UHGV virus genome: UHGV-0070112
Source of the DNA: a virus
DNA length: 32,150 bases
Direction: 5' to 3' (one strand)
The notes beneath the pieces were generated by a model, which did no database searches, was not told the DNA's origin, and saw nothing but the letters and a program-made list of their open reading frames with translations. Positions within the stretch are counted from its first letter, which is position 1. Each line of letters opens with the position of its first letter. Positions 1 through 32,150 of the stretch are shown here, piece by piece. Position numbers and translations under genes: made by a program.

Positions 1-1143
1 AAGGATGCGGCCAGAATAGTTGGCGCCAGTCGGCAAAACTAGTTGACGTCTAATAAACGCCAGTGCCGTCAAATCACGCGATCCGGACAGGTCTAAACCG
101 CCATAGCATTCCTCACCTTCCAGTTCATCTGGATCAAAGCTCTCCTCACAACCCATCCAGACATCACTGCTCATCCACGGATTAGCCGCGTCAACCCACT
201 GACAGAAGTTAAGACGTCTGACGATGCTCTCTTTCGATGGCATCCCGCGGGCCTGAGTCACCTGCTCACGAAGATAGCTTTCTTCAAAGGTGTGACCCAG
301 CGAAGGGTTAGCTTTCTTCCAGCAGGACTCATCCTTGAAAGGATCGTCTCCTTCATCCAGAGAACAAATGAAGGCGAAAAAGCTGTCATCTTCTATCGAA
401 CCGGCAGAAACCTTTCGGCCGTATTCGTGATAGTCATAGCAGACGCTCGTTTTATCGTGCCCACTGTTGGTGATCATGAAAATCAGCGCCTGCCGACGAC
501 CTTTGGTACCGGCACGCATCATTTCAACAACCTGATTGCTTTTATGCTCGTGAACTTCATCAATAAGAGCGCAATGTGGTCGCGGGCCGGACTGCCCGTC
601 ATCTGAACTGATTGGACGAAAGAAGGAACCAGACTGAAGAAAAGCCAGGTTCCATTCCTTCCCGGCACCACCTGATTTCTGAATACGTGCGGAAAGAGCT
701 GGAGACTGATCAACCATCGCCACCGCATCACGGAAAAGGACCATTGCCTGGTCTTTCTTCGTGGCAGCGGCATAAACTTCAGCGCGTGCTTCTTTATCCG
801 CAGTGAGACAGTAAAGCCCTATACCCGCAGACAGAGGGGATTTCCCGGATCCCTTCCCGGACTCCACGTAAACCATTCGGAACCGGCGAAAACCTCTGGC
901 GTTTTTCCAGCCAAAAATAGATCCAACGATGAAGCACTGCCATGGCAGTAACACGAAAGGCTCGCCTTCAAAATCGCCACCATTGAGCTTCAGAACTTTA
1001 GCAAAATAGTCAATCGAGCGTTGCGCCGCCTCAACATCCCAGTGCATACCACGGGCATGACATGACTGCAGATCGTTGAGGTGGCGCTGGCATGAGTTAC
1101 GTATGTCAGGACCAGCCAGTTCTTTGCCCGAGGTTACATCCAT
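1..1143 (-). CDS. Phage terminase large subunit, N-terminal part (gene continues past window start)
   Basis: Manual minus-strand translation from ATG at 1143 is open for 381 codons to position 1 (MDVTSGKELAGPDIRNSCQRHLNDLQ...). Contains Walker-A-like VESGKGSGKS and Walker-B-like ALIDEVHEH. Lies directly downstream of terS. Not in the supplied ORF track. Confidence 0.85.
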   Translation of the reverse strand, partial: MDVTSGKELAGPDIRNSCQRHLNDLQSCHARGMHWDVEAAQRSIDYFAKVLKLNGGDFEGEPFVLLPWQCFIVGSIFGWKNARGFRRFRMVYVESGKGSGKSPLSAGIGLYCLTADKEARAEVYAAATKKDQAMVLFRDAVAMVDQSPALSARIQKSGGAGKEWNLAFLQSGSFFRPISSDDGQSGPRPHCALIDEVHEHKSNQVVEMMRAGTKGRRQALIFMITNSGHDKTSVCYDYHEYGRKVSAGSIEDDSFFAFICSLDEGDDPFKDESCWKKANPSLGHTFEESYLREQVTQARGMPSKESIVRRLNFCQWVDAANPWMSSDVWMGCEESFDPDELEGEECYGGLDLSGSRDLTALAFIRRQLVLPTGANYSGRIL

Positions 1144-1162
1144 CGCATATTGGGTTGCTGGA

Positions 1163-1627
1163 TCAACCGAAGAACTTGTCGAGCGTGTCCTCTTCGGGGT
1201 CTTCGCCATTCACTTTCACCTTCGTCCTTGCCGCTGGCGTCAGACCGAATTCAACCAGGTAACTTTTAAAACGGCGGTCGGCATCGGCCAGCATCGAAAC
1301 GGCCGGGTTAGCTTTGATAAGAAAACCACCCTCGGTCTGGACGGTATAGGTTCTTCCCTCTACTGCGATGGTGTCGCGCAACTGAAGGATATCAGCGTAA
1401 ATATCGCATAGCCGTTCAAGGGCTAAGGTATCGGCAACCGTCAACACCCCCATCCCGTCAAGGAGAACAGTCAACCTTCCCCAGGCAACCTTTCCCCAGT
1501 CGGTCAGGTGCGCAGGCGGGCTTGGAATTTCTCGCGCCGGAGTCGGTTCTTTATCGTTGAGTTTACGTTTGCCCGGGTTGCCGGAGACCACTTTGAGGTG
1601 GGTCGGTTTCGGGCGTCTTCCTGCCAT
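1163..1627 (-). CDS. Phage terminase small subunit (P27-like)
   Basis: 154-aa ORF. N-terminus MAGRRPKPTHLKVVSGNPGKR is characteristic of P27-type small terminases. GGGAGG RBS upstream. Immediately precedes terL. Confidence 0.8.
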   Translation of the reverse strand: MAGRRPKPTHLKVVSGNPGKRKLNDKEPTPAREIPSPPAHLTDWGKVAWGRLTVLLDGMGVLTVADTLALERLCDIYADILQLRDTIAVEGRTYTVQTEGGFLIKANPAVSMLADADRRFKSYLVEFGLTPAARTKVKVNGEDPEEDTLDKFFG

Positions 1628-1805
1628 CGGAACCTCCCGGAAAAAAACTTTTCATTTCGCGGTTGTGCACAAAAAGGATGGGCGGTGGTCATTTGGGTTC
1701 GAGGTTCTGAACTTTTGACCCGCCCCCCTCAGATGAGAATCGATATCATTTGGATGCTAATTATTTCAAATGACAATCAATTTTGATATGTATTGATAAT
1801 GGTTA
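1628..1805. other. Candidate cos/packaging-site region
   Basis: 178-bp non-coding gap between the HNH endonuclease gene and terS, the usual cos position in HNH-terminase phages. G/C-rich core (gacccgcccccctcag) with AT-rich flanks. Confidence 0.3.
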
Positions 1806-2147
1806 TCACTTAAACCAATGAGAAGCCGGGTCAAGTGGCATCCCGTTTTCATCGCAGCCGATCACAGTGCCACGCTTCTCCATTCGCTGCTTGGTTGAGT
1901 CGTGGTGCTGCTTACACAGCCCTTGCCAGTTCTTCCGGCTCCAGAAAAGCTTTTGCGCTTTCGCTATTGCCTGGCTGTCACCAGAGCGCAGAGCCTCTTT
2001 CAGTTTGTGCGGTATGATGTGGTCAACCACAGTGGCCGCTGTCACCCTGCCTTGCTCCTGGCACATGACGCATAAGGGGTGCGCACGAAGGAATATAAGG
2101 CGCTCACGGTCCCATTTGCTGCCGTATATGCGCGGTTCTTTGTTCAT
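1806..2147 (-). CDS. HNH endonuclease (terminase-associated)
   Basis: 113 aa with Cys/His HNH signature (CVMCQEQGR...VDHIIPH...CKQHHDSTK). Sits upstream of terS across the putative cos gap. Confidence 0.85.
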   Translation of the reverse strand: MNKEPRIYGSKWDRERLIFLRAHPLCVMCQEQGRVTAATVVDHIIPHKLKEALRSGDSQAIAKAQKLFWSRKNWQGLCKQHHDSTKQRMEKRGTVIGCDENGMPLDPASHWFK

Positions 2148-2202
2148 GTTATCGCCCCTTAAGCATTATCACAGGCACTCAGTGAATGCCTGCTGTAATG
2201 CC

Positions 2203-2448
2203 TTAGCTTGCCTGCTCTGCGCCGGTATCGAAGAGCGGTAGCGCTTCAGTTGCTTCCTGTACTGCTTTCATCGTCTTTGCCACTACCTCAGTTTCTGAGG
2301 TGACACGGCTATATTGCTGGATGAATAACTGGTATTTAAGCGGACTGTCCTGAACAAACTCTACAGCGACTTTTGCAGCGGCAGTGTCATAGTTCAGGGT
2401 GGATAGCAGGTTGAGACGAATCTGCTGAGCGTCGGTAATTTCGACCAT
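2203..2448 (-). CDS. Hypothetical phage protein
   Basis: 81-aa ORF co-oriented with the late genes; no recognisable motif. Confidence 0.45.
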   Translation of the reverse strand: MVEITDAQQIRLNLLSTLNYDTAAAKVAVEFVQDSPLKYQLFIQQYSRVTSETEVVAKTMKAVQEATEALPLFDTGAEQAS

Positions 2449-2512
2449 GTCATACCTCTGTGCGATGTGGGGAGCATTATCGAAGCCCTTCGCTGAAGAG
2501 CTTCTGTAATGC

Positions 2513-2713
2513 CTACTGTTGGGCCCTGTGTTCGTAACGAGAGATGGTCTTACCGTTTGCGTTCATCACATACGCCACCTCTCCCTGCTTCAGGAACACG
2601 TTCTGGTCCATTCCCGTTACCGCGATGCTCTGCTGGTCAGGATTGAAACCAACACTCAGGCCACAATGGATTTCTTCGCCGCCACCTGGCGACATCACTT
2701 TTACTGTTAACAT
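2513..2713 (-). CDS. Hypothetical small protein
   Basis: Start revised to ATG at 2713 (MLTVKVMSPGGG...), which has a GGAGAAGAAG RBS; the track ORF begins further upstream. Confidence 0.45.
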   Translation of the reverse strand: MLTVKVMSPGGGEEIHCGLSVGFNPDQQSIAVTGMDQNVFLKQGEVAYVMNANGKTISRYEHRAQQ

Positions 2714-2835
2714 GCTTCTTCTCCTGCTTCTGGTAATAAAAATGCCGCACTGTGGCGGCACTGATCGAATATCAGGATATAAAGTACCCCTGAGCCAGGT
2801 TAGGCTGATAAAACCACTACAACAAAGGAGGTTTT

Positions 2836-3021
2836 ATGTCTGGTCTTGTGAATCCAAAAGATTCCCCTGAAGAGGCTGCATACGCACTGATAATTGAGCT
2901 TGTAAGAGCACAGCGTGTACCGGTTTATTCATCAAATATTTCCGGACTGCTGTCGCTCTATAATGAGGCTGTCGAGCATTTCAAAGACGGTGAGGGCGAA
3001 ATTCACAAAATCCGTGAATGA
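2836..3021 (+). CDS. Hypothetical small protein (moron, plus strand)
   Basis: 61-aa ORF with strong RBS AAAGGAGG 7 nt before the ATG. Opposite strand to the flanking late genes. Confidence 0.5.
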   Translation: MSGLVNPKDSPEEAAYALIIELVRAQRVPVYSSNISGLLSLYNEAVEHFKDGEGEIHKIRE

Positions 3022-3041
3022 ACTAAAAACAGCGGCAGCAG

Positions 3042-3314
3042 CTAGTCGGAGGAGGTCGCGCGGCGACGCATATTCAAAAGTTCTGTCAGCTCTGAATAAG
3101 CCCGAGTAATGCTGGCATCCAGCTCGCTAATGCACCAGATCCAGAGGTCTTGCGCGTCCGTTTCTTCTTCTGGCTGAGTTGAGGCTGCTACTGCGCCTGC
3201 GATGTTGACAGGCAGTCCGAGACTGCTCAATTCATCTTTCAGCAGGCGCACCTTTTCGATGACTGAATCAATGGCGCTGTCATCAATTTCAATTACGAGT
3301 TTTCTTTCTTTCAT
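3042..3314 (-). CDS. Hypothetical small protein
   Basis: Start placed at ATG 3314 (MKERKLVIEIDD...) with GGAG RBS; track ORF starts further upstream. Convergent with 2836..3021. Confidence 0.4.
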   Translation of the reverse strand: MKERKLVIEIDDSAIDSVIEKVRLLKDELSSLGLPVNIAGAVAASTQPEEETDAQDLWIWCISELDASITRAYSELTELLNMRRRATSSD

Positions 3315-3448
3315 GGATACTCCGTTACGGGCATAAATAGCCTCGCTTTTGCGTGGCATCACGATTAATGGCTGGCGCATGGGTGGCAGGCTTTATATCT
3401 CCCTGATACTGTTAAATGGTAAAACTCAACAGAACGGGTGGTGAAAAC

Positions 3449-3733
3449 ATGATCGATCATTACTACGTAACTCACGCTCAAATCCTGGCGCTGAGAAACG
3501 TTGTCGCTTTTATCGTGCAAACGATGCCTGAAGAACAAAAAGAAACTGTCCTGCAGGTTTTGAAAAAATTTGCTGAAATAGAATTGATGGATGGTGTCGA
3601 CACGCCGCCTACAAGTGACATCACCCTAAAAACAGTTGAGAAATTAAACAAAGCCTACAAGGCTATCTTCAATGAGATTATTGATCTTTCAACGCCTGGA
3701 CCTGAATCTGGTTCAAAAGGCTACCTGCAATAG
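3449..3733 (+). CDS. Hypothetical protein (moron, plus strand)
   Basis: Start revised to ATG 3449 (MIDHYYVTHAQ...) with GGGTGGTGA RBS. AT-rich by eye. Overlaps the 3' end of minus-strand ORF 3678..3827, so one of the two may be spurious. Confidence 0.35.
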   Translation: MIDHYYVTHAQILALRNVVAFIVQTMPEEQKETVLQVLKKFAEIELMDGVDTPPTSDITLKTVEKLNKAYKAIFNEIIDLSTPGPESGSKGYLQ

Positions 3734-3827
3734 CTCTTGCCTTACTATTCATAGCGGCCAGAACTTGCTTATCTGGCCCTTTCTCAAGTTTGATCAGGCG
3801 AGATTCAATATCGCTTGGCTTAGTCAT
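3678..3827 (-). CDS. Hypothetical 49-aa protein, coupled to o-spanin
   Basis: Manual translation MTKPSDIESRLIKLEKGPDKQVLAAMNSKARAIAGSLLNQIQVQALKDQ. ATG overlaps the o-spanin stop (ATGA) and has an AAGGA RBS. Below the track length cut-off. Confidence 0.35.
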   Translation of the reverse strand: MTKPSDIESRLIKLEKGPDKQVLAAMNSKARAIAGSLLNQIQVQALKDQ

Positions 3828-4054
3828 CGCGTAATCCTTTTGGTTGATTGCGGGCAGTTGGCCAGCACAGATTTGTTATGCGCCAGAATGTCGCGCTTCG
3901 TTTGTCTGTCCAGCGCGTCGATATCGTGATCAGTCAGGTAGATGATCCGCACCCAGTTGCAGGCGGTATCAACCACCACCGGGGCGGGTAAAGTTTTCGC
4001 GCAGCTCCCGATCAACATCGTCATCAGGCATATGGCTAACAGTCTGCTGTACAT
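3824..4054 (-). CDS. Putative o-spanin (Rz1-like lipoprotein)
   Basis: Start taken at internal Met (MYSRLLAICLMTMLIGSCAK...), giving a signal peptide plus lipobox-like IGSC. Overlaps the i-spanin candidate in a different frame, as Rz/Rz1 pairs do. Confidence 0.5.
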   Translation of the reverse strand: MYSRLLAICLMTMLIGSCAKTLPAPVVVDTACNWVRIIYLTDHDIDALDRQTKRDILAHNKSVLANCPQSTKRITR

Positions 4055-4244
4055 TGCTGGCCTCTTTCGTTGCTTGCGCCTTCCGTTCTGCCATGGCGAC
4101 GGTGGCGGTGGCGTTCTCTTCGGTTCGCTGCTGATCGGCTTTGGCTTCCGCCTTGCTGGTCCCGCGGGCATGGCCCAACCCAAATGCGCCAGCGACAATG
4201 GCCAGCAACGCAGCTGCCAGACCAATAATCATTTCAATGCCCAT
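3969..4244 (-). CDS. Putative i-spanin (Rz-like)
   Basis: Start revised to ATG 4244 (MGIEMIIGLAAALLAIVAGAF...) with GAGGT RBS, 8 nt after the endolysin stop. N-terminal TM helix then charged helical region. Confidence 0.45.
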   Translation of the reverse strand: MGIEMIIGLAAALLAIVAGAFGLGHARGTSKAEAKADQQRTEENATATVAMAERKAQATKEASNVQQTVSHMPDDDVDRELRENFTRPGGG

Positions 4245-4251
4245 AGTGACC

Positions 4252-4881
4252 TCACACCAGTACTGATTTAGCCTGATTAAACAGCGCTCGGCGTTTATCC
4301 AGACCGTTGCGGCCACCGTTAATAAGCAGTGTTACGCGCTCAACATCACCGGAATGAAGCAGGCAACCGTGGGAGACATAAAACCATGCGGCCGAACGTG
4401 CAGCGTAATCATCTCGCTCCAGCAGCTCAGGCTGGGTAACAAGGTCAAGTTTCAGCGCCTGTCCGCAGCTGCGATAGTTGCTCAAGCCCGTAACTTGTTT
4501 CAGGCCGCGACCGCGATATTTCCAGCCATCACCAGCAACCTGATTACCGAGATTCTTTTTGCCCCACTCGCCCCCATACACCAGATTAGCGATTGCTCGC
4601 TGATTCGCTGGTTGTGTTGCCGTTCTGCCGAGTGCGGCGGCCTGCTGGGCGGTGATACGGTGTTTGCCGAACGTAGGAACAAGTCTGTCGGCGGCGTAGT
4701 TCAGGCTTTCCACCAACGTTGTATAACCACCGGATTCATGCCCCATCTGCGCGATGAACATCGCCTGATCGAGTGGAGCTGTGATACCGAATTCTTTCAT
4801 CGCAGCATCAATGTGCGGAAACCAGCGCGCAGCTAACCCGGCGCTGATACCAGCCGCCCGTTGAAATTGTGATTGGTTCAT
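4252..4881 (-). CDS. Endolysin, GH19 chitinase-like lysozyme
   Basis: 209 aa; motifs FIAQMGHESGG and NLVYGGEWGKKNLGN typical of GH19-type phage lysozymes. Sits between holin-like and spanin genes. Confidence 0.8.
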   Translation of the reverse strand: MNQSQFQRAAGISAGLAARWFPHIDAAMKEFGITAPLDQAMFIAQMGHESGGYTTLVESLNYAADRLVPTFGKHRITAQQAAALGRTATQPANQRAIANLVYGGEWGKKNLGNQVAGDGWKYRGRGLKQVTGLSNYRSCGQALKLDLVTQPELLERDDYAARSAAWFYVSHGCLLHSGDVERVTLLINGGRNGLDKRRALFNQAKSVLV

Positions 4882-5162
4882 CAGTGCCTCAGTGCATCAA
4901 CAAGCCGTGCTACATTGCCTCTTACGCTCAGCAGCACAACAAGGATCATGATATTGGCCCCGATGGTGGGCCATGTTGAATAGGGATAGATGCCGCACAG
5001 ATACGCCAGCGGCACAGAGCTGTATAACACTGTTATCAGCCATGCCAGCCGGGAGACCCACTTACGATGCCGTGAATCTCGACGGCGATAGAACATCAGA
5101 GTAACCACGATACCAGCGCATAACAGCGCATTGATTGTTGCTGTCGGATCATTTAGTACCAC
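4881..5162 (-). CDS. Lysis-cassette membrane protein (holin/antiholin-like)
   Basis: 93 aa with about three hydrophobic helices; immediately upstream of the endolysin. Confidence 0.5.
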   Translation of the reverse strand: MVLNDPTATINALLCAGIVVTLMFYRRRDSRHRKWVSRLAWLITVLYSSVPLAYLCGIYPYSTWPTIGANIMILVVLLSVRGNVARLVDALRH

Positions 5163-5535
5163 CGGAACCTCCCCGGCGCGTTATTAGCGCCACCAGCGAG
5201 CCAATATCCTGATTGTTCAGGAAGGTGAGTATTTTCACGGCCAATGCCGAAATGATTACGGCACCAATAGCATCCAGCGGTTTATCGCTGTATCCGGTAA
5301 GGGCTGATAGCTTGGAGCCTACTAACCCGGCGCACAGAACACCGGCGATATAGGACACCACGAAATAAGCCATACGCCGTGTTGCGCTCAAATCGGCAGC
5401 GGTCGCTATATAAAATACAGAACCAGCAAATGCCCCGAACACAACACCGTAATCAGTACCGGTTAACAGCCCGTAAACACTCGCACCCGTTAAAGCGCCG
5501 CCAGCTAAGCCTGTGCCGGTTATTGGTTCGGACAT
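5149..5535 (-). CDS. Putative holin
   Basis: 128 aa, Gly/Ala-rich with multiple TM segments; first gene of the lysis block. Confidence 0.55.
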   Translation of the reverse strand: MSEPITGTGLAGGALTGASVYGLLTGTDYGVVFGAFAGSVFYIATAADLSATRRMAYFVVSYIAGVLCAGLVGSKLSALTGYSDKPLDAIGAVIISALAVKILTFLNNQDIGSLVALITRRGGSGGTK

Positions 5536-5777
5536 CAGTCCCCCTCAATTGCTGTGAATCCTCTCAGAACGAGGGGAAAATGGAATGGTCGCCAGATAAC
5601 AGCCACCAAAAATCACTGTAAAAATATCAGGGTTCACCACCCTCTCAGACGGATTTATTCTTCTTGTTCAGTCTCGTCCGCGTACGAAGCCGAGGATGTA
5701 TCCAAGACCAAAACAAGAAAACCCGAATCCCACCACGGGTAAAACTGAATAAATAAAATAAGGCATAGGGAAATCTC

Positions 5778-6188
5778 ATGGAAATTATTTCAGTAATCGG
5801 GGTGATACTGACACTGCTAGGGCTATTTATACCGTCACTAATCAGTAACCATTCGGCACGTAAGGCAGAGTTCAGGAAGCAATCCGCGCCACTGCTGGGA
5901 AAGTTGCTAAGCGAAATTGAGGCTATTGAAGGAGGCTCTTATCCATTCAGGCTTATCAGCGATGCTGATTTCAACCAGTTGCTACCTTACGCCCCGAGGC
6001 GCAGGAAAAACGCCCTCCTTGATGCTTACACCAGTTATCTCGACGCTCATACGATGGCCACCACGAAGCACTGGCACGATGAACATCCATCCGATGGAAT
6101 GCTATTTTTCCCGACGGGTTTCTTAGTCACTAATTCAGATGAGGTACTGAAGAAAATGCAACCTCTGAAAAAAGAACTCAGCAGATAG
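5778..6188 (+). CDS. Hypothetical membrane-anchored protein (moron, plus strand)
   Basis: 136 aa with N-terminal TM helix (IISVIGVILTLLGLFIPSLI). Opposite strand to the lysis genes; 3' end overlaps the convergent ORF 6135..6656. Confidence 0.45.
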   Translation: MEIISVIGVILTLLGLFIPSLISNHSARKAEFRKQSAPLLGKLLSEIEAIEGGSYPFRLISDADFNQLLPYAPRRRKNALLDAYTSYLDAHTMATTKHWHDEHPSDGMLFFPTGFLVTNSDEVLKKMQPLKKELSR

Positions 6189-6656
6189 TCCTTTAGGATG
6201 GCCGCCAGATGGATTTACGACTAAACACTGAAAGTGAGTGACGTTCTGGCGCACAAATGAAAAAAGCCACGCAAATGCGCAGCCCTTAGAAACGAAAAAG
6301 CCACCCGAAGGTGGCTCACTGTTCAGCGTTAGAGGTATACCCACCTTCGCCTTTAATGCAGCGTTATCATCTTTCAGGCGATCTACTTGGTTTTGCAACC
6401 TTTCAATTTCCTTATCGGTGTTGTCTCGGTCGCGCTGAAGACCTTTTATTACTTCACCTTGGGACGCCTGTACTTCTTTTGAGGCCTGAACGGCCGCCTC
6501 AGTCTCATCGACGGTGTTAATTAAACGAACCGTCAGGAATGAAACAATGGCCATCAGAAGAACGACCATAGCGGTAAGAATCCAGACCTTCACGCCGGAA
6601 GCAGAATTATCAGAGGCTTCTATAAGAAATTCCTTATGAATAGAAAAAATACCCAA
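6135..6656 (-). CDS. TM plus coiled-coil protein, start and C-terminus uncertain
   Basis: TM helix (VKVWILTAMVVLLMAIVSFL) followed by a heptad-like segment (EIERLQNQVDRLKDDNAALKAKVG). No ATG start with RBS. The C-terminal third reads through a perfect hairpin at ~6296-6316 and looks non-protein-like. Confidence 0.35.
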   Translation of the reverse strand: MGIFSIHKEFLIEASDNSASGVKVWILTAMVVLLMAIVSFLTVRLINTVDETEAAVQASKEVQASQGEVIKGLQRDRDNTDKEIERLQNQVDRLKDDNAALKAKVGIPLTLNSEPPSGGFFVSKGCAFAWLFSFVRQNVTHFQCLVVNPSGGHPKGLSAEFFFQRLHFLQYLI

Positions 6657-7242
6657 CGCGCGGCCGCGACGTTAGAACCATGGGTATTTTAACTACATAA
6701 GGTTATGAAGATCTTCGGAAAAAATGAGATGATGGTTTGTTTGGTTATTTAATGAGCGAAAACAGCCAAAATCCCCATGCAGGGATGATAAAAAACGTCA
6801 TTGTGTAGACGACTGCAGGCTGTAATTTATTCAAATTAAATTTCCTTAGTAGGGCTCTATGTGTCCTACAACATCCAACCTACCTAAAGACATTGATTGA
6901 TACAAGAGGAAAAACACTACTTTTTTATCAAATTGGGATCGGTTTTGTTTCCGATGGCGCGGCATTATACGGAGATAACCCAAGTTATCAACAGAAATTG
7001 CCAGCATATGTACGCAAAATGTGCTGTTTCTAATTTTGAGATGGTTGTGGTGCCGGGTGCCTCCCGGTGAGCATGCCCCAACAGACATTACTCGCGCGGT
7101 ATTCACAGGGCTTTCGCTCTATTAGTTGGACGCCCCTCCGCATAGGGGGATTCACCACACGGATAATTTAGGATGTAGTCATAGGCGGCGTCAATAACTG
7201 ACACTCTGTCAAAGGCACCATTACGATGCCTTTTGCACAGTG

Positions 7243-7398
7243 CTAATCACTGGATCTAATAAGGGGCCAGAGCAAAGCGATTACCCCAGCTACCAGCACG
7301 CCATCAGCCAGGATTGACATCATTTTGCTGGTGAAGTCGATAGCAACCACCAGAAACAAAAGCACCCCGGCTGCGGCCCAGCGAAGTTTACCGATCAC
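7243..7398 (-). CDS. Hypothetical 51-aa two-TM peptide, coupled to TerB-like gene
   Basis: Manual translation (M)IGKLRWAAAGVLLFLVVAIDFTSKMMSILADGVLVAGVIALLWPLIRSSD. GTG start overlaps the TerB stop (GTGA). Below the track length cut-off. Confidence 0.35.
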   Translation of the reverse strand: MIGKLRWAAAGVLLFLVVAIDFTSKMMSILADGVLVAGVIALLWPLIRSSD

Positions 7399-7820
7399 AG
7401 GTACTGGTCCAGAGGAAGTTGCAGAGCTTGGGCAATTTTCTTCAGCTGTTTCTCTTCTTCTTCCCCGATACCGTCATTATCTGCTACATCAAGACACAGG
7501 CAAAGAACATCGACAGCGTCATCCGTCCCGGCAACATCAGCCAGTTCGCGCAACGCCTGAGCGTTGGCTGAACGCGGCGATGCTTCGTAACGAGCGCGAA
7601 TATTCGAACTCATCTGGGCAATTTCACCAGCAAATGGCGCGAATGCCGGCAGGGCCGAAATAGTCTTCTCCAGCACTGCAATCTCTTTTGCATCGCAGGT
7701 ACCATCGGCGTATGCAATCGAGTACGCTCCCCAGACCGTGGCTTCTACAGCATCGCGGTTTTCCATTTTTTTCACTTCAACAACGGCTTTACGGGCTTTC
7801 TTTTTAAAAATACCAAACAT
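7395..7820 (-). CDS. TerB-like domain protein
   Basis: 141 aa with acidic helical TerB-like core (CLCLDVADNDGIGEEEEKQLKKIAQALQL). AAGGA RBS upstream. Confidence 0.55.
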   Translation of the reverse strand: MFGIFKKKARKAVVEVKKMENRDAVEATVWGAYSIAYADGTCDAKEIAVLEKTISALPAFAPFAGEIAQMSSNIRARYEASPRSANAQALRELADVAGTDDAVDVLCLCLDVADNDGIGEEEEKQLKKIAQALQLPLDQYL

Positions 7821-7952
7821 AGTGACTTTCCTTTTAGCGGGTGAGCCAGCGCTCAGGAATGATCAGCCCACAGAGACAGTCACACTGACTATTCCCTATG
7901 GCTCACCCCTGAAAGGCTCTGTGGTTATATAACGCCGAGCGTGGCGCAGATA

Positions 7953-7977
7953 CGAAAAAGGCCCGCAAATGCGAGCC
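7953..7977 (-). terminator. Intrinsic terminator between late-leader region and TerB-like gene
   Basis: Minus-strand hairpin GGCUCGC-AUUU-GCGGGCC followed by UUUUU. Confidence 0.5.
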
Positions 7978-8373
7978 TGGTTGATCCGCTTACTGATACG
8001 GAGCGACCAACCTAAGTTGTCGCAGATTCAAATTGTGGCCCTGCCTTTAAGTCACTTTGCGCGCAGCTGGGACATGTAGTTTTCGCATCGTGATCGGGAT
8101 TCGCTTCAGGCGCTGGCCCCGCAGCCATATAAGTGCCGGTTACGGTTCCGGCCAGGCCTCTTCCTCAACGGGTTATTCTCCATACGGATTTCCGTTTGTT
8201 GGTCGTTCCTGCGATCTCAATTTTCCGGTTACGTTTATCCGGTGGCTTACGCCCGGTTTAGCCCTAAGGTAAGGGATTTGGTTGTGGTGGCAGGCGCCCA
8301 TCTCCTGCTTAACGTCAATCAACGCTTGCACATCGCTACGTTATGGGCCGGGATCAACCGATATTTTCGCTCG

Positions 8374-8476
8374 CCACAACGGAAAGAGCACTGGTAATCT
8401 GTAGCGGGTATTTACTCGCGCACGCCGTTTTGACGTGCGGCCCATTTCAGCATGGTCAATGATCTTACCTGTTGTG
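8374..8476 (-). other. Paired-motif element, late-leader copy
   Basis: Minus strand reads CACAACAGGTAAGATCATTG ... ~80 nt ... CCAGTGCTCTTTCCGTTGTGG; the two arms are imperfect reverse complements. A second copy is at 23361-23475 on the plus strand. No credible ORF in 7978-8538. Confidence 0.3.
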
Positions 8477-8538
8477 CGCTCCGTTTCGTGGAGCAGACGC
8501 CGCCGGAATCGCACCGGCAGAATCATCACATTGGTATA

Positions 8539-8570
8539 TGGTGCTGGTTGACGGAATCGAACCGCCGTAG
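8539..8570 (-). tRNA. tRNA 3' segment (T-arm, acceptor 3' strand, CCA)
   Basis: Minus strand ctac-GGCGG-TTCGATT-CCGTC-AACCAGC-A-CCA. Acceptor 3' strand AACCAGC is the exact complement of the 5' strand GCTGGTT at 9037-9043. Begins 1 nt after the HNH stop codon. Confidence 0.45.
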
Positions 8571-8990
8571 CTATTTCGTTATTTCCAATAAACCTGCGTG
8601 GACTTTTCTGTGGCAATTAGCACAGAGGACAATACACTTCCTCACTTCATCTTTAAGTCGATTTCGTGATCTGCCACATAGATTGGAAGGGTCGCCTTCT
8701 TTGCTGCCGGCGTTGTCATGATGAAGATCCAGAACAACAGGTTCTTTTTCTCCGCAATTTTGGCATCCTATGAAGCGTTTATATCGAGCTAGAAACTGAC
8801 GGTTTGAACTTGTTTTTCTCGTTCTCGTTGACTTTATTAGCTGTCGCCTTGACTCATTGGTTGCATAACTCAAAGCATCTCTTTCCTTAGCGCACGCCTT
8901 ACAGATATTTTGTAGGCCATCGCTCTTTCCTTTGTTTTTATGGAAATCGGAAGCAGATTTTAACTCTTTGCATTTGCTACAAATTTTCAT
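8571..8990 (-). CDS. HNH endonuclease with N-terminal Cys-rich motif
   Basis: 139 aa; N-terminal CSKCKELK...CKAC and C-terminal HNH motif (LDLHHDN...CANCHRKVH). AT-rich by eye. AGGA RBS. Lies between the two halves of the tRNA-like gene. Confidence 0.8.
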   Translation of the reverse strand: MKICSKCKELKSASDFHKNKGKSDGLQNICKACAKERDALSYATNESRRQLIKSTRTRKTSSNRQFLARYKRFIGCQNCGEKEPVVLDLHHDNAGSKEGDPSNLCGRSRNRLKDEVRKCIVLCANCHRKVHAGLLEITK

Positions 8991-9005
8991 CAGTATCCTA
9001 GGTCA

Positions 9006-9043
9006 TTACAAGGCAGGCGCTCTACCAGCTGAGCTAAACCAGC
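9006..9043 (-). tRNA. tRNA-Thr(UGU)-like 5' half (acceptor, D-arm, anticodon stem 5' strand and loop)
   Basis: Minus strand GCTGGTT-TA-GCTC-AGCTGGTA-GAGC-G-CCTGC-CTTGTAA with U33 and anticodon UGU. The expected 3' anticodon-stem strand GCAGG is absent; the sequence runs into the HNH RBS. Overlaps the last codons of the N6 methyltransferase. Confidence 0.45.
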
Positions 9044-10083
9044 AAATTGCGCATTTCACTGACCGTCTGTTCAAATCTCTCGGTTTCCAGTTCGACACCT
9101 AGTCCCCTTCGCCCGAGAAGAGCAGCCTGCTTGAGCGTTGAGCCTGATCCAAAAAAGAAATCAGCTACAACATCACCCGGGCGGCTACTCGCTGTGATTA
9201 TCTGCTCCAGCATATCCGCAGGCTTTTCACATGGGTGTTTACCTGGATAAAACTGAACAGGCTTATGAGTCCAGACGTCGGTATATGGCACCGTGACCGA
9301 TACGCTGAATGGTCGCCGTAAACGGTAATATTCCTGCTGGAGTTCAGAATATTTTCGGCTTAACGATTGCCAGGTAGCGACAAGCTGGTGGTGAGGTTTT
9401 CCCAGTTCGTTGCGTGAGTGCTTATCCATGGCGATTTTTTGAAACAAAGCCTGCAACTTTAAATAATCGGCTTCGTTCGGTAGCTGCCACTGACTAAGGC
9501 CAAACCAGTGGGAAACCATATTTTTCTTACCTGTGGCTTCTGCAATCTGAGCGGACGTCACGCCAAGAGATTCCCGTGCATCACGGAAGTAAGAAATTAA
9601 AGGCGTCATGACGTGTTGCTTTAACTCATTACACTTTGCGGCATATCCATCGTCTTTGGGCCTGTATGGCCCCTGATAATGGTCGGCAAAAATGATACGT
9701 TCCGTCGCCGGGAAATATGACCGGAGGCTTTCTTTATTGCATCCGTTCCAGCGTCCCGAAGGTTTAGCCCAGATGATATGGTTGAGCAGGTTAAACCGCT
9801 CTCTCACCAACAGCTCAATATCCGCTGCCAGGCGGTGCCCACAGAACAGATACATGCTGCCGGCAGGTTTTAACACTCGCCAGAACTGTGCCAGACAGCT
9901 ATCCAGCCAACGTAAATAGTCCTCGTCCCCCTTCCATTGGTTATCCCAGCCGTTTGGCTTCACCTTAAAGTAAGGCGGATCGGTAACAATAAGATCAATG
10001 GAGTTATCGGGTAGCGATGGGAGGTATTGCAGGCAATCAGCATTGATTAATTCAATACTGGATGTTTTTACAGTATTTTTCAT
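9034..10083 (-). CDS. DNA N6-adenine methyltransferase, beta class
   Basis: 349 aa; motif IV IVTDPPYF near the N-terminus and motif I FFFGSGSTL near the C-terminus, the beta-class order. No adjacent restriction endonuclease other than the small HNH ORF downstream. Confidence 0.8.
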   Translation of the reverse strand: MKNTVKTSSIELINADCLQYLPSLPDNSIDLIVTDPPYFKVKPNGWDNQWKGDEDYLRWLDSCLAQFWRVLKPAGSMYLFCGHRLAADIELLVRERFNLLNHIIWAKPSGRWNGCNKESLRSYFPATERIIFADHYQGPYRPKDDGYAAKCNELKQHVMTPLISYFRDARESLGVTSAQIAEATGKKNMVSHWFGLSQWQLPNEADYLKLQALFQKIAMDKHSRNELGKPHHQLVATWQSLSRKYSELQQEYYRLRRPFSVSVTVPYTDVWTHKPVQFYPGKHPCEKPADMLEQIITASSRPGDVVADFFFGSGSTLKQAALLGRRGLGVELETERFEQTVSEMRNLLV

Positions 10084-10232
10084 AGATCAGTAAGCGTAAC
10101 TCTGATAGGCTCACTTTGCTTTTGCGCTAAAGCAGTGGGCCGTGGTTAGCTTGTGACCTGAAAGCATGAGCTGATGGCTGGCCGGGTGCTACAACACCCA
10201 CCAGCCGCCCATTTTCACAGCAAAAGCCCCCA

Positions 10233-10424
10233 TTACTGGAGGCGCTTATAACATCCGAACTGATAATCAGATAACCCCGCCATTACCAGCTGCATAAGTA
10301 TGAGCTGGCAGCGTTCGCGGCTCAGGTGAGAACTCTGTGCAATCTCTCCAGCAGTAGCTGGTTTGTCACTTAGCTCATTCAAAACAGCCTTGGCTGTTTC
10401 CGTCATATCTTGCTGATTTAGCAT
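10233..10424 (-). CDS. Small winged-helix-like protein
   Basis: 63-aa ORF with helix-turn-helix-like core (ATAGEIAQSSHLSRERCQLILMQLVMAGL). First gene after the candidate late-operon terminator, upstream of the N6 methyltransferase. Confidence 0.45.
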   Translation of the reverse strand: MLNQQDMTETAKAVLNELSDKPATAGEIAQSSHLSRERCQLILMQLVMAGLSDYQFGCYKRLQ

Positions 10425-10503
10425 GTCTTTTACCTAAAAAAGTGGCGTGACATACAGATAACTCTCGTTACTGAGTACAGCAAGAAACAATCGCGATAAA
10501 CGT

Positions 10504-10524
10504 AAAAAAACCCGCCAGAGCGAG
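10504..10524 (-). terminator. Candidate tR'-like intrinsic terminator
   Basis: Minus strand CUCGC-UCUG-GCGGG followed by seven U. Sits ~120 nt downstream of a promoter-like TTGTCA/TTGTAA region in the 10525-10642 intergenic gap. Confidence 0.35.
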
Positions 10525-10642
10525 TTTTTAATGTTTAAGCTGTGTGTCGAAGTGACCACTCTTAACACGTTACATAACAAAATGCGGACCGCGTTAGTGA
10601 TTTTTTTATTTCCTCACGCTAAGGTAGGTTTACAAGAACGGA

Positions 10643-11527
10643 TTGACAAAAATTGAGGCAACCTTGGAAAGTTCGACCACCTTTAAAATCTTCTACGATG
10701 CTGAAGATGATGAGTTAGCACAGCATAAAATTGACGCGAAAACTTTAAGTCTTTCAATTGGCTCAATGGCAGAATTGATTTCCAAAGCAGATAAAAATCT
10801 TAATGACGGGCAAGAAACAGTCAAATTAATGGTTACAACACCTGCTGCTGAAGGCTCAATTGGTGTTGTTTATTCAATGATGGAGTTAGTCCCTAATGCT
10901 ATAAACGTGGCTAAAGTTATCGGTTTAACGGCAGCAGGAGGGGCTTTTATTGGTGCTCCCGCGCTTTCATTGATCCGGCAGTTAGGGAGTAAAAGAGTTA
11001 TATCGATTACTAAAAGACCCCAGACGCATGAAGCCGTCCTTGAGCTTGAAGATGGGGAAATTGTTTGTAACGATGCTGTTGCAAAATTAGTTACTGATCC
11101 TGAAATACGTCAAGCTCTGGTTAACGTCGTAAGGGCTCCTCTTGATGGTAAAACCAATCCTGTTTTTAAAATCCTTGACCAGGAAGGTAACGAGGTCTTG
11201 CGGCTTGAGAATGAGGAAACAGAAGAGGTAAAACCTTTACCTCGTGGTACACTTCTTGAAAAAGAAGTATCAATCGATGAGGTGAATGTTCGATTCGTCC
11301 AAGTGAACTTTGAAGGAAACAAAGGATGGAGAATTGATTACCTTGGGGATGAACATTCAGTTAGCCTAGATGACAACGTGTTCCTTTCTCAGGTCCAAGC
11401 TGCAACAGTGCAATTCTCCAAAGAAGATCTTTACGTTGTTGATCTAGAAACTATTAAAACGTACACAGCCCGTGGGGTAACGCATCGTTACACCATAAAG
11501 AAGGTTAAGCGTAAGCGCCCAGCGTAA
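10643..11527 (+). CDS. Hypothetical protein A of AT-rich three-gene cassette
   Basis: 294 aa, no recognisable catalytic motif. TTG start (first in-frame ATG is 40 codons in); AGGTAGG upstream. Visibly AT-rich. Convergent with Q. Confidence 0.45.
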   Translation: MTKIEATLESSTTFKIFYDAEDDELAQHKIDAKTLSLSIGSMAELISKADKNLNDGQETVKLMVTTPAAEGSIGVVYSMMELVPNAINVAKVIGLTAAGGAFIGAPALSLIRQLGSKRVISITKRPQTHEAVLELEDGEIVCNDAVAKLVTDPEIRQALVNVVRAPLDGKTNPVFKILDQEGNEVLRLENEETEEVKPLPRGTLLEKEVSIDEVNVRFVQVNFEGNKGWRIDYLGDEHSVSLDDNVFLSQVQAATVQFSKEDLYVVDLETIKTYTARGVTHRYTIKKVKRKRPA

Positions 11528-11533
11528 GTAGGA

Positions 11534-11800
11534 GTGATGGTAAACCAGCAACTTTTTGAACTAGCGATGTGGGTAGGGGTGATAATGGCTTCCCCCCTGC
11601 TTTTTCGTTTTTCATATGCTGCATCTGCCTTGTTATGGCGGAGGGTTTTCCCTACTCGTAAATTTGAGTTTTCGTATAAGGATGAAAATTCTCAAACCAT
11701 ACGCTCTGTAACAATCCTTATCCCAAGAAATAGAAGCAAAACCCTTGTTCAGTTGATAGATGAAGCCCGAAAGAACGGGGACAGAAACAGTGGCAAATGA
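11534..11800 (+). CDS. Hypothetical small membrane protein B of cassette
   Basis: 88 aa with one N-terminal TM helix (LFELAMWVGVIMASPLLF). Starts 7 nt after the gene A stop with AGGAG just upstream. Confidence 0.4.
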   Translation: MMVNQQLFELAMWVGVIMASPLLFRFSYAASALLWRRVFPTRKFEFSYKDENSQTIRSVTILIPRNRSKTLVQLIDEARKNGDRNSGK

Positions 11801-12206
11801 TAAGAAAACCACCAGTCCAGTGTCATCGACACTTTCAACTGGGGGCATAGGCATAATTCTATCTGGTTTGGTTACCTATTTTGTGCCAGAAACCAAGTCT
11901 GGACTAGCTAAGCTATTGTATTTATTCATCCCTTTTGTTTCAGCTATTTTGACCTACCTTATGGCTTGGGTTATAGCCCGGCATGGACTTGAATCTCCTG
12001 AAGATGCAGCCAAACGGGCAAACTTCTTGAGAGATTTAGCCACAATTGATGTTGAACTTGCTAATGATAACAACTCTGAAGAATTCAAGGAAAAGTTAAG
12101 AAAATCAAGAGAGAAAACTGTAGAGATGATGATTAACATTGGAAAGGAAAGCACTTTTACTTTCTTTGATAAAAGTAATGAACAATCAGCAAAGGGCAGC
12201 GATTAA
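11760..12206 (+). CDS. Hypothetical membrane protein C of cassette
   Basis: 148 aa with two TM helices (GGIGIILSGLVTYFV, LLYLFIPFVSAILTYLMAWVI) then a charged helical tail. Overlaps gene B by 41 nt in another frame; start may be GTG at 11790. Confidence 0.4.
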   Translation: MKPERTGTETVANDKKTTSPVSSTLSTGGIGIILSGLVTYFVPETKSGLAKLLYLFIPFVSAILTYLMAWVIARHGLESPEDAAKRANFLRDLATIDVELANDNNSEEFKEKLRKSREKTVEMMINIGKESTFTFFDKSNEQSAKGSD

Positions 12207-12221
12207 CTGCCCTCTTATAAC

Positions 12222-12587
12222 TTAACAATCTAGATCAAGACGGATGTCTAACATTGATAGACATCCGTCAATAAAACCTTCAGCCATCTGTATCTCGATC
12301 CGGATCAACTTCTCATCTTTCTTTTGCGCCTTAGCTATTTTACGTTTCGAGATACCGTACAGGTAATGAGCCACGAGCAAACTGTGCTCGTATGGCTTCT
12401 TTTCTCGAAGCCTTGCCAAACAGCCTTCTATGATCAGCGCATCATCATCAGTACAGCACAAGCGCGTTTTTCCGCCCTGCGGAAGAAGCCCCTTAAAACC
12501 TGCTGCAATGTGGGAATAATCAATACCGGAGCTGTCAGCTGCCGCCCAGCCTCCCCATAAATCTAAAACCTTTTGCATGTCACGCAT
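12222..12587 (-). CDS. Phage antitermination protein Q (QuuD-like)
   Basis: 121 aa; motifs LDLWGGWAA, FKGLL, CCTDDDALIIEGCLARL match the small Q-family antiterminators of lambdoid prophages as I recall them. Confidence 0.7.
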   Translation of the reverse strand: MRDMQKVLDLWGGWAAADSSGIDYSHIAAGFKGLLPQGGKTRLCCTDDDALIIEGCLARLREKKPYEHSLLVAHYLYGISKRKIAKAQKKDEKLIRIEIQMAEGFIDGCLSMLDIRLDLDC

Positions 12588-12604
12588 TCATATTCTCCAT
12601 ACAC

Positions 12605-13660
12605 TTATGCTTTTACAATGACGCCGATACCCATTACCCGATCCAGAAAACGAGCCCACAGCTCTAACTGAGTGCCATATTTCTTTTCGAACTCTGATGT
12701 ATTGGCGTGTAATTCATCGTGATGCACTCTGCACAGTGGTATCACGAAGAGATCATGGGCCTTGGTGCCAGTTCCCCCCAGACCATTCCCTATTATATGG
12801 TGTGGATCGTCTGATGGTTGCCTACAGCATTCACATGGCTGAGTTTTAACCCAACGTGTGTAAACTTCGCAGGTCCAGCGCCGGCGCTTTGGGCGGCGCA
12901 TAAATGATTCGGGGCTGTTCGGATCGACACTAAGCCTCAGAATGGGTTTACTTTCACTCTGAGTTTGCTCAATGAGTACACTGGCTTCCGCCAGGTCTAT
13001 GCCCTCGACAAGATCCTGAAGGATTTCACCTGCAGCAAATGACGGGACAATATCGCTATCCTTATAAACGGACAGGAAAGGTTCCTCAGGCAGTCTTAAG
13101 GCCTGTTGCGCCATCGTCTCGGTTATTGCGTCAGCAATGCCGGATTTCACAGCCCACCAGCAGAGCTCCGCCATCGATAATTCGCGCTCCTTATTGTATC
13201 CAAGGCTGATCTGCACCCTTTCAATCACCCACTGAACCAGATTCTGATAAGCCAGCTCTGACAACATTTCGGTGGCCTGCTCACGTAATTCATTATCACA
13301 ATGCCAGCAGACAACCATGGCGCCAGGCGGATGCCGCATAGTCACTAATTCATGGTGGTGATAGTGGGAATGCGGGTACTGGCACTCTCTGACATGTCGT
13401 AGAAGCCAGGCCTCAAGAGCGTTTATTCCACCAGCTGCGTTAATAACCCTCTCATCCCTCATGAAAAAACGCAGAATGTCCATTTCGGCAAGCGGCTGAC
13501 GTGCATCGGCGATCCGCCCAGTAGGCAGTGTTTTCATTTTCTCTGGCTGACGCTCTATCAGGACACGGCCGCCGGTAAAGAGAGACATCAATTCGCGGCC
13601 TGGTTTGAAAAGAACAACGCCCAGGCGCGGCACAATTTCCGGAGTAAGCAATGCTCGCAC
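12605..13660 (-). CDS. Phage protein with C-terminal HNH-like Cys/His motif (DUF968-like)
   Basis: 351 aa; C-terminal CECCRQPSDDPHHIIGNGLGGTGTKAHDLFVIPLCRVHHDELH. Family name is from recollection. Confidence 0.5.
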   Translation of the reverse strand: MRALLTPEIVPRLGVVLFKPGRELMSLFTGGRVLIERQPEKMKTLPTGRIADARQPLAEMDILRFFMRDERVINAAGGINALEAWLLRHVRECQYPHSHYHHHELVTMRHPPGAMVVCWHCDNELREQATEMLSELAYQNLVQWVIERVQISLGYNKERELSMAELCWWAVKSGIADAITETMAQQALRLPEEPFLSVYKDSDIVPSFAAGEILQDLVEGIDLAEASVLIEQTQSESKPILRLSVDPNSPESFMRRPKRRRWTCEVYTRWVKTQPCECCRQPSDDPHHIIGNGLGGTGTKAHDLFVIPLCRVHHDELHANTSEFEKKYGTQLELWARFLDRVMGIGVIVKA

Positions 13661-13668
13661 AATCCCCC

Positions 13669-14199
13669 CTAAACAGTCAGATCTTTAAGCTTCTGCACGG
13701 CTTTACCAACTTCAGCCATAGCATCTACGAACTCGTCAAACTTCCTGCTGGCCATTCCATATGCCTGGAGAATTTCCAACTTCAAGGGATCGAGCTGTTT
13801 CTTAATTTCTGCACGATCCCCTGCTTTTTTCTCCGCTTCCTCTGCCGCTTTGATCAAGGCGTCGGCCTGTTTACGTAATGCTTCCGGAGTTACTTCGAGC
13901 TGTTTATTCATTTTGCATTCCATCGTCGGCTGAGGAGGTGTCATTACAGGCGCCACAGATTTGTGACCATATTTCGGGTGGTGCAAGGTAGTAGACCTTC
14001 CATCATCTATCACGCAGAGCATCCCGCTTTCCCGGATTATTTCGATCAGGGTCTCTTTGTCTTTGCGATTGAGCCCACTGTATGCCGCCACTTTGTGCGT
14101 CAGGTGGGTTAGCGTTGCGCCTTCTGGTTGCCTCTCTACAAAACGCTTTACCCTGGAAAGCACTGGTTGCAGGTGTGGGGGAGTCATTCTCATGTTCAC
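13669..14199 (-). CDS. Hypothetical protein
   Basis: 176-aa ORF in the nin-like block; helical, Lys/Glu-rich C-terminal half. Confidence 0.45.
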   Translation of the reverse strand: MNMRMTPPHLQPVLSRVKRFVERQPEGATLTHLTHKVAAYSGLNRKDKETLIEIIRESGMLCVIDDGRSTTLHHPKYGHKSVAPVMTPPQPTMECKMNKQLEVTPEALRKQADALIKAAEEAEKKAGDRAEIKKQLDPLKLEILQAYGMASRKFDEFVDAMAEVGKAVQKLKDLTV

Positions 14200-14202
14200 C
14201 CC

Positions 14203-15045
14203 TTACTGCGTGACAACGCCAATGAGCTTTAAAAGCTCAGGAAATTTCGATTCGAAGAAGTGCGGTTGCGTCTCACGTGGATTTGCCGGGCTGGTGATGT
14301 TTTTACCGTACAGACAACCTTTTGCCGTAACAGACCAGAATCTTTTCACGCCATTGATACCCGTTCGGCTGCGGCGCTCCTTCTGCTCGACTATGCCGTG
14401 ACCAGCCATAAGGTGATAAGCCTGGTTCGCGGTCATTCTGATGTTGTTAGCTTTAAGCAAAGCGCTAAGAGACAGCGTTGGTCTGCTGGAACCATCCTGC
14501 GCGCCAGCTGGTGCATCAATGGCATATGAAGGCATTAAATCAGGCAGCCCTGCTACCTGCTGAAGCTTCTGATATGCCCCGAGCTTTGACGAATTAGAGA
14601 GATTGAGCATTTTGGCTGCAGATTCCAGGAGGATTATGCCGGCTTGAATGCGATCGGTATTGACGGTTGCAGCCCCAGCAGTGTGGAGCGCGTCAAACGT
14701 TCTGATGACCTTCAGATTAAAAACAGCGCTGATCCACATCGCGTAGGCATACACCAACTCACGGCAAACATAGGTACCTTGCTCATTTCCGCCGCGGATG
14801 ACACTTACAGGTTCTGAAATATCCGAGTTGCTATTTTGCAACTCGCCTATCAATTGCGCAGTTTGTTCGTTACGGAGCCAGAATGCAGGCTTATGGCGGT
14901 CAAGGGAGCCGGAAGCACGATGGAGATCGTTTAGGCAATAACGACCAAGGACATCACGACGAACAGAAATACCATCAATAACAAAAAAATTGTGATTATT
15001 GGATGCAGCAGCACCCATGACGTGGTTAGTCATAGCTTTCTCCAT
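14203..15045 (-). CDS. KilA-N domain protein (antirepressor-like)
   Basis: 280 aa; N-terminal FFVIDGISVRRDVLGRYCLNDLHRASG...KPAFWLRNEQT resembles the KilA-N domain. Confidence 0.55.
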   Translation of the reverse strand: MEKAMTNHVMGAAASNNHNFFVIDGISVRRDVLGRYCLNDLHRASGSLDRHKPAFWLRNEQTAQLIGELQNSNSDISEPVSVIRGGNEQGTYVCRELVYAYAMWISAVFNLKVIRTFDALHTAGAATVNTDRIQAGIILLESAAKMLNLSNSSKLGAYQKLQQVAGLPDLMPSYAIDAPAGAQDGSSRPTLSLSALLKANNIRMTANQAYHLMAGHGIVEQKERRSRTGINGVKRFWSVTAKGCLYGKNITSPANPRETQPHFFESKFPELLKLIGVVTQ

Positions 15046-15121
15046 ACATTTTTATGTGACGAAGGGCCTGCACGCCCGTTTCGTTTGCACTCTTTGACAT
15101 TACTGCCATATCGGCGAACTT

Positions 15122-15520
15122 TCAACCCACAGCTGTACATACATCCACCACTTTTTGATAGCAGACTATGGTGATTTCTACCCTGCCTCCTTTGACGATT
15201 TCACCCCATTCAATAGCCATACGCTTAACCTGGTTGTCGTCCTCCCAGATACCGGCATAAGTCAAAGCATCAAGAAGTGCCTTGTTGTAATTGTCCAGGT
15301 CACGCCGGCGATAGTCTGGCGGATAGAGAATAATTTCTACAGCTGCTGGCGCGGTAGATGGTTTTGGTATTGCACGCAGTTGCTCAATGATCGCTGACCG
15401 TACTGCATGTTTGAATTTACGGCCGGCTGCGCTGACAAGGTGTTTGCCTTTTGCGGGCCCCTTATTTGGGGACCGCCAGTAGGTGTTCACGCTGGGTGGG
15501 AATGGAAGAATAAATTTCAT
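15122..15520 (-). CDS. rusA: Holliday junction resolvase RusA
   Basis: 132 aa; PPSVNTYW and RRRDLDNYNKALLDALT are characteristic RusA motifs. Confidence 0.8.
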   Translation of the reverse strand: MKFILPFPPSVNTYWRSPNKGPAKGKHLVSAAGRKFKHAVRSAIIEQLRAIPKPSTAPAAVEIILYPPDYRRRDLDNYNKALLDALTYAGIWEDDNQVKRMAIEWGEIVKGGRVEITIVCYQKVVDVCTAVG

Positions 15521-15993
15521 TCTGCCTCCAGCACTATTTTCAACTCAAACGGAACATCTCCTCCGCAATAGCAGAGCGGGCCAAGGTCAGACATGAGGCT
15601 CCACAGGGTCATTGACGTATAGCCATTTTCGTCTGTTATCGGGGGCGAAAAGTCCCCGAAGATCCTCGGGTGCTGGATTCGATTCTGCTCGTGTTGTTTT
15701 TCCAAATGTCTGAGGGAAACTTCATTAAGTTTCACTTTTACGATGCTGTTGAGATTGACCGATATTTCTCTGGCCAACAGCGAAGGGGTGATACTGATAC
15801 CGCGAGAAACCCCGCGGGTGATTGTGATAACACCCTTTTTCTCCAACGCCTTGAGGTGTGTTGCTGCTGCATTGGGGGACCGGCACCCCAGCATGCCGGT
15901 CAGTTCGTAAGTTGTAGGCGGAAAACCATGTTTACGCTGATATTCGATCAGGAGGTCCAGGACCTCCTGCTGCCTTAAGGTCAAGGAAGTCAT
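15517..15993 (-). CDS. LexA-like N-terminal DNA-binding domain protein without S24 peptidase domain
   Basis: Start revised to ATG 15993 (MTSLTLRQQEVLDLLIEYQRKHGFPPTTYELTGMLGCRSPNAAATHLKALEKKGVI...), closely resembling the LexA winged-helix domain. C-terminal ~80 aa unrecognised. ATG overlaps the C5-MTase stop (ATGA); its own stop overlaps the rusA start. Confidence 0.6.
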   Translation of the reverse strand: MTSLTLRQQEVLDLLIEYQRKHGFPPTTYELTGMLGCRSPNAAATHLKALEKKGVITITRGVSRGISITPSLLAREISVNLNSIVKVKLNEVSLRHLEKQHEQNRIQHPRIFGDFSPPITDENGYTSMTLWSLMSDLGPLCYCGGDVPFELKIVLEAE

Positions 15994-17960
15994 GCTGCCT
16001 GCTCCTCTCTGTTCACGCACATTTCGGGTAAATTGGCGCGAACCAGCGCTTCGGCGAACGGCGGCGGGACGGCATTTCCACAGCGCGCAACCTGCTTATC
16101 TTTCGCGTATTTCACGCCGCGGTAATCCTGGTCAATGATGTACCACTCGGGGAAGCCCTGCGCCCGGTAAAGTTCGTGTGGCTGCAGCATGCGCATGCCG
16201 ATATCAACGATGCGGTAAGTCACTCCGCCGATTTCCACCAGACCGGTGCATTCCTCTCCGCAGTATTCCTGCAGGAACGACAGCACCTGCTGCGCTCGCT
16301 CTTCGTCATAGTCCTCGACTGCCAGAGTCGTTTTAACCTCGCCTACGTGCTGGCCACCAGCAGTGATAGTCGGCATCGGCTCGTCAGTGCGCTGGCCATC
16401 GCGGCATGTACCACGGAGCTTGATCAGATGAGACGTAACCATTGCGGCATCAGCCTTTGTCGTCATGGTTTGCAATGGCTCGCTAACGTCACGTGGCCTG
16501 CTCTGCCCAGCGCGACCGCCAACACCAACAATCTGAGCAGTAACCAGCGCATGATGATCGACGGTAGTAACTGAATGAGCTGGTTCATCCAAGTCAATAC
16601 CGGCGCCCTGATAATTCCCGCCATAGTGTTTCGCCAGGAATGCGGATACCAGTTGCGATTTACCGCCGCCGCCCGCGGTGATTGTTGCGCTAGGTTCGTC
16701 GGCACGGTGTCCGATGCTGGCGCCGAACTGCCGGGCGATAACCGGAGCGACGACACAGGCGCGCGATTCTTTCATGATGGTGTGAGCGGGTTTATCGAGC
16801 GGGCGTGGTTTAGCCTGGTACTCGCTGCCGCCATTGCCAGCCAGGAACGGCGCCAGCTCTGCTTCAACAATACCCAGAGCGTGACCATTCCCGCCCGGGC
16901 GTTTTGCGGTACCGGCCGTCACCGTCGGCAACGGATCGGTGACTTCCTGCCCGGTAGCTCCGGTTCGGAATTTTGTCAGATGAGGTACCGCAATTGCGTA
17001 GCCGTGGGTTTTCGTAATCGTCTGTAGCGGATCGTCCAGCGCCTGTCCCCGGAAACAGTCGTATTTGCCGCGTGTCGTTGTGTGATTGCACTTCACGATG
17101 AATGGCGAAGCGCTTTCGATAACAAAGCGCTGAATGCCGCGGGCAATCCGTTTTAGCGTATTCTCTGCCAGTGACTTTTTGCGACCGAAGATGCTCGGCG
17201 CGGGGATTGACCAGTCTATGCATTCCGCAGCTGTACGCCACGGCTCCAGCTGGCCCGCCAGCACGGCGGCAGACTTCGGATCCCCGTGCGTGGCTTCCGG
17301 CCAGACTATCGGTTTCCCGTCCCGGCGCATCACCATGAAGAACCGCTTACGGATGGTCGGCGCGCCATAATCGCAGGCGCGCAGCTCGCGAAAATCGACG
17401 ACATAACCAAGCCCGGCAATTAAGCGCTTGGCCTGCTCGCTATCCGGTGAAAACTCCAGAAACTCGCAACACTCCACCAGTGCAGGATGATCTGCTGGAA
17501 TACCGGTGGTAAGCATCCCGACAAATGCATTGAAAGTTTCACCGATGCGTGCCGGATCCGGTCGCATTTCTGCCGCGAGTAACGGACCCCACGTCTTAAA
17601 CTCTTCGACGTTTTCCAGCATCATGACTCGCGGGCCAACATCCAGCGCCCAACGAATGACGATCCATGCCAGCCCTCGAATAGCTTTCTCTACTGGTTTA
17701 GCACCTTTCGCTTTAGAAAAGTGACGACAGTCAGGCGAGAACCATGCCAGGCCGACAGGCTTGCCACTGGTAGCGGCTAATGGGGATACATCAAACACAC
17801 TTTCGCAATAGTGAAGCGTGTCGGGATGGTTAGTGCGGTGCATAGCAACGGCGTTAACATCGTGGTTAATCGCGATATCAACGCTACGCCCTATCGCCAG
17901 CTCAATACCTGTACTGGCGCCACCGCCACCAGCAAAATTATCGACAATAATCTCACGCAT
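15990..17960 (-). CDS. DNA cytosine-5 methyltransferase with a long, repeat-containing variable region
   Basis: 656 aa; motif I FAGGGGAS, catalytic-Cys region FSPDCRHFS, ENV motif MLENVEEF, C-terminal motif-X-like CGNAVPPPFAEAL. About 450 aa between ENV and motif X carry reiterated segments (LPTVTAG, SATITAGGGG, MPTITAGG, LQTMTT, LQTITKT). Confidence 0.85.
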   Translation of the reverse strand: MREIIVDNFAGGGGASTGIELAIGRSVDIAINHDVNAVAMHRTNHPDTLHYCESVFDVSPLAATSGKPVGLAWFSPDCRHFSKAKGAKPVEKAIRGLAWIVIRWALDVGPRVMMLENVEEFKTWGPLLAAEMRPDPARIGETFNAFVGMLTTGIPADHPALVECCEFLEFSPDSEQAKRLIAGLGYVVDFRELRACDYGAPTIRKRFFMVMRRDGKPIVWPEATHGDPKSAAVLAGQLEPWRTAAECIDWSIPAPSIFGRKKSLAENTLKRIARGIQRFVIESASPFIVKCNHTTTRGKYDCFRGQALDDPLQTITKTHGYAIAVPHLTKFRTGATGQEVTDPLPTVTAGTAKRPGGNGHALGIVEAELAPFLAGNGGSEYQAKPRPLDKPAHTIMKESRACVVAPVIARQFGASIGHRADEPSATITAGGGGKSQLVSAFLAKHYGGNYQGAGIDLDEPAHSVTTVDHHALVTAQIVGVGGRAGQSRPRDVSEPLQTMTTKADAAMVTSHLIKLRGTCRDGQRTDEPMPTITAGGQHVGEVKTTLAVEDYDEERAQQVLSFLQEYCGEECTGLVEIGGVTYRIVDIGMRMLQPHELYRAQGFPEWYIIDQDYRGVKYAKDKQVARCGNAVPPPFAEALVRANLPEMCVNREEQAA

Positions 17961-18906
17961 GAGCGGTCCCCCTCATGCTGCCGACCAGCCCACCAGCAAG
18001 GGTGATGATTTCGCTGGTGGGCACGCGCTCCAGCCACAACTGGTTAATATGGGCCTTCAGCTTGTTCTGCTGGGAGAACTCCAGATCCTCTGCGCCTTGT
18101 ACCTGTCCAAAGACGAGTCCAACTTCCAGTGGCCAGATCCGGGATTCAGGCTCAGCCAATGATGCAACAGCATCGGGGATGATCACTTCAGGAGACTGAA
18201 CTGGCGAAACTGGTGACAGGAATTTTCCTGCAGCAAACTCAGCCAGCGCCATACTTGCGCGCCCTTTTGCTTCCAGCTCAACGCGATCGATATAGCTAAA
18301 ATGTTCACCGCGCCAGGTCTTATCAAATACCGCAATGGCCCCGGCAAAGAATGCGCTGGTGGGCTTCTGCTTTTCGTCGGCCGGCACAAACCACGTTGGG
18401 AGATCGAATCCAATACGACCACGAATAAACATGATGTGATCGGCATATTCCGGCCACCATGTTTCACTTGTTGCTGACTTCACGAGGTAAATGTAACGAC
18501 CACCCTTTTCACGCTGCTCGGCGGTATAGTTCATAATATGAGTCATGCCAGTGATGGCTTGTTTTTCATGGTACTGCGAGCGGCTGTACGGCGGATTAGC
18601 AAAGGCCGCTCCTCCGAGTTCTACCAGACGACCAGACCAGTCCTGCGTCAGCGCATTATCTTCAGCGGTATACCATGCCGGGCATTTTGTATTGCTGTCG
18701 TCTGCAAACAGGTCCAGCACCAGCGGGCCAAACAAAGCGTTAACGCCCCAGAACAGCAGATCAGGGGTACGCCATTGATCCCCGACTTCTTTCAAATAAT
18801 GCGAACTTCGCTGGCGCTGTTCCTCAAGTGCCAGGCAATAAGGGCTGACGCTTTTTGTTAAATTTTGCTCTTCTGCGGTCATAGCTTCTTGTACTTCCTG
18901 ACTCAT
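17953..18906 (-). CDS. Phage Dam-type DNA N6-adenine methyltransferase
   Basis: 317 aa; DLFADDSNTKCPAWYTAED and AFANPPYS motifs of the phage Dam family. GGGGA RBS. Has an extra ~100-aa C-terminal region. Confidence 0.8.
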   Translation of the reverse strand: MSQEVQEAMTAEEQNLTKSVSPYCLALEEQRQRSSHYLKEVGDQWRTPDLLFWGVNALFGPLVLDLFADDSNTKCPAWYTAEDNALTQDWSGRLVELGGAAFANPPYSRSQYHEKQAITGMTHIMNYTAEQREKGGRYIYLVKSATSETWWPEYADHIMFIRGRIGFDLPTWFVPADEKQKPTSAFFAGAIAVFDKTWRGEHFSYIDRVELEAKGRASMALAEFAAGKFLSPVSPVQSPEVIIPDAVASLAEPESRIWPLEVGLVFGQVQGAEDLEFSQQNKLKAHINQLWLERVPTSEIITLAGGLVGSMRGTAHA

Positions 18907-19084
18907 AGTTTTCCCCTGCGCTGATCAGCATTAACAAGTGCTCTCAGTAACCAGTAACGGCGATCAAAGCTGAAAAGGTCATTTCTGAGGAGTGCATATT
19001 TTCTGCGAAAAATAACGTCGTGCTGCCACCAGTAACGCCAGTGATGCAAACGCACAAGGCGCCGGAGACTTATCAAAATCCTCT

Positions 19085-19543
19085 TCAATCGGAGCACAAG
19101 TCACCTCCGCAGTAATTTCCGGCCAGATAGCATGACCCGGCGGAATCATTCATGTTTCTGGCGTTTCGAACAGAAGCATTCTTAAGACGCAGGTATCGCT
19201 CTCTTGCTTTAGCCGTACAGTTGCTGTCACAAAGTTGCTGCCATACCGTCGCCGCACGGCGGTAATAGCGTTTCTCTTCCAGCTTTTTGGCTGTCGCTTC
19301 AAGGGCAAGAATCTCCCCCGAAAGCCCACCAGGCAGGTACTCTTCAATATCGATGGATCCCGCTACGAAGTAGATAAACCCACCAGTAACTTCAACGCTG
19401 GCAAGTTCCCCGTCGTAGTAAAGGCGATGAACAGCGCTCTTCACTGTTACCGGTTTGGTTCCAGGAAATGCCGCAGTGATATCGCGCAGCATTTTGCCGG
19501 GATTCTTCTCAATAAATTCAAAGATCGACTTGGCTATGTTCAT
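19085..19543 (-). CDS. Hypothetical protein with PerC-like C-terminal region
   Basis: 152 aa; C-terminal KKLEEKRYYRRAATVWQQLC...RERYLRLKNA resembles PerC-family regulators. ATG overlaps the stop of the upstream replication gene. Confidence 0.4.
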   Translation of the reverse strand: MNIAKSIFEFIEKNPGKMLRDITAAFPGTKPVTVKSAVHRLYYDGELASVEVTGGFIYFVAGSIDIEEYLPGGLSGEILALEATAKKLEEKRYYRRAATVWQQLCDSNCTAKARERYLRLKNASVRNARNMNDSAGSCYLAGNYCGGDLCSD

Positions 19544-20451
19544 CCCCGGAACCCCCGTGGAATCGTGGTTTGTACTGGACTAATTGAATTAACATCCCGC
19601 GGTCTGGTTTTGTCCCACGACTCCCTTGGCGGGCGGCCTTTAGCATCCCAACGGATAGCGCTTTGCAGATATCCCTCGAATTTTTTAGGGCCGAAAAGTG
19701 TCTCGGGTCGCATGTACTGGTATTGCTCGTCGTTGCCATGCCAGTGCTCATGCTTGATGTCAATTACCAGTTTCAAGTCGCTAACGGTATGACCTTCGCG
19801 GAGGCGGGCGCGAATGTTCTCCAGCGAGGTCTTAGATTTCTGGTAACGGGAACCGCTGACCAGATTCAGGTGTGCCAGAACTTCGATCGCGTTATCGGTA
19901 ATAACAACTTCAGGATCCGGCTTATCGTCGGGTTCCGCAGGAGCCCGACAAGAAGGTTTTTTAGATGACGGATCTAATGACGGATCTAATGACGGATCGC
20001 CTTCAACCATTGAGGGGTCCTCCCGCAATATTTGAGGGGGTACAGACCCATTATTTGAGGCATCAGAATTTGACCCCTCAAATTTTGAACCCTCAAATTC
20101 TGAGGCATCAAATTTTGATTGTTCACGTGGCGTTGCGTAGAAAATTTTTGCTTCAGCTGCTGCACGTTCCAGCATGTCAACATTGAGTTTATAAACGTTC
20201 GAATTATTCTTTCCGCCCACGCGCCGTTCCTGCTTCTTCAGCCAGCCTTTAGCCTGAAGCTTTTTGATAGCGCTGCGGACAGTATTCTCGCTCTTGGCGC
20301 CGATCTGTCGCTGAATAGTGGTTACCGCTGGCCATGACACACCTTCGTCATTACTGAAATCTGCCAGGCGAGCCATGACCGCTATTTCTGAGATTATCAG
20401 CCCTTTGAAAGCGCATGCTTCCCATACGAGGCCGTGTAATTTACTGCTCAT
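19540..20451 (-). CDS. Replication initiation protein (O-like) with conserved phage C-terminal domain
   Basis: 303 aa; N-terminal HTH-like region, central low-complexity linker encoded by the iteron repeats, C-terminal VLAHLNLVSGSRYQ...LKLVIDIKHEHWHG typical of phage replication proteins. Confidence 0.7.
   Translation of the reverse strand: MSSKLHGLVWEACAFKGLIISEIAVMARLADFSNDEGVSWPAVTTIQRQIGAKSENTVRSAIKKLQAKGWLKKQERRVGGKNNSNVYKLNVDMLERAAAEAKIFYATPREQSKFDASEFEGSKFEGSNSDASNNGSVPPQILREDPSMVEGDPSLDPSLDPSSKKPSCRAPAEPDDKPDPEVVITDNAIEVLAHLNLVSGSRYQKSKTSLENIRARLREGHTVSDLKLVIDIKHEHWHGNDEQYQYMRPETLFGPKKFEGYLQSAIRWDAKGRPPRESWDKTRPRDVNSISPVQTTIPRGFRG
19965..20115. repeat. Iteron-like repeats (candidate origin) inside the replication gene
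   Basis: Direct repeats gacggatctaat x3 (19965-20000) followed by at least six copies of TTTGAGGG / CCCTCAAA-type units in both orientations (20008-20115). Confidence 0.5.
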
Positions 20452-20620
20452 GGCTGCCCTCTACTTCCCTGAACTTGCGTTGAAACTGATCGAGTGGGCT
20501 AAAGCACTCGTGGGAATAGCCTTCCCGCAGGTAGATGACGCGACGTGTCTCAGGCTCCCAGCGGATAACTCTGACTGGATTGCCATAGTGGTCTTTGAAC
20601 TTCCGGTTAACTTCTCGCAT
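20441..20620 (-). CDS. Hypothetical 59-aa protein, coupled to replication gene
   Basis: Manual translation MREVNRKFKDHYGNPVRVIRWEPETRRVIYLREGYSHECFSPLDQFQRKFREVEGSHEQ. GGAGGG RBS; stop overlaps the replication-gene start. Replaces the track ORF 20461..20808, which is in another frame. Confidence 0.4.
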   Translation of the reverse strand: MREVNRKFKDHYGNPVRVIRWEPETRRVIYLREGYSHECFSPLDQFQRKFREVEGSHEQ

Positions 20621-20792
20621 AACGCTTTTGCCCTCCGGTTAAAGACCCCCACAACTCCGCGTGCCCGACTGTGGTTACACTTGACCCATTTACCGCATAC
20701 CATGCGCTCATACCGAAACGACGAAACGCCCGGGATCGGGTACATCCGTAGTTGCGGTAATTGAAGATTTACGATTAAATTGCTCATGCGGA

Positions 20793-21344
20793 TTATTTCT
20801 CCATACACAAAGATTTATTCGCCACGACGCCCGGAGCTGCACACTCGCGGGCGTCACTATTTTCTGGCAGGCAATAAACACGAGAAATCAGGTTGAGAAA
20901 CGTCATCAGCGTGACCCTGAACTGGTAGGCGATATCATTCAGACTTTGCCACTCCCCGTGTGTAACCACCCCATCATCGATATATTCCCGATAGGCGCTG
21001 ACCAGCTCGCCGAGTTGTCCCACCAGCTCCGCCAGCTTCAAACCAATCTCTTCGTTCTCGTCTTCATGAGCTGCGCCAGATACATGGATCCCGTTGTCGG
21101 TTTCACGTGAAAAAACATCGGCGATGTAGCTAACACCTGCTGCCTTCTGCAGGACCATTGCCCAGCCCATAGGGAATATCTGATCTCCACCAGCACGCAG
21201 CCGGTTAAAGATCGCGTCCTGGGTGGTATCCAGAATCTCAGCTGCTTCGATATAGCCACCAGGTAACGCGGCTATTGTTTTACGGATTGCTGCCACCAGC
21301 CACGCGGGCTGTTTTTCTACTTTCCAGGTTGGTTCATTACCCAC
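20793..21344 (-). CDS. cII-position regulatory protein (family uncertain)
   Basis: Start revised to GTG 21344 with AAGGGG RBS just after the cro stop; the track start at 21431 would overlap cro by 59 nt. Occupies the cII position. Confidence 0.4.
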   Translation of the reverse strand: MGNEPTWKVEKQPAWLVAAIRKTIAALPGGYIEAAEILDTTQDAIFNRLRAGGDQIFPMGWAMVLQKAAGVSYIADVFSRETDNGIHVSGAAHEDENEEIGLKLAELVGQLGELVSAYREYIDDGVVTHGEWQSLNDIAYQFRVTLMTFLNLISRVYCLPENSDARECAAPGVVANKSLCMEK

Positions 21345-21372
21345 GGTGTACCCCTTATCTCTGTGGTTCCTA

Positions 21373-21582
21373 TCAAACTTTTTGTTCTTTAAGCTTGCTA
21401 TACAGCTCCGGTTGGAAAACAAGTTTCCCATCGGTGCGGTACGCGGCTTCAGCAGCCCTCCCTTTTGGGATCAAGCGACCGGGTCTGTTCCGCCACTGAT
21501 AAACAGCTTCGCTGGATATGCCAAAGAACTCGGCTACCTTCTCAGCGTTTCCAAAGTACTTTTCAACATCATCGGTGGTCAT
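21373..21582 (-). CDS. cro: Cro-like repressor (HTH)
   Basis: 69 aa with HTH (VAEFFGISSEAVYQWRNR). AGGAG RBS. Divergent from cI across an operator-bearing gap. Confidence 0.65.
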   Translation of the reverse strand: MTTDDVEKYFGNAEKVAEFFGISSEAVYQWRNRPGRLIPKGRAAEAAYRTDGKLVFQPELYSKLKEQKV

Positions 21583-21682
21583 AATGGCTCCTTTAACTAA
21601 GTTTGATTAGATAATAATTACCAATCTATCTTTGGTCAATAAAAACTAAGATTGCTTAGCTTGATTGACTACTGGTGTGTAA
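21583..21682. promoter_or_regulatory. Right operator/promoter region between cro and cI
   Basis: 100-bp AT-rich gap carrying CTAAGtttgaTTAG (21596-21609) and CTAAGattgCTTAG (21645-21658); the same half-site family recurs downstream of cI. Confidence 0.45.
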
Positions 21683-22309
21683 ATGGAAACTGTCGGACAA
21701 CGAATAAAATCGCTTAGGCGAATCACCAGAACCTCACAAAAAGAGCTTGGGAAGTTTTGTGGGGTCAGTGATGTCGCAGTTGGGTATTGGGAAAAGGACG
21801 TAAACGTCCCAGGAGGGGAATCTCTTTCCAAACTAGCAAAATTCTTCAATACATCAATTGATTACATACTTTTTGGCACTGAGTTTGAGGGAAACTTAAT
21901 AACTAAGATGCGAAAAGTTCCCGTGATATCGTGGGTGCAAGCAGGATTATTCACTGAATCAAAGCCTGAAGATGTCTTGCATGATGCCGAAAAATGGGTG
22001 GAAACGTCTCTCCGCATCAGCGATAACTCGTTTGCCCTTGAAGTAAAGGGAGACTCAATGACAAATCCTAATGGACTGCCCACGATTCCTGAAGGCGCAA
22101 CGGTCATCGTTGATCCAGACATTGAGCCAATTCATGGAAAGATTGTAGTTGCACGAATAGATGGGACCAACGAGGCCACGGTCAAAAAACTGGTTGTAGA
22201 CGGTCCGCAAAAATTTCTTGTCCCGCTAAATCCCCGTTATCCTAACATCGCCATCAATGGTAACTGCGTCATTATTGGTGTGGTTAAAGGCGTTCAATAC
22301 GAGCTCTGA
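21683..22309 (+). CDS. cI: CI-type repressor (HTH plus S24 LexA-like peptidase domain)
   Basis: 208 aa; N-terminal HTH (TSQKELGKFCGVSDVAVGYWEK), C-terminal S24 domain with catalytic-serine motif KGDSM and downstream Lys. Confidence 0.85.
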   Translation: METVGQRIKSLRRITRTSQKELGKFCGVSDVAVGYWEKDVNVPGGESLSKLAKFFNTSIDYILFGTEFEGNLITKMRKVPVISWVQAGLFTESKPEDVLHDAEKWVETSLRISDNSFALEVKGDSMTNPNGLPTIPEGATVIVDPDIEPIHGKIVVARIDGTNEATVKKLVVDGPQKFLVPLNPRYPNIAINGNCVIIGVVKGVQYEL

Positions 22310-22327
22310 TCTAAGCTAATCTCCCTT

Positions 22328-22358
22328 CGACACCAAGCTAAGAAAAGTTTGGTGTTTT
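22328..22358 (+). terminator. Intrinsic terminator after cI
   Basis: Stem ACACCAA / TTGGTGT with 12-nt loop, followed by TTTTT. Confidence 0.5.
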
Positions 22359-22369
22359 TTCTTGACGAC

Positions 22370-22398
22370 AAAACTAAGTTAAGTTAGATTTTCATCTA
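22370..22398 (+). promoter_or_regulatory. Candidate PL promoter with embedded left operator
   Basis: TTGACG, 17-bp spacer, TAGATT. The spacer holds CTAAGttaaGTTAG, the same half-site family as the cro-cI operators. Confidence 0.4.
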
Positions 22399-22494
22399 TC
22401 AACAGCGAAGAGGCAGGACGCCCACGAAGTAGCCGCCCGGGGCATATGAAGTCCGGGATGATTCGCTGACAGATAAACCAAATAGGAACAGATC

Positions 22495-22728
22495 ATGGCA
22501 AGCAAAGGCATTGAAAACCTTATCAAGGACGCATTAGCAAACGGCTGTCATGTAGTCCGTAAAGCGCATCGCTTCGAGGTAAGCAAGAAAGGCCAAAAAT
22601 CAATCACTCTTATTATTTGTGAAGATGGCACAGCTTACCGGGGAGATATTGACCTAACGATCGCCATAGCCATTCGCACTCAAAAAGAAATGCGCAGCAT
22701 CCTCGGCCTGCCGGCCAAGGCAAGTTAA
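22495..22728 (+). CDS. Hypothetical 77-aa protein, first ORF after candidate PL
   Basis: AGGA RBS 8 nt upstream; no recognisable motif; not Arg-rich. Sits in the slot lambda uses for rexAB. Confidence 0.4.
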   Translation: MASKGIENLIKDALANGCHVVRKAHRFEVSKKGQKSITLIICEDGTAYRGDIDLTIAIAIRTQKEMRSILGLPAKAS

Positions 22729-23360
22729 TTACCACAGGTATCTTCGGGAGGGGTTGCGAAGCTGGATTGACCACCAGCAACAGAAACTCACCCGACATAC
22801 AGCAGCCGTTTAACCCACGGCGTCGGGGGTCCAGTAGACCTGGATTAATACTGTAGGGGTTGTGCCGGTTGGTCGCCGGCGCCCCGCCCGAAGATACCTG
22901 AACGAACATGGCGAAGCCGACAGCGTTGAAGGCGATTTTCTCGGTTTGCGCGCTAAACAATAGCGGGGGTGAAATCGGGGCGGAGAAGCAGAATCCGCGA
23001 TGTCGGGACTTGATACTTCCGGCCATACCAACAAGCCGAATGATCGCGTAACGATCCTTTGCATCTGCCCCGGCGAGGTGGCGCCGCCGGACCGGGGTAG
23101 ATGAATCGTACACAACATGAAAGCGCATTCCATCTTCATCCGTCGTGGGGACTGGTTTGTAACTGAAGGAGTGCGCTTCCAGTTGTGAACGGCAATATTC
23201 ACGACCGTTGTATGGCACATGCAGCGTTAGCAGCCCGGATGGTTCCCTTGAAGTTCCATGCGCTATCCGGACAACTGGAATGTGCAAGCCAAGTGTTTCA
23301 GGCACGACGTGCGCCCCACCAGCGCGGCGAAAAGGTGTGACGCCCGGGAAGAGTCCGGGA

Positions 23361-23475
23361 CACAACAGGTAAGAGCATTCCCGCCACACGAGGCTGAAAC
23401 CCAATCGCCATGTGGATGCGCCGAAAAGCTACGACGGGGCGTTGGTAGAAGATCGGAGTGCTCTCTCCGTTGTGG
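23361..23475 (+). other. Paired-motif element, early-left copy
   Basis: CACAACAGGTAAGAGCATT ... ~77 nt ... GGAGTGCTCTCTCCGTTGTGG on the plus strand; same arm sequences as 8374-8476. Inside a GC-rich ORF-poor stretch. Confidence 0.3.
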
Positions 23476-23616
23476 TAATTGCGGCTATGCGCACGTGGCG
23501 AGCCAACCCGTTCATGGAATGCGTTTCCGGGCAGTGTACGTCGCCGGTTATGGCTTAACCCGGCAGGTGGAGGCACCACCGCCACAACCTAGTTAACTGT
23601 GCTGTGTGTAGTCTTG

Positions 23617-23687
23617 GCGGTTATCCAGTTTTCCACTATCCAAAGGAGGAAGAGGATAACGTTCTGATGGATAACCGCCCTTTTTAC
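23617..23687 (+). promoter_or_regulatory. 11-bp perfect inverted repeat enclosing the RBS and start of a small ORF
   Basis: GGCGGTTATCC (23617-23627) and GGATAACCGCC (23669-23679) bracket AAGGAGGAAGAGGA and the ATG at 23667; followed by CTTTTTAC. Confidence 0.4.
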
Positions 23688-23828
23688 ACAATACACAAGA
23701 GCATCACCGGGCGACGGGCTCATTACCCAATCCACCCGGGCGGATTTGCAGCCGCAGGTGCTCTTCTGTGTTGTGTACGGAGAAATTCCCGGCGGTGGCA
23801 GCCGCCTTTCGAGAGGGTAAAACCATGA
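23667..23828 (+). CDS. Hypothetical 53-aa Arg-rich protein
   Basis: MDNRPFYTIHKSITGRRAHYPIHPGGFAAAGALLCCVRRNSRRWQPPFERVKP. GAGGA RBS 10 nt upstream; stop overlaps the next gene's ATG (ATGA). Could be spurious in GC-rich DNA. Confidence 0.3.
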   Translation: MDNRPFYTIHKSITGRRAHYPIHPGGFAAAGALLCCVRRNSRRWQPPFERVKP

Positions 23829-24196
23829 GTAATGATCGCATGACAGTCGTGCCCGATTTCCTGGGCGAACTGGACGCCGGCGTATTCATGAACAAGATTG
23901 CGGCGGCTCTGAATACCACCGCGCTCGGCGTTCTGAACAACGGCAACAAAGGCAAAGTAGTCCTGACCTTTGATTTTGAGCGTATGGGCAACTCTGTTGA
24001 AGAGAAGCGCGTCAAGATTAAGCACAAGCTGAACTACAGCACCCCAACTCCCCGCGGAAAAGCGTCGGAAGAGGACACCACCGAAACACCAATGTGGGTC
24101 AATAAAGGCGGCAAGCTCACCATCCTGCAGGAGGATCAAGGGCAACTCTTCGGTATCACCGGCACGGTGGACGGAAAGCTTAAAGCGGCTCAGTGA
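23825..24196 (+). CDS. Hypothetical early-left protein
   Basis: Start revised to ATG 23825 (MSNDRMTVVPDFLGE...) with GAGGG RBS; 123 aa. Confidence 0.5.
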   Translation: MSNDRMTVVPDFLGELDAGVFMNKIAAALNTTALGVLNNGNKGKVVLTFDFERMGNSVEEKRVKIKHKLNYSTPTPRGKASEEDTTETPMWVNKGGKLTILQEDQGQLFGITGTVDGKLKAAQ

Positions 24197-24252
24197 TCCG
24201 CACGCACAAATTCACTGATACCACTTCGCTAATCAGTTAATAAGGAATTTTT

Positions 24253-25080
24253 ATGTCTCAGTTAGACAGCGGTACTTTTCAGCAGGTTAAAGACCTGGTG
24301 CTTTCCGGTTATCACCTGAACGATATCCACGGCCTGGCCTGCCCGACCGCCCTGTTACCTCAAAATACAAGCGTTGAAAGCCTGGAGCGTTTTTCTTATG
24401 AGCGCTTCCGTTTCCGTGGCGCCATGGACACAACCAGTATTGATGATTTCGTTCGCTATTCTGTTGGTTATGCCCAGGAAGAAGAAAAAGCACGTTGCTT
24501 TATTGATGCCGATAACATGCTTGCTCGCTCTATCTTCAACATCGGTACGCTGGATAACCCAGGCCACGCTGATAACGTCGCCTCGATCAAGCTTAAGAAG
24601 ACAGCACCCTTCCGCGCGTTACTGGCGATCAACGGCGATCACCTTAATCAGAAGCAAATCGCCGAATGGCTCGAAGACTGGAGCGACTATCTCACTGCGT
24701 TCGATGCTGACGGACAGACAATGAAAATGGCACAGGCGGCGCAGGCGGTTCGCCGTGTCACTATCCAGCAAACTAATGCCGCCGATCATGAAGACGGTGA
24801 TTTCAGCGGCAAAAAATCGCTGATGCAAAGTATCGAAGCCAGCAGTAAAGATGTTATGCCGGTCGCTTTTGAATTTATGTGTGTACCGTATGAGGGCTTG
24901 GGCGAGCGTCGTTTCAGTCTGCGCAACAGCCTGCTGAAAAGTAGCGACCCGGTGTTTGTTCTGCGCATTGTCCAGTTGGAGGCGCAGGAAGAAGCGATCG
25001 CCAATGAGTTCCGTGACCTGTTGGTTGGCAAGTTCGACGGCAAGCCGGTAGAAACCTTCATCGGTAACTTCAAAGCCTAA
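24253..25080 (+). CDS. DUF2303-like prophage protein (from recollection)
   Basis: 275 aa; size and position match DUF2303/YfdQ-type proteins of lambdoid prophage early-left operons as I recall them. Confidence 0.5.
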   Translation: MSQLDSGTFQQVKDLVLSGYHLNDIHGLACPTALLPQNTSVESLERFSYERFRFRGAMDTTSIDDFVRYSVGYAQEEEKARCFIDADNMLARSIFNIGTLDNPGHADNVASIKLKKTAPFRALLAINGDHLNQKQIAEWLEDWSDYLTAFDADGQTMKMAQAAQAVRRVTIQQTNAADHEDGDFSGKKSLMQSIEASSKDVMPVAFEFMCVPYEGLGERRFSLRNSLLKSSDPVFVLRIVQLEAQEEAIANEFRDLLVGKFDGKPVETFIGNFKA

Positions 25081-25209
25081 TTCAAAGCCTGATTGCTCAG
25101 CCTTAAATCCCCGCAGCTGCGGGGATTTATTGAAGCGTAATCCTGTAATTAATCGCCACCTGGCGAGGGATTCCTACACCCAAAAAACAGCGCTGTGCAG
25201 GCGTAAAGT

Positions 25210-25749
25210 ATGGAGAAAAAAATGAGCTTTATTCAAACCTTTTCAGGCAAACATTTTAACTATCTCGACATCCAGCAAGACGCCATCGAGATCGAAGATA
25301 TTGCTAATGCACTCTCGAACATCTGCCGCTTTGCCGGTCACCTGCCTGAGTTCTACAGCGTCGGCCAGCACAGCGTTTTAACAAGCCAACTGGTACCTCA
25401 AGAATTTGCGCTTGAAGCGCTGCTGCATGACGCCGCCGAGGCATATTTGCAGGATATCCCTGCCCCATTGAAACGCCTTCTTCCTGACTACCGCGCCATT
25501 GAAGATCAGGTTGATGCAGCTATTCGCCAAAAATTCGGCCTGCCGGCTGAGCAGCACCCAACCGTTAAATATGCCGACCTGGTGATGCTGGCCAGCGAAC
25601 GTCGCGACTTTGAGATCGACTACGGCACCCACTGGCCGATGCTCGACGGCGTCATTCCTACTGACCAGTTTGTGATTAATCCCGTCCGCCCGGGCCAGTC
25701 TTACGGCATGTTCATGAACCGCTTTAACCAACTGATGGAGCGGCGCTAA
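25210..25749 (+). CDS. HD-domain phosphohydrolase
   Basis: 179 aa; His at ICRFAGH and HD dyad at ALLHDAAEAYLQD, consistent with the HD metal-dependent phosphohydrolase fold. Confidence 0.6.
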   Translation: MEKKMSFIQTFSGKHFNYLDIQQDAIEIEDIANALSNICRFAGHLPEFYSVGQHSVLTSQLVPQEFALEALLHDAAEAYLQDIPAPLKRLLPDYRAIEDQVDAAIRQKFGLPAEQHPTVKYADLVMLASERRDFEIDYGTHWPMLDGVIPTDQFVINPVRPGQSYGMFMNRFNQLMERR

Positions 25750-25949
25750 TGGCACATGTGAAAGTGAAAGAATTGGTTGCTGCAGCATACGCTGCAGCAC
25801 CTGACCTACCACCAGCAGCAGCACAATTAATGCAAGACATAGCGTCAAGGCTGGATGTCACCTTTGTCGCCCTTACAGAGGCAATGGACCAGAACACCGC
25901 TATGGCCGCGATGATAGCGAACCTGAGCGAGGAAAACAGAAATGGCTAA
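25749..25949 (+). CDS. Hypothetical small protein
   Basis: 66 aa, Ala-rich; ATG overlaps the upstream stop and its 3' end overlaps the ParB-like start. Confidence 0.4.
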   Translation: MAHVKVKELVAAAYAAAPDLPPAAAQLMQDIASRLDVTFVALTEAMDQNTAMAAMIANLSEENRNG

Positions 25950-26727
25950 AAACTCGATCGATGCTTATGGCGCCAGCGGCAAGACAAACGTTCTGATGTT
26001 CGAGCCGGAAAATCTGCATATTGTCACTGACAAGGCCCACCCGCTTTACGATGAGCGAGTCAGTCTGCCGATCGATGAAGGGATGGTGCTGAATATCAAG
26101 GAGCTGGGTGTTCTTGAGCCGATTATTGTCTGGAAAGACCCTGAAAAGGGGCTCACCTGTGTGGTTGTCGGTCGTCAGCGCGTTAAACATACGCTGGAAG
26201 CCAATAAGCTCCTGCTGAAAGAAGGCAAAACACCGCTGCTTGTTCCTGGAGTCGTTAAGCGTGGGTCGGCATACCAAATGGCCAAATACATGGTTAGCGA
26301 AAACGAAATACGCCGACCTGATACGCCGTTAGGTCGCGCTAAGAAAATGTCCGACGCGCTGGACCGTGGTCATGACGAGGACGACCTTGCGGTGTTGTTT
26401 GGCTGTAGCGTTCAGACCGTACGAGCAACGCTGTCACTACTCGATGCTACCCAGGCTGTTCGGGAAGCGGTGGAGTCCGGCACAGTCACCGTTACCCAGG
26501 CGCGTCAGCTTGGCGCGCTCCCACCTGAAGAGCAGCGGGCAAAAGTGGCAGAAATCGAGCTGGCGACAGCTGGTACCAAAGGCCATGAAAAATCCCGTCG
26601 GCAGCGTCAGGTTCTCGGTGAGGCAAAGCGGCGCATCAAATCACGTAAGGAAATCACAAAAGCCCTCGAAGATGCCAGCGGCGAATATGCCGAGGCTCTG
26701 CTCTGGGTACTTGGGGAGGCGAAATGA
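25942..26727 (+). CDS. ParB-like nuclease-domain protein
   Basis: 261 aa; N-terminal ParB/Srx-like region (LEPIIVWKDPEKGLTCVVVGRQRVKH), central HTH-like segment, basic C-terminus. RBS GAGGAAAACAGAA. Confidence 0.65.
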   Translation: MAKNSIDAYGASGKTNVLMFEPENLHIVTDKAHPLYDERVSLPIDEGMVLNIKELGVLEPIIVWKDPEKGLTCVVVGRQRVKHTLEANKLLLKEGKTPLLVPGVVKRGSAYQMAKYMVSENEIRRPDTPLGRAKKMSDALDRGHDEDDLAVLFGCSVQTVRATLSLLDATQAVREAVESGTVTVTQARQLGALPPEEQRAKVAEIELATAGTKGHEKSRRQRQVLGEAKRRIKSRKEITKALEDASGEYAEALLWVLGEAK

Positions 26728-26858
26728 ACTTTGAACCTGAAAATTACAGCCGGCGCGCCCTTCTCTGGTTTGCGGCACTGGTTAGTGTTGCCGGGTGGGT
26801 TGCAGTAGTCGCTGTGACCTGGGGCGTATGCATGATGATCGAATGGGTGACGGCATGA
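26724..26858 (+). CDS. Hypothetical 44-aa membrane peptide
   Basis: Manual translation MNFEPENYSRRALLWFAALVSVAGWVAVVAVTWGVCMMIEWVTA. ATG overlaps the ParB-like stop and its stop overlaps the next ATG. Confidence 0.4.
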   Translation: MNFEPENYSRRALLWFAALVSVAGWVAVVAVTWGVCMMIEWVTA

Positions 26859-27079
26859 AAGTGAAATGCATCAAAGATACCGAGGGTTGGTGGACTGAGG
26901 GTGAAATGTATCCTGCCCGTGTAGTTGCTGGCGGGTTTGTCCAAGTCGGCGACGATGACGATCCCAATGGCGAAGGCTGGAGCGCTGCACCAATGGAATA
27001 TCGGGAAGATGGCTCGATAGTTTATCAGGTCGGCGGTATTGAGGGTGATGCGTTATTCGAGGAGGCCAGCCATGACTGA
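26855..27079 (+). CDS. Hypothetical small acidic protein
   Basis: Start revised to ATG 26855 (MKVKCIKDTEGWW...), 74 aa; the longer track ORF starts upstream without a convincing RBS. Confidence 0.4.
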   Translation: MKVKCIKDTEGWWTEGEMYPARVVAGGFVQVGDDDDPNGEGWSAAPMEYREDGSIVYQVGGIEGDALFEEASHD

Positions 27080-28106
27080 TATCACCGAACTGGCGCAGGG
27101 TGACATCGACCGGCGTTGTCTGGCAGAAAACACCTTTAATTTGATTTCCATGTCCGGCGGGAAAGACTCGTTAGCCCAATGCCTGTATGCCGTAGAGAAC
27201 GGCGTGAAGCACGATCGGGTGTTTGCTGATACGGGCCATGAACACCCTCAGACGATGGAATATCTGGATTATCTTGAACAAAAGCTGGGTCCGATTCGCC
27301 GGGTAAAAGCTGATTTCACTCGCCAGATTGAGGGTAAACGTAAATTCATTGCAGAAAAATGGCCGGTTTCCCTCGTTGAAGAATGCGGGATGTCTCACGA
27401 TGAAGCGGAGGAGCGTATCGCCCGTGCACTGGAAATCCTCCACCCAACCGGTAATCCATTTCTGGACCTGTGCATGTGGAAAGGTCGATTCCCGAGCACA
27501 AAAGCGCGGTTCTGCACGTTCGACCTTAAACATGAGCCTGTACGCACTCAGGTGGTGCTACCGGCGCTTGATGAATATGACGAGGTTATTAGTTGGCAGG
27601 GCGTACGCGCCCAAGAATCGCCAGCGCGGGCTGGCCTGCCGATGTGGGAAGAGGATGCAGATAATACTCCTGGTCTGCACGTCTATCGCCCAATTCTCAA
27701 TTGGCTGCATGAAGATGTGTTTGCTATTGCAAAACGCCATGGAATTAAGCCAAACCCACTATATCTGCAAGGCTGTAGTCGCGTTGGGTGTATGCCATGC
27801 ATTCACGCTCGAAAATCTGAATTAGCGGAGATTTTCCAGCGTTGGCCGGAGGAAATAGCCAGGGTAGCAAAGTGGGAGCGCTTCGTTGCAGCTTGCTCTC
27901 GCCGCGGCAACTCTACATTTTTCCCATCAACCCATGATCCGCGCCGGGCAGAACGTCGTATAGACGTTATCACGGTGGACGGTTACGGGATTGAAACCTA
28001 TCGCGACTGGGCGATGACAACCCGAGGCGGAGCCCAGTTCGATTTACTGGCTGAAGCTAACGACAAATCCGTGTGTAGCAGCGTTTATGCAGGGGTGTGT
28101 GAGTGA
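27072..28106 (+). CDS. PAPS-reductase-like (phosphoadenosine phosphosulfate reductase family) protein
   Basis: Start revised to ATG 27072 with strong GAGGAGG RBS. P-loop-like SMSGGKDS near the N-terminus and Cys-rich C-terminal region (CSRVGCMPC). Confidence 0.7.
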   Translation: MTDITELAQGDIDRRCLAENTFNLISMSGGKDSLAQCLYAVENGVKHDRVFADTGHEHPQTMEYLDYLEQKLGPIRRVKADFTRQIEGKRKFIAEKWPVSLVEECGMSHDEAEERIARALEILHPTGNPFLDLCMWKGRFPSTKARFCTFDLKHEPVRTQVVLPALDEYDEVISWQGVRAQESPARAGLPMWEEDADNTPGLHVYRPILNWLHEDVFAIAKRHGIKPNPLYLQGCSRVGCMPCIHARKSELAEIFQRWPEEIARVAKWERFVAACSRRGNSTFFPSTHDPRRAERRIDVITVDGYGIETYRDWAMTTRGGAQFDLLAEANDKSVCSSVYAGVCE

Positions 28107-28279
28107 TTGATCTTGCTGAGTGCGAAGCACGTGCACTCATTAAAAACCTGCAGCAGCGGATAAAGTGGAAAGAGGAATTAGCTCCTCTCAATCATCTTGA
28201 AGCGCAAGACCTGATTATTTATCGGATAGCACTTGAGGCGCTCGAAGAGGCATTGAATGAACGAAAAATTATTGAATGA
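28103..28279 (+). CDS. Hypothetical 58-aa protein
   Basis: Manual translation (M)IDLAECEARALIKNLQQRIKWKEELAPLNHLEAQDLIIYRIALEALEEALNERKIIE. GTG start overlaps the PAPS-reductase-like stop. Confidence 0.35.
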   Translation: MIDLAECEARALIKNLQQRIKWKEELAPLNHLEAQDLIIYRIALEALEEALNERKIIE

Positions 28280-28416
28280 CGACGTGAAAATTCTCCTTCG
28301 TCAGATAGAAGACGGCAAGCCATATGTCGAACTTATTAACTTCATGGTTAATCAGTTCGGATTGACGTACCGAGAGGCGCAGGAAGTCCATGAGAAGTTG
28401 AGTCGGGAGAGTGATT
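28255..28416 (+). CDS. Hypothetical 53-aa protein
   Basis: Manual translation MNEKLLNDDVKILLRQIEDGKPYVELINFMVNQFGLTYREAQEVHEKLSRESD. GAGG RBS; the next gene starts 2 nt after its stop. Confidence 0.35.
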
Positions 28417-28418
28417 AA

Positions 28419-29297
28419 ATGACCAATAACCAGTTAAACAGAGAACGTCTGGAAAAAATTAAATCATGGCGTGAAACCTATGGATCTGAAAGCAACGTAA
28501 TGCTGCCAGCAGAAGAAGCGGAAGAGCTGGCCCGCATGGCGCTGGACGCAATGGACGGTGAGCCGGTTGTGTTCACAGATGAACGAAACCTTCATCATAT
28601 TGCTATGGGCCGAGAAACATCTCTGATTTGGGGTAAACAAAACCAGCTGGCGGGGGATATCCCGCTCTATCGCCACGCGCAGCCAGCGCCGGACCGCGAG
28701 CAGGTACGCCGTGAGCACGCCGAGTGGTCACAGGCTACGTTCGGTAATGTCGGCCCGGTTGGCCCACTGAAGCACCTGGCAAAAGAGGCTATGGAGGCCG
28801 CAGCGGAACCAGATGACCTGTCGGAGTGGGCTGATATGCAATTCCTGCTGTGGGATGCCCAGCGCCGGGCTGGTATTACAGACGAGCAGATTACCCAGGC
28901 GATGATCGAAAAACTGGCGGTGAACAAACAGCGCGAATGGCCTGAGCCGAAAGACGGTGAGCCGCGGTTGCACATTAAAGATCAACCATCGGCGGTAGGG
29001 CCAGTAACAGATGCTATGGCTTACGCATTCCATCATGCGCTAACCGATGGTCCCCTGGGTGATGACGATGTGGAGGATATTAAGATCGGATTGAGAGCAG
29101 CTTTCGCTAATGTAACCACCTATCAGCCATTACCAGTAGTGCTGAAAGAGCATCAAATCCGTGAACTAATCAATAAACTGCGTGATATAGCTATTGAATA
29201 TCACAGTACACAACAATTGCGTGAGCATATTGCTTGTGTTGTCCACGCCGCTATGAGCGCGATCGCACCACCAGCGCCAAAAAGCGCAGTTAATTAA
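28419..29297 (+). CDS. DUF550-like (dATP/dGTP pyrophosphohydrolase-type) domain protein
   Basis: 292 aa; central REHAEWSQATFGNVGPVGPLKHLAKEAMEAAAEPDDLSEWADMQFLLWD resembles the DUF550/MazG-like domain of lambdoid early-left proteins as I recall it. Confidence 0.55.
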   Translation: MTNNQLNRERLEKIKSWRETYGSESNVMLPAEEAEELARMALDAMDGEPVVFTDERNLHHIAMGRETSLIWGKQNQLAGDIPLYRHAQPAPDREQVRREHAEWSQATFGNVGPVGPLKHLAKEAMEAAAEPDDLSEWADMQFLLWDAQRRAGITDEQITQAMIEKLAVNKQREWPEPKDGEPRLHIKDQPSAVGPVTDAMAYAFHHALTDGPLGDDDVEDIKIGLRAAFANVTTYQPLPVVLKEHQIRELINKLRDIAIEYHSTQQLREHIACVVHAAMSAIAPPAPKSAVN

Positions 29298-29324
29298 TAA
29301 TTTTCCCCGGGTGCAGCCGGGGTA

Positions 29325-29543
29325 ATGGAGAAATCTATGCTGAGCCTCGATTGTGTTCCCATCTCAACTTATTGCAAAGAGACAGGCGAAACCCCTGATG
29401 CCATAAATAAGCGCATCCAGCGTGGCGTATGGCGTGAAGGAGTACAGGTGCTAAAGGTCGAAGGCGTTAAGGAAAGATGGATAGATCTTAGTGAGGTTGC
29501 AAAATGGGCTCGACAAAATCGCCTAAACTCCCGCGCGGCGTAA
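29325..29543 (+). CDS. xis: Excisionase-like protein
   Basis: 72 aa, immediately upstream of and overlapping the integrase gene; small basic HTH-like protein. True start may be the ATG at 29337. Confidence 0.5.
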   Translation: MEKSMLSLDCVPISTYCKETGETPDAINKRIQRGVWREGVQVLKVEGVKERWIDLSEVAKWARQNRLNSRAA

Positions 29544-30694
29544 CGATCAGGAAACATAGTACTGGGGAAACTATCAATATTACCTTTACCTATAAGGGGG
29601 TGAAATGCCGGGAACCTTTATCAAACCTTGAAGTTAATAGCAAAAACATAAAATACGCCGAGCGAACACTCGGCGAAATACACAATAAAATTGAGCGGGG
29701 TACATTCAATTATGGTGAACACTTTCCCCGTTCGGCACGACTTAAAATATTTGGTAATGCTTCAACAGGAAAAACGGTAAAAAATTATCTCGATGAATAT
29801 CTTGTAATTTGTGAAACGAGAAAATTATCTCCTTCAACAATCGGCGGATATAAGAAATGTTTAAATGCTTTGGCATCACTTCACGTTTTTCCTGCCAGTG
29901 AATTAACACCTGCTGCTTTAAAAACATGGATCCAGAGTCAGAAAACGACATTAAAAACGATTAGGAACCAACTTTCATTCCTACGCTCAGCACTGGATGA
30001 AGCTGTGACTGATGGTGTATTACAGATTAACCCAGTTTCACTGGTGACAGCCTCGCGCTACCAGAGCAGTAAAACCGAGGATGAAAGTGATTATATTGTT
30101 GATCCGCTTTCACCGGCCGAGGTTGAAGCGCTTTTGCATGCCGCAGGTAACAAGCAGTGGGAAAACATATTCCGCTTTGCAATTGAAACCGGGCTACGTA
30201 GTTCTGAACTCTGCGCCCTCCGTTGGCGCGATATCGACTTTATCGGCAAAACAGCGCATGTGCAAAATGCCAGCGTAGTGGGGGTAATTAAGGGCACGAA
30301 AACTAAAGCTGGAACACGTAAAGTTGAGTTAACCGAAGAAGCCTTGTATGCCCTGATTTCTCAGAAGCCTTTCACCTTTATTAAAGATGCAACGATCTTT
30401 GAGGATCCCAAGACAGAAAAACCATGGGCGGGTGCCGATGCGATAAGAAAGAAAGCTTGGGTGCCAACTTTACGCAAAGCCGGGATCAGGTACCGCAATC
30501 CATACCAGACCAGGCATACGTTCGCGACCAGGCATATTAGTCGAGGCGCTAACCTGTTCTGGCTCGCATCGCAGATGGGACACAAAGGGCCTGAAATGTT
30601 GTTCAGGCATTATGGACGCTATCTGAAGGAGTATGACGGCAACACTGAAAAACGACCCAAGCTGGTCAGCGGTGGAACCTCAAAGGAGCCGTAA
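29504..30694 (+). CDS. int: Tyrosine integrase (lambda-Int family)
   Basis: 396 aa; C-terminal catalytic region with RHTFATRHISRGANLFWLASQMGHKGPEMLFRHYGRY (R, H-x-x-R, Y). Last phage gene before the attachment core. Confidence 0.85.
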   Translation: MGSTKSPKLPRGVTIRKHSTGETINITFTYKGVKCREPLSNLEVNSKNIKYAERTLGEIHNKIERGTFNYGEHFPRSARLKIFGNASTGKTVKNYLDEYLVICETRKLSPSTIGGYKKCLNALASLHVFPASELTPAALKTWIQSQKTTLKTIRNQLSFLRSALDEAVTDGVLQINPVSLVTASRYQSSKTEDESDYIVDPLSPAEVEALLHAAGNKQWENIFRFAIETGLRSSELCALRWRDIDFIGKTAHVQNASVVGVIKGTKTKAGTRKVELTEEALYALISQKPFTFIKDATIFEDPKTEKPWAGADAIRKKAWVPTLRKAGIRYRNPYQTRHTFATRHISRGANLFWLASQMGHKGPEMLFRHYGRYLKEYDGNTEKRPKLVSGGTSKEP

Positions 30695-30751
30695 AGGATC
30701 CGCAGCAAAACGCTACATTTTTTTATCACTGTTTATCATGAGGTTATAAAG

Positions 30752-30787
30752 TTTCGGGCGCGGGTTCAACTCCCGCCAGCTCCACCA
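30752..30787 (+). other. ssrA: Attachment core: 3'-terminal segment of the tmRNA gene ssrA
   Basis: TTTCGGGCGCGGGTTCAACTCCCGCCAGCTCCACCA matches my recollection of the E. coli tmRNA 3' end (T-arm-like stem, acceptor end, CCA). Only ~36 nt; upstream is integrase coding sequence. Confidence 0.6.
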
Positions 30788-30845
30788 AAATTCTCCATCG
30801 GTGATTACCAGAGTCATCCGATGAAGTCCTGAGAGCCCGCATGGC

Positions 30846-30868
30846 GCAAGCCCTGCGGGCTTTTTTGT
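30846..30868 (+). terminator. Intrinsic terminator in flanking DNA
   Basis: Stem AAGCCC / GGGCTT with loop TGC, followed by TTTTTTG. Confidence 0.4.
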
Positions 30869-31094
30869 GTCTGTATCGGTCTGGCGGGAATGACTGAGAA
30901 CCGCAGCCTTGTGGTACCTTTTTGGGCTCCAGGAGAAAAGAGCCAAAAAACGCGGGTCCTAAAATGGCAAAACTCATTAAGAAGCTCATTGCGGCTAAAA
31001 GCACAAGCATGAAGCCTTCAGAGCAGACAGCCTGAATATCTGTAATGGGTCAGGCAACGGTTGCCTGCACAATATGAGAAACCGCTGCGACTAT

Positions 31095-31574
31095 TCAGGC
31101 AAGGCAATCAACGGCATGGAAAAAGAGCTCTTCCGTCATGATGACATTCTCTTTTTCGCTCTGCTGTTCGCGGCGGATAAACCAGCCCGTTTCCGGCGCC
31201 ATGCTCAGGTAAAACAGCTGAGTGATTCCGGGGGCATTAACCCGCATTGTCATGCAGCCCGTTTCCGCACCTCGACAGAGCTGTTCAGGTACGATGCTGA
31301 CGTGACGATCGCCGTTCTGGAGCCGGATTGTGGTGATGTCATAACGGCATATACCGCTGTTCAGGCTATAGCCGATCGTGCTCAGATCATGAATATGCTT
31401 TGTTGATAGAATGACCTCAATGCCGGAACCCGCAAACCACTGGCTGATTTGCTGCACCAGCGCATCCATCCGGCGGCGGAATGCCTGAATTTCTGCCTCA
31501 GCGGTTTTATTGCCGGGCGGTGTGCTCTCGGAGTTCTGCTGCACTTTCTTAAAAAAACGTTCTCTGGCCGACAC
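31095..31574 (-). CDS. Hypothetical protein (flanking, outside prophage)
   Basis: 159-aa ORF to the right of the attachment core; no recognisable motif. Confidence 0.4.
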   Translation of the reverse strand: MSARERFFKKVQQNSESTPPGNKTAEAEIQAFRRRMDALVQQISQWFAGSGIEVILSTKHIHDLSTIGYSLNSGICRYDITTIRLQNGDRHVSIVPEQLCRGAETGCMTMRVNAPGITQLFYLSMAPETGWFIRREQQSEKENVIMTEELFFHAVDCLA

Positions 31575-31675
31575 GTTATCGCCCCCGTTAACTTTTAATA
31601 CGTTGTGAGATATGCGCTGAGCGGCATTCTCTTTTTTTCATCGCCTCTCCCGCCACCTTATTTTTCGTAAACAGA

Positions 31676-32137
31676 TTAAGCGCACAGCACTGCGGCACGG
31701 GCGGGATCGATGGCAATCAGCTCGGCAAGCAGGCGATCCATAGCAGACTGCAGGCGGTTTTTGTCGGTTTCACTGCGCCCGGCCTTCATGCGTAGCAGCC
31801 TGAGGTGGCGGGCTTTGACTTCGAACAGCAGACCTGTCTCCCATTGTGCCAGCGGAATTCCGGCAGCATCCGCGCCCAGTTCCGCCAGCAGGTGTTGCGC
31901 CAGCTCATTTTTGCCAGTCTGCTCGGCAATACGCGCCATCAGCAGGCGCAGCAGCCAGCGGCTGCGCACGCTGGTGATACCCGGGCGGTTCTGCAGCCAG
32001 GCCAGCGCCGCCTCCGGGCCGTCGCTGTCGGCAACCGCGAGGGCCTCCGGCTCCAGCAGCAGAATATCGTCATCGCCGGATGCGGTAGCGGCGCTGGCGG
32101 CAGTATCATCCCGCCAGCCTGCGGCGTTCTCCAGCAC
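31676..32137 (-). CDS. Hypothetical protein (flanking; true start may lie beyond the window)
   Basis: 153-aa Ala/Leu-rich ORF near the right edge. The overlapping plus-strand ORF 31805..32149 is taken as its antisense shadow. Confidence 0.4.
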   Translation of the reverse strand: MLENAAGWRDDTAASAATASGDDDILLLEPEALAVADSDGPEAALAWLQNRPGITSVRSRWLLRLLMARIAEQTGKNELAQHLLAELGADAAGIPLAQWETGLLFEVKARHLRLLRMKAGRSETDKNRLQSAMDRLLAELIAIDPARAAVLCA

Positions 32138-32150
32138 CTGCTGTTGTAAC

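Follow-up and report, generated by a model that had tools for sequence, protein, structure and literature searches.

Can one phage-encoded C5-cytosine methyltransferase read several DNA targets through a row of small, repeated modules? The question is raised by a gene in the window analysed here, a 32,150-nucleotide stretch (UHGV virus genome UHGV-0070112) from a lambdoid Klebsiella prophage. Judged by sequence, the gene product is a complete C5-cytosine methyltransferase with all catalytic motifs present (Table 1); FAGGGG, the PDC region, ENV and motif X, all claimed in an earlier note on this DNA, could each be located. The protein matches PF00145 with an E value of 6.5e-19 and falls into PHROG families 23072 and 116, both annotated 'DNA methyltransferase'. 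In structure comparisons, the folded parts of its model match DNMT1, 3g7u, M.HaeIII and M.HhaI; the catalytic fold and motifs are common to M.HhaI, M.HaeIII and 3g7u, the enzyme of prophage CP-933R. Motif VIII could also be aligned to that of M.HhaI, by means of a profile built from five short homologues. The SPDC context of motif IV is a family-wide variant of P-C-Q in which the Cys itself is invariant, and in the alignment to 3g7u Asp77 stands where the 'PC' dipeptide normally has its Pro. Nearly all C5 enzymes carry Pro at this position, a point counted against the explanation favoured below. ENV and motif X are 509 aa apart rather than the ~450 aa of the earlier note, and the variable region proper, from motif VIII to motif IX, spans ~380 aa.

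Table 1. Features of the methyltransferase locus (nucleotide positions refer to the window, residue numbers to the C5 methyltransferase).
Feature	Residues	Position	Strand	Basis or remark
C5-cytosine DNA methyltransferase gene, 656 aa		15990..17960	-	ORF with ATG start; Pfam PF00145
Motif I, FAGGGG, AdoMet binding	9-14	17919..17936	-	invariant across homologues
Motif IV, SPDCRHFS, catalytic Cys78	75-82	17715..17738	-	S75, P76, C78, H80 and S82 invariant in homologues
Motif VI, ENV	116-118	17607..17615	-	invariant across homologues
Motif VIII, DYGAPTIRKRFF (R-x-R; R204-K-R206)	197-208	17337..17372	-	matches motif VIII of 3g7u in alignment
Array of seven tandem TL-motif units	304-564	16269..17051	-	self-alignment, unit profile
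Unit 1, DDPLQTITKTHGYAIAVPHL, 'T-type'	304-335	16956..17051	-	unit profile 31.6 bits
Unit 2, TDPLPTVTAGTAKRPGGNGHALGIV, 'AG-type', long loop	336-383	16812..16955	-	30.4 bits
Unit 3, LDKPAHTIMKESRACVVAPVI, 'T-type'	384-415	16716..16811	-	21.8 bits
Unit 4, ADEPSATITAGGGGKSQLVSAFL, 'AG-type'	416-453	16602..16715	-	43.4 bits
Unit 5, LDEPAHSVTTVDHHALVTAQI	454-487	16500..16601	-	43.7 bits
Unit 6, VSEPLQTMTTKADAAMVTSHL	488-520	16401..16499	-	35.7 bits
Unit 7, TDEPMPTITAGGQHVGEVKTTLAV, then helical insert EERAQQVLSFLQEYC	521-564	16269..16400	-	
Motif IX, RMLQPHELYRAQGFP	590-604	16149..16193	-	motif reading, 3g7u alignment
Motif X, GNAVPP	628-633	16062..16079	-	Asn629 kept; GN invariant in family
Phage Dam-type N6-adenine methyltransferase, upstream of C5 gene		17953..18906	-	PF05869 E 9e-43, TIGR01712
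LexA-DNA-binding-domain protein, downstream of C5 gene		15517..15993	-	PF01726

The variable region is repetitive by self-alignment and is not one non-repetitive domain. The earlier note had spoken of at least five reiterated segments around a T-(I/V/L)-T core; seven units of 32-48 aa were counted, all between motifs VIII and IX. Each follows the plan D/E-x-P-x-x-T-[IVM]-T, continued by a hydrophobic strand, and the first residues of the motifs are T314, T346, T394, T426, V464 (an SVTT variant), T498 and T531. The pattern P-x-x-[TS]-[IVLM]-[TM] is found 7 times where 0.08 occurrences are expected (maximum of 3 in 20,000 shuffles), and self-alignment of aa 296-565 gives a best off-diagonal score of 135, compared with 33 ± 5 in shuffles (z ~20). 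With a profile iterated over members of the family, 7/7 units are recovered at 22-44 bits each. G2, P8 and T11 are near-invariant across units; positions 9-10 and 14-18 vary strongly from one unit type to another but are conserved inside one type. Two unit flavours alternate, giving the super-repeats u1+u2, u3+u4 and u6+u7; this alternation, together with the existence of minimal family members with two units, suggests that one functional domain may need two units. The helical insert EERAQQVLSFLQEYC after unit 7 occupies the place of the final TL unit in short relatives. The array matched no Pfam family, and the unit profile had no match among all PDB sequences.

At the DNA level, direct repeats within the gene amounted to chance-level matches of 15-19 nt, and the repeats are seen at the protein level only. 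A recent tandem duplication was thus ruled out as the origin of the units, which are old.

The array is modular: whole units are gained, lost or exchanged between near-identical proteins. Three variants that are otherwise 99-100% identical to the methyltransferase of the Klebsiella prophage illustrate the point. In P0001 (695-aa homologues), an additional 39 aa correspond to one extra unit following unit 4; in P0028, a loss of 37 aa corresponds to the missing unit 6; and in P0022, unit 6 is swapped for a variant. Written as strings of unit types, relatives read DEFAGBC, DEFAAGBC, DEAABBC and DEFAGC. Between proteins whose cores are at least 95% identical, units 4-6 nevertheless average only 72-86% identity, and in some proteins the units are 100% identical while the cores are 75-85% identical. 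Among 150 representatives of the wider family (50% clustering), the number of units ranges from 1 to 13 and correlates with protein length (0.63).

The best explanation, held with a probability of roughly 0.6, is that the gene encodes an orphan prophage C5 methyltransferase whose modules provide one active site with alternative ways of reading DNA, directing it to several short targets. One catalytic core, made up of motifs I-VIII and IX-X, carries seven modules inserted where the target-recognition domain lies, and the modules would act as DNA-reading elements either singly or in pairs. Each has a conserved frame of Gly, Pro and Thr-[IV]-Thr followed by a hydrophobic strand, with hypervariable positions flanking Thr-[IV]-Thr; this resembles the TL dipeptide and glycine-rich Loop 2 of M.HhaI, and the one TL motif per domain in the Bacillus enzymes. 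By analogy with SPR-type enzymes, it is plausible that every unit forms a target-recognising domain of its own. Only tentatively may the array be viewed as a combinatorial library of miniature recognition domains, in which each unit or unit pair would confer one short target and unit changes would re-programme the protective methylome.

In M.HhaI, M.HaeIII and 3g7u, the recognition domain is single, ~80-150 aa long, and holds just one TL motif, whereas the Klebsiella protein devotes ~380 aa and seven TL motifs to this region. M.HhaI and M.HaeIII read DNA via two loops around a conserved TL dipeptide (PMC2790894). The unit core T-I-T-A-G-G-G-G resembles the TL dipeptide and glycine-rich Loop 2 of M.HhaI.

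Structure models leave room for a different arrangement. The AlphaFold2 model of the methyltransferase (44-sequence alignment) has a confident core and an array with pLDDT values of 20-35; aa 284-539 are without secondary structure, and within the array confident modelling is confined to the C-terminal portion of unit 7. For the 4-unit relative P0147 (75 sequences), modelling of the array was limited to strands of the last units, packed onto the small domain, which also fits units that are loop-strand elements of one sheet and not autonomous domains. The array may, in principle, act collectively as a single reading head of relaxed specificity for a short degenerate target, with units that are structural only. 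A flexible or extended DNA-binding region would then fit DNA loosely and accept a di- or trinucleotide, such as one containing CC or GC. This alternative is less likely, even though it would account for the lack of an autonomous unit fold in AlphaFold2, for the last units contributing their hydrophobic halves as adjacent strands of one sheet, for the di-unit super-repeat, and for units without significant similarity to proven recognition domains. A single cooperative fold would poorly tolerate the gain, loss and exchange of whole units in otherwise identical proteins, and the concentration of variability beside the TL motif, with conservation inside unit types, also speaks against it.

Protection data from relatives bear on the same point. 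By homology, the Klebsiella protein belongs to an already sampled family of large (~560-700 aa) phage m5C methyltransferases, which includes the Paracoccus Pam-1/Pam-5 and the Aeromonas ARM81 enzymes. It shares 49% identity over 500 aa with ARM81mr_p29 of an Aeromonas phage (5 units; E 5e-152), and 40% identity over the full length with Pyei1_p05 of a Paracoccus phage (8 units; E 1e-151); the RR1-A homologue has 9 units. The connection to the enzymes of Paracoccus aminophilus runs through Pyei1_p05 and its published identity of ~69% to JCM7686_0772 and JCM7686_2655 (PMC6536676). A search of the genome collection with Pyei1_p05 returned 55 loci from Rhodobacterales and others, none of them from strain JCM 7686. 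The two P. aminophilus prophage enzymes were cloned by Dziewit et al. 2014 (PMC3925955) and gave partial protection against 16/28 restriction enzymes (PMC3925955 Additional file 8); that the protection went no further than this weighs against the multi-target explanation. AluI, BsuRI, EcoRII, Hin6I, HpaII, MspI, NciI, TaiI, PvuII, XhoI and others were partly blocked; no protection was observed at CGCG, GATC, CTAG, CATG, CCATGG and others (PMC3925955). The Aeromonas phage enzymes ARM81mr_p29 and ARM81ld_p31 (Dziewit and Radlinska 2016) are reported to have relaxed specificity (PMC5537653), and the authors of the experimental papers use this term and not multispecificity.

In our reading, the pattern of the P. 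aminophilus enzymes agrees more readily with several discrete targets of 4-5 bp than with a single degenerate motif. Protection extends to GCGC and ACGT and leaves CGCG, ACGCGT and TCGCGA to be cut; it covers CCGG and CCNGG, with CCWWGG and CCATGG still open to cleavage; and it reaches GGCC and RGGNCCY but spares GGNNCC no cutting (PMC3925955). A di- or trinucleotide rule of the kind that a loosely fitting head would follow is inadequate to describe such selectivity. The earlier note had suggested that one enzyme would protect the phage against several restriction systems; experiments have demonstrated this for members of the family, and it would extend to the Klebsiella protein through its homology to them. 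As tested relatives protect DNA broadly, broad anti-restriction methylation by the Klebsiella prophage enzyme is likely. We infer both that this breadth stems from the modules and that the Klebsiella protein behaves like its relatives.

Common to the Klebsiella, ARM81 and Paracoccus enzymes are the SPDC[KR]HFS, ENV, R-K-R and GN motifs, a family relationship over the full length, a tandem array (5-9 units), and their nature as orphan, prophage-borne enzymes adjoining replication genes; in the case of ARM81mr_p29, replication genes O and P follow directly downstream. The Klebsiella protein differs in the host clade of its lambdoid prophage, in the number and types of its units, in the helical insert that replaces the final canonical TL unit, and in the coupling of its gene to a Dam-type gene. 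ARM81mr_p29, the nearest tested relative at only 49% identity, has 5 units whose types are partly different from those of the Klebsiella protein. In the literature examined on the ARM81 and Paracoccus enzymes, the repeat architecture was not invoked as the cause of breadth; it is a plausible candidate explanation for the known breadth of the family.

A monospecific enzyme is improbable. In this case one unit, probably unit 7 beside the folded small domain, would read the target, and the others would be inactive or have another role, as pseudo-domains or in non-specific DNA tethering, processivity or protein interaction. Lange et al. 1991 reportedly documented inactive pseudo-domains in Bacillus phage enzymes, and the confinement of confident modelling to the C-terminal portion of unit 7 would also be accommodated. 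Phi2LM21_p23, a related Sinorhizobium prophage enzyme, protected no tested site in E. coli (PMC5537653). Against a single reading unit stand the many sites protected by tested relatives, the retention of the frame by all seven units (22-44 bits), and the conservation of unit types across diverged hosts, which argues for selection on each unit.

Among the structural matches of the methyltransferase is also 8yf3, the phage enzyme CmoX, which is the best PDB sequence match of the short-member profile (E 9e-9). Enterobacteria make Cx-SAM, and a CmoX-like C5-carboxymethyltransferase using Cx-SAM from host CmoA was considered; it is very improbable. The Klebsiella protein keeps Asn629 in the canonical GN of motif X, invariant in the family, whereas the selectivity of CmoX depends on Arg350 replacing this Asn (PMC12783734). 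This residue indicates methyl rather than carboxymethyl transfer, and the carboxymethyltransferase reading was ruled out on it. Moreover, no CmoA or CmoY gene lies within the window, and relatives block m5C-sensitive enzymes under ordinary SAM pools.

How close, then, are the proposed DNA-reading modules to those of known multispecific enzymes? The tandem recognition domains of multispecific phage methyltransferases sit at the same position, as the earlier note had held, since the array lies between motifs VIII and IX. SPR, phi3T, rho11s, SPbeta, H2, M.BssHII and M.BceSV likewise combine one core with several modules of ~40-50 aa, each with one T-[LIV] motif. In the sequences retrieved, TL-like motifs number 3 in SPR (triple specificity) and 4 in each of rho11s and H2 (spacing 41-47 aa), with an overall spacing of 30-48 aa in the three enzymes. 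Alignment to such characterised enzymes gave a mixed answer: hhalign of the units with SPR-type domains places the TL motifs in register, but the similarity is weak (P 7.4e-4, probability 26%), and the unit profile scores 0-4 bits, below significance, at the TL motifs of SPR, rho11s and H2. The modules are thus without significant sequence similarity to those of the Bacillus enzymes, and only the generic C5 core is shared, with SPDC in the Klebsiella core subfamily and PCQ in that of Bacillus. Unlike the Bacillus modules, those of the Klebsiella protein are recognisably homologous to each other and come in two alternating flavours; there are 7 of them, and up to 13 in the family, compared with 3-4 in SPR, rho11s and H2. 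To our knowledge, these numbers exceed those of any characterised multispecific methyltransferase (3-5).

Bacillus-type multispecific enzymes are phage-borne, orphan and silent in lysogens, and their relatives differ by whole modules (PMC12707154, PMC3526280); the Klebsiella enzyme shares these features and would likewise be silent in the lysogen. Reviews ascribe the multi-domain strategy to Bacillus phages only (PMC12707154), and a literature search for multispecific or multi-domain C5 enzymes in Gram-negative phages found none. A common logic, a prophage-encoded broad methylase shielding exported DNA, links the Klebsiella protein to M.EcoGII, M.CsaIII and M.BceSVII, which are non-specific prophage adenine methyltransferases and normally silent (PMC12707154, PMC3526280). 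These differ in their N6-adenine chemistry and fold class, and owe their breadth to a near-absence of specificity and not to an array of modules.

If the modules are independent reading heads, one 2-kb gene would let Klebsiella prophages pre-methylate their DNA at many restriction sites, which matters for the range of hosts open to phages, for horizontal transfer within a genus of clinical importance and for the design of phage therapy. The family would also offer a natural toolbox of modules of ~35 aa that read DNA and combine a fixed frame with variable loops, and the natural one-unit variants would let specificities be assigned one unit at a time. Should the array be a combinatorial library, the Bacillus multi-domain strategy would extend to phages of Proteobacteria, and the 'relaxed specificity' of the Paracoccus and Aeromonas enzymes would gain a mechanistic explanation. 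An enzyme merely relaxed in specificity would be an ordinary addition to an already sampled family. We know of no structure, that of SPR included, in which the cooperation of one catalytic core with alternative recognition domains has been solved, and the abundant family offers a tractable system for this problem.

The genomic context suggests when such an enzyme might act. The C5 gene lies between replication genes and Q in the early-right operon of the prophage, and its neighbours are the Dam-type methyltransferase, an O-like replication protein, the LexA-domain protein and RusA. No restriction endonuclease partner was found among these neighbours. Under the multi-target explanation, the C5 gene would be translationally coupled to the Dam-type gene, replicating phage DNA would be methylated after induction or infection, and progeny DNA would be pre-protected against the restriction systems of the next host. 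The stop of the Dam-type gene overlaps the start of the C5 gene by 8 nt (ATGCGTGA), and GAGGGGGA is found 7-14 nt upstream of the C5 ATG. At the other end of the gene, the likely ATG of the LexA-domain gene at 15993 overlaps the methyltransferase stop (ATGA).

The window carries an intact ORF (15990..17960, minus strand) with an ATG start, whose 656-aa product is a C5-cytosine methyltransferase. The protein falls in Pfam family PF00145 (C-5 cytosine DNA methylase; E 6.5e-19, three stretches) and in 'DNA methyltransferase' families of PHROGs. The complete set of catalytic motifs claimed in the earlier note can be located, between aa 9 and 633 (see table). The long insert between ENV and motif X is also present; at 509 aa, it is slightly larger than the ~450 aa claimed. 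Motifs VIII and IX enclose a variable region of ~380 aa. Family-wide, motif IV reads S-P-D-C-[RK]-H-F-S, its Asp aligning with the Pro that nearly all other such enzymes have in the 'PC' dipeptide, and motif VIII has Thr in place of the usual Gln. Carboxymethyl transfer is rejected as an activity: the phage C5-carboxymethyltransferase CmoX requires Arg replacing the motif X Asn (PMC12783734), Asn629 is kept here, and the absence of CmoA and CmoY genes from the window also counts against it.

Table. Sequence features of the methyltransferase (aa) and genes of the surrounding prophage (window nt).
Feature	Position	Strand	Remarks
Motif FAGGGG	aa 9-14		
Motif IV, SPDCRHFS	aa 75-82	-	window 17715-17738; includes Cys78
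Motif ENV	aa 116-118		
Motif VIII, DYGAPTIRKRFF	aa 197-208		
Unit 1	aa 304-335		
Unit 2	aa 336-383		
Unit 3	aa 384-415		
Unit 4	aa 416-453		
Unit 5	aa 454-487		
Unit 6	aa 488-520		
Unit 7	aa 521-564		
Motif IX, RMLQPHELYRAQGFP	aa 590-604		
Motif X, GNAVPP	aa 628-633		
Integrase	29504-30694		
cI-like repressor	21683-22309		
CII-like	20793-21431		
O-like replication gene	19540-20451		
PerC-like activator	19085-19543		
Dam-type N6-adenine methyltransferase	17953-18906	-	PF05869/TIGR01712; then C5 methyltransferase
LexA-domain protein	15517-15993	-	PF01726; gene after C5 methyltransferase
RusA, KilA-N protein, DUF968/HNH			after LexA-domain gene, before Q-like antiterminator
Q-like antiterminator	12222-12587		
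Third methyltransferase, N6_N4_Mtase	9034-10083	-	349 aa; PF01555, E 1e-40; then lysis genes

Where at least five reiterated T-(I/V/L)-T segments had been claimed, seven are found (aa 304-564). Each is built on the core D/E-x-P-x-x-T-[IVM]-[TM], after which come a short loop and a run of hydrophobic residues. Internal-repeat detection confirms that the array is repetitive: aligned to itself, aa 296-565 gives a top off-diagonal score of 135, versus 33 +/- 5 (z ~20), and P-x-x-[TS]-[IVLM]-[TM] occurs seven times, with 0.08 expected from shuffles. Started from the seven units and iterated over family members, a profile settles on a 35-residue consensus, RGQSVDEPLPTVTAGNHHALVAAFLVKYYGTEGQS, and recovers all seven at 22-44 bits; the unit matches neither Pfam models nor solved structures. 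Two flavours can be distinguished, T-type (TITK, TIMK, VTTV, TMTT) and AG-type (T[IV]TAGG), and alignment groups units 1+2, 3+4 and 6+7 into super-repeats. The core T-I-T-A-G-G-G-G resembles the TL plus glycine-rich Loop 2 of M.HhaI. Gly2, Pro8 and Thr11 are almost invariant, while positions 9-10 and 14-18, around T-x-T, are conserved inside a type and highly variable across types; judged by this conservation pattern, the unit is a fixed frame with variable loops. There is no DNA-level repetition within the methyltransferase gene, so the array is old.

The closest homologues, Klebsiella and Raoultella prophage proteins of 619, 653, 656 and 695 aa (85-100% identical), differ in alignments by entire units, in register. 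One (P0001) has an additional 39-aa unit (LDKPLGTVVAGGGKHAVV) behind unit 4, another (P0028) is missing unit 6 (37 aa), and a third (P0022) has an alternative version of unit 6. When ~2,800 units were clustered and proteins encoded as unit-type strings, the window protein became DEFAGBC; other strings include DEFAAGBC, DEAABBC, DEFAABBC, DEFAGC and many more. N-terminal cores can be >=95% identical, yet units 4-6 average only 72-86% identity; conversely, some protein pairs have units that are 100% identical though their cores are just 75-85% so. At the sequence level, unit identity is thus decoupled from core identity, and the units act like modules. Searching 1.84 billion representative proteins yields 2,497 clusters at E <= 1e-30, of which the best 150 span 403-1113 aa and 1 to 13 units, unit count and length correlating at 0.63. 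Minimal members of the family carry just two, an AG-type unit and then a final 'TITTKDRFGLV' unit leading into motif IX.

For comparison with known multispecific enzymes, the original gene sequences of the Bacillus phages SPR, rho11s and H2 were retrieved and translated. The triple specificity of the SPR enzyme is stated in the title of Guenthert and Reiners 1987. SPR has three TL-like motifs (PTITT, HTLSA, FTVNT), and rho11s and H2 four TL motifs each, spaced 41-47 aa apart, with a significant internal repeat (z ~9). This layout is the same as in the window protein: one TL motif per module, with tandem modules (~40-50 aa in the Bacillus type) between motifs VIII and IX. The parallel drawn in the earlier note holds for layout and position; module sequence similarity, however, is weak. 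The unit profile gives only 0-4 bits on the Bacillus enzymes, at the TL motifs, and hhalign of units against Bacillus modules gives a weak similarity (P 7.4e-4, probability 26%) with TL motifs in register. In M.HhaI and M.HaeIII, two loops around a conserved TL dipeptide read the target (PMC2790894).

For the window protein, AlphaFold2 (44 sequences) reaches pLDDT ~85-97 in the catalytic core and in part of the small domain, and this confident part matches DNMT1, 3g7u (the prophage CP-933R enzyme), M.HaeIII and M.HhaI; aa 284-539 remain at pLDDT 20-35 without secondary structure. In a second run on a four-unit relative (P0147, 75 sequences), the distal units are again unmodelled, and the hydrophobic halves of the last two (368-376, 400-409) form strands adjoining the final sheet toward motif IX. 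These predictions neither confirm autonomous domains nor show a single compact domain; they are compatible with a flexible array docked at one end on the small domain. In short relatives, the last TL unit (DEPLHTITTKDRFGLV) lies immediately before motif IX. Where these have their final TL loop, the window protein has a confidently modelled helix (aa 553-567); here and in close relatives this is EERAQQVLSFLQEYC (pLDDT 85-90; aa 550-564, onward to 577; window 16269-16310, minus strand). The helix replaces the final TL unit, leaving the canonical TL position empty in this subfamily.

Experimental data exist for relatives. Array-only tblastn matches 71 phage records, including Aeromonas phage phiARM81mr, Paracoccus phage Pyei1, Rhizobium phage RR1-A, Pseudomonas F116, Pectobacterium ZF40 and Myxococcus Mx4. 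ARM81mr_p29 is 49% identical to the window protein (E 5e-152; five units) and Pyei1_p05 40% (E 1e-151; eight units); the RR1-A enzyme has nine. Two Paracoccus aminophilus prophage enzymes, JCM7686_0772 and JCM7686_2655, are ~69% identical to Pyei1_p05 (PMC6536676). Cloned in E. coli, they showed 'relaxed substrate specificity', with partial protection against 16/28 enzymes (PMC3925955, Additional file 8): AluI AGCT, BglI, Bme1390I CCNGG, BsuRI GGCC, CaiI, EcoO109I, EcoRII CCWGG, Hin6I GCGC, HpaII/MspI CCGG, HpyF10VI, NciI CCSGG, PauI, PvuII, TaiI ACGT and XhoI. Sites fully cut were CGCG, TCGCGA, GATC, GGNNCC, CCWWGG, CTAG, CATG, GANTC, CCGCTC, ACGCGT and CCATGG (PMC3925955). The ARM81 enzymes are likewise reported to have relaxed specificity, and one relative, Phi2LM21_p23, to be inactive in E. 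coli (PMC5537653).

The array is tentatively read (probability about 0.4) as a combinatorial library of miniature target-recognition domains, each unit or unit pair programming one short target. The main rival, a single relaxed reading head, is the interpretation held by the experimental authors and agrees with the structure predictions, but appears rather unlikely: it fits the modular turnover of units less well, and also the site selectivity. In the Paracoccus table, GCGC and ACGT are protected but CGCG and ACGCGT are not, CCGG and CCNGG but not CCWWGG, and GGCC but not GGNNCC, a pattern that several discrete short targets would explain more easily than one degenerate motif. The number of protected site groups (~6-8) is of the same order as that of units (8-9), which is only suggestive. 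A monospecific enzyme carrying pseudo-domains is improbable, given the homologue protection data and the conservation of all units. Large phage m5C methyltransferases are widespread in Alpha- and Gammaproteobacteria, RR1-A being named as a homologue (PMC5537653). Since members of this family, large orphan phage m5C enzymes, have already been shown to protect broadly, the Klebsiella protein is a further member with the same predicted activity. A tandem, turnover-prone array as the likely basis of breadth is not recognised in the literature searched, and two reviews credit multi-domain methyltransferases to Bacillus phages only (2018, PMC5923457; 2025, PMC12707154).

The window is a lambdoid Klebsiella prophage. 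The methyltransferase gene is 96.9% identical (DNA) to the matching stretch of Klebsiella phage Kp4866-6, and in Klebsiella phage 5 LV-2017 the homologous gene is likewise found between the replication genes and Q. Stop and start codons overlap between the Dam-type and C5 genes (ATGCGTGA, 17953-17960) and again between the C5 gene and the ATG that follows it (ATGA, 15990-15993), and a Shine-Dalgarno-like GAGGGGGA lies 7-14 nt upstream of the C5 ATG. Translational coupling of the three genes is therefore probable, and the GTG start called for the LexA-domain gene (16020) probably lies too far upstream. The C5 gene has no partner restriction endonuclease. Methyltransferases of this type, when carried by prophages, usually stay silent in the lysogen and become active upon induction (PMC3526280; PMC12707154). 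G+C is 0.56-0.59 over the gene (16001-18000) against roughly 0.43-0.55 in the rest of the window, which could point to a foreign origin or just to the Gly/Ala/Pro-rich array.

The prophage has three DNA methyltransferases in total (Dam-type, C5 and N6_N4_Mtase), the third lying downstream of the Q-like antiterminator and adjoining an HNH/EndoVII-like gene (8571-8990). The LexA-domain protein has the DNA-binding domain without the LexA peptidase half. One profile, PHROG 29443, joins the methyltransferase N-terminus (positions 1-155) and the LexA-domain protein (145-273), as would follow if the two are a conserved pair or are misjoined in some cases. In the left arm, ParB-like (HTH_ParB) and PAPS-reductase-domain genes lie side by side (25942-26727 and 27039-28106, plus strand). 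In RR1-A (4185-5396), the gene for the C5 methyltransferase homologue is immediately followed by one for PAPS reductase. The Dam-type protein is matched by positions 278-490 of PHROG 33262 ('PAPS reductase', 495 positions), a family that may therefore include fused forms; PAPS reductase looks like a recurrent associate of phage methyltransferases. Finally, an unannotated stretch of Bacillus phage phi105 (KY197768.1, 29539-29745) is 57% identical to aa 195-263 of the array query (E 2e-12) and may represent either a remnant or a short ORF that carries units.

Follow-up and report, generated by a model that had tools for sequence, protein, structure and literature searches.

The repeats inside the replication initiator gene of this lambdoid prophage probably form the phage's origin of replication, to which we give a probability of roughly three in four. 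Like ori-lambda, the origin would consist of dyad-symmetric iterons to which the initiator's winged-helix N-terminal domain would bind, and it would lie within the DNA encoding that protein's own linker. The original prediction of a candidate origin at this site is supported by the position of the gene, the location of the repeats in the linker, the constraint on their DNA, their co-variation with the N-domain and the existence of natural O/P hybrids. The window, that is, the whole stretch of DNA analysed, is 32,150 nucleotides long.

The initiator gene and its repeats

The window comes from a lambdoid Klebsiella prophage that is 99.5% identical to the unannotated phage Kp4866-6; with the array as DNA query, a phage collection returned Klebsiella phage Kp4866-6, at 99% identity, as the sole match. 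Its genes run from the integrase through early-left genes, cI (S24/HTH_3), a P22-type Cro (P22_Cro), a cII-like gene and DUF4222 to the initiator gene, and on through a PerC-like activator, Dam (17953-18906), a C5-methylase, RusA and Q. Since the initiator gene follows cI, cro and the cII-like gene, it occupies the position of lambda O. Directly downstream of it lie the PerC-like activator and the two methylases instead of a P-type helicase loader, and no P, DnaC or DnaB gene was found in the early operon or among the ORFs searched (Pfam and PHROG matches). The gene and its domains are as follows.

19540-20451, minus strand: O-like replication initiator gene with HTH_36 and Phg_2220_C; an ORF of 303 amino acids (Pfam, PHROG)
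20134-20451, minus strand, codons 1-106: winged helix-turn-helix N-domain (AlphaFold2, Foldseek)
19933-20133, minus strand, codons 107-173: disordered low-complexity linker with pLDDT below 50, whose DNA carries all the repeats
19639-19914, minus strand, codons 180-271: helical, DnaD-like C-domain, Phg_2220_C (Pfam, AlphaFold2, phrog_1701)

Pfam placed HTH_36 at residues 22-71 (E 1e-8) and Phg_2220_C at residues 191-263 (E 2.5e-23), in the order of phrog_428-type proteins, so that the protein belongs to the HTH_36 plus Phg_2220_C initiators. The PHROG matches were phrog_428 'replication initiation protein' (E 7e-64, residues 20-302), phrog_391 'O-like' replication initiation (E 2e-30) and phrog_1701 'DnaD-like helicase loader' (E 1e-8). 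AlphaFold2, run with 17 homologues, modelled an N-domain with helices at residues 3-16, 20-31, 43-50 and 55-68, strands at 71-74 and 86-89, and a last helix at 91-106; its pLDDT was mostly 74-90, and 62-70 over residues 71-90. Foldseek returned generic winged-helix matches only, the best being of MarR/ArsR/CodY type with E of at least 0.012. We presume residues 1-106 to be the iteron-binding domain, and the C-domain is presumed to be a recruitment domain. The linker peptide contains the pentapeptides SKFDA, SEFEG, SKFEG and SNSDA and the tetrapeptides DPSL-DPSL-DPSS. NCBI names relatives 'conserved phage C-terminal domain-containing protein' or even 'GntR family transcriptional regulator', and a search of the literature on Phg_2220_C/TIGR02220 and the origins of such initiators found no experimental study.

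All repeats lie in the linker DNA of the O-like gene, as had been predicted.

20063-20118: four 11-bp palindromic cores at an exact spacing of 15 bp, separated by the 4-nt spacers CCCC, ACCC and GGCA
20063-20073, 20078-20088, 20093-20103 and 20108-20118: the cores of this array, TCAGAATTTGA, TCAAATTTTGA, TCAAATTCTGA and TCAAATTTTGA, respectively
20048-20058: degenerate fifth unit in the 15-bp phase, minus strand TCAAATAATGG, gene nt 394
20025-20035: further unit flanked by CCCC and GGG, minus strand TCAAATATTGC, 23 bp from the unit at 20048
19999-20017: isolated 19-bp dyad, minus strand CCCCTCAATGGTTGAAGGC
19965-20000: three 12-bp tandem units, each with GATCCGTCA, and with GATC at 19971, 19983 and 19995
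19885-19998: the window's tightest clustering of GATC, with 5 sites over 111 bp (the three repeat sites and two others)

Repeat finding confirmed that the repeats are non-random. Tandem Repeats Finder reported 20053-20118 with a period of 15 (4.3 copies) or 30 (score 72) and 19965-19998 with a period of 12 (2.8 copies, 100% matches, score 68), both of which rank with the strongest tandem repeats in the window. A separate repeat search recovered four copies at 15-bp spacing, 30-nt inverted arms that are 80% complementary, and ATGACGGATCTA in triplicate (19965, 19977 and 19989, with 83% identity in the last copy). The 11-bp palindrome TCAAAWTTTGA describes the longer of the two arrays better than the units originally proposed. 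With up to one mismatch it occurs five times in the 32 kb against 1.23 expected, a count reached in 0 of 100 shuffles, and four of the five matches are those at 20063, 20078, 20093 and 20108. Exact CCTCAAAT occurs four times in the window, each time within 20030-20098. The original prediction counted at least six TTTGAGGG/CCCTCAAA units in both orientations; the two orientations were found, and the count came down to five at up to one mismatch (20009, 20031 and 20054 on the plus strand, 20075 and 20090 on the minus strand), with TCTGAGGC at 20099 qualifying as a sixth solely at two mismatches.

Weaker units at 20048-20058, 20025-20035 and 20003-20013 extend the series, giving spacings of 15, 15, 15, 15, 23 and 22 bp. 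The unit at 20025-20035 is one mismatch away from TCAAATATTGA, the commonest core in the window's N-domain group, and is read in another codon phase (CCT CAA ATA TTG) than the array units (TCA AAA TTT GA.). At the level of sequence there are thus four to five 15-bp-phased cores and three further dyads, that is, at least four repeated dyad-symmetric sites, and the 15-bp phasing means that neighbouring 19-bp dyads overlap. Either TCAAA-W-TTTGA or TTTGA-SSSS-TCAAA may be the dyad that is bound. The three tandem units that had been described do share GATCCGTCA, seen three times against 0.25 expected, while GACGGATCTAAT, in the register first given, is exact only twice and imperfect in the third copy. 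Four GATC sites here fall within 81 bp, compared with 172 bp in the next densest separate cluster (at 13680). A CRISPR array, with identical direct repeats of 24-40 bp and unique spacers of similar length, fits neither the unit size nor the layout: the units are 11-15 bp long, contiguous or overlapping, in both orientations and within an ORF, and the earlier dismissal of CRISPR was correct.

Constraint on the repeat DNA among relatives

We compared 80 related loci, one genome per species, using 64 genes for codon usage and 70 unique loci for a motif-anchored consensus. Pentapeptide repeats were present at the equivalent place in all full-length relatives, in varying copy number. Their synonymous codons were almost fixed. 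The first serine of the unit was encoded by TCA in 303 of 326 cases (93%), compared with 17% outside the linker of the 64 genes; the second serine (Ser3) was TCT in 206 of 237 (87%), compared with 9%; and the lysine was AAA in all 184 (100%), compared with 62%. As a control for shared ancestry, N-domain residues conserved at 90% or more were examined, and there the major codon averaged only about 0.5. The consensus of the 70 unique loci identified the linker, about 150 bp, as the best-conserved DNA of the gene, with both flanking domains poorly conserved. The 15-bp unit has 11 conserved and four variable positions and lacks a 3-nt codon pattern. The density of cores is 19.7 per kb within the linker and 0.08 per kb over the remainder of the loci, and adjacent cores are spaced by exactly 15 bp in 194 of 241 pairs.

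Relatives also carry a 12-bp element, TTGASSSSTCAA (TTGA-SSSS-TCAA), in both orientations and in the same codon phase. It encodes DP(S/P) when its centre is CCCC and EG(S/L) when it is GGGG, so that one DNA element yields unrelated peptides. In relatives that are 89-93% identical, the array and the GATC block are nearly invariant, and the flanks carry synonymous changes; one variant lacks exactly 30 bp, equal to two units. The fixed synonymous codons, the 11 plus 4 pattern, the 15-bp spacing and the shift of codon phase indicate that the repeats are selected as DNA. Comparison of the relatives' sequences thus shows that, across the family, the repeats are constrained as DNA and not as peptide. 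Constraint of this kind proves a function of the DNA (or RNA), not specifically that of an origin.

The sequence of the sites differs with the type of N-domain. In the common 'YVWD' type (65 loci), the core is TCA(A/G)A(A/T)TCTGA, or TCAGAATCTGA, with variable spacers. The 'HGLVWE' type, comprising the window and prophages of Morganella, Erwinia, Mixta and Edwardsiella, has sites of the form SSSS-TCAA-NNN-TTGA-SSSS in both orientations and an isolated perfect 19-bp palindrome, GGGGTCAATGGTTGACCCC. This palindrome is found in five loci of that type (L060, L061, L062, L064 and L070) at the place equivalent to the 19999-20017 dyad. The 12-bp units are homologous to a pair, GATCCGTCA...GATCCATCA, 24 bp apart, which is kept in both N-domain types; the GATCCGTCA element is a pair in relatives and triplicated in the window. 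Sites that track the N-domain type are what an initiator-iteron pair predicts, binding itself being putative at this level of analysis. Comparison with related phages therefore agrees with the original prediction: the linker DNA is constrained in about 70 loci, and the core follows the N-domain.

Relation to lambda and other replication systems

Direct homology of the initiator to lambda O was sought and rejected. BLASTP against lambda O gave no match, and Pfam Phage_rep_O (PF04492) had no match to the initiator even at E up to 10, whereas lambda O scores 6e-36. A shallow profile-profile comparison of the two winged helices (hhalign) was weak, with E 0.019 and a probability of 2.5%. What connects the two is confined to cross-matches in PHROG and to natural hybrids. 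Both the initiator and lambda O are matched by phrog_678 and phrog_345, in keeping with a remote relationship, and phrog_391 is a chimera: its match to the window protein covers the N-half, and that to lambda O the C-half. A natural hybrid is found in Edwardsiella (L064). Over residues 1-200, array included, it shares 48% identity with the window protein; over residues 188-324 it shares 40% identity with lambda O residues 154-279 (E 9e-27); and the gene that follows encodes a Phage_lambda_P homologue (PF06992, E 2e-51). Morganella L058 resembles it, with a hybrid initiator followed by a P homologue (PF06992, E about 1e-51). Because these hybrids join the array to a lambda-O-type C-domain and then P, the array sits where ori-lambda sits. 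The claim that the array mirrors the iterons inside lambda O is upheld by this shared slot and by the hybrids, in which a lambda P homologue comes directly after the array-bearing gene.

Ori-lambda is situated centrally in O. It is built from imperfect inverted repeats of 19 bp, whose G-tracts O contacts, and an AT-rich tract comes after them; in Stx phages, two extra iterons add 13 residues to O (PMC7466680). HHpred-based work gives lambda O itself the architecture HTH_36 plus Phg_2220_C (PMC5509034). As in lambda and the Stx phages 933W and P27, the candidate origin lies in the initiator gene between N-domain and C-domain and has several dyad-symmetric sites with G/C tracts at their outer ends. 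The lambda iterons ATCCCTCAAAACGAGGGA have CCCTCAAA in common with the window, changes in copy number add or remove linker residues (here, the 30-bp deletion variant), and the operon context is likewise cro - cII - (O). There are also differences. Lambda has its 19-bp sites every 20-24 bp, whereas the window units overlap at a 15-bp phase, about 1.4 helical turns; a 40-bp AT-rich tract adjoins the lambda iterons and no clear counterpart adjoins the window array; and the P gene of lambda is absent from the window's early operon. Lambda O belongs to Pfam Phage_rep_O, while the window protein falls outside it and has a C-domain of the Phg_2220_C subtype. Finally, a conserved repeat containing GATC is an extra feature of the window.

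That an origin can lie within an initiator gene is textbook knowledge for lambda, P22, SPP1 and lactococcal phages. The description of the TIGR01714 family traces its low-complexity region to direct repeats in the DNA that can serve as a phage origin. GATC sites cluster beside the initiator-binding repeats in E. coli oriC and in P1 oriR (heptamer repeats). The window resembles these two in having a GATC cluster near repeats and Dam available, here encoded by the phage, but has no DnaA boxes by its array and only 3-5 GATC sites. In Bacillus phage SPP1, oriL lies inside gene 38, so that the direct repeats bound by the initiator (the replisome organiser G38P) are in its own gene (PMC6316719), which is the arrangement proposed here. 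Many Gram-positive 'replisome organizer' proteins also share the Phg_2220_C C-domain. The SPP1 G38P/TIGR01714 type has a Phage_rep_org_N N-domain, however, whereas the window protein has HTH_36, and a Pfam search of the initiator gave no match to Phage_rep_org_N. SPP1 also has its own loader and helicase (gp39 and gp40), neither of which the window phage encodes, and a defined AT-rich unwinding element. DopC (HTH_36 plus a DnaT-C motif) is a domesticated lambda-O-like protein reported by Brezellec et al. (2017); it shares the HTH_36 type of N-terminus and a modular evolution by replacement of the C-domain, but the dopC locus is without iteron-like sequences (PMC5509034), in contrast to the full array in the window and its prophage relatives.

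Proposed origin function and competing explanations

As an origin, the array would work as follows. Early transcription from the cro-side promoter would precede binding of the initiator. Initiator dimers on the 5 + 3 dyads would build an O-some-like nucleoprotein complex, which would distort and open neighbouring DNA. The DnaD-like Phg_2220_C domain would then recruit the helicase-loading machinery of the host, since the phage encodes no P, DnaC or DnaB of its own. More speculatively, the conserved GATC pair or triplet, together with the phage Dam, might modulate firing.

We looked for signals that flank known origins, and found one A+T-rich candidate.

20173-20212: the 40-mer with the gene's highest A+T content (72.5%), 55 bp away from the array and at the 98.8th percentile for the window

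AT content within the array is 60-64%, and no 40-bp A+T tract resembling that of lambda abuts the array; we regard 20173-20212 as a weak candidate for an unwinding element. No DnaA boxes (TTWTNCACA, up to one mismatch) were found over 19013-21105, no IHF consensus sites in the window, no promoter-like site in or near the array on either strand, and no Rfam family or tRNA in the region. Two terminator-like matches lie elsewhere in the gene and are within chance. Cumulative GC skew declines almost steadily over 19000-21800, without an extremum at the array, and is uninformative at such a scale. Small 'plasmids' with the N-domain, examined as possible minimal replicons, were likewise uninformative: OR902858 has a truncated chimeric gene without repeats, and NZ_CP148542 (16 kb) has a W-type array with the gene unannotated.

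A different kind of origin, termed 'initiator-solo', is conceivable, although we consider it doubtful. Here, the 15-bp-phased 19-bp dyads, overlapping every ~1.4 turns, would be coated by a continuous filament of initiator instead of being wrapped. The GATCCGTCA pair or triplet, independent of the N-domain and conserved across genera, would be a separate, second functional element, acting as a Dam/SeqA-gated switch that relies on the phage-encoded Dam, or as a site for the Phg_2220_C domain or a host factor. Host DnaB would be loaded without a P- or DnaC-type loader of the phage's own.

Other explanations do without an origin at this site. The repeats might be sites through which the initiator or a regulator achieves autoregulation, copy control or a roadblock in the early operon, with the origin proper elsewhere in the genome. 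Dyad repeats that suit a winged-helix protein might just as well be operators, and the region has no strong AT-rich tract adjacent and no DnaA or IHF sites; yet the array has no promoter-like site inside it or nearby to control, the 32-kb window (of a roughly 45-kb phage) holds no second cluster of the motif, and the array has exactly the position of ori-lambda in the natural O hybrids that precede P. We consider this explanation unlikely. Very unlikely, in our judgement, is that the linker DNA serves mainly as a recombination joint ('boundary sequence') at which lambdoid phages swap C-terminal or helicase-loading modules, and that frequent exchange, not a role as an origin, preserves it. One N-domain with its array is indeed joined to at least two types of C-domain (Phg_2220_C and lambda-O type), with the break just past the conserved block, and phrog_391 is itself such a chimera. 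Exchange would leave the dyad symmetry, the 11/4 unit pattern, the 15-bp phasing and the co-variation of core and N-domain unexplained, and a recombination joint could coexist with origin function rather than compete with it.

The idea of a slippage-prone, low-complexity peptide linker under protein-level selection, with no role for the DNA, draws on repeats that are in frame (12 and 15 bp), rich in S, D, K, E and G as in flexible linkers, and variable in copy number. It is strongly disfavoured, and a protein-only repeat was ruled out by the codon-usage test with its N-domain control: synonymous codons are almost fixed across genera yet vary at random in the conserved domain, the core DNA stays fixed even as the spacer-encoded residue changes freely, TTGASSSSTCAA gives unrelated peptides in its two orientations, and one unit of the window stands in another codon phase. 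Just as improbable is a constraint imposed by an overlapping ORF or an RNA element (mRNA structure or small RNA). An antisense ORF at 19965-20186 (plus strand) is open for 73 amino acids and the single strand folds well (z = -4.8), the latter being an expected by-product of tandem palindromes. The conservation has a period of 15 (11 + 4), not 3, and neither an Rfam match nor a promoter-like site on either strand was found.

A lambda-type origin within an O-like initiator gene, our preferred reading, is not conceptually new and is a fairly ordinary feature. Its variant features, namely the 15-bp phasing, the missing loader gene and the conserved GATC element, would merit experiments. The array provides a concrete, testable candidate origin for a family of enterobacterial prophage initiators that is large and has been poorly annotated. 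Here the stretch of the gene with the highest conservation encodes the least structured part of the protein, selection acting on the DNA rather than on the peptide. The two N-domain types with their two core sequences form natural specificity pairs, and natural domain swaps occur with and without lambda P. Together, these pairs and swaps could help to dissect how initiators recognize origins and how helicase is recruited, and a possible use would be in orthogonal lambda-dv-like replicons for Klebsiella and Enterobacter.

A GATC element beside the iteron array

Around the motif GATCCGTCAGTAA, a GATCCGTCA...GATCCATCA pair at 24-bp spacing is almost unchanging in DNA sequence across genera (related loci L002-L081). 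This near-invariance is common to both N-domain types of the initiator, 'YVWD' and 'HGLVWE'. In the window, the element is present in three copies spaced 12 bp, which lie within the GATC cluster of highest density in the 32 kb (19885-19998). The phage itself encodes Dam.

The prophage carries three DNA methyltransferase genes, all on the minus strand:
9034-10083, minus: N6_N4_Mtase
15990-17960, minus: C5-cytosine methylase of 656 aa, with a long non-Pfam extension
17953-18906, minus: Dam-family enzyme
At 15953-16000, a 25-bp unit is duplicated in tandem (1.9 copies, TRF score 68), in the region that the C5-methylase gene, at its end, shares with the beginning of the following gene (15517-16020).

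Genes flanking the initiator and other features of the prophage

The initiator gene is flanked by two genes:
19085-19543, minus: PerC-like 'transcriptional activator' (phrog_1324), 152 aa, in the slot of lambda P
20441-20620, minus: DUF4222 gene, 59 aa, overlapping the start of the initiator gene
The position of the DUF4222 gene is shared by close relatives and by many annotated plasmid and prophage records, so its product may act together with the initiator as a partner. Synteny of the PerC-like gene is also kept in close relatives, although one of those examined is without it, and E. coli phage PhiR29_2 has a YfdN-like gene at this position.

Elsewhere in the prophage, we noted two further features:
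6989-7189, minus: match to STnc100, a gammaproteobacterial sRNA (Rfam, 71.6 bits against a gathering score of 47)
25942-29297, plus: early-left operon, with genes for a ParB-HTH protein, a PAPS-reductase-domain protein and a dATP/dGTP pyrophosphohydrolase
These early-left genes possibly represent a nucleotide-modification or anti-defence cluster.

Relatives of the initiator and its array

In six protein clusters (P0068, P0077, P0083, P0091, P0098 and P0109), members of the initiator family bear the NCBI name 'GntR family transcriptional regulator'. The winged-helix domain has probably led to a wrong annotation here. A 15-bp array of the window type (TTGACCCGTCAA), together with two GATCCGTCAG elements, lies at 2005-2170 of a 16-kb circular E. 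coli 'plasmid' (L089, NZ_CP148542.1), in a stretch that carries no annotation; a gene for an 'ATP-binding protein' lies downstream of it. This record is possibly a phage-derived replicon.

Natural hybrid initiators occur in Edwardsiella (L064:3001-4772) and Morganella (L058:3001-4730), where the N-domain and iteron array of the window type are joined to a C-domain of the lambda O type, which is 40% identical to aa 154-279 of lambda O. Both hybrid genes are followed by a lambda P homologue. The window phage combines a Phg_2220_C C-domain with the absence of P.

Follow-up and report, generated by a model that had tools for sequence, protein, structure and literature searches.

The DNA analysed here is a window of 32,150 bp, the whole stretch at its full length, and its immunity region is framed by two divergent genes. 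A cI-type repressor of 208 aa is encoded on the plus strand (21683..22309) and carries the Pfam domains HTH_3 and Peptidase_S24, the latter matching at E 6e-28. The cro-like gene, which is read away from it on the minus strand (21373..21582), encodes 69 aa and matches Pfam P22_Cro at E 2.2e-12. A phmmer comparison of the repressor N-terminal domain with the PDB returned 1ADR, 2R1J and 3JXB (E 4e-11 to 8e-11, with residues 3-69 aligned without gaps), all of which are the P22 C2 DNA-binding domain and include structures solved with operator DNA. The C-terminal domain matched lambda cI (PDB 2HO0/3BDN, E 2e-27) with VQAG, GDSM and VKKL in register. Judged from these residues, it is a self-cleaving domain of the lambda cI/LexA type, with a predicted cleavage site at Ala87-Gly88 and a Ser125/Lys168 dyad.

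The initial annotation had described inverted repeats of the type CTAAG-N-TTAG twice between cro and cI and once more after the cI terminator, and a motif search of the whole window bore this out. CTAAG-N5-TTAG has three exact matches in the 32,150 bp against an expectation of 0.16; all three are in the immunity region and none is elsewhere, and their number was reached in 0 of 100 shuffles. Two lie between cro and cI, at 21597-21610 (CTAAGTTTGATTAG) and at 21646-21659 (CTAAGATTGCTTAG, a perfect palindrome), and the third (22374-22387, CTAAGTTAAGTTAG) occupies the spacer and -10 of a TTGACG-17-TAGATT promoter. Searching with the extended 18-mer AACTAAGnTTnnTTAGnT gave the identical three places. 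The right half-site had been written as (C/G)TTAG, but in the first site it is ATTAG; the core that is invariant in all six half-sites is CTAA-N6-TTAG. Allowing one mismatch added matches at 21704-21717, 22316-22329 and 22338-22351, which brought the cluster to six places, while the remaining 31 kb held only three. The match at 21704-21717 falls inside cI, and the alignment of relatives ends at about 21723. A third OL site at 22316-22329 was considered and dropped, as this match is not conserved in relatives.

For comparison we used 23 distinct relatives of the immunity region, which come from Escherichia, Enterobacter, Kosakonia, Kluyvera, Serratia and Rahnella and from IMG/VR contigs (counted elsewhere in our analysis as seven genera). 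Across these relatives the outer operator bases are fixed and the central bases drift, the repressor recognition helix TSQK(E/D)LGKFCGVSDVAVGYWEKD is invariant, and conservation reaches 87% in the intergenic region, against 74% in the genes.

Three 18-bp sites could be placed between cro and cI. O_R1 (AACTAAGTTTGATTAGAT, 21595..21612) is an exact motif match that aligns with P22 OR1 and is conserved in the 23 distinct relatives with a variable centre. It abuts the -10 hexamer of a PR-like promoter and covers the predicted PR start at about 21604. This promoter, TTGACC-17-TATTAT (21611..21639, minus strand), was found by a promoter scan with a 10/12 match to the consensus and would drive cro, which it faces; both hexamers are kept across relatives, and the -35 aligns with the -35 of P22 PR. 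O_R3 (AACTAAGATTGCTTAGCT, 21644..21661) is an exact match and forms the perfect CTAAG/CTTAG dyad. Between the two, at a spacing of 24 bp to O_R1 and 25 bp to O_R3, lies a degenerate middle site, O_R2 (TACCAATCTATCTTTGGT, 21619..21636), which was located by its position homologous to P22 OR2. The same position in the Rahnella relatives is a good CTAAT-N5-TTAG site, and the right half reads TTAG in 6 of the 23 relatives. O_R2 is too degenerate to be significant by itself, and we infer from positional homology that it is an operator. The OR dyads thus number two exact and one degenerate, the middle one being weak in this window.

A consensus promoter scan of the plus strand did not find PRM. TAGCTT (21657-21662) was considered as its -10 and was dropped in favor of TAAGAT (21647-21652), inside O_R3, once the P22 annotation had been aligned. 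TAAGAT is the probable PRM -10, because the annotated P22 PRM -10 is the identical hexamer in the same OR3 half-site. The 'AT' following CTAAG is invariant in O_R3 only. PR and PRM would then lie back to back, the placement of PRM being by analogy to the P22 annotation. It is O_R3, overlapping PRM, and not O_R1 that is the perfect palindrome, and because of this the lambda order of repressor affinities need not hold.

Downstream of cI, the promoter and terminator scan identified a cI terminator (22329..22362, plus strand) consisting of a hairpin at 22329-22356 and a T-run that runs into the -35 of the next promoter; its stem covaries in relatives, with CACCAA/TTGGTG in some and CATCAA/TTGATG in others. 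The promoter TTGACG-17-TAGATT, which the initial annotation had placed just after this terminator, was found independently by the promoter scan (22362..22390, plus strand). It is PL-like and stands in register with the PL annotated in P22, with a -10 that is invariant and a -35 that is nearly invariant among relatives. Its spacer and -10 contain O_L1 (AACTAAGTTAAGTTAGAT, 22372..22389), an exact motif match at the spacer position of P22 OL1 that hardly varies in 22 of the 23 relatives. A one-mismatch match 36 bp upstream of O_L1, in the loop and 3' arm of the terminator hairpin, is a candidate O_L2 (AGCTAAGAAAAGTTTGGT, 22336..22353). Its left half, CTAAG, is retained in most of the 23 relatives despite its position in the hairpin loop. 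This site too is too degenerate for significance alone, and its assignment as an operator is again a deduction from positional homology. The right half doubles as terminator stem, which gives a second explanation for its conservation.

Transcription from this promoter is predicted to start at 22398 on the plus strand, at the A of AUCAACAG, 7 nt past the -10. The first transcribed bases would be homologous to the annotated or known PL starts of P22 and lambda (AUCAGCAGGACGC). The earlier proposal that early-left transcription starts after the cI terminator is supported by this leader homology and by a conserved RNA 5 nt downstream.

At the DNA level the window is most closely related to e14-like prophages, and the closest model for its control region is immC of P22. 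The cro-cI intergenic region and the promoter after cI align in register with the annotated OR1-3, PR, PRM, OL1, OL2 and PL of P22. As in immC, a C2-like HTH domain is joined to an S24 domain, cro is divergent, three OR dyads are present and OL sites are found at PL. The repressor N-terminal domains are homologous without gaps and the equivalent of Val33 is retained; Cro belongs to the P22_Cro family. Common to both are three 18-bp OR dyads with 23-25 bp spacing and the same register to the PR -35 and -10, of which the middle one is the most degenerate, a PRM -10 TAAGAT inside the left half of OR3, and an OL1 in the PL spacer and -10 with OL2 about 35 bp upstream (35 bp from OL1 in P22). The half-site core TAAG and an A/T-rich, uncontacted centre are also in common.

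The two differ in the half-site itself, which is AACTAAG here and ATTTAAG in P22, at positions 2 and 3, and in the recognition helix, where Tyr35, Asp30 and Gly34 stand against Gln37, Asn32 and Ser36 in P22. The cI leader is about 25 nt here, with the ribosome-binding site GGTG, compared to a 4-nt leader in P22. Here O_L2 and the cI terminator overlap, and no OL3 could be placed convincingly. Gene 24 (N) and a nutL after PL are also missing, and a different structured RNA takes that place. P22 repressor loses its specific binding, which falls to non-specific levels, when the T at operator position 3 is replaced by C (PMC4267663). All strong half-sites here have C at position 3, and not the T expected of a phage homoimmune with P22. 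Since this is the base with which P22 repressor no longer binds specifically, the immunity is expected to be separate from that of P22.

The resemblance to lambda is in the homologous C-terminal domain (E 2e-27) with its Ala-Gly cleavage site and Ser/Lys dyad, in the divergent cI and cro, in the terminator between the repressor operon and PL, and in a PL transcript that starts AUCA(G/A)CAG and contains CAGGACGC, at offsets from the start that differ. The N-terminal domain and operators are, however, unrelated (lambda sites are 17 bp), and rexAB, N and a nutL with boxA/boxB are lacking here. With e14 of E. coli K-12 (YmfK/YmfT/YmfL), the gene order and the type of leader RNA after PL are shared, and a YmfL-like gene that matches a CII-like family (PHROG 101) adjoins cro. 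The N-terminal domain of K-12 YmfK, in contrast, is unrelated, and GTACC-type dyads are found at the corresponding places, which makes the two heteroimmune. All that our literature search found on e14 YmfK operators was a table entry, 'SOS-sensitive repressor'.

The OR/OL arrangement expected by the initial annotation is therefore upheld by the domains, the P22 alignment and the relatives, but it was incomplete. The two OR-side sites and one OL-side site listed there were confirmed, and the degenerate middle OR site and O_L2 were added, so that three sites are assigned to OR and at least two to OL, and the closest model is P22 and not lambda.

Comparison with other immunity types of the same layout allowed the repeats to be related to the repressor. 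Relatives at 41-46% identity with the helix VSHVAISQWEKE have TTAAG-N4-CTTAA sites, and relatives with the helix VNRVTVTGWEKG have GTAAG/GTAGG half-sites. These occupy matching places, namely OR, the spacer of PL and a position 33-35 bp upstream, and the operator half-site co-varies with the recognition helix across the three heteroimmune groups.

Other explanations for the repeats and for the promoter were considered against these data. Short palindromes are common in the A/T-rich DNA of intergenic promoters, and the repeats might be products of chance with no binding role. With three found where 0.16 were expected, none elsewhere, and positions and outer bases conserved across genera as the centres vary, this reading is effectively refuted. 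It is harder to decide from sequence which protein binds the dyads, since Cro and cI normally share operators and a site cannot be assigned to one of them by sequence alone; moreover, the best palindrome is O_R3, overlapping PRM, where lambda Cro binds first. That Cro or another regulator is their only ligand, the S24 repressor recognising other sequences, is nevertheless very unlikely: the half-site changes along with the repressor recognition helix in three heteroimmune groups, the sites line up in register with those that the P22 annotation assigns to C2 repressor, TAAG is common to the half-site and the P22 C2 operator, and the repressor N-terminal domain is a C2 homolog.

Marginally less likely still is that the promoter at 22362-22390 is private to a 77-aa accessory gene (a moron) and is not the early-left promoter. 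The 77-aa ORF (phrog_12911) does behave as an inserted gene, being absent from this place in ST64B, phiNP and the E. coli relative, but relatives without it retain the promoter and operator. The ORF also lies downstream of the leader RNA, which indicates an insertion inside the operon that did not bring the promoter, and the promoter is in register with P22 PL/OL1, with a transcript start homologous to the PL leaders of lambda and P22.

Taken together, the repeats are almost certainly repressor-binding operators of a P22-like prophage switch with a new DNA specificity, and the interval as a whole very probably represents a lambdoid prophage immunity switch built on the P22 immC plan. The model is based on sequence, homology, positional orthology and the co-variation of operator and recognition helix, from which binding, site order, cooperativity and promoter activity are deduced. 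A dimer of the 208-aa repressor would bind 18-bp dyads with the half-site A-(A/G/T)-C-T-A-A-G around four uncontacted A/T-rich central bp. In OR these would be O_R1 at the PR -10 and start, the weak O_R2 in the PR spacer and -35, and O_R3 over PRM; in OL, at least two operators after cI, O_L1 on the PL spacer and -10 and O_L2 within the cI terminator. In the lysogen, repressor on O_R1/O_R2 and O_L1/O_L2 would keep PR and PL closed, and PRM transcripts would end at the cI terminator, short of PL. DNA damage would lead to RecA-stimulated self-cleavage at Ala87-Gly88 and free both promoters, after which Cro would use the same operators. Early-left transcription would start at about 22398, and the first 70 nt of the PL transcript would form a conserved RNA in place of nutL/putL; with less certainty, this RNA may enable polymerase to read through downstream terminators.

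Taken by themselves the operators are standard, a further heteroimmune form of the P22/lambda switch. Their modest value lies in a few points: an operator apparently embedded in a terminator hairpin, a predicted early-left start that the operator finding places precisely, and a natural specificity series in which the half-sites CTAAG, TTAAG and GTAAG go with the helices VSDVAVGYWEKD, VSHVAISQWEKE and VNRVTVTGWEKG and which could be used for dissecting direct readout by C2-type repressors.

The conserved RNA behind PL, here called R1, is 66 nt long (22403..22468, plus strand) and begins 5 nt past the predicted PL start at about 22398. Covariation and a covariance model define a closing stem P1 (22403-22409 with 22462-22468), a mini-hairpin GGC-AGGAC-GCC (22412-22422) and a hairpin P3 with a 12-nt loop (22436-22440 with 22453-22457), all on the plus strand. 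Over 95 distinct variants, pairing was kept in 92% of cells, compared to 72% in shuffles and 21-42% in slid controls, and double-change cells numbered 282 vs 85. The covariance model scores 96.6 bits and finds a single copy in the window. Scans with Rfam, over the whole window at gathering thresholds and over 22300-23800 at E<=5, returned nothing at the operators or the leader RNA. They gave only STnc100 elsewhere and a sub-threshold DicF-like match. For the GC-rich stretch that the initial annotation had called untranslated and placed downstream of the early-left start, a coding role was rejected, the substitutions being without 3-periodicity and the indels not multiples of three.

R1 is widespread, being present in 1,865 of 5,426 complete E. 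coli genomes (34%), K-12 e14 included. It sits behind heteroimmune PL promoters in phages without a recognisable N protein. A promoter of at least 9/12 lies within 85 nt upstream in 61 of 105 contexts, compared to 0 of 105 for a downstream control, and an immunity repressor is the last gene upstream in 84 of 103 contexts. A 28-nt stretch is invariant across hosts from Escherichia to Photorhabdus, and CAGGACGCCCACGAAGUAGCC is an invariant sequence in R1. The genes downstream are mosaic and unrelated. Each phage has one copy, and none was found behind PR. No N-like PHROG or Pfam match was obtained among the ten early-left-side ORFs tested, and alignment with lambda and P22 showed no boxA/boxB in the leader; an N as first early-left gene with a boxA/boxB nutL is thus not the arrangement here. 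Same-immunity relatives lacking R1 carry other structured leaders and no obvious N. Further along the early-left operon, upstream of a yfdP-like gene, there is a strong hairpin resembling an intrinsic terminator (23616..23686, plus strand), whose 12-bp stem (GGCGGUUAUCCA/UGGAUAACCGCC) leads into CUUUUUA. It is part of a 117-nt fold with a dG of -41 and a z of -4.1, and the stem covaries in L203.

Phage HK022 has a known solution to such terminators in put RNA, a factor-independent suppressor of termination that is blocked by mutations in the beta-prime zinc-binding domain; known put-like RNAs are reportedly listed by King et al. (2011). R1 resembles putL in standing at the head of a PL transcript, within a few nt of the predicted start and upstream of terminators, in a phage without an N homolog, in its length of about 65-70 nt, and in the short words CGAAC(A)GGC and GGAUGA. 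It differs in being a three-way junction closed by P1, where put is two side-by-side stem-loops, and in being a single copy with no putR counterpart. BLAST with R1 returned no HK022 or HK639 record, and the covariance model from 95 variants, run with filters off, gave no match at E<=10 to putL (L004, 4313-4239) or putR of HK022. Homology to HK022 put was rejected on BLAST, the covariance model and inspection, which left only short common words.

Our tentative proposal is that R1 is a candidate processive antiterminator of a new cis-acting class, analogous but not homologous to HK022 put, for N-less lambdoid phages; we regard this as possible, though short of probable. The phages that may use it are e14, SfV, ST64B, phiNP, LLS, Gifsy-like SPN3UB and mEp237, and a published remark on phages of the LLS/ST64B/phiNP type says that N is absent from them and that they may rely on a put-like RNA (PMC12315714). 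There is about an even chance that R1 is not an antiterminator; it could instead stabilise the 5' end, be a processed small RNA or sponge, or serve an unrecognised phage protein as a nut-like target. GAAGN at the end of the P3 loop is reminiscent of the GAAGA loop of lambda nutL boxB, but no co-occurring phage gene was seen, and the 28-nt invariant stretch across hosts suggests a conserved host partner. A small RNA near cI (svsR) has been reported in related prophages (PMC12803456), and the presence of one copy per phage, with none behind PR, also speaks for a role other than antitermination. A gene-specific cis-regulator, on the other hand, is made unlikely by the mosaic and unrelated genes downstream, and a strong terminator stands between R1 and the rest of the operon.

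This by-product of the operator analysis may matter more than the operators and deserves a study of its own. If R1 is indeed an antiterminator, it would explain how transcription passes terminators of the 23616-23686 type to reach the early-left genes and the integrase, and would be a second class of RNA that reprograms RNA polymerase. It would also answer a question in the recent literature, namely how N-less lambdoid phages achieve early antitermination.

A pattern search of all 32,150 bp found CTAAG-N5-TTAG at 21597-21610, 21646-21659 and 22374-22387 only, against a shuffle mean of 0.16 matches, and the observed count was reached in 0 of 100 shuffles. Adding the common flanks gave an 18-mer that occurs in the window at the same three places and nowhere else. 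Two of the sites lie between the divergent cro-like 69-aa gene (21373-21582, minus strand) and the 208-aa repressor gene (21683-22309, plus strand). The initial annotation had placed operator repeats at these three positions, and the search and shuffles bear this out; an independent scan for promoters and terminators likewise reported a PR-like promoter facing cro (TTGACC-17-TATTAT, 21639-21611, minus strand), the cI terminator (hairpin and T-run, 22329-22356) and a PL-like promoter (TTGACG-17-TAGATT, 22362-22390, plus strand). The proposed (C/G)TTAG form of the half-site holds overall but not for the first site, which ends in ATTAG; CTAA-N6-TTAG is the part common to all six half-sites.

The fully annotated P22 reference record was used to assign the operators. 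In the orientation of the window, the P22 cro-c2 spacer reads AATTAAAGAACACTTAAAT-tatct-ACTAAAGGAATCTTTAGT-caagtt-TATTTAAGATGACTTAACT-ATG, and the cro-cI spacer of the window, AACTAAGTTTGATTAGAT-aataat-TACCAATCTATCTTTGGT-caataaa-AACTAAGATTGCTTAGCT, lines up with it column for column. OR is thus tripartite, with O_R1 at 21595-21612, a degenerate O_R2 at 21619-21636 (centre 24 bp from that of O_R1) and O_R3 at 21644-21661 (centre 25 bp from that of O_R2). The PR -35 elements align (GGTCAA on the plus strand of the window), and the annotated P22 PRM -10, TAAGAT in the left half of OR3, recurs as an identical hexamer at 21647-21652. By analogy, PRM would start near 21658, giving a predicted cI leader of approximately 25 nt with a GGTG ribosome-binding site, whereas the P22 leader is 4 nt.

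Past the repressor gene, P22 has TTGACC-atttAATTAAGAAGTCTTAAATttt and the window TTGACG-acaaAACTAAGTTAAGTTAGATttt, with P22 OL1 and O_L1 in the same register in the PL spacer and -10. The distance from OL1 up to OL2 is 35 bp in P22; a one-mismatch site in the window, CTAAGAAAAGTTTG (22338-22351; 18-mer 22336-22353), is 36 bp upstream of O_L1. This O_L2 candidate falls within the cI terminator hairpin, covering its loop and 3' arm; the stem of the hairpin covaries among relatives (CACCAA/TTGGTG versus CATCAA/TTGATG). The CTAAG in the loop is kept fixed in most relatives, which supports O_L2 since structure gives no reason for fixity there. A 2026 paper (PMC12803456) describes svsR, a small RNA at the cI 3' end in related E. 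coli prophages; the corresponding part of the window, 22290-22360, comprises the cI 3' end and terminator.

In lambda and in P22 the PL transcript opens with AUCAGCAGGACGC, the A of which is the start annotated in the P22 record, and the window has AUCAACAGCGAAGAGGCAGGACGC from 22398, 7 nt past the PL -10. This likeness supports the location proposed earlier for the early-left start. The PL transcripts of lambda (locus L205), P22 (L204) and the window (22398-22422) start AUCA(G/A)CAG and contain CAGGACGC at differing offsets, and P22 GAUGAUGCGCUGACAAAGCGC (boxB) resembles GAUGAUUCGCUGACAG of the window. The sequences hint at common ancestry of PL leaders despite differing antitermination devices.

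Domain assignment gave HTH_3 and Peptidase_S24 for the 208-aa protein and the P22_Cro family for the 69-aa protein. In a search against solved structures, repressor residues 76-205 matched the C-terminal domain of lambda cI at E 2e-27, and the motifs VQAG, GDSM and VKKL lined up between the two. From this alignment, cleavage is predicted at Ala87-Gly88, with Ser125 and Lys168 as catalytic pair. Residues 3-69 matched the P22 C2 DNA-binding domain without gaps (1ADR, 2R1J, 3JXB; E about 4e-11), residue n corresponding to P22 C2 residue n+2. Val31 equals P22 Val33, whereas P22 Asn32, Ser36 and Gln37 are replaced by Asp30, Gly34 and Tyr35.

A repressor scan with one genome per species found ten loci of 82-88% identity in Enterobacter, Kosakonia, Kluyvera, Serratia and Rahnella; an 84%-identical version occurs in 459 complete E. 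coli genomes. Together with E. coli and further IMG/VR loci, these gave 23 distinct immunity regions, all with the three strong sites at unchanged distances from the cI start. The consensus sequences are aaCTAAGTTTtaTTAGAT for O_R1, C(n)AAT-N5-TT(t/a)GG for O_R2, AAACTAAGATtaCTTAG for O_R3, AACTAAGTTAAGTTAGATT for O_L1 and aCTAAG-N5-TTTGG for O_L2. Outer operator bases are fixed and centre bases vary (for O_R1, for example, TTTGA, TTTGG, TTTTA, TTTTT and TTAAG), the 'AT' behind CTAAG being invariant in O_R3 alone. Two Rahnella loci have a good CTAAT-N5-TTAG site at the middle (O_R2) position. Identity to the E. coli relative is 87% in intergenic DNA versus 74% over the whole 21300-22469 match. 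The helix-turn-helix TSQK(E/D)LGKFCGVSDVAVGYWEKD is invariant in every one of the 23 members.

Three distant or unrelated repressor groups keep the architecture with a changed half-site. Xenorhabdus and Photorhabdus relatives (43-46% identity; helix VSHVAISQWEKE) have P22-type TTAAG-N4-CTTAA at the three OR places and in the PL spacer, with another copy 35 bp upstream of the spacer site; Morganella and Proteus relatives (helix VNRVTVTGWEKG) have GTAAG/GTAGG-ATAT-CCTAC/CTTAC at the equivalent OR, PL-spacer and upstream positions. In K-12 e14, whose YmfK has an unrelated N-terminal domain and only the C-terminal domain in common with the repressor of the window, GTACC…GGTAC dyads occupy OR and TGTACCtttgagaTACA the PL spacer. 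Phages phiNP and SPN3UB carry palindromes of their own in the PL spacer. The P22 half-site is A-T-T-T-A-A-G and, in P22 numbering, that of the window is A1-(A/G/T)2-C3-T4-A5-A6-G7. According to PMC4267663, the contacts of P22 repressor fall at positions 2-7 and 12-17 and leave out 8-11, and a T-to-C change at position 3 reduces its binding to non-specific levels, so the operators of the window would constitute a separate immunity. P22 OR2 is ACTAAAG, whereas the degenerate O_R2 is ACCAAAG, again with C at position 3. The P22 alignment, conservation among relatives and half-site changes in other groups all argue for the OR/OL arrangement first proposed. We infer binding and promoter activities from sequence and homology. 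The region is very probably an ordinary P22 C2-type lambdoid switch of new specificity.

Behind the early-left start follow a 77-aa ORF, approximately 1 kb of non-coding DNA, yfdP-, yfdQ- and yfdR-like genes, ParB-like and PAPS-reductase-like genes, and the integrase. The ORF (phrog_12911; 22495-22728, plus strand) lies between a structured leader RNA (22403-22468, plus strand) and the non-coding stretch; neither ST64B nor phiNP nor the E. coli relative has it at this position, and in ST64B and phiNP the leader RNA directly abuts the non-coding stretch. The ORF resembles a moron within the early-left operon. The GC-rich stretch (22730-23700, plus strand; 59-61% GC) was described as untranslated and is truly non-coding, judging by substitutions without 3-periodicity and indel lengths of 1, 2, 4, 5, 7 and 17. 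Its modules form a mosaic, parts of which are found piecemeal in 131 phage records; the stretch shows compensatory hairpin changes and a junction word, ACACAACAnGnAAGAGCAT, recurring near 23108, 23360 and 23690. Downstream of the leader RNA and ahead of the yfdP-like gene lies a strong intrinsic-terminator-like hairpin (23616-23686, plus strand; 12-bp stem and CUUUUUA; enclosing 117-nt fold dG -41, z -4.1), preceded by a conserved single-stranded word, GCUGUGUGUAGUCUU, that overlaps a sub-threshold DicF-like Rfam match (16.5 bits, E 1.7). The segment 23603-23686 (plus strand) may represent the 3' terminus of a DicF-like small RNA that would arise by processing of the early-left transcript. Elsewhere, Chi (GCTGGTGG) occurs at 17 sites in the whole window (for example 21020, 21187, 21293, 22771 and 23316) versus 1.2 expected, 14 of the 17 on the minus strand, and STnc100 small RNA gave a gathering-score Rfam match at 6989-7189 (minus strand; 71.6 bits, E 1.3e-13), far from the immunity region.

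The leader RNA is 66 nt long and lies right at the beginning of the predicted PL transcript. Its sequence is 92-97% identical among phages with unrelated immunity regions. An IMG/VR pattern scan, with loci from earlier comparisons, yielded 95 distinct variants, in which helices P1 (for example CAGCGAA/UUCGCUG, ACGAA/UUCGU, CCACC/GGUGG and CAUC/GAUG) and P3 (CCCGG/CCGGG, CCUGG/CCAGG, CCGAC/GUCGG, CCACC/GGUGG and CUACA/UGUAG, among others) covary heavily. Taking all of the structure together, pairing holds in 92% of cells versus 72% in shuffles and 21-42% with partners slid, and double-change cells number 282 versus 85. The segment joining the helices includes CAGGCAGGACGCCCACGAAGUAGCCGCC and GGAUGA, both nearly invariant, and a 28-nt core is invariant. 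The RNA is absent from Rfam; its covariance model scores a single copy in the window at 96.6 bits and does not match HK022 putL or putR. A sigma-70 promoter with at least 9 of 12 matches lies within 85 nt upstream in 61 of 105 distinct contexts (downstream controls, 0/105), the -10 ending 13-16 nt ahead of P1 in 48 of the 105. In 84 of 103 loci the last upstream gene encodes a homolog of an immunity repressor, and these homologs fall into five types. The place of the RNA is always downstream of heteroimmune PL promoters. It is present in 51 phage records and in 1,865 of 5,426 complete E. coli genomes, none of which annotates it; among these is K-12, with a copy in e14 (1,202,114-1,202,179).

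These facts agree, short of proof, with processive antitermination from the putL/nutL slot, making the leader RNA a candidate put-like or nut-like antitermination element. It may instead be a stabiliser, a processed small RNA or a nut-like site for some other protein. None of the early-left-side ORFs tested resembles an N antiterminator. Same-immunity relatives that lack the RNA have other long structured leaders right behind PL/O_L1 (Rahnella loci L011, 3217-3305, and L015; Enterobacter loci L006 and L012), for example CACAACGGGAAGGACACUGG…CCAGUGUUCUUCCCGUUGUG around GGGUUGA…UCAACCC. There may be several interchangeable classes of leader RNA, and it is the leader RNA that is worth following up.

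Follow-up and report, generated by a model that had tools for sequence, protein, structure and literature searches.

A PAPS-reductase-like gene of the phage 186 orf84 type in the mosaic early operon of a lambdoid Klebsiella prophage

The segment at 25942–28106 of the window (the whole 32,150-nucleotide stretch of virus genome UHGV-0070112 that was analysed) encodes a ParB-like protein, the small proteins p44 and p74 and a PAPS-reductase-like protein, and it is a mosaic that recombination has put together from cassettes with separate inheritance: a ParB and p44 backbone, p74, and a block of the PAPS gene with the ORFs p58 and p53. We consider it somewhat better than an even bet (roughly 0.55) that within this mosaic of separate cassettes the PAPS-reductase-like gene is early modification or counter-defence cargo independent of ParB. 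The four genes most likely do not form one four-protein machine, and the PAPS-reductase-like gene, with a putative function, most likely is ordinary anti-restriction-type cargo, because it fills an optional slot that carries DNA methylases in sister phages. The enzyme would be expressed early and act, without ParB, in nucleic-acid modification or counter-defence, by which incoming or induced phage DNA could escape host restriction, plausibly of the phosphorothioate-based Dnd/Ssp type. The start/stop overlaps that connect the genes would mirror a compact, translationally coupled operon as a whole and not a dedicated complex.

The PL-like early accessory operon of a lambdoid prophage, with this segment at its middle, spans from a cI-like repressor gene (21683–22309) through xis-int (29325–30694); the window contains genes resembling cI, CII and O as well as an integrase gene. 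A terminator-like hairpin (22329–22356) and a promoter-like site (22362–22390) lie between cI and the operon, and no convincing + strand terminator follows that site until 30848. The 3' end of ssrA is located after int and the host flank matches Klebsiella michiganensis, which places the prophage at ssrA in a Klebsiella chromosome.

Gene models and the overlap chain

The features are as follows.

25749–25949, + strand: 66-aa ORF (phrog_12248, E 7.7e-32; dN/dS 0.17, 7 pairs)
25942–26727, + strand: ParB-like gene, 261 aa, ATG start, GAGGAA upstream
26724–26858, + strand: p44, predicted membrane peptide, 44 aa, its start and the ParB stop forming ATGA
26855–27079, + strand: p74, acidic protein, 74 aa, its start and the p44 stop forming ATGA
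27060–27098, + strand: recombination joint, an RBS and the first nine Ead/Ea22-like codons (MTDITELAQ), after which the PAPS gene body follows
27072–28106, + strand: PAPS-reductase-like gene, 344 aa, ATG start, GAGGAGG 7 nt upstream
28103–28279, + strand: 58-aa ORF (p58), GTG start
28257–28418, + strand: 53-aa ORF (p53)

The first-pass annotation had described the four genes of 25942–28106 as a chain linked by ATGA-type overlaps. This is the case for ParB/p44 and p44/p74, which overlap by 4 nt each. At the third junction, the mechanical ORF of the PAPS-reductase-like gene opens at TTG 27039 and the alignments of its homologues begin only at ATG 27072; the latter is the true start. With this start the overlap with p74 is 8 nt (ATGACTGA) and not ATGA. 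The chain is real and in fact longer than had been described, extending beyond the four genes on either side to 25749–28419, with junction gaps from an HD gene to a MazG-like gene of −1, −8, −4, −4, −8, −4, −23 and 0 nt. In particular, the 66-aa ORF, which belongs to the backbone common to the window and the related locus L016, has 1 nt in common with the HD-gene stop codon, and its own stop lies within an 8-nt overlap with the ParB start. Start/stop overlaps are the norm in polycistronic phage operons; those seen here are conserved and not unusual in themselves, and the chain fits what is expected of a compact phage operon. Since the overlaps are real, translational coupling, as had been proposed, is plausible. 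The co-function that had been drawn from the same overlaps fares less well, as the four proteins differ from one another in distribution and in recombination history and the chain also joins obviously unrelated neighbours. Two known families joined via overlapping small genes represent ordinary phage genome architecture.

Both small proteins are encoded by genuine genes. p44 matches phrog_2936 (E 1.6e-27; dN/dS ~0.17); of its 54 full-length homologues among the fetched loci, 52 keep the ATGA overlap. The Kyte-Doolittle hydropathy of its residues 13–31 is 2.39, so a transmembrane helix is predicted there, and p44, which accompanies ParB, is probably a single-pass membrane peptide. p74 is an acidic (pI 4.07) all-beta protein that matches phrog_11067 (E 1.9e-44), with 167 homologue clusters in Enterobacteriaceae and a dN/dS of ~0.13.

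The ParB-like and PAPS-reductase-like identities given to the two larger proteins were confirmed by Pfam and PHROG profiles. The ParB-like protein scores 40.6 bits against Pfam HTH_ParB (E 3e-10; cut-off 22.6) and belongs to phrog_1033 (E 1.1e-76). It has the layout of the ParB/Spo0J/Noc family, an N-terminal ParB/Srx-type domain with GxxR (GxxRxxA-like) and ENxxR boxes, followed by the ParB HTH; aligned with Noc/Spo0J, its boxes read VVVGRQRVKH (versus IIAGERRWRA) and SENEIRRPDTP (versus IENLQREELTP). The chromosomal and plasmid ParB/Noc/KorB CTPase clamps have the same arrangement. Unlike these, the window protein scores far below the NCBIfam equivalog cut-offs, no ParA-like partner was found in the operon with Pfam or PHROGs, and a shallow search (short inverted repeats in 22300–30900, direct repeats in the whole window) gave no parS-like repeated palindrome. 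The sole perfect 24-nt palindrome, at 25105–25128, is not a ParB-linked site, as it is seen in only 1 of 175 related loci. A ParABS partition system was thus rejected, within the limits of that search, and partition would not be needed because the prophage integrates. ParB is an orphan and a backbone gene of its prophage family.

Mosaic breakpoints and gene distributions

A megablast of the whole 2.2-kb segment against E. coli genomes and phages returned no record covering at least 80% of it, a first sign of mosaicism. The window is 97.6% identical at the nucleotide level to L016 over 22301–26867, a region that includes ParB and p44; homology stops at 26867, and L016 has neither 26868–28417 nor a PAPS gene. 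Over 27075–28567 the window is 99.3% identical to a second locus, L096, whose ParB gene shows just 80% identity and lies immediately next to the PAPS gene. p58 and p53, which have no Pfam, PHROG or NCBIfam match, travel with the window's PAPS copy and are missing from almost all other PAPS loci. Between these blocks lies p74, a cassette inherited on its own and normally the first gene of a p74-Ead/Ea22 pair; in Salmonella prophages it lies directly upstream of an Ead/Ea22-like gene. The 39 nt of the joint (27060–27098) are 100% identical in Klebsiella phages and one E. coli prophage, all of them without a PAPS gene, and by blastn 28 nt (27071–27098) are 100% identical to the locus L054. The window protein begins MTDITELAQ|GDIDRRC, the L054 Ead protein MTDITELAQ|SLKAA and phage 186 orf84 M-IDSRC. 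The PAPS gene body has thus been joined to the opening nine codons of an Ead/Ea22-like gene.

It had also been proposed that ParB-like and PAPS-reductase-like proteins recur together. They do: the genes are adjacent in phiE125-type phages and in three other enterobacterial prophage lineages (L096, L099 and L106). Co-occurrence is nevertheless the exception when the best 80 loci per query are counted, with a PAPS-like gene at 33 of 240 ParB loci (absent from 207) and ParB at 3 of the 80 nearest PAPS loci (absent from 77). None of the nearest 80 relatives of the window ParB has a 186-type PAPS gene, and 5 of the 80 have a different PAPS-like gene; around the L106 ParB 4 of 80 loci have a PAPS gene and around Burkholderia gp58 24 of 80 do. 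PAPS genes without ParB occur in 186, P2-like, Cupriavidus, Variovorax and Janthinobacterium prophages. The 3' side of ParB shows more than 40 gene arrangements, including Dam, MT-A70 and C5 methylases, and within one ParB clade a DndB-like gene is present at 17 of 80 loci. The PAPS gene is thus optional cargo beside ParB, in a place where sister phages have orphan DNA methyltransferases or the DndB-like gene. In the distant phages phiE125, Rivra, SFCi1, Parlo and L008 it adjoins a DNA methylase or lies at most two genes from one; Pfam searches found no ParB domains hidden in the methylases that adjoin PAPS genes of other phages.

The closest parallel to the pairing is gp56-gp57-gp58 of Burkholderia phage phiE125, which encode an N4/N6 methylase, a PAPS reductase and a ParB-like protein. 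Both proteins are orthologues of those in the window (PAPS, 45% amino acid identity; gp58, 49% over its full length, E 5e-84), and here too PAPS and ParB genes neighbour each other in an early operon with PAPS optional beside a backbone ParB. The differences are the order (PAPS then ParB, directly adjacent and by the replication genes), the lack of p44 and p74, and the host, a Betaproteobacterium. In the gp55-gp58 slot of the Burkholderia phages, 15 loci have methylase and PAPS, 9 PAPS only, 9 methylase only and 7 neither.

These distributions bear on the possibility of a DNA-modification module with two components, ParB and the PAPS-reductase-like protein, in which ParB would be a CTP/NTP-dependent DNA clamp that provides targeting or the NTPase function. 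For a sulfur-inserting or adenylating PP-loop enzyme it would then have the role that DndB/DndD, SspC or DpdB have in other systems. The Burkholderia gp58 loci with PAPS always have the order PAPS then ParB with a gap below 100 nt, the two genes are adjacent in the three enterobacterial lineages, with roughly parallel divergence in L099 and L106 (ParB, 77% and 71% nucleotide identity; PAPS, 87.5% and 76.6%), a second PAPS-like subfamily lies near the window-type ParB in the five loci mentioned, and the GxxR and ENxxR boxes, which are NTP-binding, are kept. The two superfamilies are also paired in DndB-DndC (PMC10853773), DpdB-DpdA (PMC12839542) and YbdM-YbdN of E. coli, and known phosphorothioation systems need a dedicated NTPase besides the PAPS-domain protein (PMC12914056). 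On the other hand, most ParB loci lack PAPS and nearly all PAPS loci lack ParB, a single Burkholderia backbone shows all four presence/absence combinations, gene order differs between the two groups, and in the window two unrelated cassettes separate the genes. We therefore regard such a module as an outside possibility, about one chance in five, while the cargo reading may give too little weight to a true functional link behind the repeated adjacency in four enterobacterial lineages and the Burkholderia phages. A stronger form, to which we give about half that weight, is that the pair would be a minimal phage-borne system for DNA sulfur modification or another adenylation-dependent modification of backbone or base. 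ParB would then be an NTP-dependent DNA clamp standing in for both the DndD/SspC/BrxC NTPase and the targeting components, and marked phage DNA would pass as 'self' to phosphorothioate-sensing host defences. If true, it would add a fifth route to DNA phosphorothioation, one made up of two genes and the first that is phage-encoded.

The PAPS-reductase-like protein

The protein matches Pfam PAPS_reduct (PF01507; 1.4e-35, above the gathering score) and has the PP-loop alpha/beta fold of that superfamily. It belongs with phage 186 orf84 in phrog_424 (E 6.5e-83), with 83.2% identity over residues 12–344, and is 83–90% identical to 186/P2-like prophage genes. It carries an SGGKDS PP-loop, conserved C134 and C148, RVGC240xxC243 and the C-terminal C335 and C343; S28–S33, C148, C240, C243 and C343 are invariant. 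The canonical PP-loop predicts ATP pyrophosphatase (adenylating) activity, and the cysteines would be consistent with an Fe-S cluster, both as read from motifs. In the AF2 model (pLDDT 85) residues 319–344, with C335 and C343, are disordered, like the C-terminal tail of CysH-type enzymes. The fold matches are APS/PAPS reductase, CysD and TtuA; solved DndC or SspD structures did not appear as nearer matches. A weak match to a PDB chain named 'PptA' was also recorded.

The names of the Pfam and PHROG families would suit an auxiliary metabolic gene that raises host sulfate assimilation through a CysH-type APS/PAPS reductase. Consistent with this, APS/PAPS reductases are the closest solved structures in both sequence and fold, and the protein shares a DTG motif and an SIGCxPCT-like motif (RVGCMPC) with APS reductases. 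The scores against the CysH-type NCBIfam models are, however, far under the cut-offs (NF002537, 61.9 versus 154 bits; TIGR00434, 37.2 versus 165; TIGR02055, 46.6 versus 235), which rules out membership of those equivalogs. Compared with E. coli CysH, the protein has SGGKDS in place of SSSFGIQ and ends in CSSVYAGVCE in place of ECGLHEG, with no ECGLH; E. coli CysH has no CxxC at the position of the GCxxC, and the window protein has a ~90-residue helical insertion and a C-terminal extension. Moreover, its neighbours are DNA-metabolism and DNA-modification genes, none of a sulfur pathway. Judged by these features, the protein is very probably not a CysH-type sulfate-assimilation enzyme, and we give the metabolic reading hardly any weight.

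The putative chemistry would instead resemble that of DndC/SspD and of TtuA-type sulfur-inserting enzymes. The best PADLOC match is SspD (9.4e-25), followed by BrxP (2.3e-12) and DndC (1e-6). By motif it resembles these proteins in having a PP-loop, cysteines that may hold a [4Fe-4S] cluster (C134, C148 and GC240xxC243) and a C-terminal cysteine pair like that of a sulfur carrier, and a ParB-superfamily gene comparable to DndB is nearby. It differs from them in that the profile matches are partial (SspD over residues 133–272 only) and DUF4007 is missing. The co-encoded partners of DndC and SspD, NTPase included, are also missing: no DndD/E, SspB/C or BrxC partner was found among ten operon proteins (24253–29297; Pfam, PHROGs, NCBIfam and PADLOC) or, with PHROGs, among the other large window ORFs, and the window is without DndA and BrxZ/L as well.

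The similarity to defence components could mean that the protein, alone or with its neighbours, serves prophage defence or superinfection exclusion in the lysogen and not the phage's own counter-defence. The operon is oriented like the cI-like gene, leaving room for read-through in the lysogen, and the cargo slot resembles defence hotspots in being hypervariable. Against this, the terminator-like hairpin and the promoter-like site described above stand between cI and the operon, the cassette has no restriction or effector partner (no DndFGH-, SspE- or PglZ-like gene), PADLOC found no match among the gene's neighbours, and the slot companions are orphan methylases, typical of self-protection. 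We consider the lysogen-defence role improbable.

Relation to known systems and implications

Phage 186 orf84 is the nearest relative with a record of its own, which reads 'unknown function; not essential', in line with the earlier statement that the role is not established. The two genes agree in sequence (83–86% amino acid identity over residues 12–344), length class and conserved motifs, and both are early-operon genes translationally coupled to the next gene. In 186, however, that gene is replication gene A, immediately downstream of orf84, and there is no ParB, whereas the window gene lies in a lambdoid PL-like operon and takes its first nine codons from the Ead/Ea22-like gene.

E. coli K-12 encodes YbdN and YbdM, annotated as PAPS-reductase-like and ParB-like proteins of adjacent, overlapping genes, and presumably the counterparts of IbrA and IbrB. 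IbrAB has been reported to activate prophage eib genes, and the window pair might be a co-activator of prophage or host genes of this type, given the same superfamily pairing in one operon and an SGGKDS PP-loop protein encoded beside, and overlapping, a ParB-superfamily gene in K-12. In BLASTP, though, the PAPS-reductase-like protein matches YbdN only locally (E 0.002, 80 residues) and the ParB-like protein does not match YbdM (E 14). Against PRK06850, which we take to be the YbdN/IbrA-like model, the former scores 21.7 bits (cut-off 536). YbdN lacks the GCxxC and the C-terminal cysteines and has an annotated DUF3440 region, and the window gene order is reversed and interrupted. With remote similarity for one protein and none for the other, membership of the IbrA/IbrB family is largely refuted by these comparisons, and a role of this kind seems very unlikely.

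As to the preferred reading, of early cargo, only one phage PAPS-domain gene has a function reported from experiment: p0018, a PAPS-Dam fusion of a Vibrio crassostreae phage which, moved with a neighbouring gene, gives escape from host Dnd (Piel et al., preprint 10.1101/2021.05.05.442762). As in the window family, a phage PAPS-reductase domain there goes together with a DNA methylase, and the region is variable; unlike the window protein, which has no phrog_33262 match, p0018 is a fusion of another PHROG. This difference speaks against the preferred reading, as do the NTPase that known phosphorothioation systems need and the lack of phosphorothioation in gut isolates whose PAPS gene stands alone (PMC12914056). 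PAPS reductases are also among the genes of Aca-regulated candidate anti-defence operons (PMC13551039), and a paper on P2 defence hotspots (PMC9122126) makes no mention of PAPS reductase or ParB.

Virome studies routinely score phage 'PAPS reductases' as sulfur-metabolism auxiliary genes. The motifs and contexts of the widespread 186-orf84 family argue for a DndC/SspD-like nucleic-acid-modifying or counter-defence enzyme. If confirmed, this would correct a common annotation and add a class of phage counter-measures against phosphorothioate-based immunity.

Gene content and overlap chain of the early accessory region

By gene content the window is a lambdoid prophage. After its cI-like repressor gene, 3′ of which there is also a terminator-like hairpin, lies a promoter-like site followed by a + strand operon of about 8 kb, in which we found no convincing terminator before 30848. 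The operon comprises DUF2303, a YfdR-like HD dNMP phosphatase, p66, ParB, p44, p74, PAPS, p58 and p53 (small ORFs are named by length in aa), and further a MazG-like dATP/dGTP pyrophosphohydrolase, an excisionase-sized 72-aa ORF that had no family match here and the integrase. CII-like and O-like replication genes and three DNA methyltransferases are on the opposite strand. This arrangement of cI-like, operon, CII-like, O-like and integrase genes places the ParB-p44-p74-PAPS segment in a PL-like early accessory region.

Principal features
9034–10083, 15990–17960 and 17953–18906, all − strand: DNA methyltransferase genes, opposite prophage arm
21683–22309, + strand: cI-like repressor
22362–22390: promoter-like site after the cI-like gene
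25210–25749, same operon: YfdR-like HD deoxynucleotidase
25942–26727, + strand: ParB-like protein, 261 aa
26724–26858, + strand: p44
26855–27079, + strand: p74
27072–28106, + strand: PAPS-reductase-like protein, start ATG 27072
28419–29297: MazG-like dATP/dGTP pyrophosphohydrolase (PF04447, E 2e-41)
30750–30795: ssrA/tmRNA 3′ end, GCGGGTTCAACTCCCGCCAGCTCCACCA, just 3′ of the integrase gene

Since only the 3′ end of ssrA is present after int and ARAGORN found no complete tmRNA, the site corresponds to the duplicated att of a prophage integrated at ssrA; the host flank (to 32150) matches Klebsiella michiganensis DSM 25444. The three methyltransferases plus PAPS give the prophage four modification-type genes. 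The methyltransferase at 17953–18906 has a further match, to the C-terminal half of the PAPS-reductase-methylase fusion family phrog_33262. The MazG-like and HD genes that flank the segment are backbone and are found also without the PAPS gene; dNTP-pool manipulation is one guess at their role. A perfect 24-nt palindrome, AAATCCCCGCAGCTGCGGGGATTT (25105–25128), separates DUF2303 from the HD gene and precedes a T-rich stretch; it probably acts as a terminator or attenuator hairpin within the operon and was found in one related locus only, L016. Four iteron-like repeats (TTTGA..CCCTCAAAT) with 15-nt spacing lie within the O-like replication gene (20054–20128), the presumed origin of replication.

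The first-pass annotation had linked ParB, p44, p74 and PAPS by ATGA-type overlaps. All four ORFs are indeed located on the + strand, and the ATGA overlap holds at two junctions, ParB/p44 and p44/p74, but not at the PAPS junction. The PAPS start was assigned to ATG 27072, preceded at 7 nt by a GAGGAGG Shine-Dalgarno, over the mechanical TTG 27039; alignments to PAPS homologues all begin only at about residue 2–12. With this start the p74/PAPS overlap is 8 nt, ATGACTGA. The chain extends beyond the four genes: the eight junctions in series that lead from HD-phosphatase to MazG-like measure −1, −8, −4, −4, −8, −4, −23 and 0 nt.

Both small ORFs of the segment are real genes. p44, which has one strongly hydrophobic helix, matches phrog_2936 (E 1.6e-27) with a dN/dS of ~0.17, and 52 of its 54 gap-free homologues in the fetched loci start as ATGA on the ParB stop; it is a conserved membrane-peptide companion of ParB. 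p74 (pI 4.07) matches phrog_11067 (E 1.9e-44), has a dN/dS of ~0.13 and is represented by 167 homologue clusters, all in Enterobacteriaceae.

Mosaic origin of the segment

Comparison with related loci revealed breakpoints. Window positions 22301–26867 share 97.6% identity with L016, an IMG/VR prophage that has nothing of 26868–28417, homology returning at the MazG-like gene and xis-int. Positions 27075–28567, covering PAPS, p58 and p53, are 99.3% identical to another prophage (L096), in which ParB, at only 80% identity, lies immediately against the PAPS gene and both p44 and p74 are missing. The ribosome-binding site and first nine codons (MTDITELAQ) of PAPS match exactly the head of Ead/Ea22-like genes, a gene type located after ParB/p44 in 40/80 sister loci; the phage 186 orthologue, orf84, begins M-IDSRC, without this head. 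In Salmonella P2-like prophages a p74 homologue immediately precedes an Ead/Ea22-like gene, and the two gene calls share 4 nt. Thus, the usual partner of p74 is Ead/Ea22, and the shared head indicates that a PAPS body took the place of an Ead/Ea22 body by recombination inside the Ead/Ea22 5′ end. The breakpoints define four evolutionary units side by side: ParB with p44; p74; the Ead/Ea22 head; and PAPS with p58 and p53.

In many Klebsiella and E. coli prophages, including related loci L054 (7234–7261) and L004 (6001–6039), the 39-nt element at 27060–27098 (ribosome-binding site plus MTDITELAQ codons) recurs with 100% identity at the head of unrelated cargo genes (Ead/Ea22-like genes, PAPS and others). 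This pattern suggests a conserved linker at which cassettes are exchanged by recombination.

The PAPS-reductase-like protein

The 344-aa protein belongs to Pfam PAPS_reduct (123 bits) and scores far below the cut-offs of the CysH and APS-reductase equivalog models. Over 10 distant and 96 closer homologues, the (near-)invariant residues are the canonical PP-loop S-x-S-G-G-K-D-S, DTG, C134, C148, R-V-G-C240-x-x-C243, C335 and a terminal G-x-C343-E. In contrast, E. coli CysH has an SSSFGIQ loop, no CxxC and an ECGLH tail, whereas YbdN shares the PP-loop and lacks both cysteine features. An AF2 model (pLDDT 85, pTM 0.82) contains a helical insertion and a disordered tail (319–344) bearing the cysteine pair. 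The top PADLOC matches, each partial, were SspD, BrxP and DndC. These features suggest an ATP-pyrophosphatase-type sulfur-handling enzyme of the DndC/SspD/TtuA kind, which probably contains Fe-S. A sulfate-assimilation reductase was rejected on the sub-cut-off CysH/APS scores, the SGGKDS loop and the missing ECGLH.

Association of ParB with PAPS and its meaning

ParB combines an HTH_ParB domain with two boxes, GxxR and ENxxR, that are typical of CTP-binding ParB/Noc proteins. No ParA-like partner was found in the operon, and a search for inverted repeats over 22300–30900 and for direct repeats across the whole window gave no parS-like repeat; for ParB in an integrating prophage, the default reading is a DNA-bound regulator or clamp.

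The proposed co-function of ParB and PAPS stood in part. Adjacency recurs: ParB aligns full-length at 49% identity with gp58 of Burkholderia phage phiE125 (E 5e-84), immediately preceded there by gp57, a 45% identical PAPS orthologue, and ParB is followed by PAPS in three further enterobacterial prophages. Against co-function, however, stand separate distributions and the mosaic origins. Counts were taken over the 80 closest loci per query (from ~400 ParB and ~280 PAPS relatives). None of the 80 closest ParB loci has a 186-type PAPS gene and 5 have a different PAPS-like gene; PAPS is present in 4/80 loci around the ParB of related locus L106 and in 24/80 around gp58, and ParB in 3/80 of the closest PAPS loci. 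In INPHARED the two families overlap in Burkholderia phages only. In 186, P2-like, Cupriavidus, Variovorax and Janthinobacterium prophages PAPS occurs on its own, often with replication or integration genes immediately downstream. On the conserved Burkholderia backbone (gp55...gp58-gp59-gp60), 15 loci have methylase plus PAPS in the slot preceding ParB, 9 have only PAPS, 9 only a methylase and 7 have neither of them, and the enterobacterial ParB neighbourhood is hypervariable, with >40 arrangements and many Dam, MT-A70 and C5 methylases. These distributions make the association facultative: PAPS behaves as optional cargo beside a backbone ParB, much as orphan methylases do.

Other cargo was seen in this neighbourhood. 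A DndB-family gene is present in 17/80 loci of one ParB clade (L176–L254); there and in an E. coli strain 219 prophage (L004, 4159–6020) this DGQHR gene directly follows ParB and overlaps its stop (Pfam DndB 1.3e-42), so that the slot taken by a DndC-like gene in the window holds an orphan Dnd component. A second, shorter PAPS-reductase-like subfamily (266 aa, NHSGGKDS PP-loop, SCVFC motif, Pfam PAPS_reduct 1e-9) lies downstream of the same ParB subfamily at L070 (7679–8479) and four other ParB loci. A conserved 251-aa protein, MIHYHGGPITPDTC... (L016, 8189–8944; cluster 39), occurs in the variable region downstream of ParB in 9/160 enterobacterial ParB loci and has no Pfam match.

We favor a mosaic early accessory operon whose DNA-modification or counter-defence cargo slot, next to a backbone orphan ParB, would be filled by a 186-orf84-type PP-loop enzyme resembling DndC/SspD. 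Phage PAPS proteins have precedents: a PAPS-Dam fusion from a Vibrio phage, transferred along with a single adjacent gene, enables the phage to evade host Dnd (preprint 10.1101/2021.05.05.442762), and Aca-regulated candidate anti-defence operons include PAPS reductases (PMC13551039). In phage 186, according to its RefSeq record, orf84 is non-essential and A is translated only if orf84 translation runs to its end, a direct example of coupling without co-function.

That ParB and PAPS instead form a true two-component modification system is unlikely given the separate distributions, for all their recurrent adjacency; DndB (PMC10853773) and DpdB (PMC12839542) are ParB-superfamily partners of modification enzymes. 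Its specific form, with ParB in the NTPase place of a phage-borne phosphorothioation system, is more doubtful still. Established PT systems all need a PAPS-domain protein and an NTPase, and gut isolates with a lone PAPS gene lacked PT (PMC12914056). Both families already carry annotations and are widespread; phage-borne phosphorothioation with ParB standing in for the NTPase would, if true, be the interesting outcome.

What the first reader, a model, noticed from the sequence alone, without database searches (positions are those of the whole stretch)
30752..30787. Prophage boundary at the 3' end of the tmRNA gene ssrA
Directly after the integrase gene there is a 36-nt segment matching the tmRNA 3' terminus as I recall it, with no upstream tmRNA body, so it is an attachment-site core rather than an intact gene. 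The intact ssrA copy should lie beyond the left end of the prophage, outside this window. This fixes the right prophage boundary at about 30790.
Basis: partly seen in the sequence, partly recalled or inferred. Interest (0 to 1): 0.4.

Follow-up and report, generated by a model that had tools for sequence, protein, structure and literature searches.

The report
Prophage right end in tmRNA gene
The 36-base segment is the displaced 3' end of the tmRNA gene ssrA, left next to a prophage's integrase gene when the phage inserted into ssrA of a Klebsiella michiganensis chromosome; this is a well-known kind of prophage boundary and nothing unusual.

Summary

- **The segment.** Window 30752-30787 matches the ssrA 3' end at 35 of 36 bases (G30758 where ssrA has A). 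There is no tmRNA body upstream.
- **Left of it.** Phage DNA: terminase, lysis, replication and CI genes, an excisionase (29325-29543) and an intact tyrosine integrase (29504-30694).
- **Right of it.** Chromosome. In three K. michiganensis-type contigs (12 more similar places not shown) an intact ssrA abuts a flank that is 1362/1363 identical to window 30788-32150. That is the empty site.
- **Where the junction lies.** Identity to the empty site runs from 30787 back to 30759. Across 36 distinct att variants of this integrase family, 30765-30787 always equals ssrA, while 30752-30764 carries phage-specific mismatches. The junction therefore lies within about 30765-30788.
- **The left end.** It cannot be seen, because the window starts at position 1 of its metagenome scaffold, inside the phage. 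Relatives show smpB, an intact ssrA, a phage P' arm with its own terminator, the phage, the integrase, and then the ssrA fragment.

Two things go beyond the finding: paired arm-type repeats about 100 bases either side of the core, and a remnant of an island integrase (30873-31035) just right of the site. The case is ordinary and already known in kind.

The parts
1..30751 (.). Right-hand 30.8 kb of a mosaic temperate prophage. From left to right: truncated terL, terS, HNH endonuclease, holin and endolysin, DNA methyltransferase, replication initiator, Cro/CI switch, early genes, xis, int.
   Evidence: PHROGs hits for terS, HNH, endolysin, holin, methyltransferase, replication initiator and CI repressor. 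Patchy 91-96% DNA identity to Klebsiella prophage record OK490421. Positions 1-55 do not match relatives of this region.
29325..29543 (+). Excisionase (72 aa); its ORF overlaps the start of int.
   Evidence: phrog_2917 excisionase, E 5e-43, full length. A gene annotated xis has the same position in Citrobacter phage phiNP.
29504..30694 (+). Tyrosine integrase, 396 aa, full length, with an N-terminal arm-binding domain.
   Evidence: Pfam Arm-DNA-bind_2 (9e-22), Phage_int_SAM_5 and Phage_integrase (1.2e-16). phrog_1 integrase. Exact sequence named as a site-specific integrase of K. michiganensis, WP_155005690.1. The translation contains R, K, HxxR, H and Y in the order expected of the catalytic residues; this is read by eye and not tested.
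30682..30702 (+). Two direct repeats 11 nt apart, AAAGGAGCCG (30682-30691) and AAAGGATCCG (30693-30702). They are inferred arm-type integrase binding sites of the P arm and overlap the int stop codon.
   Evidence: The same paired motif lies at a fixed -106/-95 from the core end in relatives, and a degenerate AAAG-type pair sits at about that place when 0.9-2.9 kb of cargo separates int from the core. The tandem AAAGGATACGCAAAGGAGCCGC lies at +89 to +110 in the P' arm of attL and attP loci. Binding was not tested.
30752..30787 (+). Bodyless copy of the last 36 nt of ssrA, the attR core. T-stem 5' strand 30760-30764, T-loop 30765-30771, T-stem 3' strand 30772-30776, acceptor 3' strand 30777-30783, ACCA 30784-30787. 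G30758 differs from ssrA, which has A.
30765..30788 (+). Zone that must contain the phage/chromosome crossover. It is identical in attP-derived and attB-derived DNA.
   Evidence: Across 36 distinct att variants next to integrases of this family, none differs from ssrA at 30765-30782; a single variant differs at each of 30783, 30785 and 30786. Positions 30752-30764 differ in up to 19 of 36, and DNA left of 30751 is unrelated to ssrA. The P' arm and the host trailer share only the A after CCA.
30788..30872 (+). Host-side ssrA trailer: a small hairpin followed by an intrinsic terminator.
   Evidence: It directly follows intact ssrA in the empty-site contigs and in most of the 80 species loci read out of 106 hits. 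A terminator-like site lies at 30848-30862 followed by a T run.
30873..31035 (+). Remnant of the 5' region of a P4-type island integrase: leader plus about 20 codons (pseudo-ORF 30964-31035). It is part of the normal chromosome of this species.
   Evidence: Window 30834-31023 is 72% identical (139/192, E 2e-24) to the E. coli ssrA terminator, integrase leader and first codons. The protein-level match is weak, 10 of 21 residues, E 0.017. The segment is also present in the empty-site contigs.
31095..32150 (-). Chromosomal flank: a 159-aa hypothetical gene (31095-31574) and the C-terminal part of the type VI secretion gene tssA (31676 to the window end).
   Evidence: Pfam T6SS_VasJ. Exact proteins named K. 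michiganensis. Same neighbours in empty-site contigs.

Best explanation
The segment is attR, the right attachment site of a temperate phage integrated into the 3' end of the tmRNA gene ssrA of Klebsiella michiganensis.

The phage attP carries about 36 nt resembling the ssrA 3' end. The last 23-24 nt (T-loop through CCA, plus one A) are an exact copy; the 13 nt before that are an imperfect copy.

The phage tyrosine integrase has an arm-binding N-terminal domain. It recombines attP with the ssrA 3' end, with strand exchange somewhere in 30765-30788.

Integration leaves ssrA intact at the far (left) end. There the last ~24 nt and a new terminator are supplied by the phage P' arm. The original ssrA 3' end, its trailer and its terminator are left without a gene body at the integrase end of the prophage, which is what the window shows. 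With Xis, the reverse reaction would restore the empty site.

Shown: the sequence identity, the phage genes to the left, the empty site in conspecific genomes, the linkage of this integrase family to the core, and attL structures in relatives.

Inferred: the position of strand exchange, the arm-site function of the repeats, the activity of this particular prophage, and the intact ssrA at its own left end.
For: - Sequence: 35/36 match to ssrA and none expected by chance; no tmRNA body.
- Integrase and excisionase lie directly to the left, and phage genes fill the rest of the window.
- Empty site: L569, L573 and L575 have smpB, an intact 364-nt ssrA and a flank 1362/1363 identical to window 30788-32150. 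Uninterrupted identity to the window runs leftwards only to 30759.
- The same junction occurs in the complete K. michiganensis genome CP017450.1 (L570).
- Family linkage: 54 of 80 IMG/VR loci (53 of them among the 79 IMG/VR loci plus the window) with integrases 84-99% identical have a same-strand ssrA core downstream and no tmRNA. Seven species genomes show a relative of the window's integrase (67-87% identical) upstream of a bodyless core.
- Per-position pattern across 36 att variants.
- Complete examples: E. coli strain 190; IMG/VR contigs with intact ssrA at one end and this type of integrase at the other, such as 2884398328_000007 and 3300011552_000019.
- Left end of this phage type: a mosaic relative shares the window's attR junction and 790 nt of right flank at 98.5% identity. 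Its contig ends at the start codon of a DUF4236 gene. In Klebsiella genomes that gene lies 290 nt after an intact ssrA plus P' arm.
- Literature: the tmRNA flank is a hotspot with extreme prophage diversity in Escherichia and Salmonella (PMC3603311).
Against: The left end of this prophage is not in the window or on its scaffold, so its own attL and intact ssrA were not seen. Phages of this group are mosaic: the closest relatives match the window in patches of 87-99% identity, so the left end inferred from relatives may differ in detail. Nothing here shows that the prophage is still able to excise. The crossover position rests on comparative polymorphism, not on mapping of strand exchange.
Confidence: 0.93

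Rival explanations
1. The segment is an attP or a junction between two tandem prophages (P arm, core, P' arm). The DNA to its right would then be phage DNA too, and 30790 would not be the edge of mobile DNA.
For: Such P-core-P' junctions exist in relatives. In IMG/VR contig 2657245512_000001, a 99% identical integrase and the same P arm are followed by the phage P' arm ATCATGATTGGAC... and phage cargo genes.
Against: In the window the core is followed by the ssrA trailer, not the P' arm. The next 1363 nt are 1362/1363 identical to the DNA that follows intact ssrA in prophage-free conspecific contigs, and continue into tssA and a fimbrial operon.
Confidence: 0.02
2. The segment is what remains of an ssrA gene destroyed by insertion or deletion. 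The genome would have no intact ssrA linked to this prophage.
For: No tmRNA body lies within 30 kb to the left, and the left end of the prophage is not available.
Against: The break with ssrA lies exactly where this integrase family's attP homology ends, and the phage-side bases carry family-typical mismatches. In every relative where both ends could be read, ssrA is intact at the far end. In Escherichia and Salmonella a single tmRNA gene was found in every genome examined (PMC3603311).
Confidence: 0.03
3. The core copy belongs to the decayed island whose integrase remnant lies at 30873-31035. It would be that island's own attL core, and the prophage merely lies next to it with a different, unrecognised attachment site.
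For: An integrase remnant follows the trailer. In most species an identical core plus trailer is followed by a P4-type integrase about 200 nt downstream.
Against: In the empty-site contigs the core is simply the 3' end of intact ssrA with the same remnant downstream. So the only difference between occupied and empty sites is the phage DNA ending within 30752-30788. This integrase family is linked to an ssrA core at a fixed 72-nt distance regardless of what lies to the right. The two readings are compatible in one respect: in a serially used site, one core copy serves as the right end of the newer element and the left end of the older one.
Confidence: 0.02

Closest known systems
Integration of temperate phages and islands into the 3' end of ssrA in enterobacteria, for example the P4-like cryptic prophage CP4-57 of E. 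coli K-12 and the P2-like Salmonella phages Fels-2 and SopEPhi (Williams 2002, 2003; cited from my own knowledge and from the reference list of PMC3603311)
   Same: A tyrosine integrase is next to attP. A copy of the ssrA 3' end is carried by the element. ssrA is reconstituted at one end and a bodyless 3' fragment is left at the other. The site is used serially. About 30 phage records carry the same 38-nt ssrA end, and PMC3603311 calls the tmRNA flank a hotspot with extreme prophage diversity.
   Different: The integrase here is of the DUF3596 / Arm-DNA-bind_2 type and lies at the end far from intact ssrA, transcribed towards the core. The P4-type island integrases seen here lie directly after intact ssrA. 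The exact-identity part of its core is only about 24 nt.
Prophage at ssrA in E. coli strain 190 (NZ_CP020520.1, 1155617-1199427)
   Same: Same layout: smpB, intact ssrA, P' arm with the same arm motif and its own terminator, 43.5-kb lambdoid prophage, xis-like gene, integrase (75% DNA identity), ssrA fragment with mismatches only in its 5' part, terminator, island integrase.
   Different: An extra 798-bp gene lies between the integrase and the core. The phage body and the host are different.
GenBank record OK490421 (unverified 'Klebsiella phage Kp4866-6') and IMG/VR contig 2718218255_000001
   Same: Patchy 91-99% DNA identity to the window prophage. Same order of integrase, P arm, core and trailer. 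The IMG/VR contig also shares the window's right flank.
   Different: Mosaic differences exist in the early and lysis regions. In OK490421 the core has A rather than G at the 30758 position and is followed by an intact island integrase. Neither record reaches attL.
Lambda-type att sites (core flanked by arm-type Int sites, Xis-dependent excision)
   Same: The integrase has an arm-binding N-terminal domain, an excisionase is present, and int is transcribed towards the core. Paired direct repeats lie about 100 bp either side of the core.
   Different: The repeats are only inferred to be arm sites. No IHF or Xis sites were identified. The target is an RNA gene end rather than an intergenic site.

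Membership tests
Prophage attachment site (attR) in the 3' end of a tRNA or tmRNA gene | A segment identical to the 3' end of the target gene, without the gene body, at the edge of the element | tested here: met
   35/36 match to ssrA; no tmRNA body by ARAGORN or Rfam.
Prophage attachment site (attR) in the 3' end of a tRNA or tmRNA gene | A site-specific recombinase gene of the element lies next to the site | tested here: met
   Intact 396-aa tyrosine integrase ends 57 nt upstream, with an excisionase before it.
Prophage attachment site (attR) in the 3' end of a tRNA or tmRNA gene | Related genomes have an empty site in which the intact gene abuts the same flank, with homology breaking inside the shared segment | tested here: met
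   L569, L573 and L575: intact ssrA followed by a flank 1362/1363 identical; identity to the window ends at 30759, or at 30752 allowing one mismatch.
Prophage attachment site (attR) in the 3' end of a tRNA or tmRNA gene | A second copy of the core at the other end of the same element, as part of the intact gene (attL) | not testable with these tools
   The window begins at position 1 of its scaffold, inside the phage. The feature is met in relatives: E. coli strain 190, IMG/VR contigs and Klebsiella attL loci.
Prophage attachment site (attR) in the 3' end of a tRNA or tmRNA gene | The linkage of this integrase lineage to this core is conserved across hosts | tested here: met
   54 of 80 IMG/VR loci (53 of them among the 79 IMG/VR loci plus the window) and 7 species genomes have the core downstream of a related integrase.
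tmRNA gene (Rfam RF00023) | A full-length RNA with tRNA-like domain, pseudoknots and tag reading frame, scoring at or above the gathering threshold | tested here: not met
   37.6 bits against a gathering score of 47; 312 internal model positions absent; ARAGORN reports 0 genes.
Lambda-type tyrosine integrases with arm-type binding | An N-terminal arm-binding domain plus the catalytic tyrosine-recombinase domain | tested here: met
   Pfam Arm-DNA-bind_2 (9e-22) and Phage_integrase (1.2e-16).
Lambda-type tyrosine integrases with arm-type binding | Repeated arm-type sites in both the P and P' arms that are bound by the integrase | tested here: inconclusive
   Conserved paired repeats at -106/-95 and at +89/+100. 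Binding cannot be tested here.
IsrM sRNA (Rfam RF02763) | A match to the whole 329-nt model at the gathering score | tested here: not met
   30.6 bits against a gathering score of 376; only the terminator hairpin and 7 nt at the 5' end align.

The most novel reading that the evidence does not exclude
The bodyless ssrA end might not be inert. It is fused to the 3' untranslated region of int. In the prophage it is followed by the host trailer and terminator; in the free phage it is followed by the P' arm. The two states therefore give int transcripts with different 3' ends. A T-arm/acceptor-like 3' element could act as a state-dependent processing or stability signal for int mRNA, as the sib site does for lambda int. 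Separately, the comparative pattern would define a 23-24-nt minimal core, with the T-loop as the likely overlap region, for an uncharacterised DUF3596 integrase lineage.
Probability: 0.05. Interest if true: 0.45.

Novelty: already known. Interest (0 to 1): 0.12.

Why it matters
It fixes the right edge of a prophage in a Klebsiella michiganensis metagenome scaffold to a 24-base zone. It also shows that everything right of 30788 is ordinary chromosome, which helps annotation and prophage delimitation. It adds one more example to the long-known use of the tmRNA gene as a landing site. The comparative set gathered here gives a usable definition of this integrase family's att site: 36 att variants, an exact core of about 24 nt, and paired repeats about 100 bp on each side. 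That definition could be used to find the boundaries of related prophages automatically. None of this changes current understanding.

Tried and rejected
- **attL on the same DNA.** Another assembly (a Logan contig) with the same integrase also appears, from its length and range, to break near window position 1. IMG genome 2718218255 holds two prophage contigs that share the terL sequence, so a repeat may explain the breaks.\n- **attL in GenBank record OK490421.** The record extends 5.9 kb left of the window, but it has no tmRNA and only one core copy.\n- **Walking along IMG/VR contig 2718218255_000001.** Four scans reached the contig end without a core. The contig stops at the start codon of a DUF4236 gene, about 290 nt short of where the core lies in relatives.\n- **Citrobacter phage phiNP as a source of attP.** Its integrase is related (73% DNA identity over the 3' part), but it has no ssrA core and so uses another site.\n- **A tRNA-like minihelix.** The Rfam alignment paired GGAGCCG (30685-30691) with the acceptor 3' strand. 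I rejected this. The heptamer is one unit of a tandem repeat kept at a fixed distance from the core, and the same repeat recurs in the P' arm. The pairing would also give A3-U70 rather than the G3-U70 of tmRNA, read from the sequence.\n- **Is the trailer island-borne rather than native?** It is exactly conserved over 50 nt in 106 species hits and is usually followed by a P4-type integrase. In K. michiganensis, however, it is simply what follows intact ssrA. Its ultimate origin was not resolved.\n- **Identifying the species from the 80 readable genome loci.** This failed: only the trailer matched. Exact protein look-up gave K. michiganensis.\n- **Williams 2002 and 2003.** Neither paper is held in the library.

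Full report
**1. The observation**

Window 30752-30787 reads TTTCGGGCGCGGGTTCAACTCCCGCCAGCTCCACCA. A search of 5,426 complete E. coli genomes matched the query from exactly position 30752 onwards, and the matched feature is annotated ssrA. The alignment with an annotated E. coli ssrA shows 35 of 36 identical bases, with G30758 where ssrA has A.

The 28-mer 30760-30787 occurs once in the window. None of 100 shuffles gave a match, even with three mismatches allowed. ARAGORN finds no tRNA or tmRNA gene in the whole window, and Rfam at gathering threshold finds no tmRNA. With permissive settings the tmRNA model scores 37.6 bits against a gathering score of 47, and it aligns only the T-arm and 3' acceptor strand.

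**2. What lies to the left**

- The ORF at 29504-30694 is a full-length tyrosine integrase (Pfam Arm-DNA-bind_2, Phage_int_SAM_5, Phage_integrase).
- The overlapping ORF at 29325-29543 is an excisionase (phrog_2917, E 5e-43).
- The rest of the window holds a terminase small subunit, an HNH endonuclease, holin, endolysin, a DNA methyltransferase, a replication initiator and a CI-type repressor.
- The DNA matches Klebsiella prophage records in patches of 91-96% identity.

The window is positions 1-32150 of a 122.8-kb metagenome scaffold: the integrase has the same coordinates in both. The sequence therefore starts inside the phage, within terL, and the phage's left end cannot be on this piece of DNA.

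**3. What lies to the right, and the empty site**

The exact proteins of the 159-aa ORF (31095-31574, minus strand), of the neighbouring TssA and of the integrase are all named Klebsiella michiganensis in public records.

Looking up the 159-aa protein returned nine genomic contexts. Three of them (L569, L573, L575, with 12 further similar places not shown) have smpB, then an 815-nt gap, then the 159-aa gene, tssA and the same fimbrial operon. ARAGORN finds an intact 364-nt tmRNA gene in that gap. The DNA after its CCA end is 1362/1363 identical to window 30788-32150.

Reading leftwards from 30787, these empty-site contigs stay identical to the window down to 30759. They differ at 30758, match again over TTTCGG (30752-30757), and are unrelated further left. 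A complete K. michiganensis genome (CP017450.1, locus L570) carries the same integrase and the same junction.

**4. Linkage of this integrase family to the ssrA core**

Of the 80 best IMG/VR loci encoding integrases 84-99% identical to the window's, 54 have a same-strand ssrA core downstream and none has a tmRNA gene. The core starts 72 nt after the integrase match in most loci, or 0.9-2.9 kb after it where cargo genes intervene.

A scan of one genome per species with the core plus trailer gave 106 hits. Among the 80 loci that could be read, seven have a relative of the window's integrase (67-87% identical) upstream of a bodyless core. Most of the others have an intact ssrA there.

Across 36 distinct variants of the 46 nt ending at the CCA:

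| Window positions | Agreement with ssrA |
|---|---|
| 30765-30782 | no variant differs |
| 30783, 30785, 30786 | one variant differs at each |
| 30752-30764 | mismatches scattered, up to 19 of 36 at 30760 |
| left of 30751 | unrelated to ssrA |

At attR, the DNA left of the crossover comes from the phage. This pattern therefore means that the phage carries an imperfect copy of ssrA bases -36 to -24 and an exact copy from the T-loop onwards, and that strand exchange takes place at or to the right of 30765. The phage P' arm (ATCATGATTGG...) and the host trailer (AAATTCTCC...) share only the first A after CCA. That puts the right limit at 30788. The boundary is thus a zone, 30765-30788, rather than the point 30790.

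**5. The far end**

In E. coli strain 190 the annotated order is smpB, intact ssrA, a 43.5-kb lambdoid prophage, an integrase 75% identical in DNA to the window's, one extra gene, an ssrA fragment with two mismatches in its 5' part, a terminator, and an island integrase.

The P' arm found there follows an intact ssrA in 28 IMG/VR loci, and follows other phages' P arms in 44 loci. Several IMG/VR contigs carry an intact ssrA plus P' arm at one end and an integrase of this family at the other, on the same strand. Examples are 2884398328_000007, 2836629841_000001 and 3300011552_000019, and the last also has the bodyless core.

A mosaic relative, IMG/VR contig 2718218255_000001, shares the window's integrase, junction and 790 nt of right flank at 98.5% identity. 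Walking along it showed a capsid, tail, tail-fibre, invertase, DinI, UmuD and UmuC series. The contig ends exactly at the start codon of a 401-aa DUF4236 gene.

Proteins 98-99% identical to that gene product are encoded 290 nt after an intact ssrA plus P' arm, just downstream of smpB, in Klebsiella genomes. These include the complete K. michiganensis genome CP182747.1. By this chain the relative is about 58 kb long, of which the window holds the right-hand 30.8 kb.

**6. How it works**

The anatomy fits a lambda-type site:

- int is transcribed towards the core and preceded by xis.
- The integrase has an arm-binding domain.
- Two direct repeats 11 nt apart, AAAGGAGCCG at 30682-30691 and AAAGGATCCG at 30693-30702, lie about 100 nt left of the core end. 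The pair keeps that distance in relatives, in degenerate form where cargo genes separate int from the core.
- The tandem AAAGGATACGCAAAGGAGCCGC lies about 100 nt to the right of the core in the P' arm, followed by a phage-borne terminator.

I infer that these repeats are arm-type integrase sites. I also infer that the P' arm terminator replaces the native ssrA terminator, which integration moves to the integrase end (30848-30862 plus a T run). The T-stem halves (GCGGG and CCCGC) around the 7-nt T-loop form an inverted repeat, a layout described for core sites of tRNA-targeting integrases (Williams 2002, from my own knowledge). The comparative data allow the T-loop as the overlap region but do not prove it.

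**7. Comparison with what is known**

Use of the ssrA 3' end by phages and islands in enterobacteria is long established. About 30 phage records in GenBank carry the same 38 nt. A survey of Escherichia and Salmonella names the tmRNA flank as a hotspot with almost all prophage genera, as well as conjugative elements and pathogenicity islands (PMC3603311).

In K. michiganensis the same site holds at least four other kinds of occupant in other genomes. Nearly the same prophage junction is already in public data. The finding is an ordinary example of a known kind.

**8. Verdict**

The refinements are these: the junction is a zone, 30765-30788; bases 30752-30764 are the phage's own imperfect copy of ssrA; the flank carries an old island-integrase remnant; and the host is K. 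michiganensis. Interest is low.

Noticed in passing
window 30873-31035: Remnant of a P4-type island integrase gene: leader plus about 20 codons (pseudo-ORF 30964-31035). It is 72% identical over 192 nt to the region after ssrA in E. coli. It is also present in the prophage-free conspecific contigs, so an older ssrA-linked island decayed here before the phage arrived.
   Followed up: partly
window 30682-30702; P' arms of L119, L209, L275 and L576-L581 at +89 to +110 from the core end: Paired direct repeats of the form AAAGGnnCCG, 11 nt apart, about 100 bp on each side of the core. The spacing is kept even where cargo genes separate int from the core. They are probably arm-type integrase binding sites. 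The left pair overlaps the int stop codon.
   Followed up: partly
loci L568, L571, L572 and L574 (same chromosomal site in other K. michiganensis-type genomes): The same ssrA site carries other occupants: an arsenic-resistance island, a P4-like satellite (Psu, Ogr/Delta, AlpA, D5-type primase) and a two-integrase island. Each has a shorter, degenerate core (...ACTCCGCCAGCCCACCA) next to the identical right flank.
   Followed up: partly
window 30780-30829, and loci L013-L092: The last 8 nt of ssrA plus the 42-nt trailer (a 50-nt pattern) are exactly conserved in 106 species hits, from Klebsiella to Xenorhabdus, Photorhabdus, Serratia and Pantoea. This holds even where the ssrA T-arm differs. 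The trailer is usually followed by a P4-type integrase 192-206 nt downstream. It is unresolved whether the trailer is a conserved part of the ssrA transcription unit or travels with the islands.
   Followed up: partly
loci L199-L277 (IMG/VR): One P' arm (TCATGATTGGAC[A/G]GTG...) is shared by phages with many unrelated P arms (44 loci), and it follows intact ssrA in 28 loci. The ssrA-proximal arm, with its terminator and often a DUF4236 gene, behaves as an exchangeable module.
   Followed up: partly
window 1-55: The first 55 bases do not match the terL region of any relative; matches start at position 56. Instead, bases 3-55 match a stretch of L438 (3386-3438), a locus fetched for a tail-gene relative. 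This is either a mosaic joint or an assembly artefact at the scaffold end. IMG genome 2718218255 holds two prophage contigs sharing this terL, which may explain why assemblies break here.
   Followed up: partly
window 6989-7189, minus strand: Rfam STnc100 sRNA (71.6 bits, gathering score 47), located between the lysis genes and the DNA methyltransferase gene.
   Followed up: no
window 30778-30866: Weak Rfam match to the Salmonella sRNA IsrM (30.6 bits, far below gathering). It is confined to the terminator hairpin and 7 nt at the ssrA end. One possibility, not checked, is that IsrM's terminator derives from an ssrA trailer.
   Followed up: no
locus L008 (ENA contig k141_590): In one assembly the same integrase and tssA are followed by tssB and then by DinI and a resolvase gene, which resembles the left-end module of another prophage. 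The small type VI secretion remnant may be flanked by mobile DNA on both sides in some strains.
   Followed up: no
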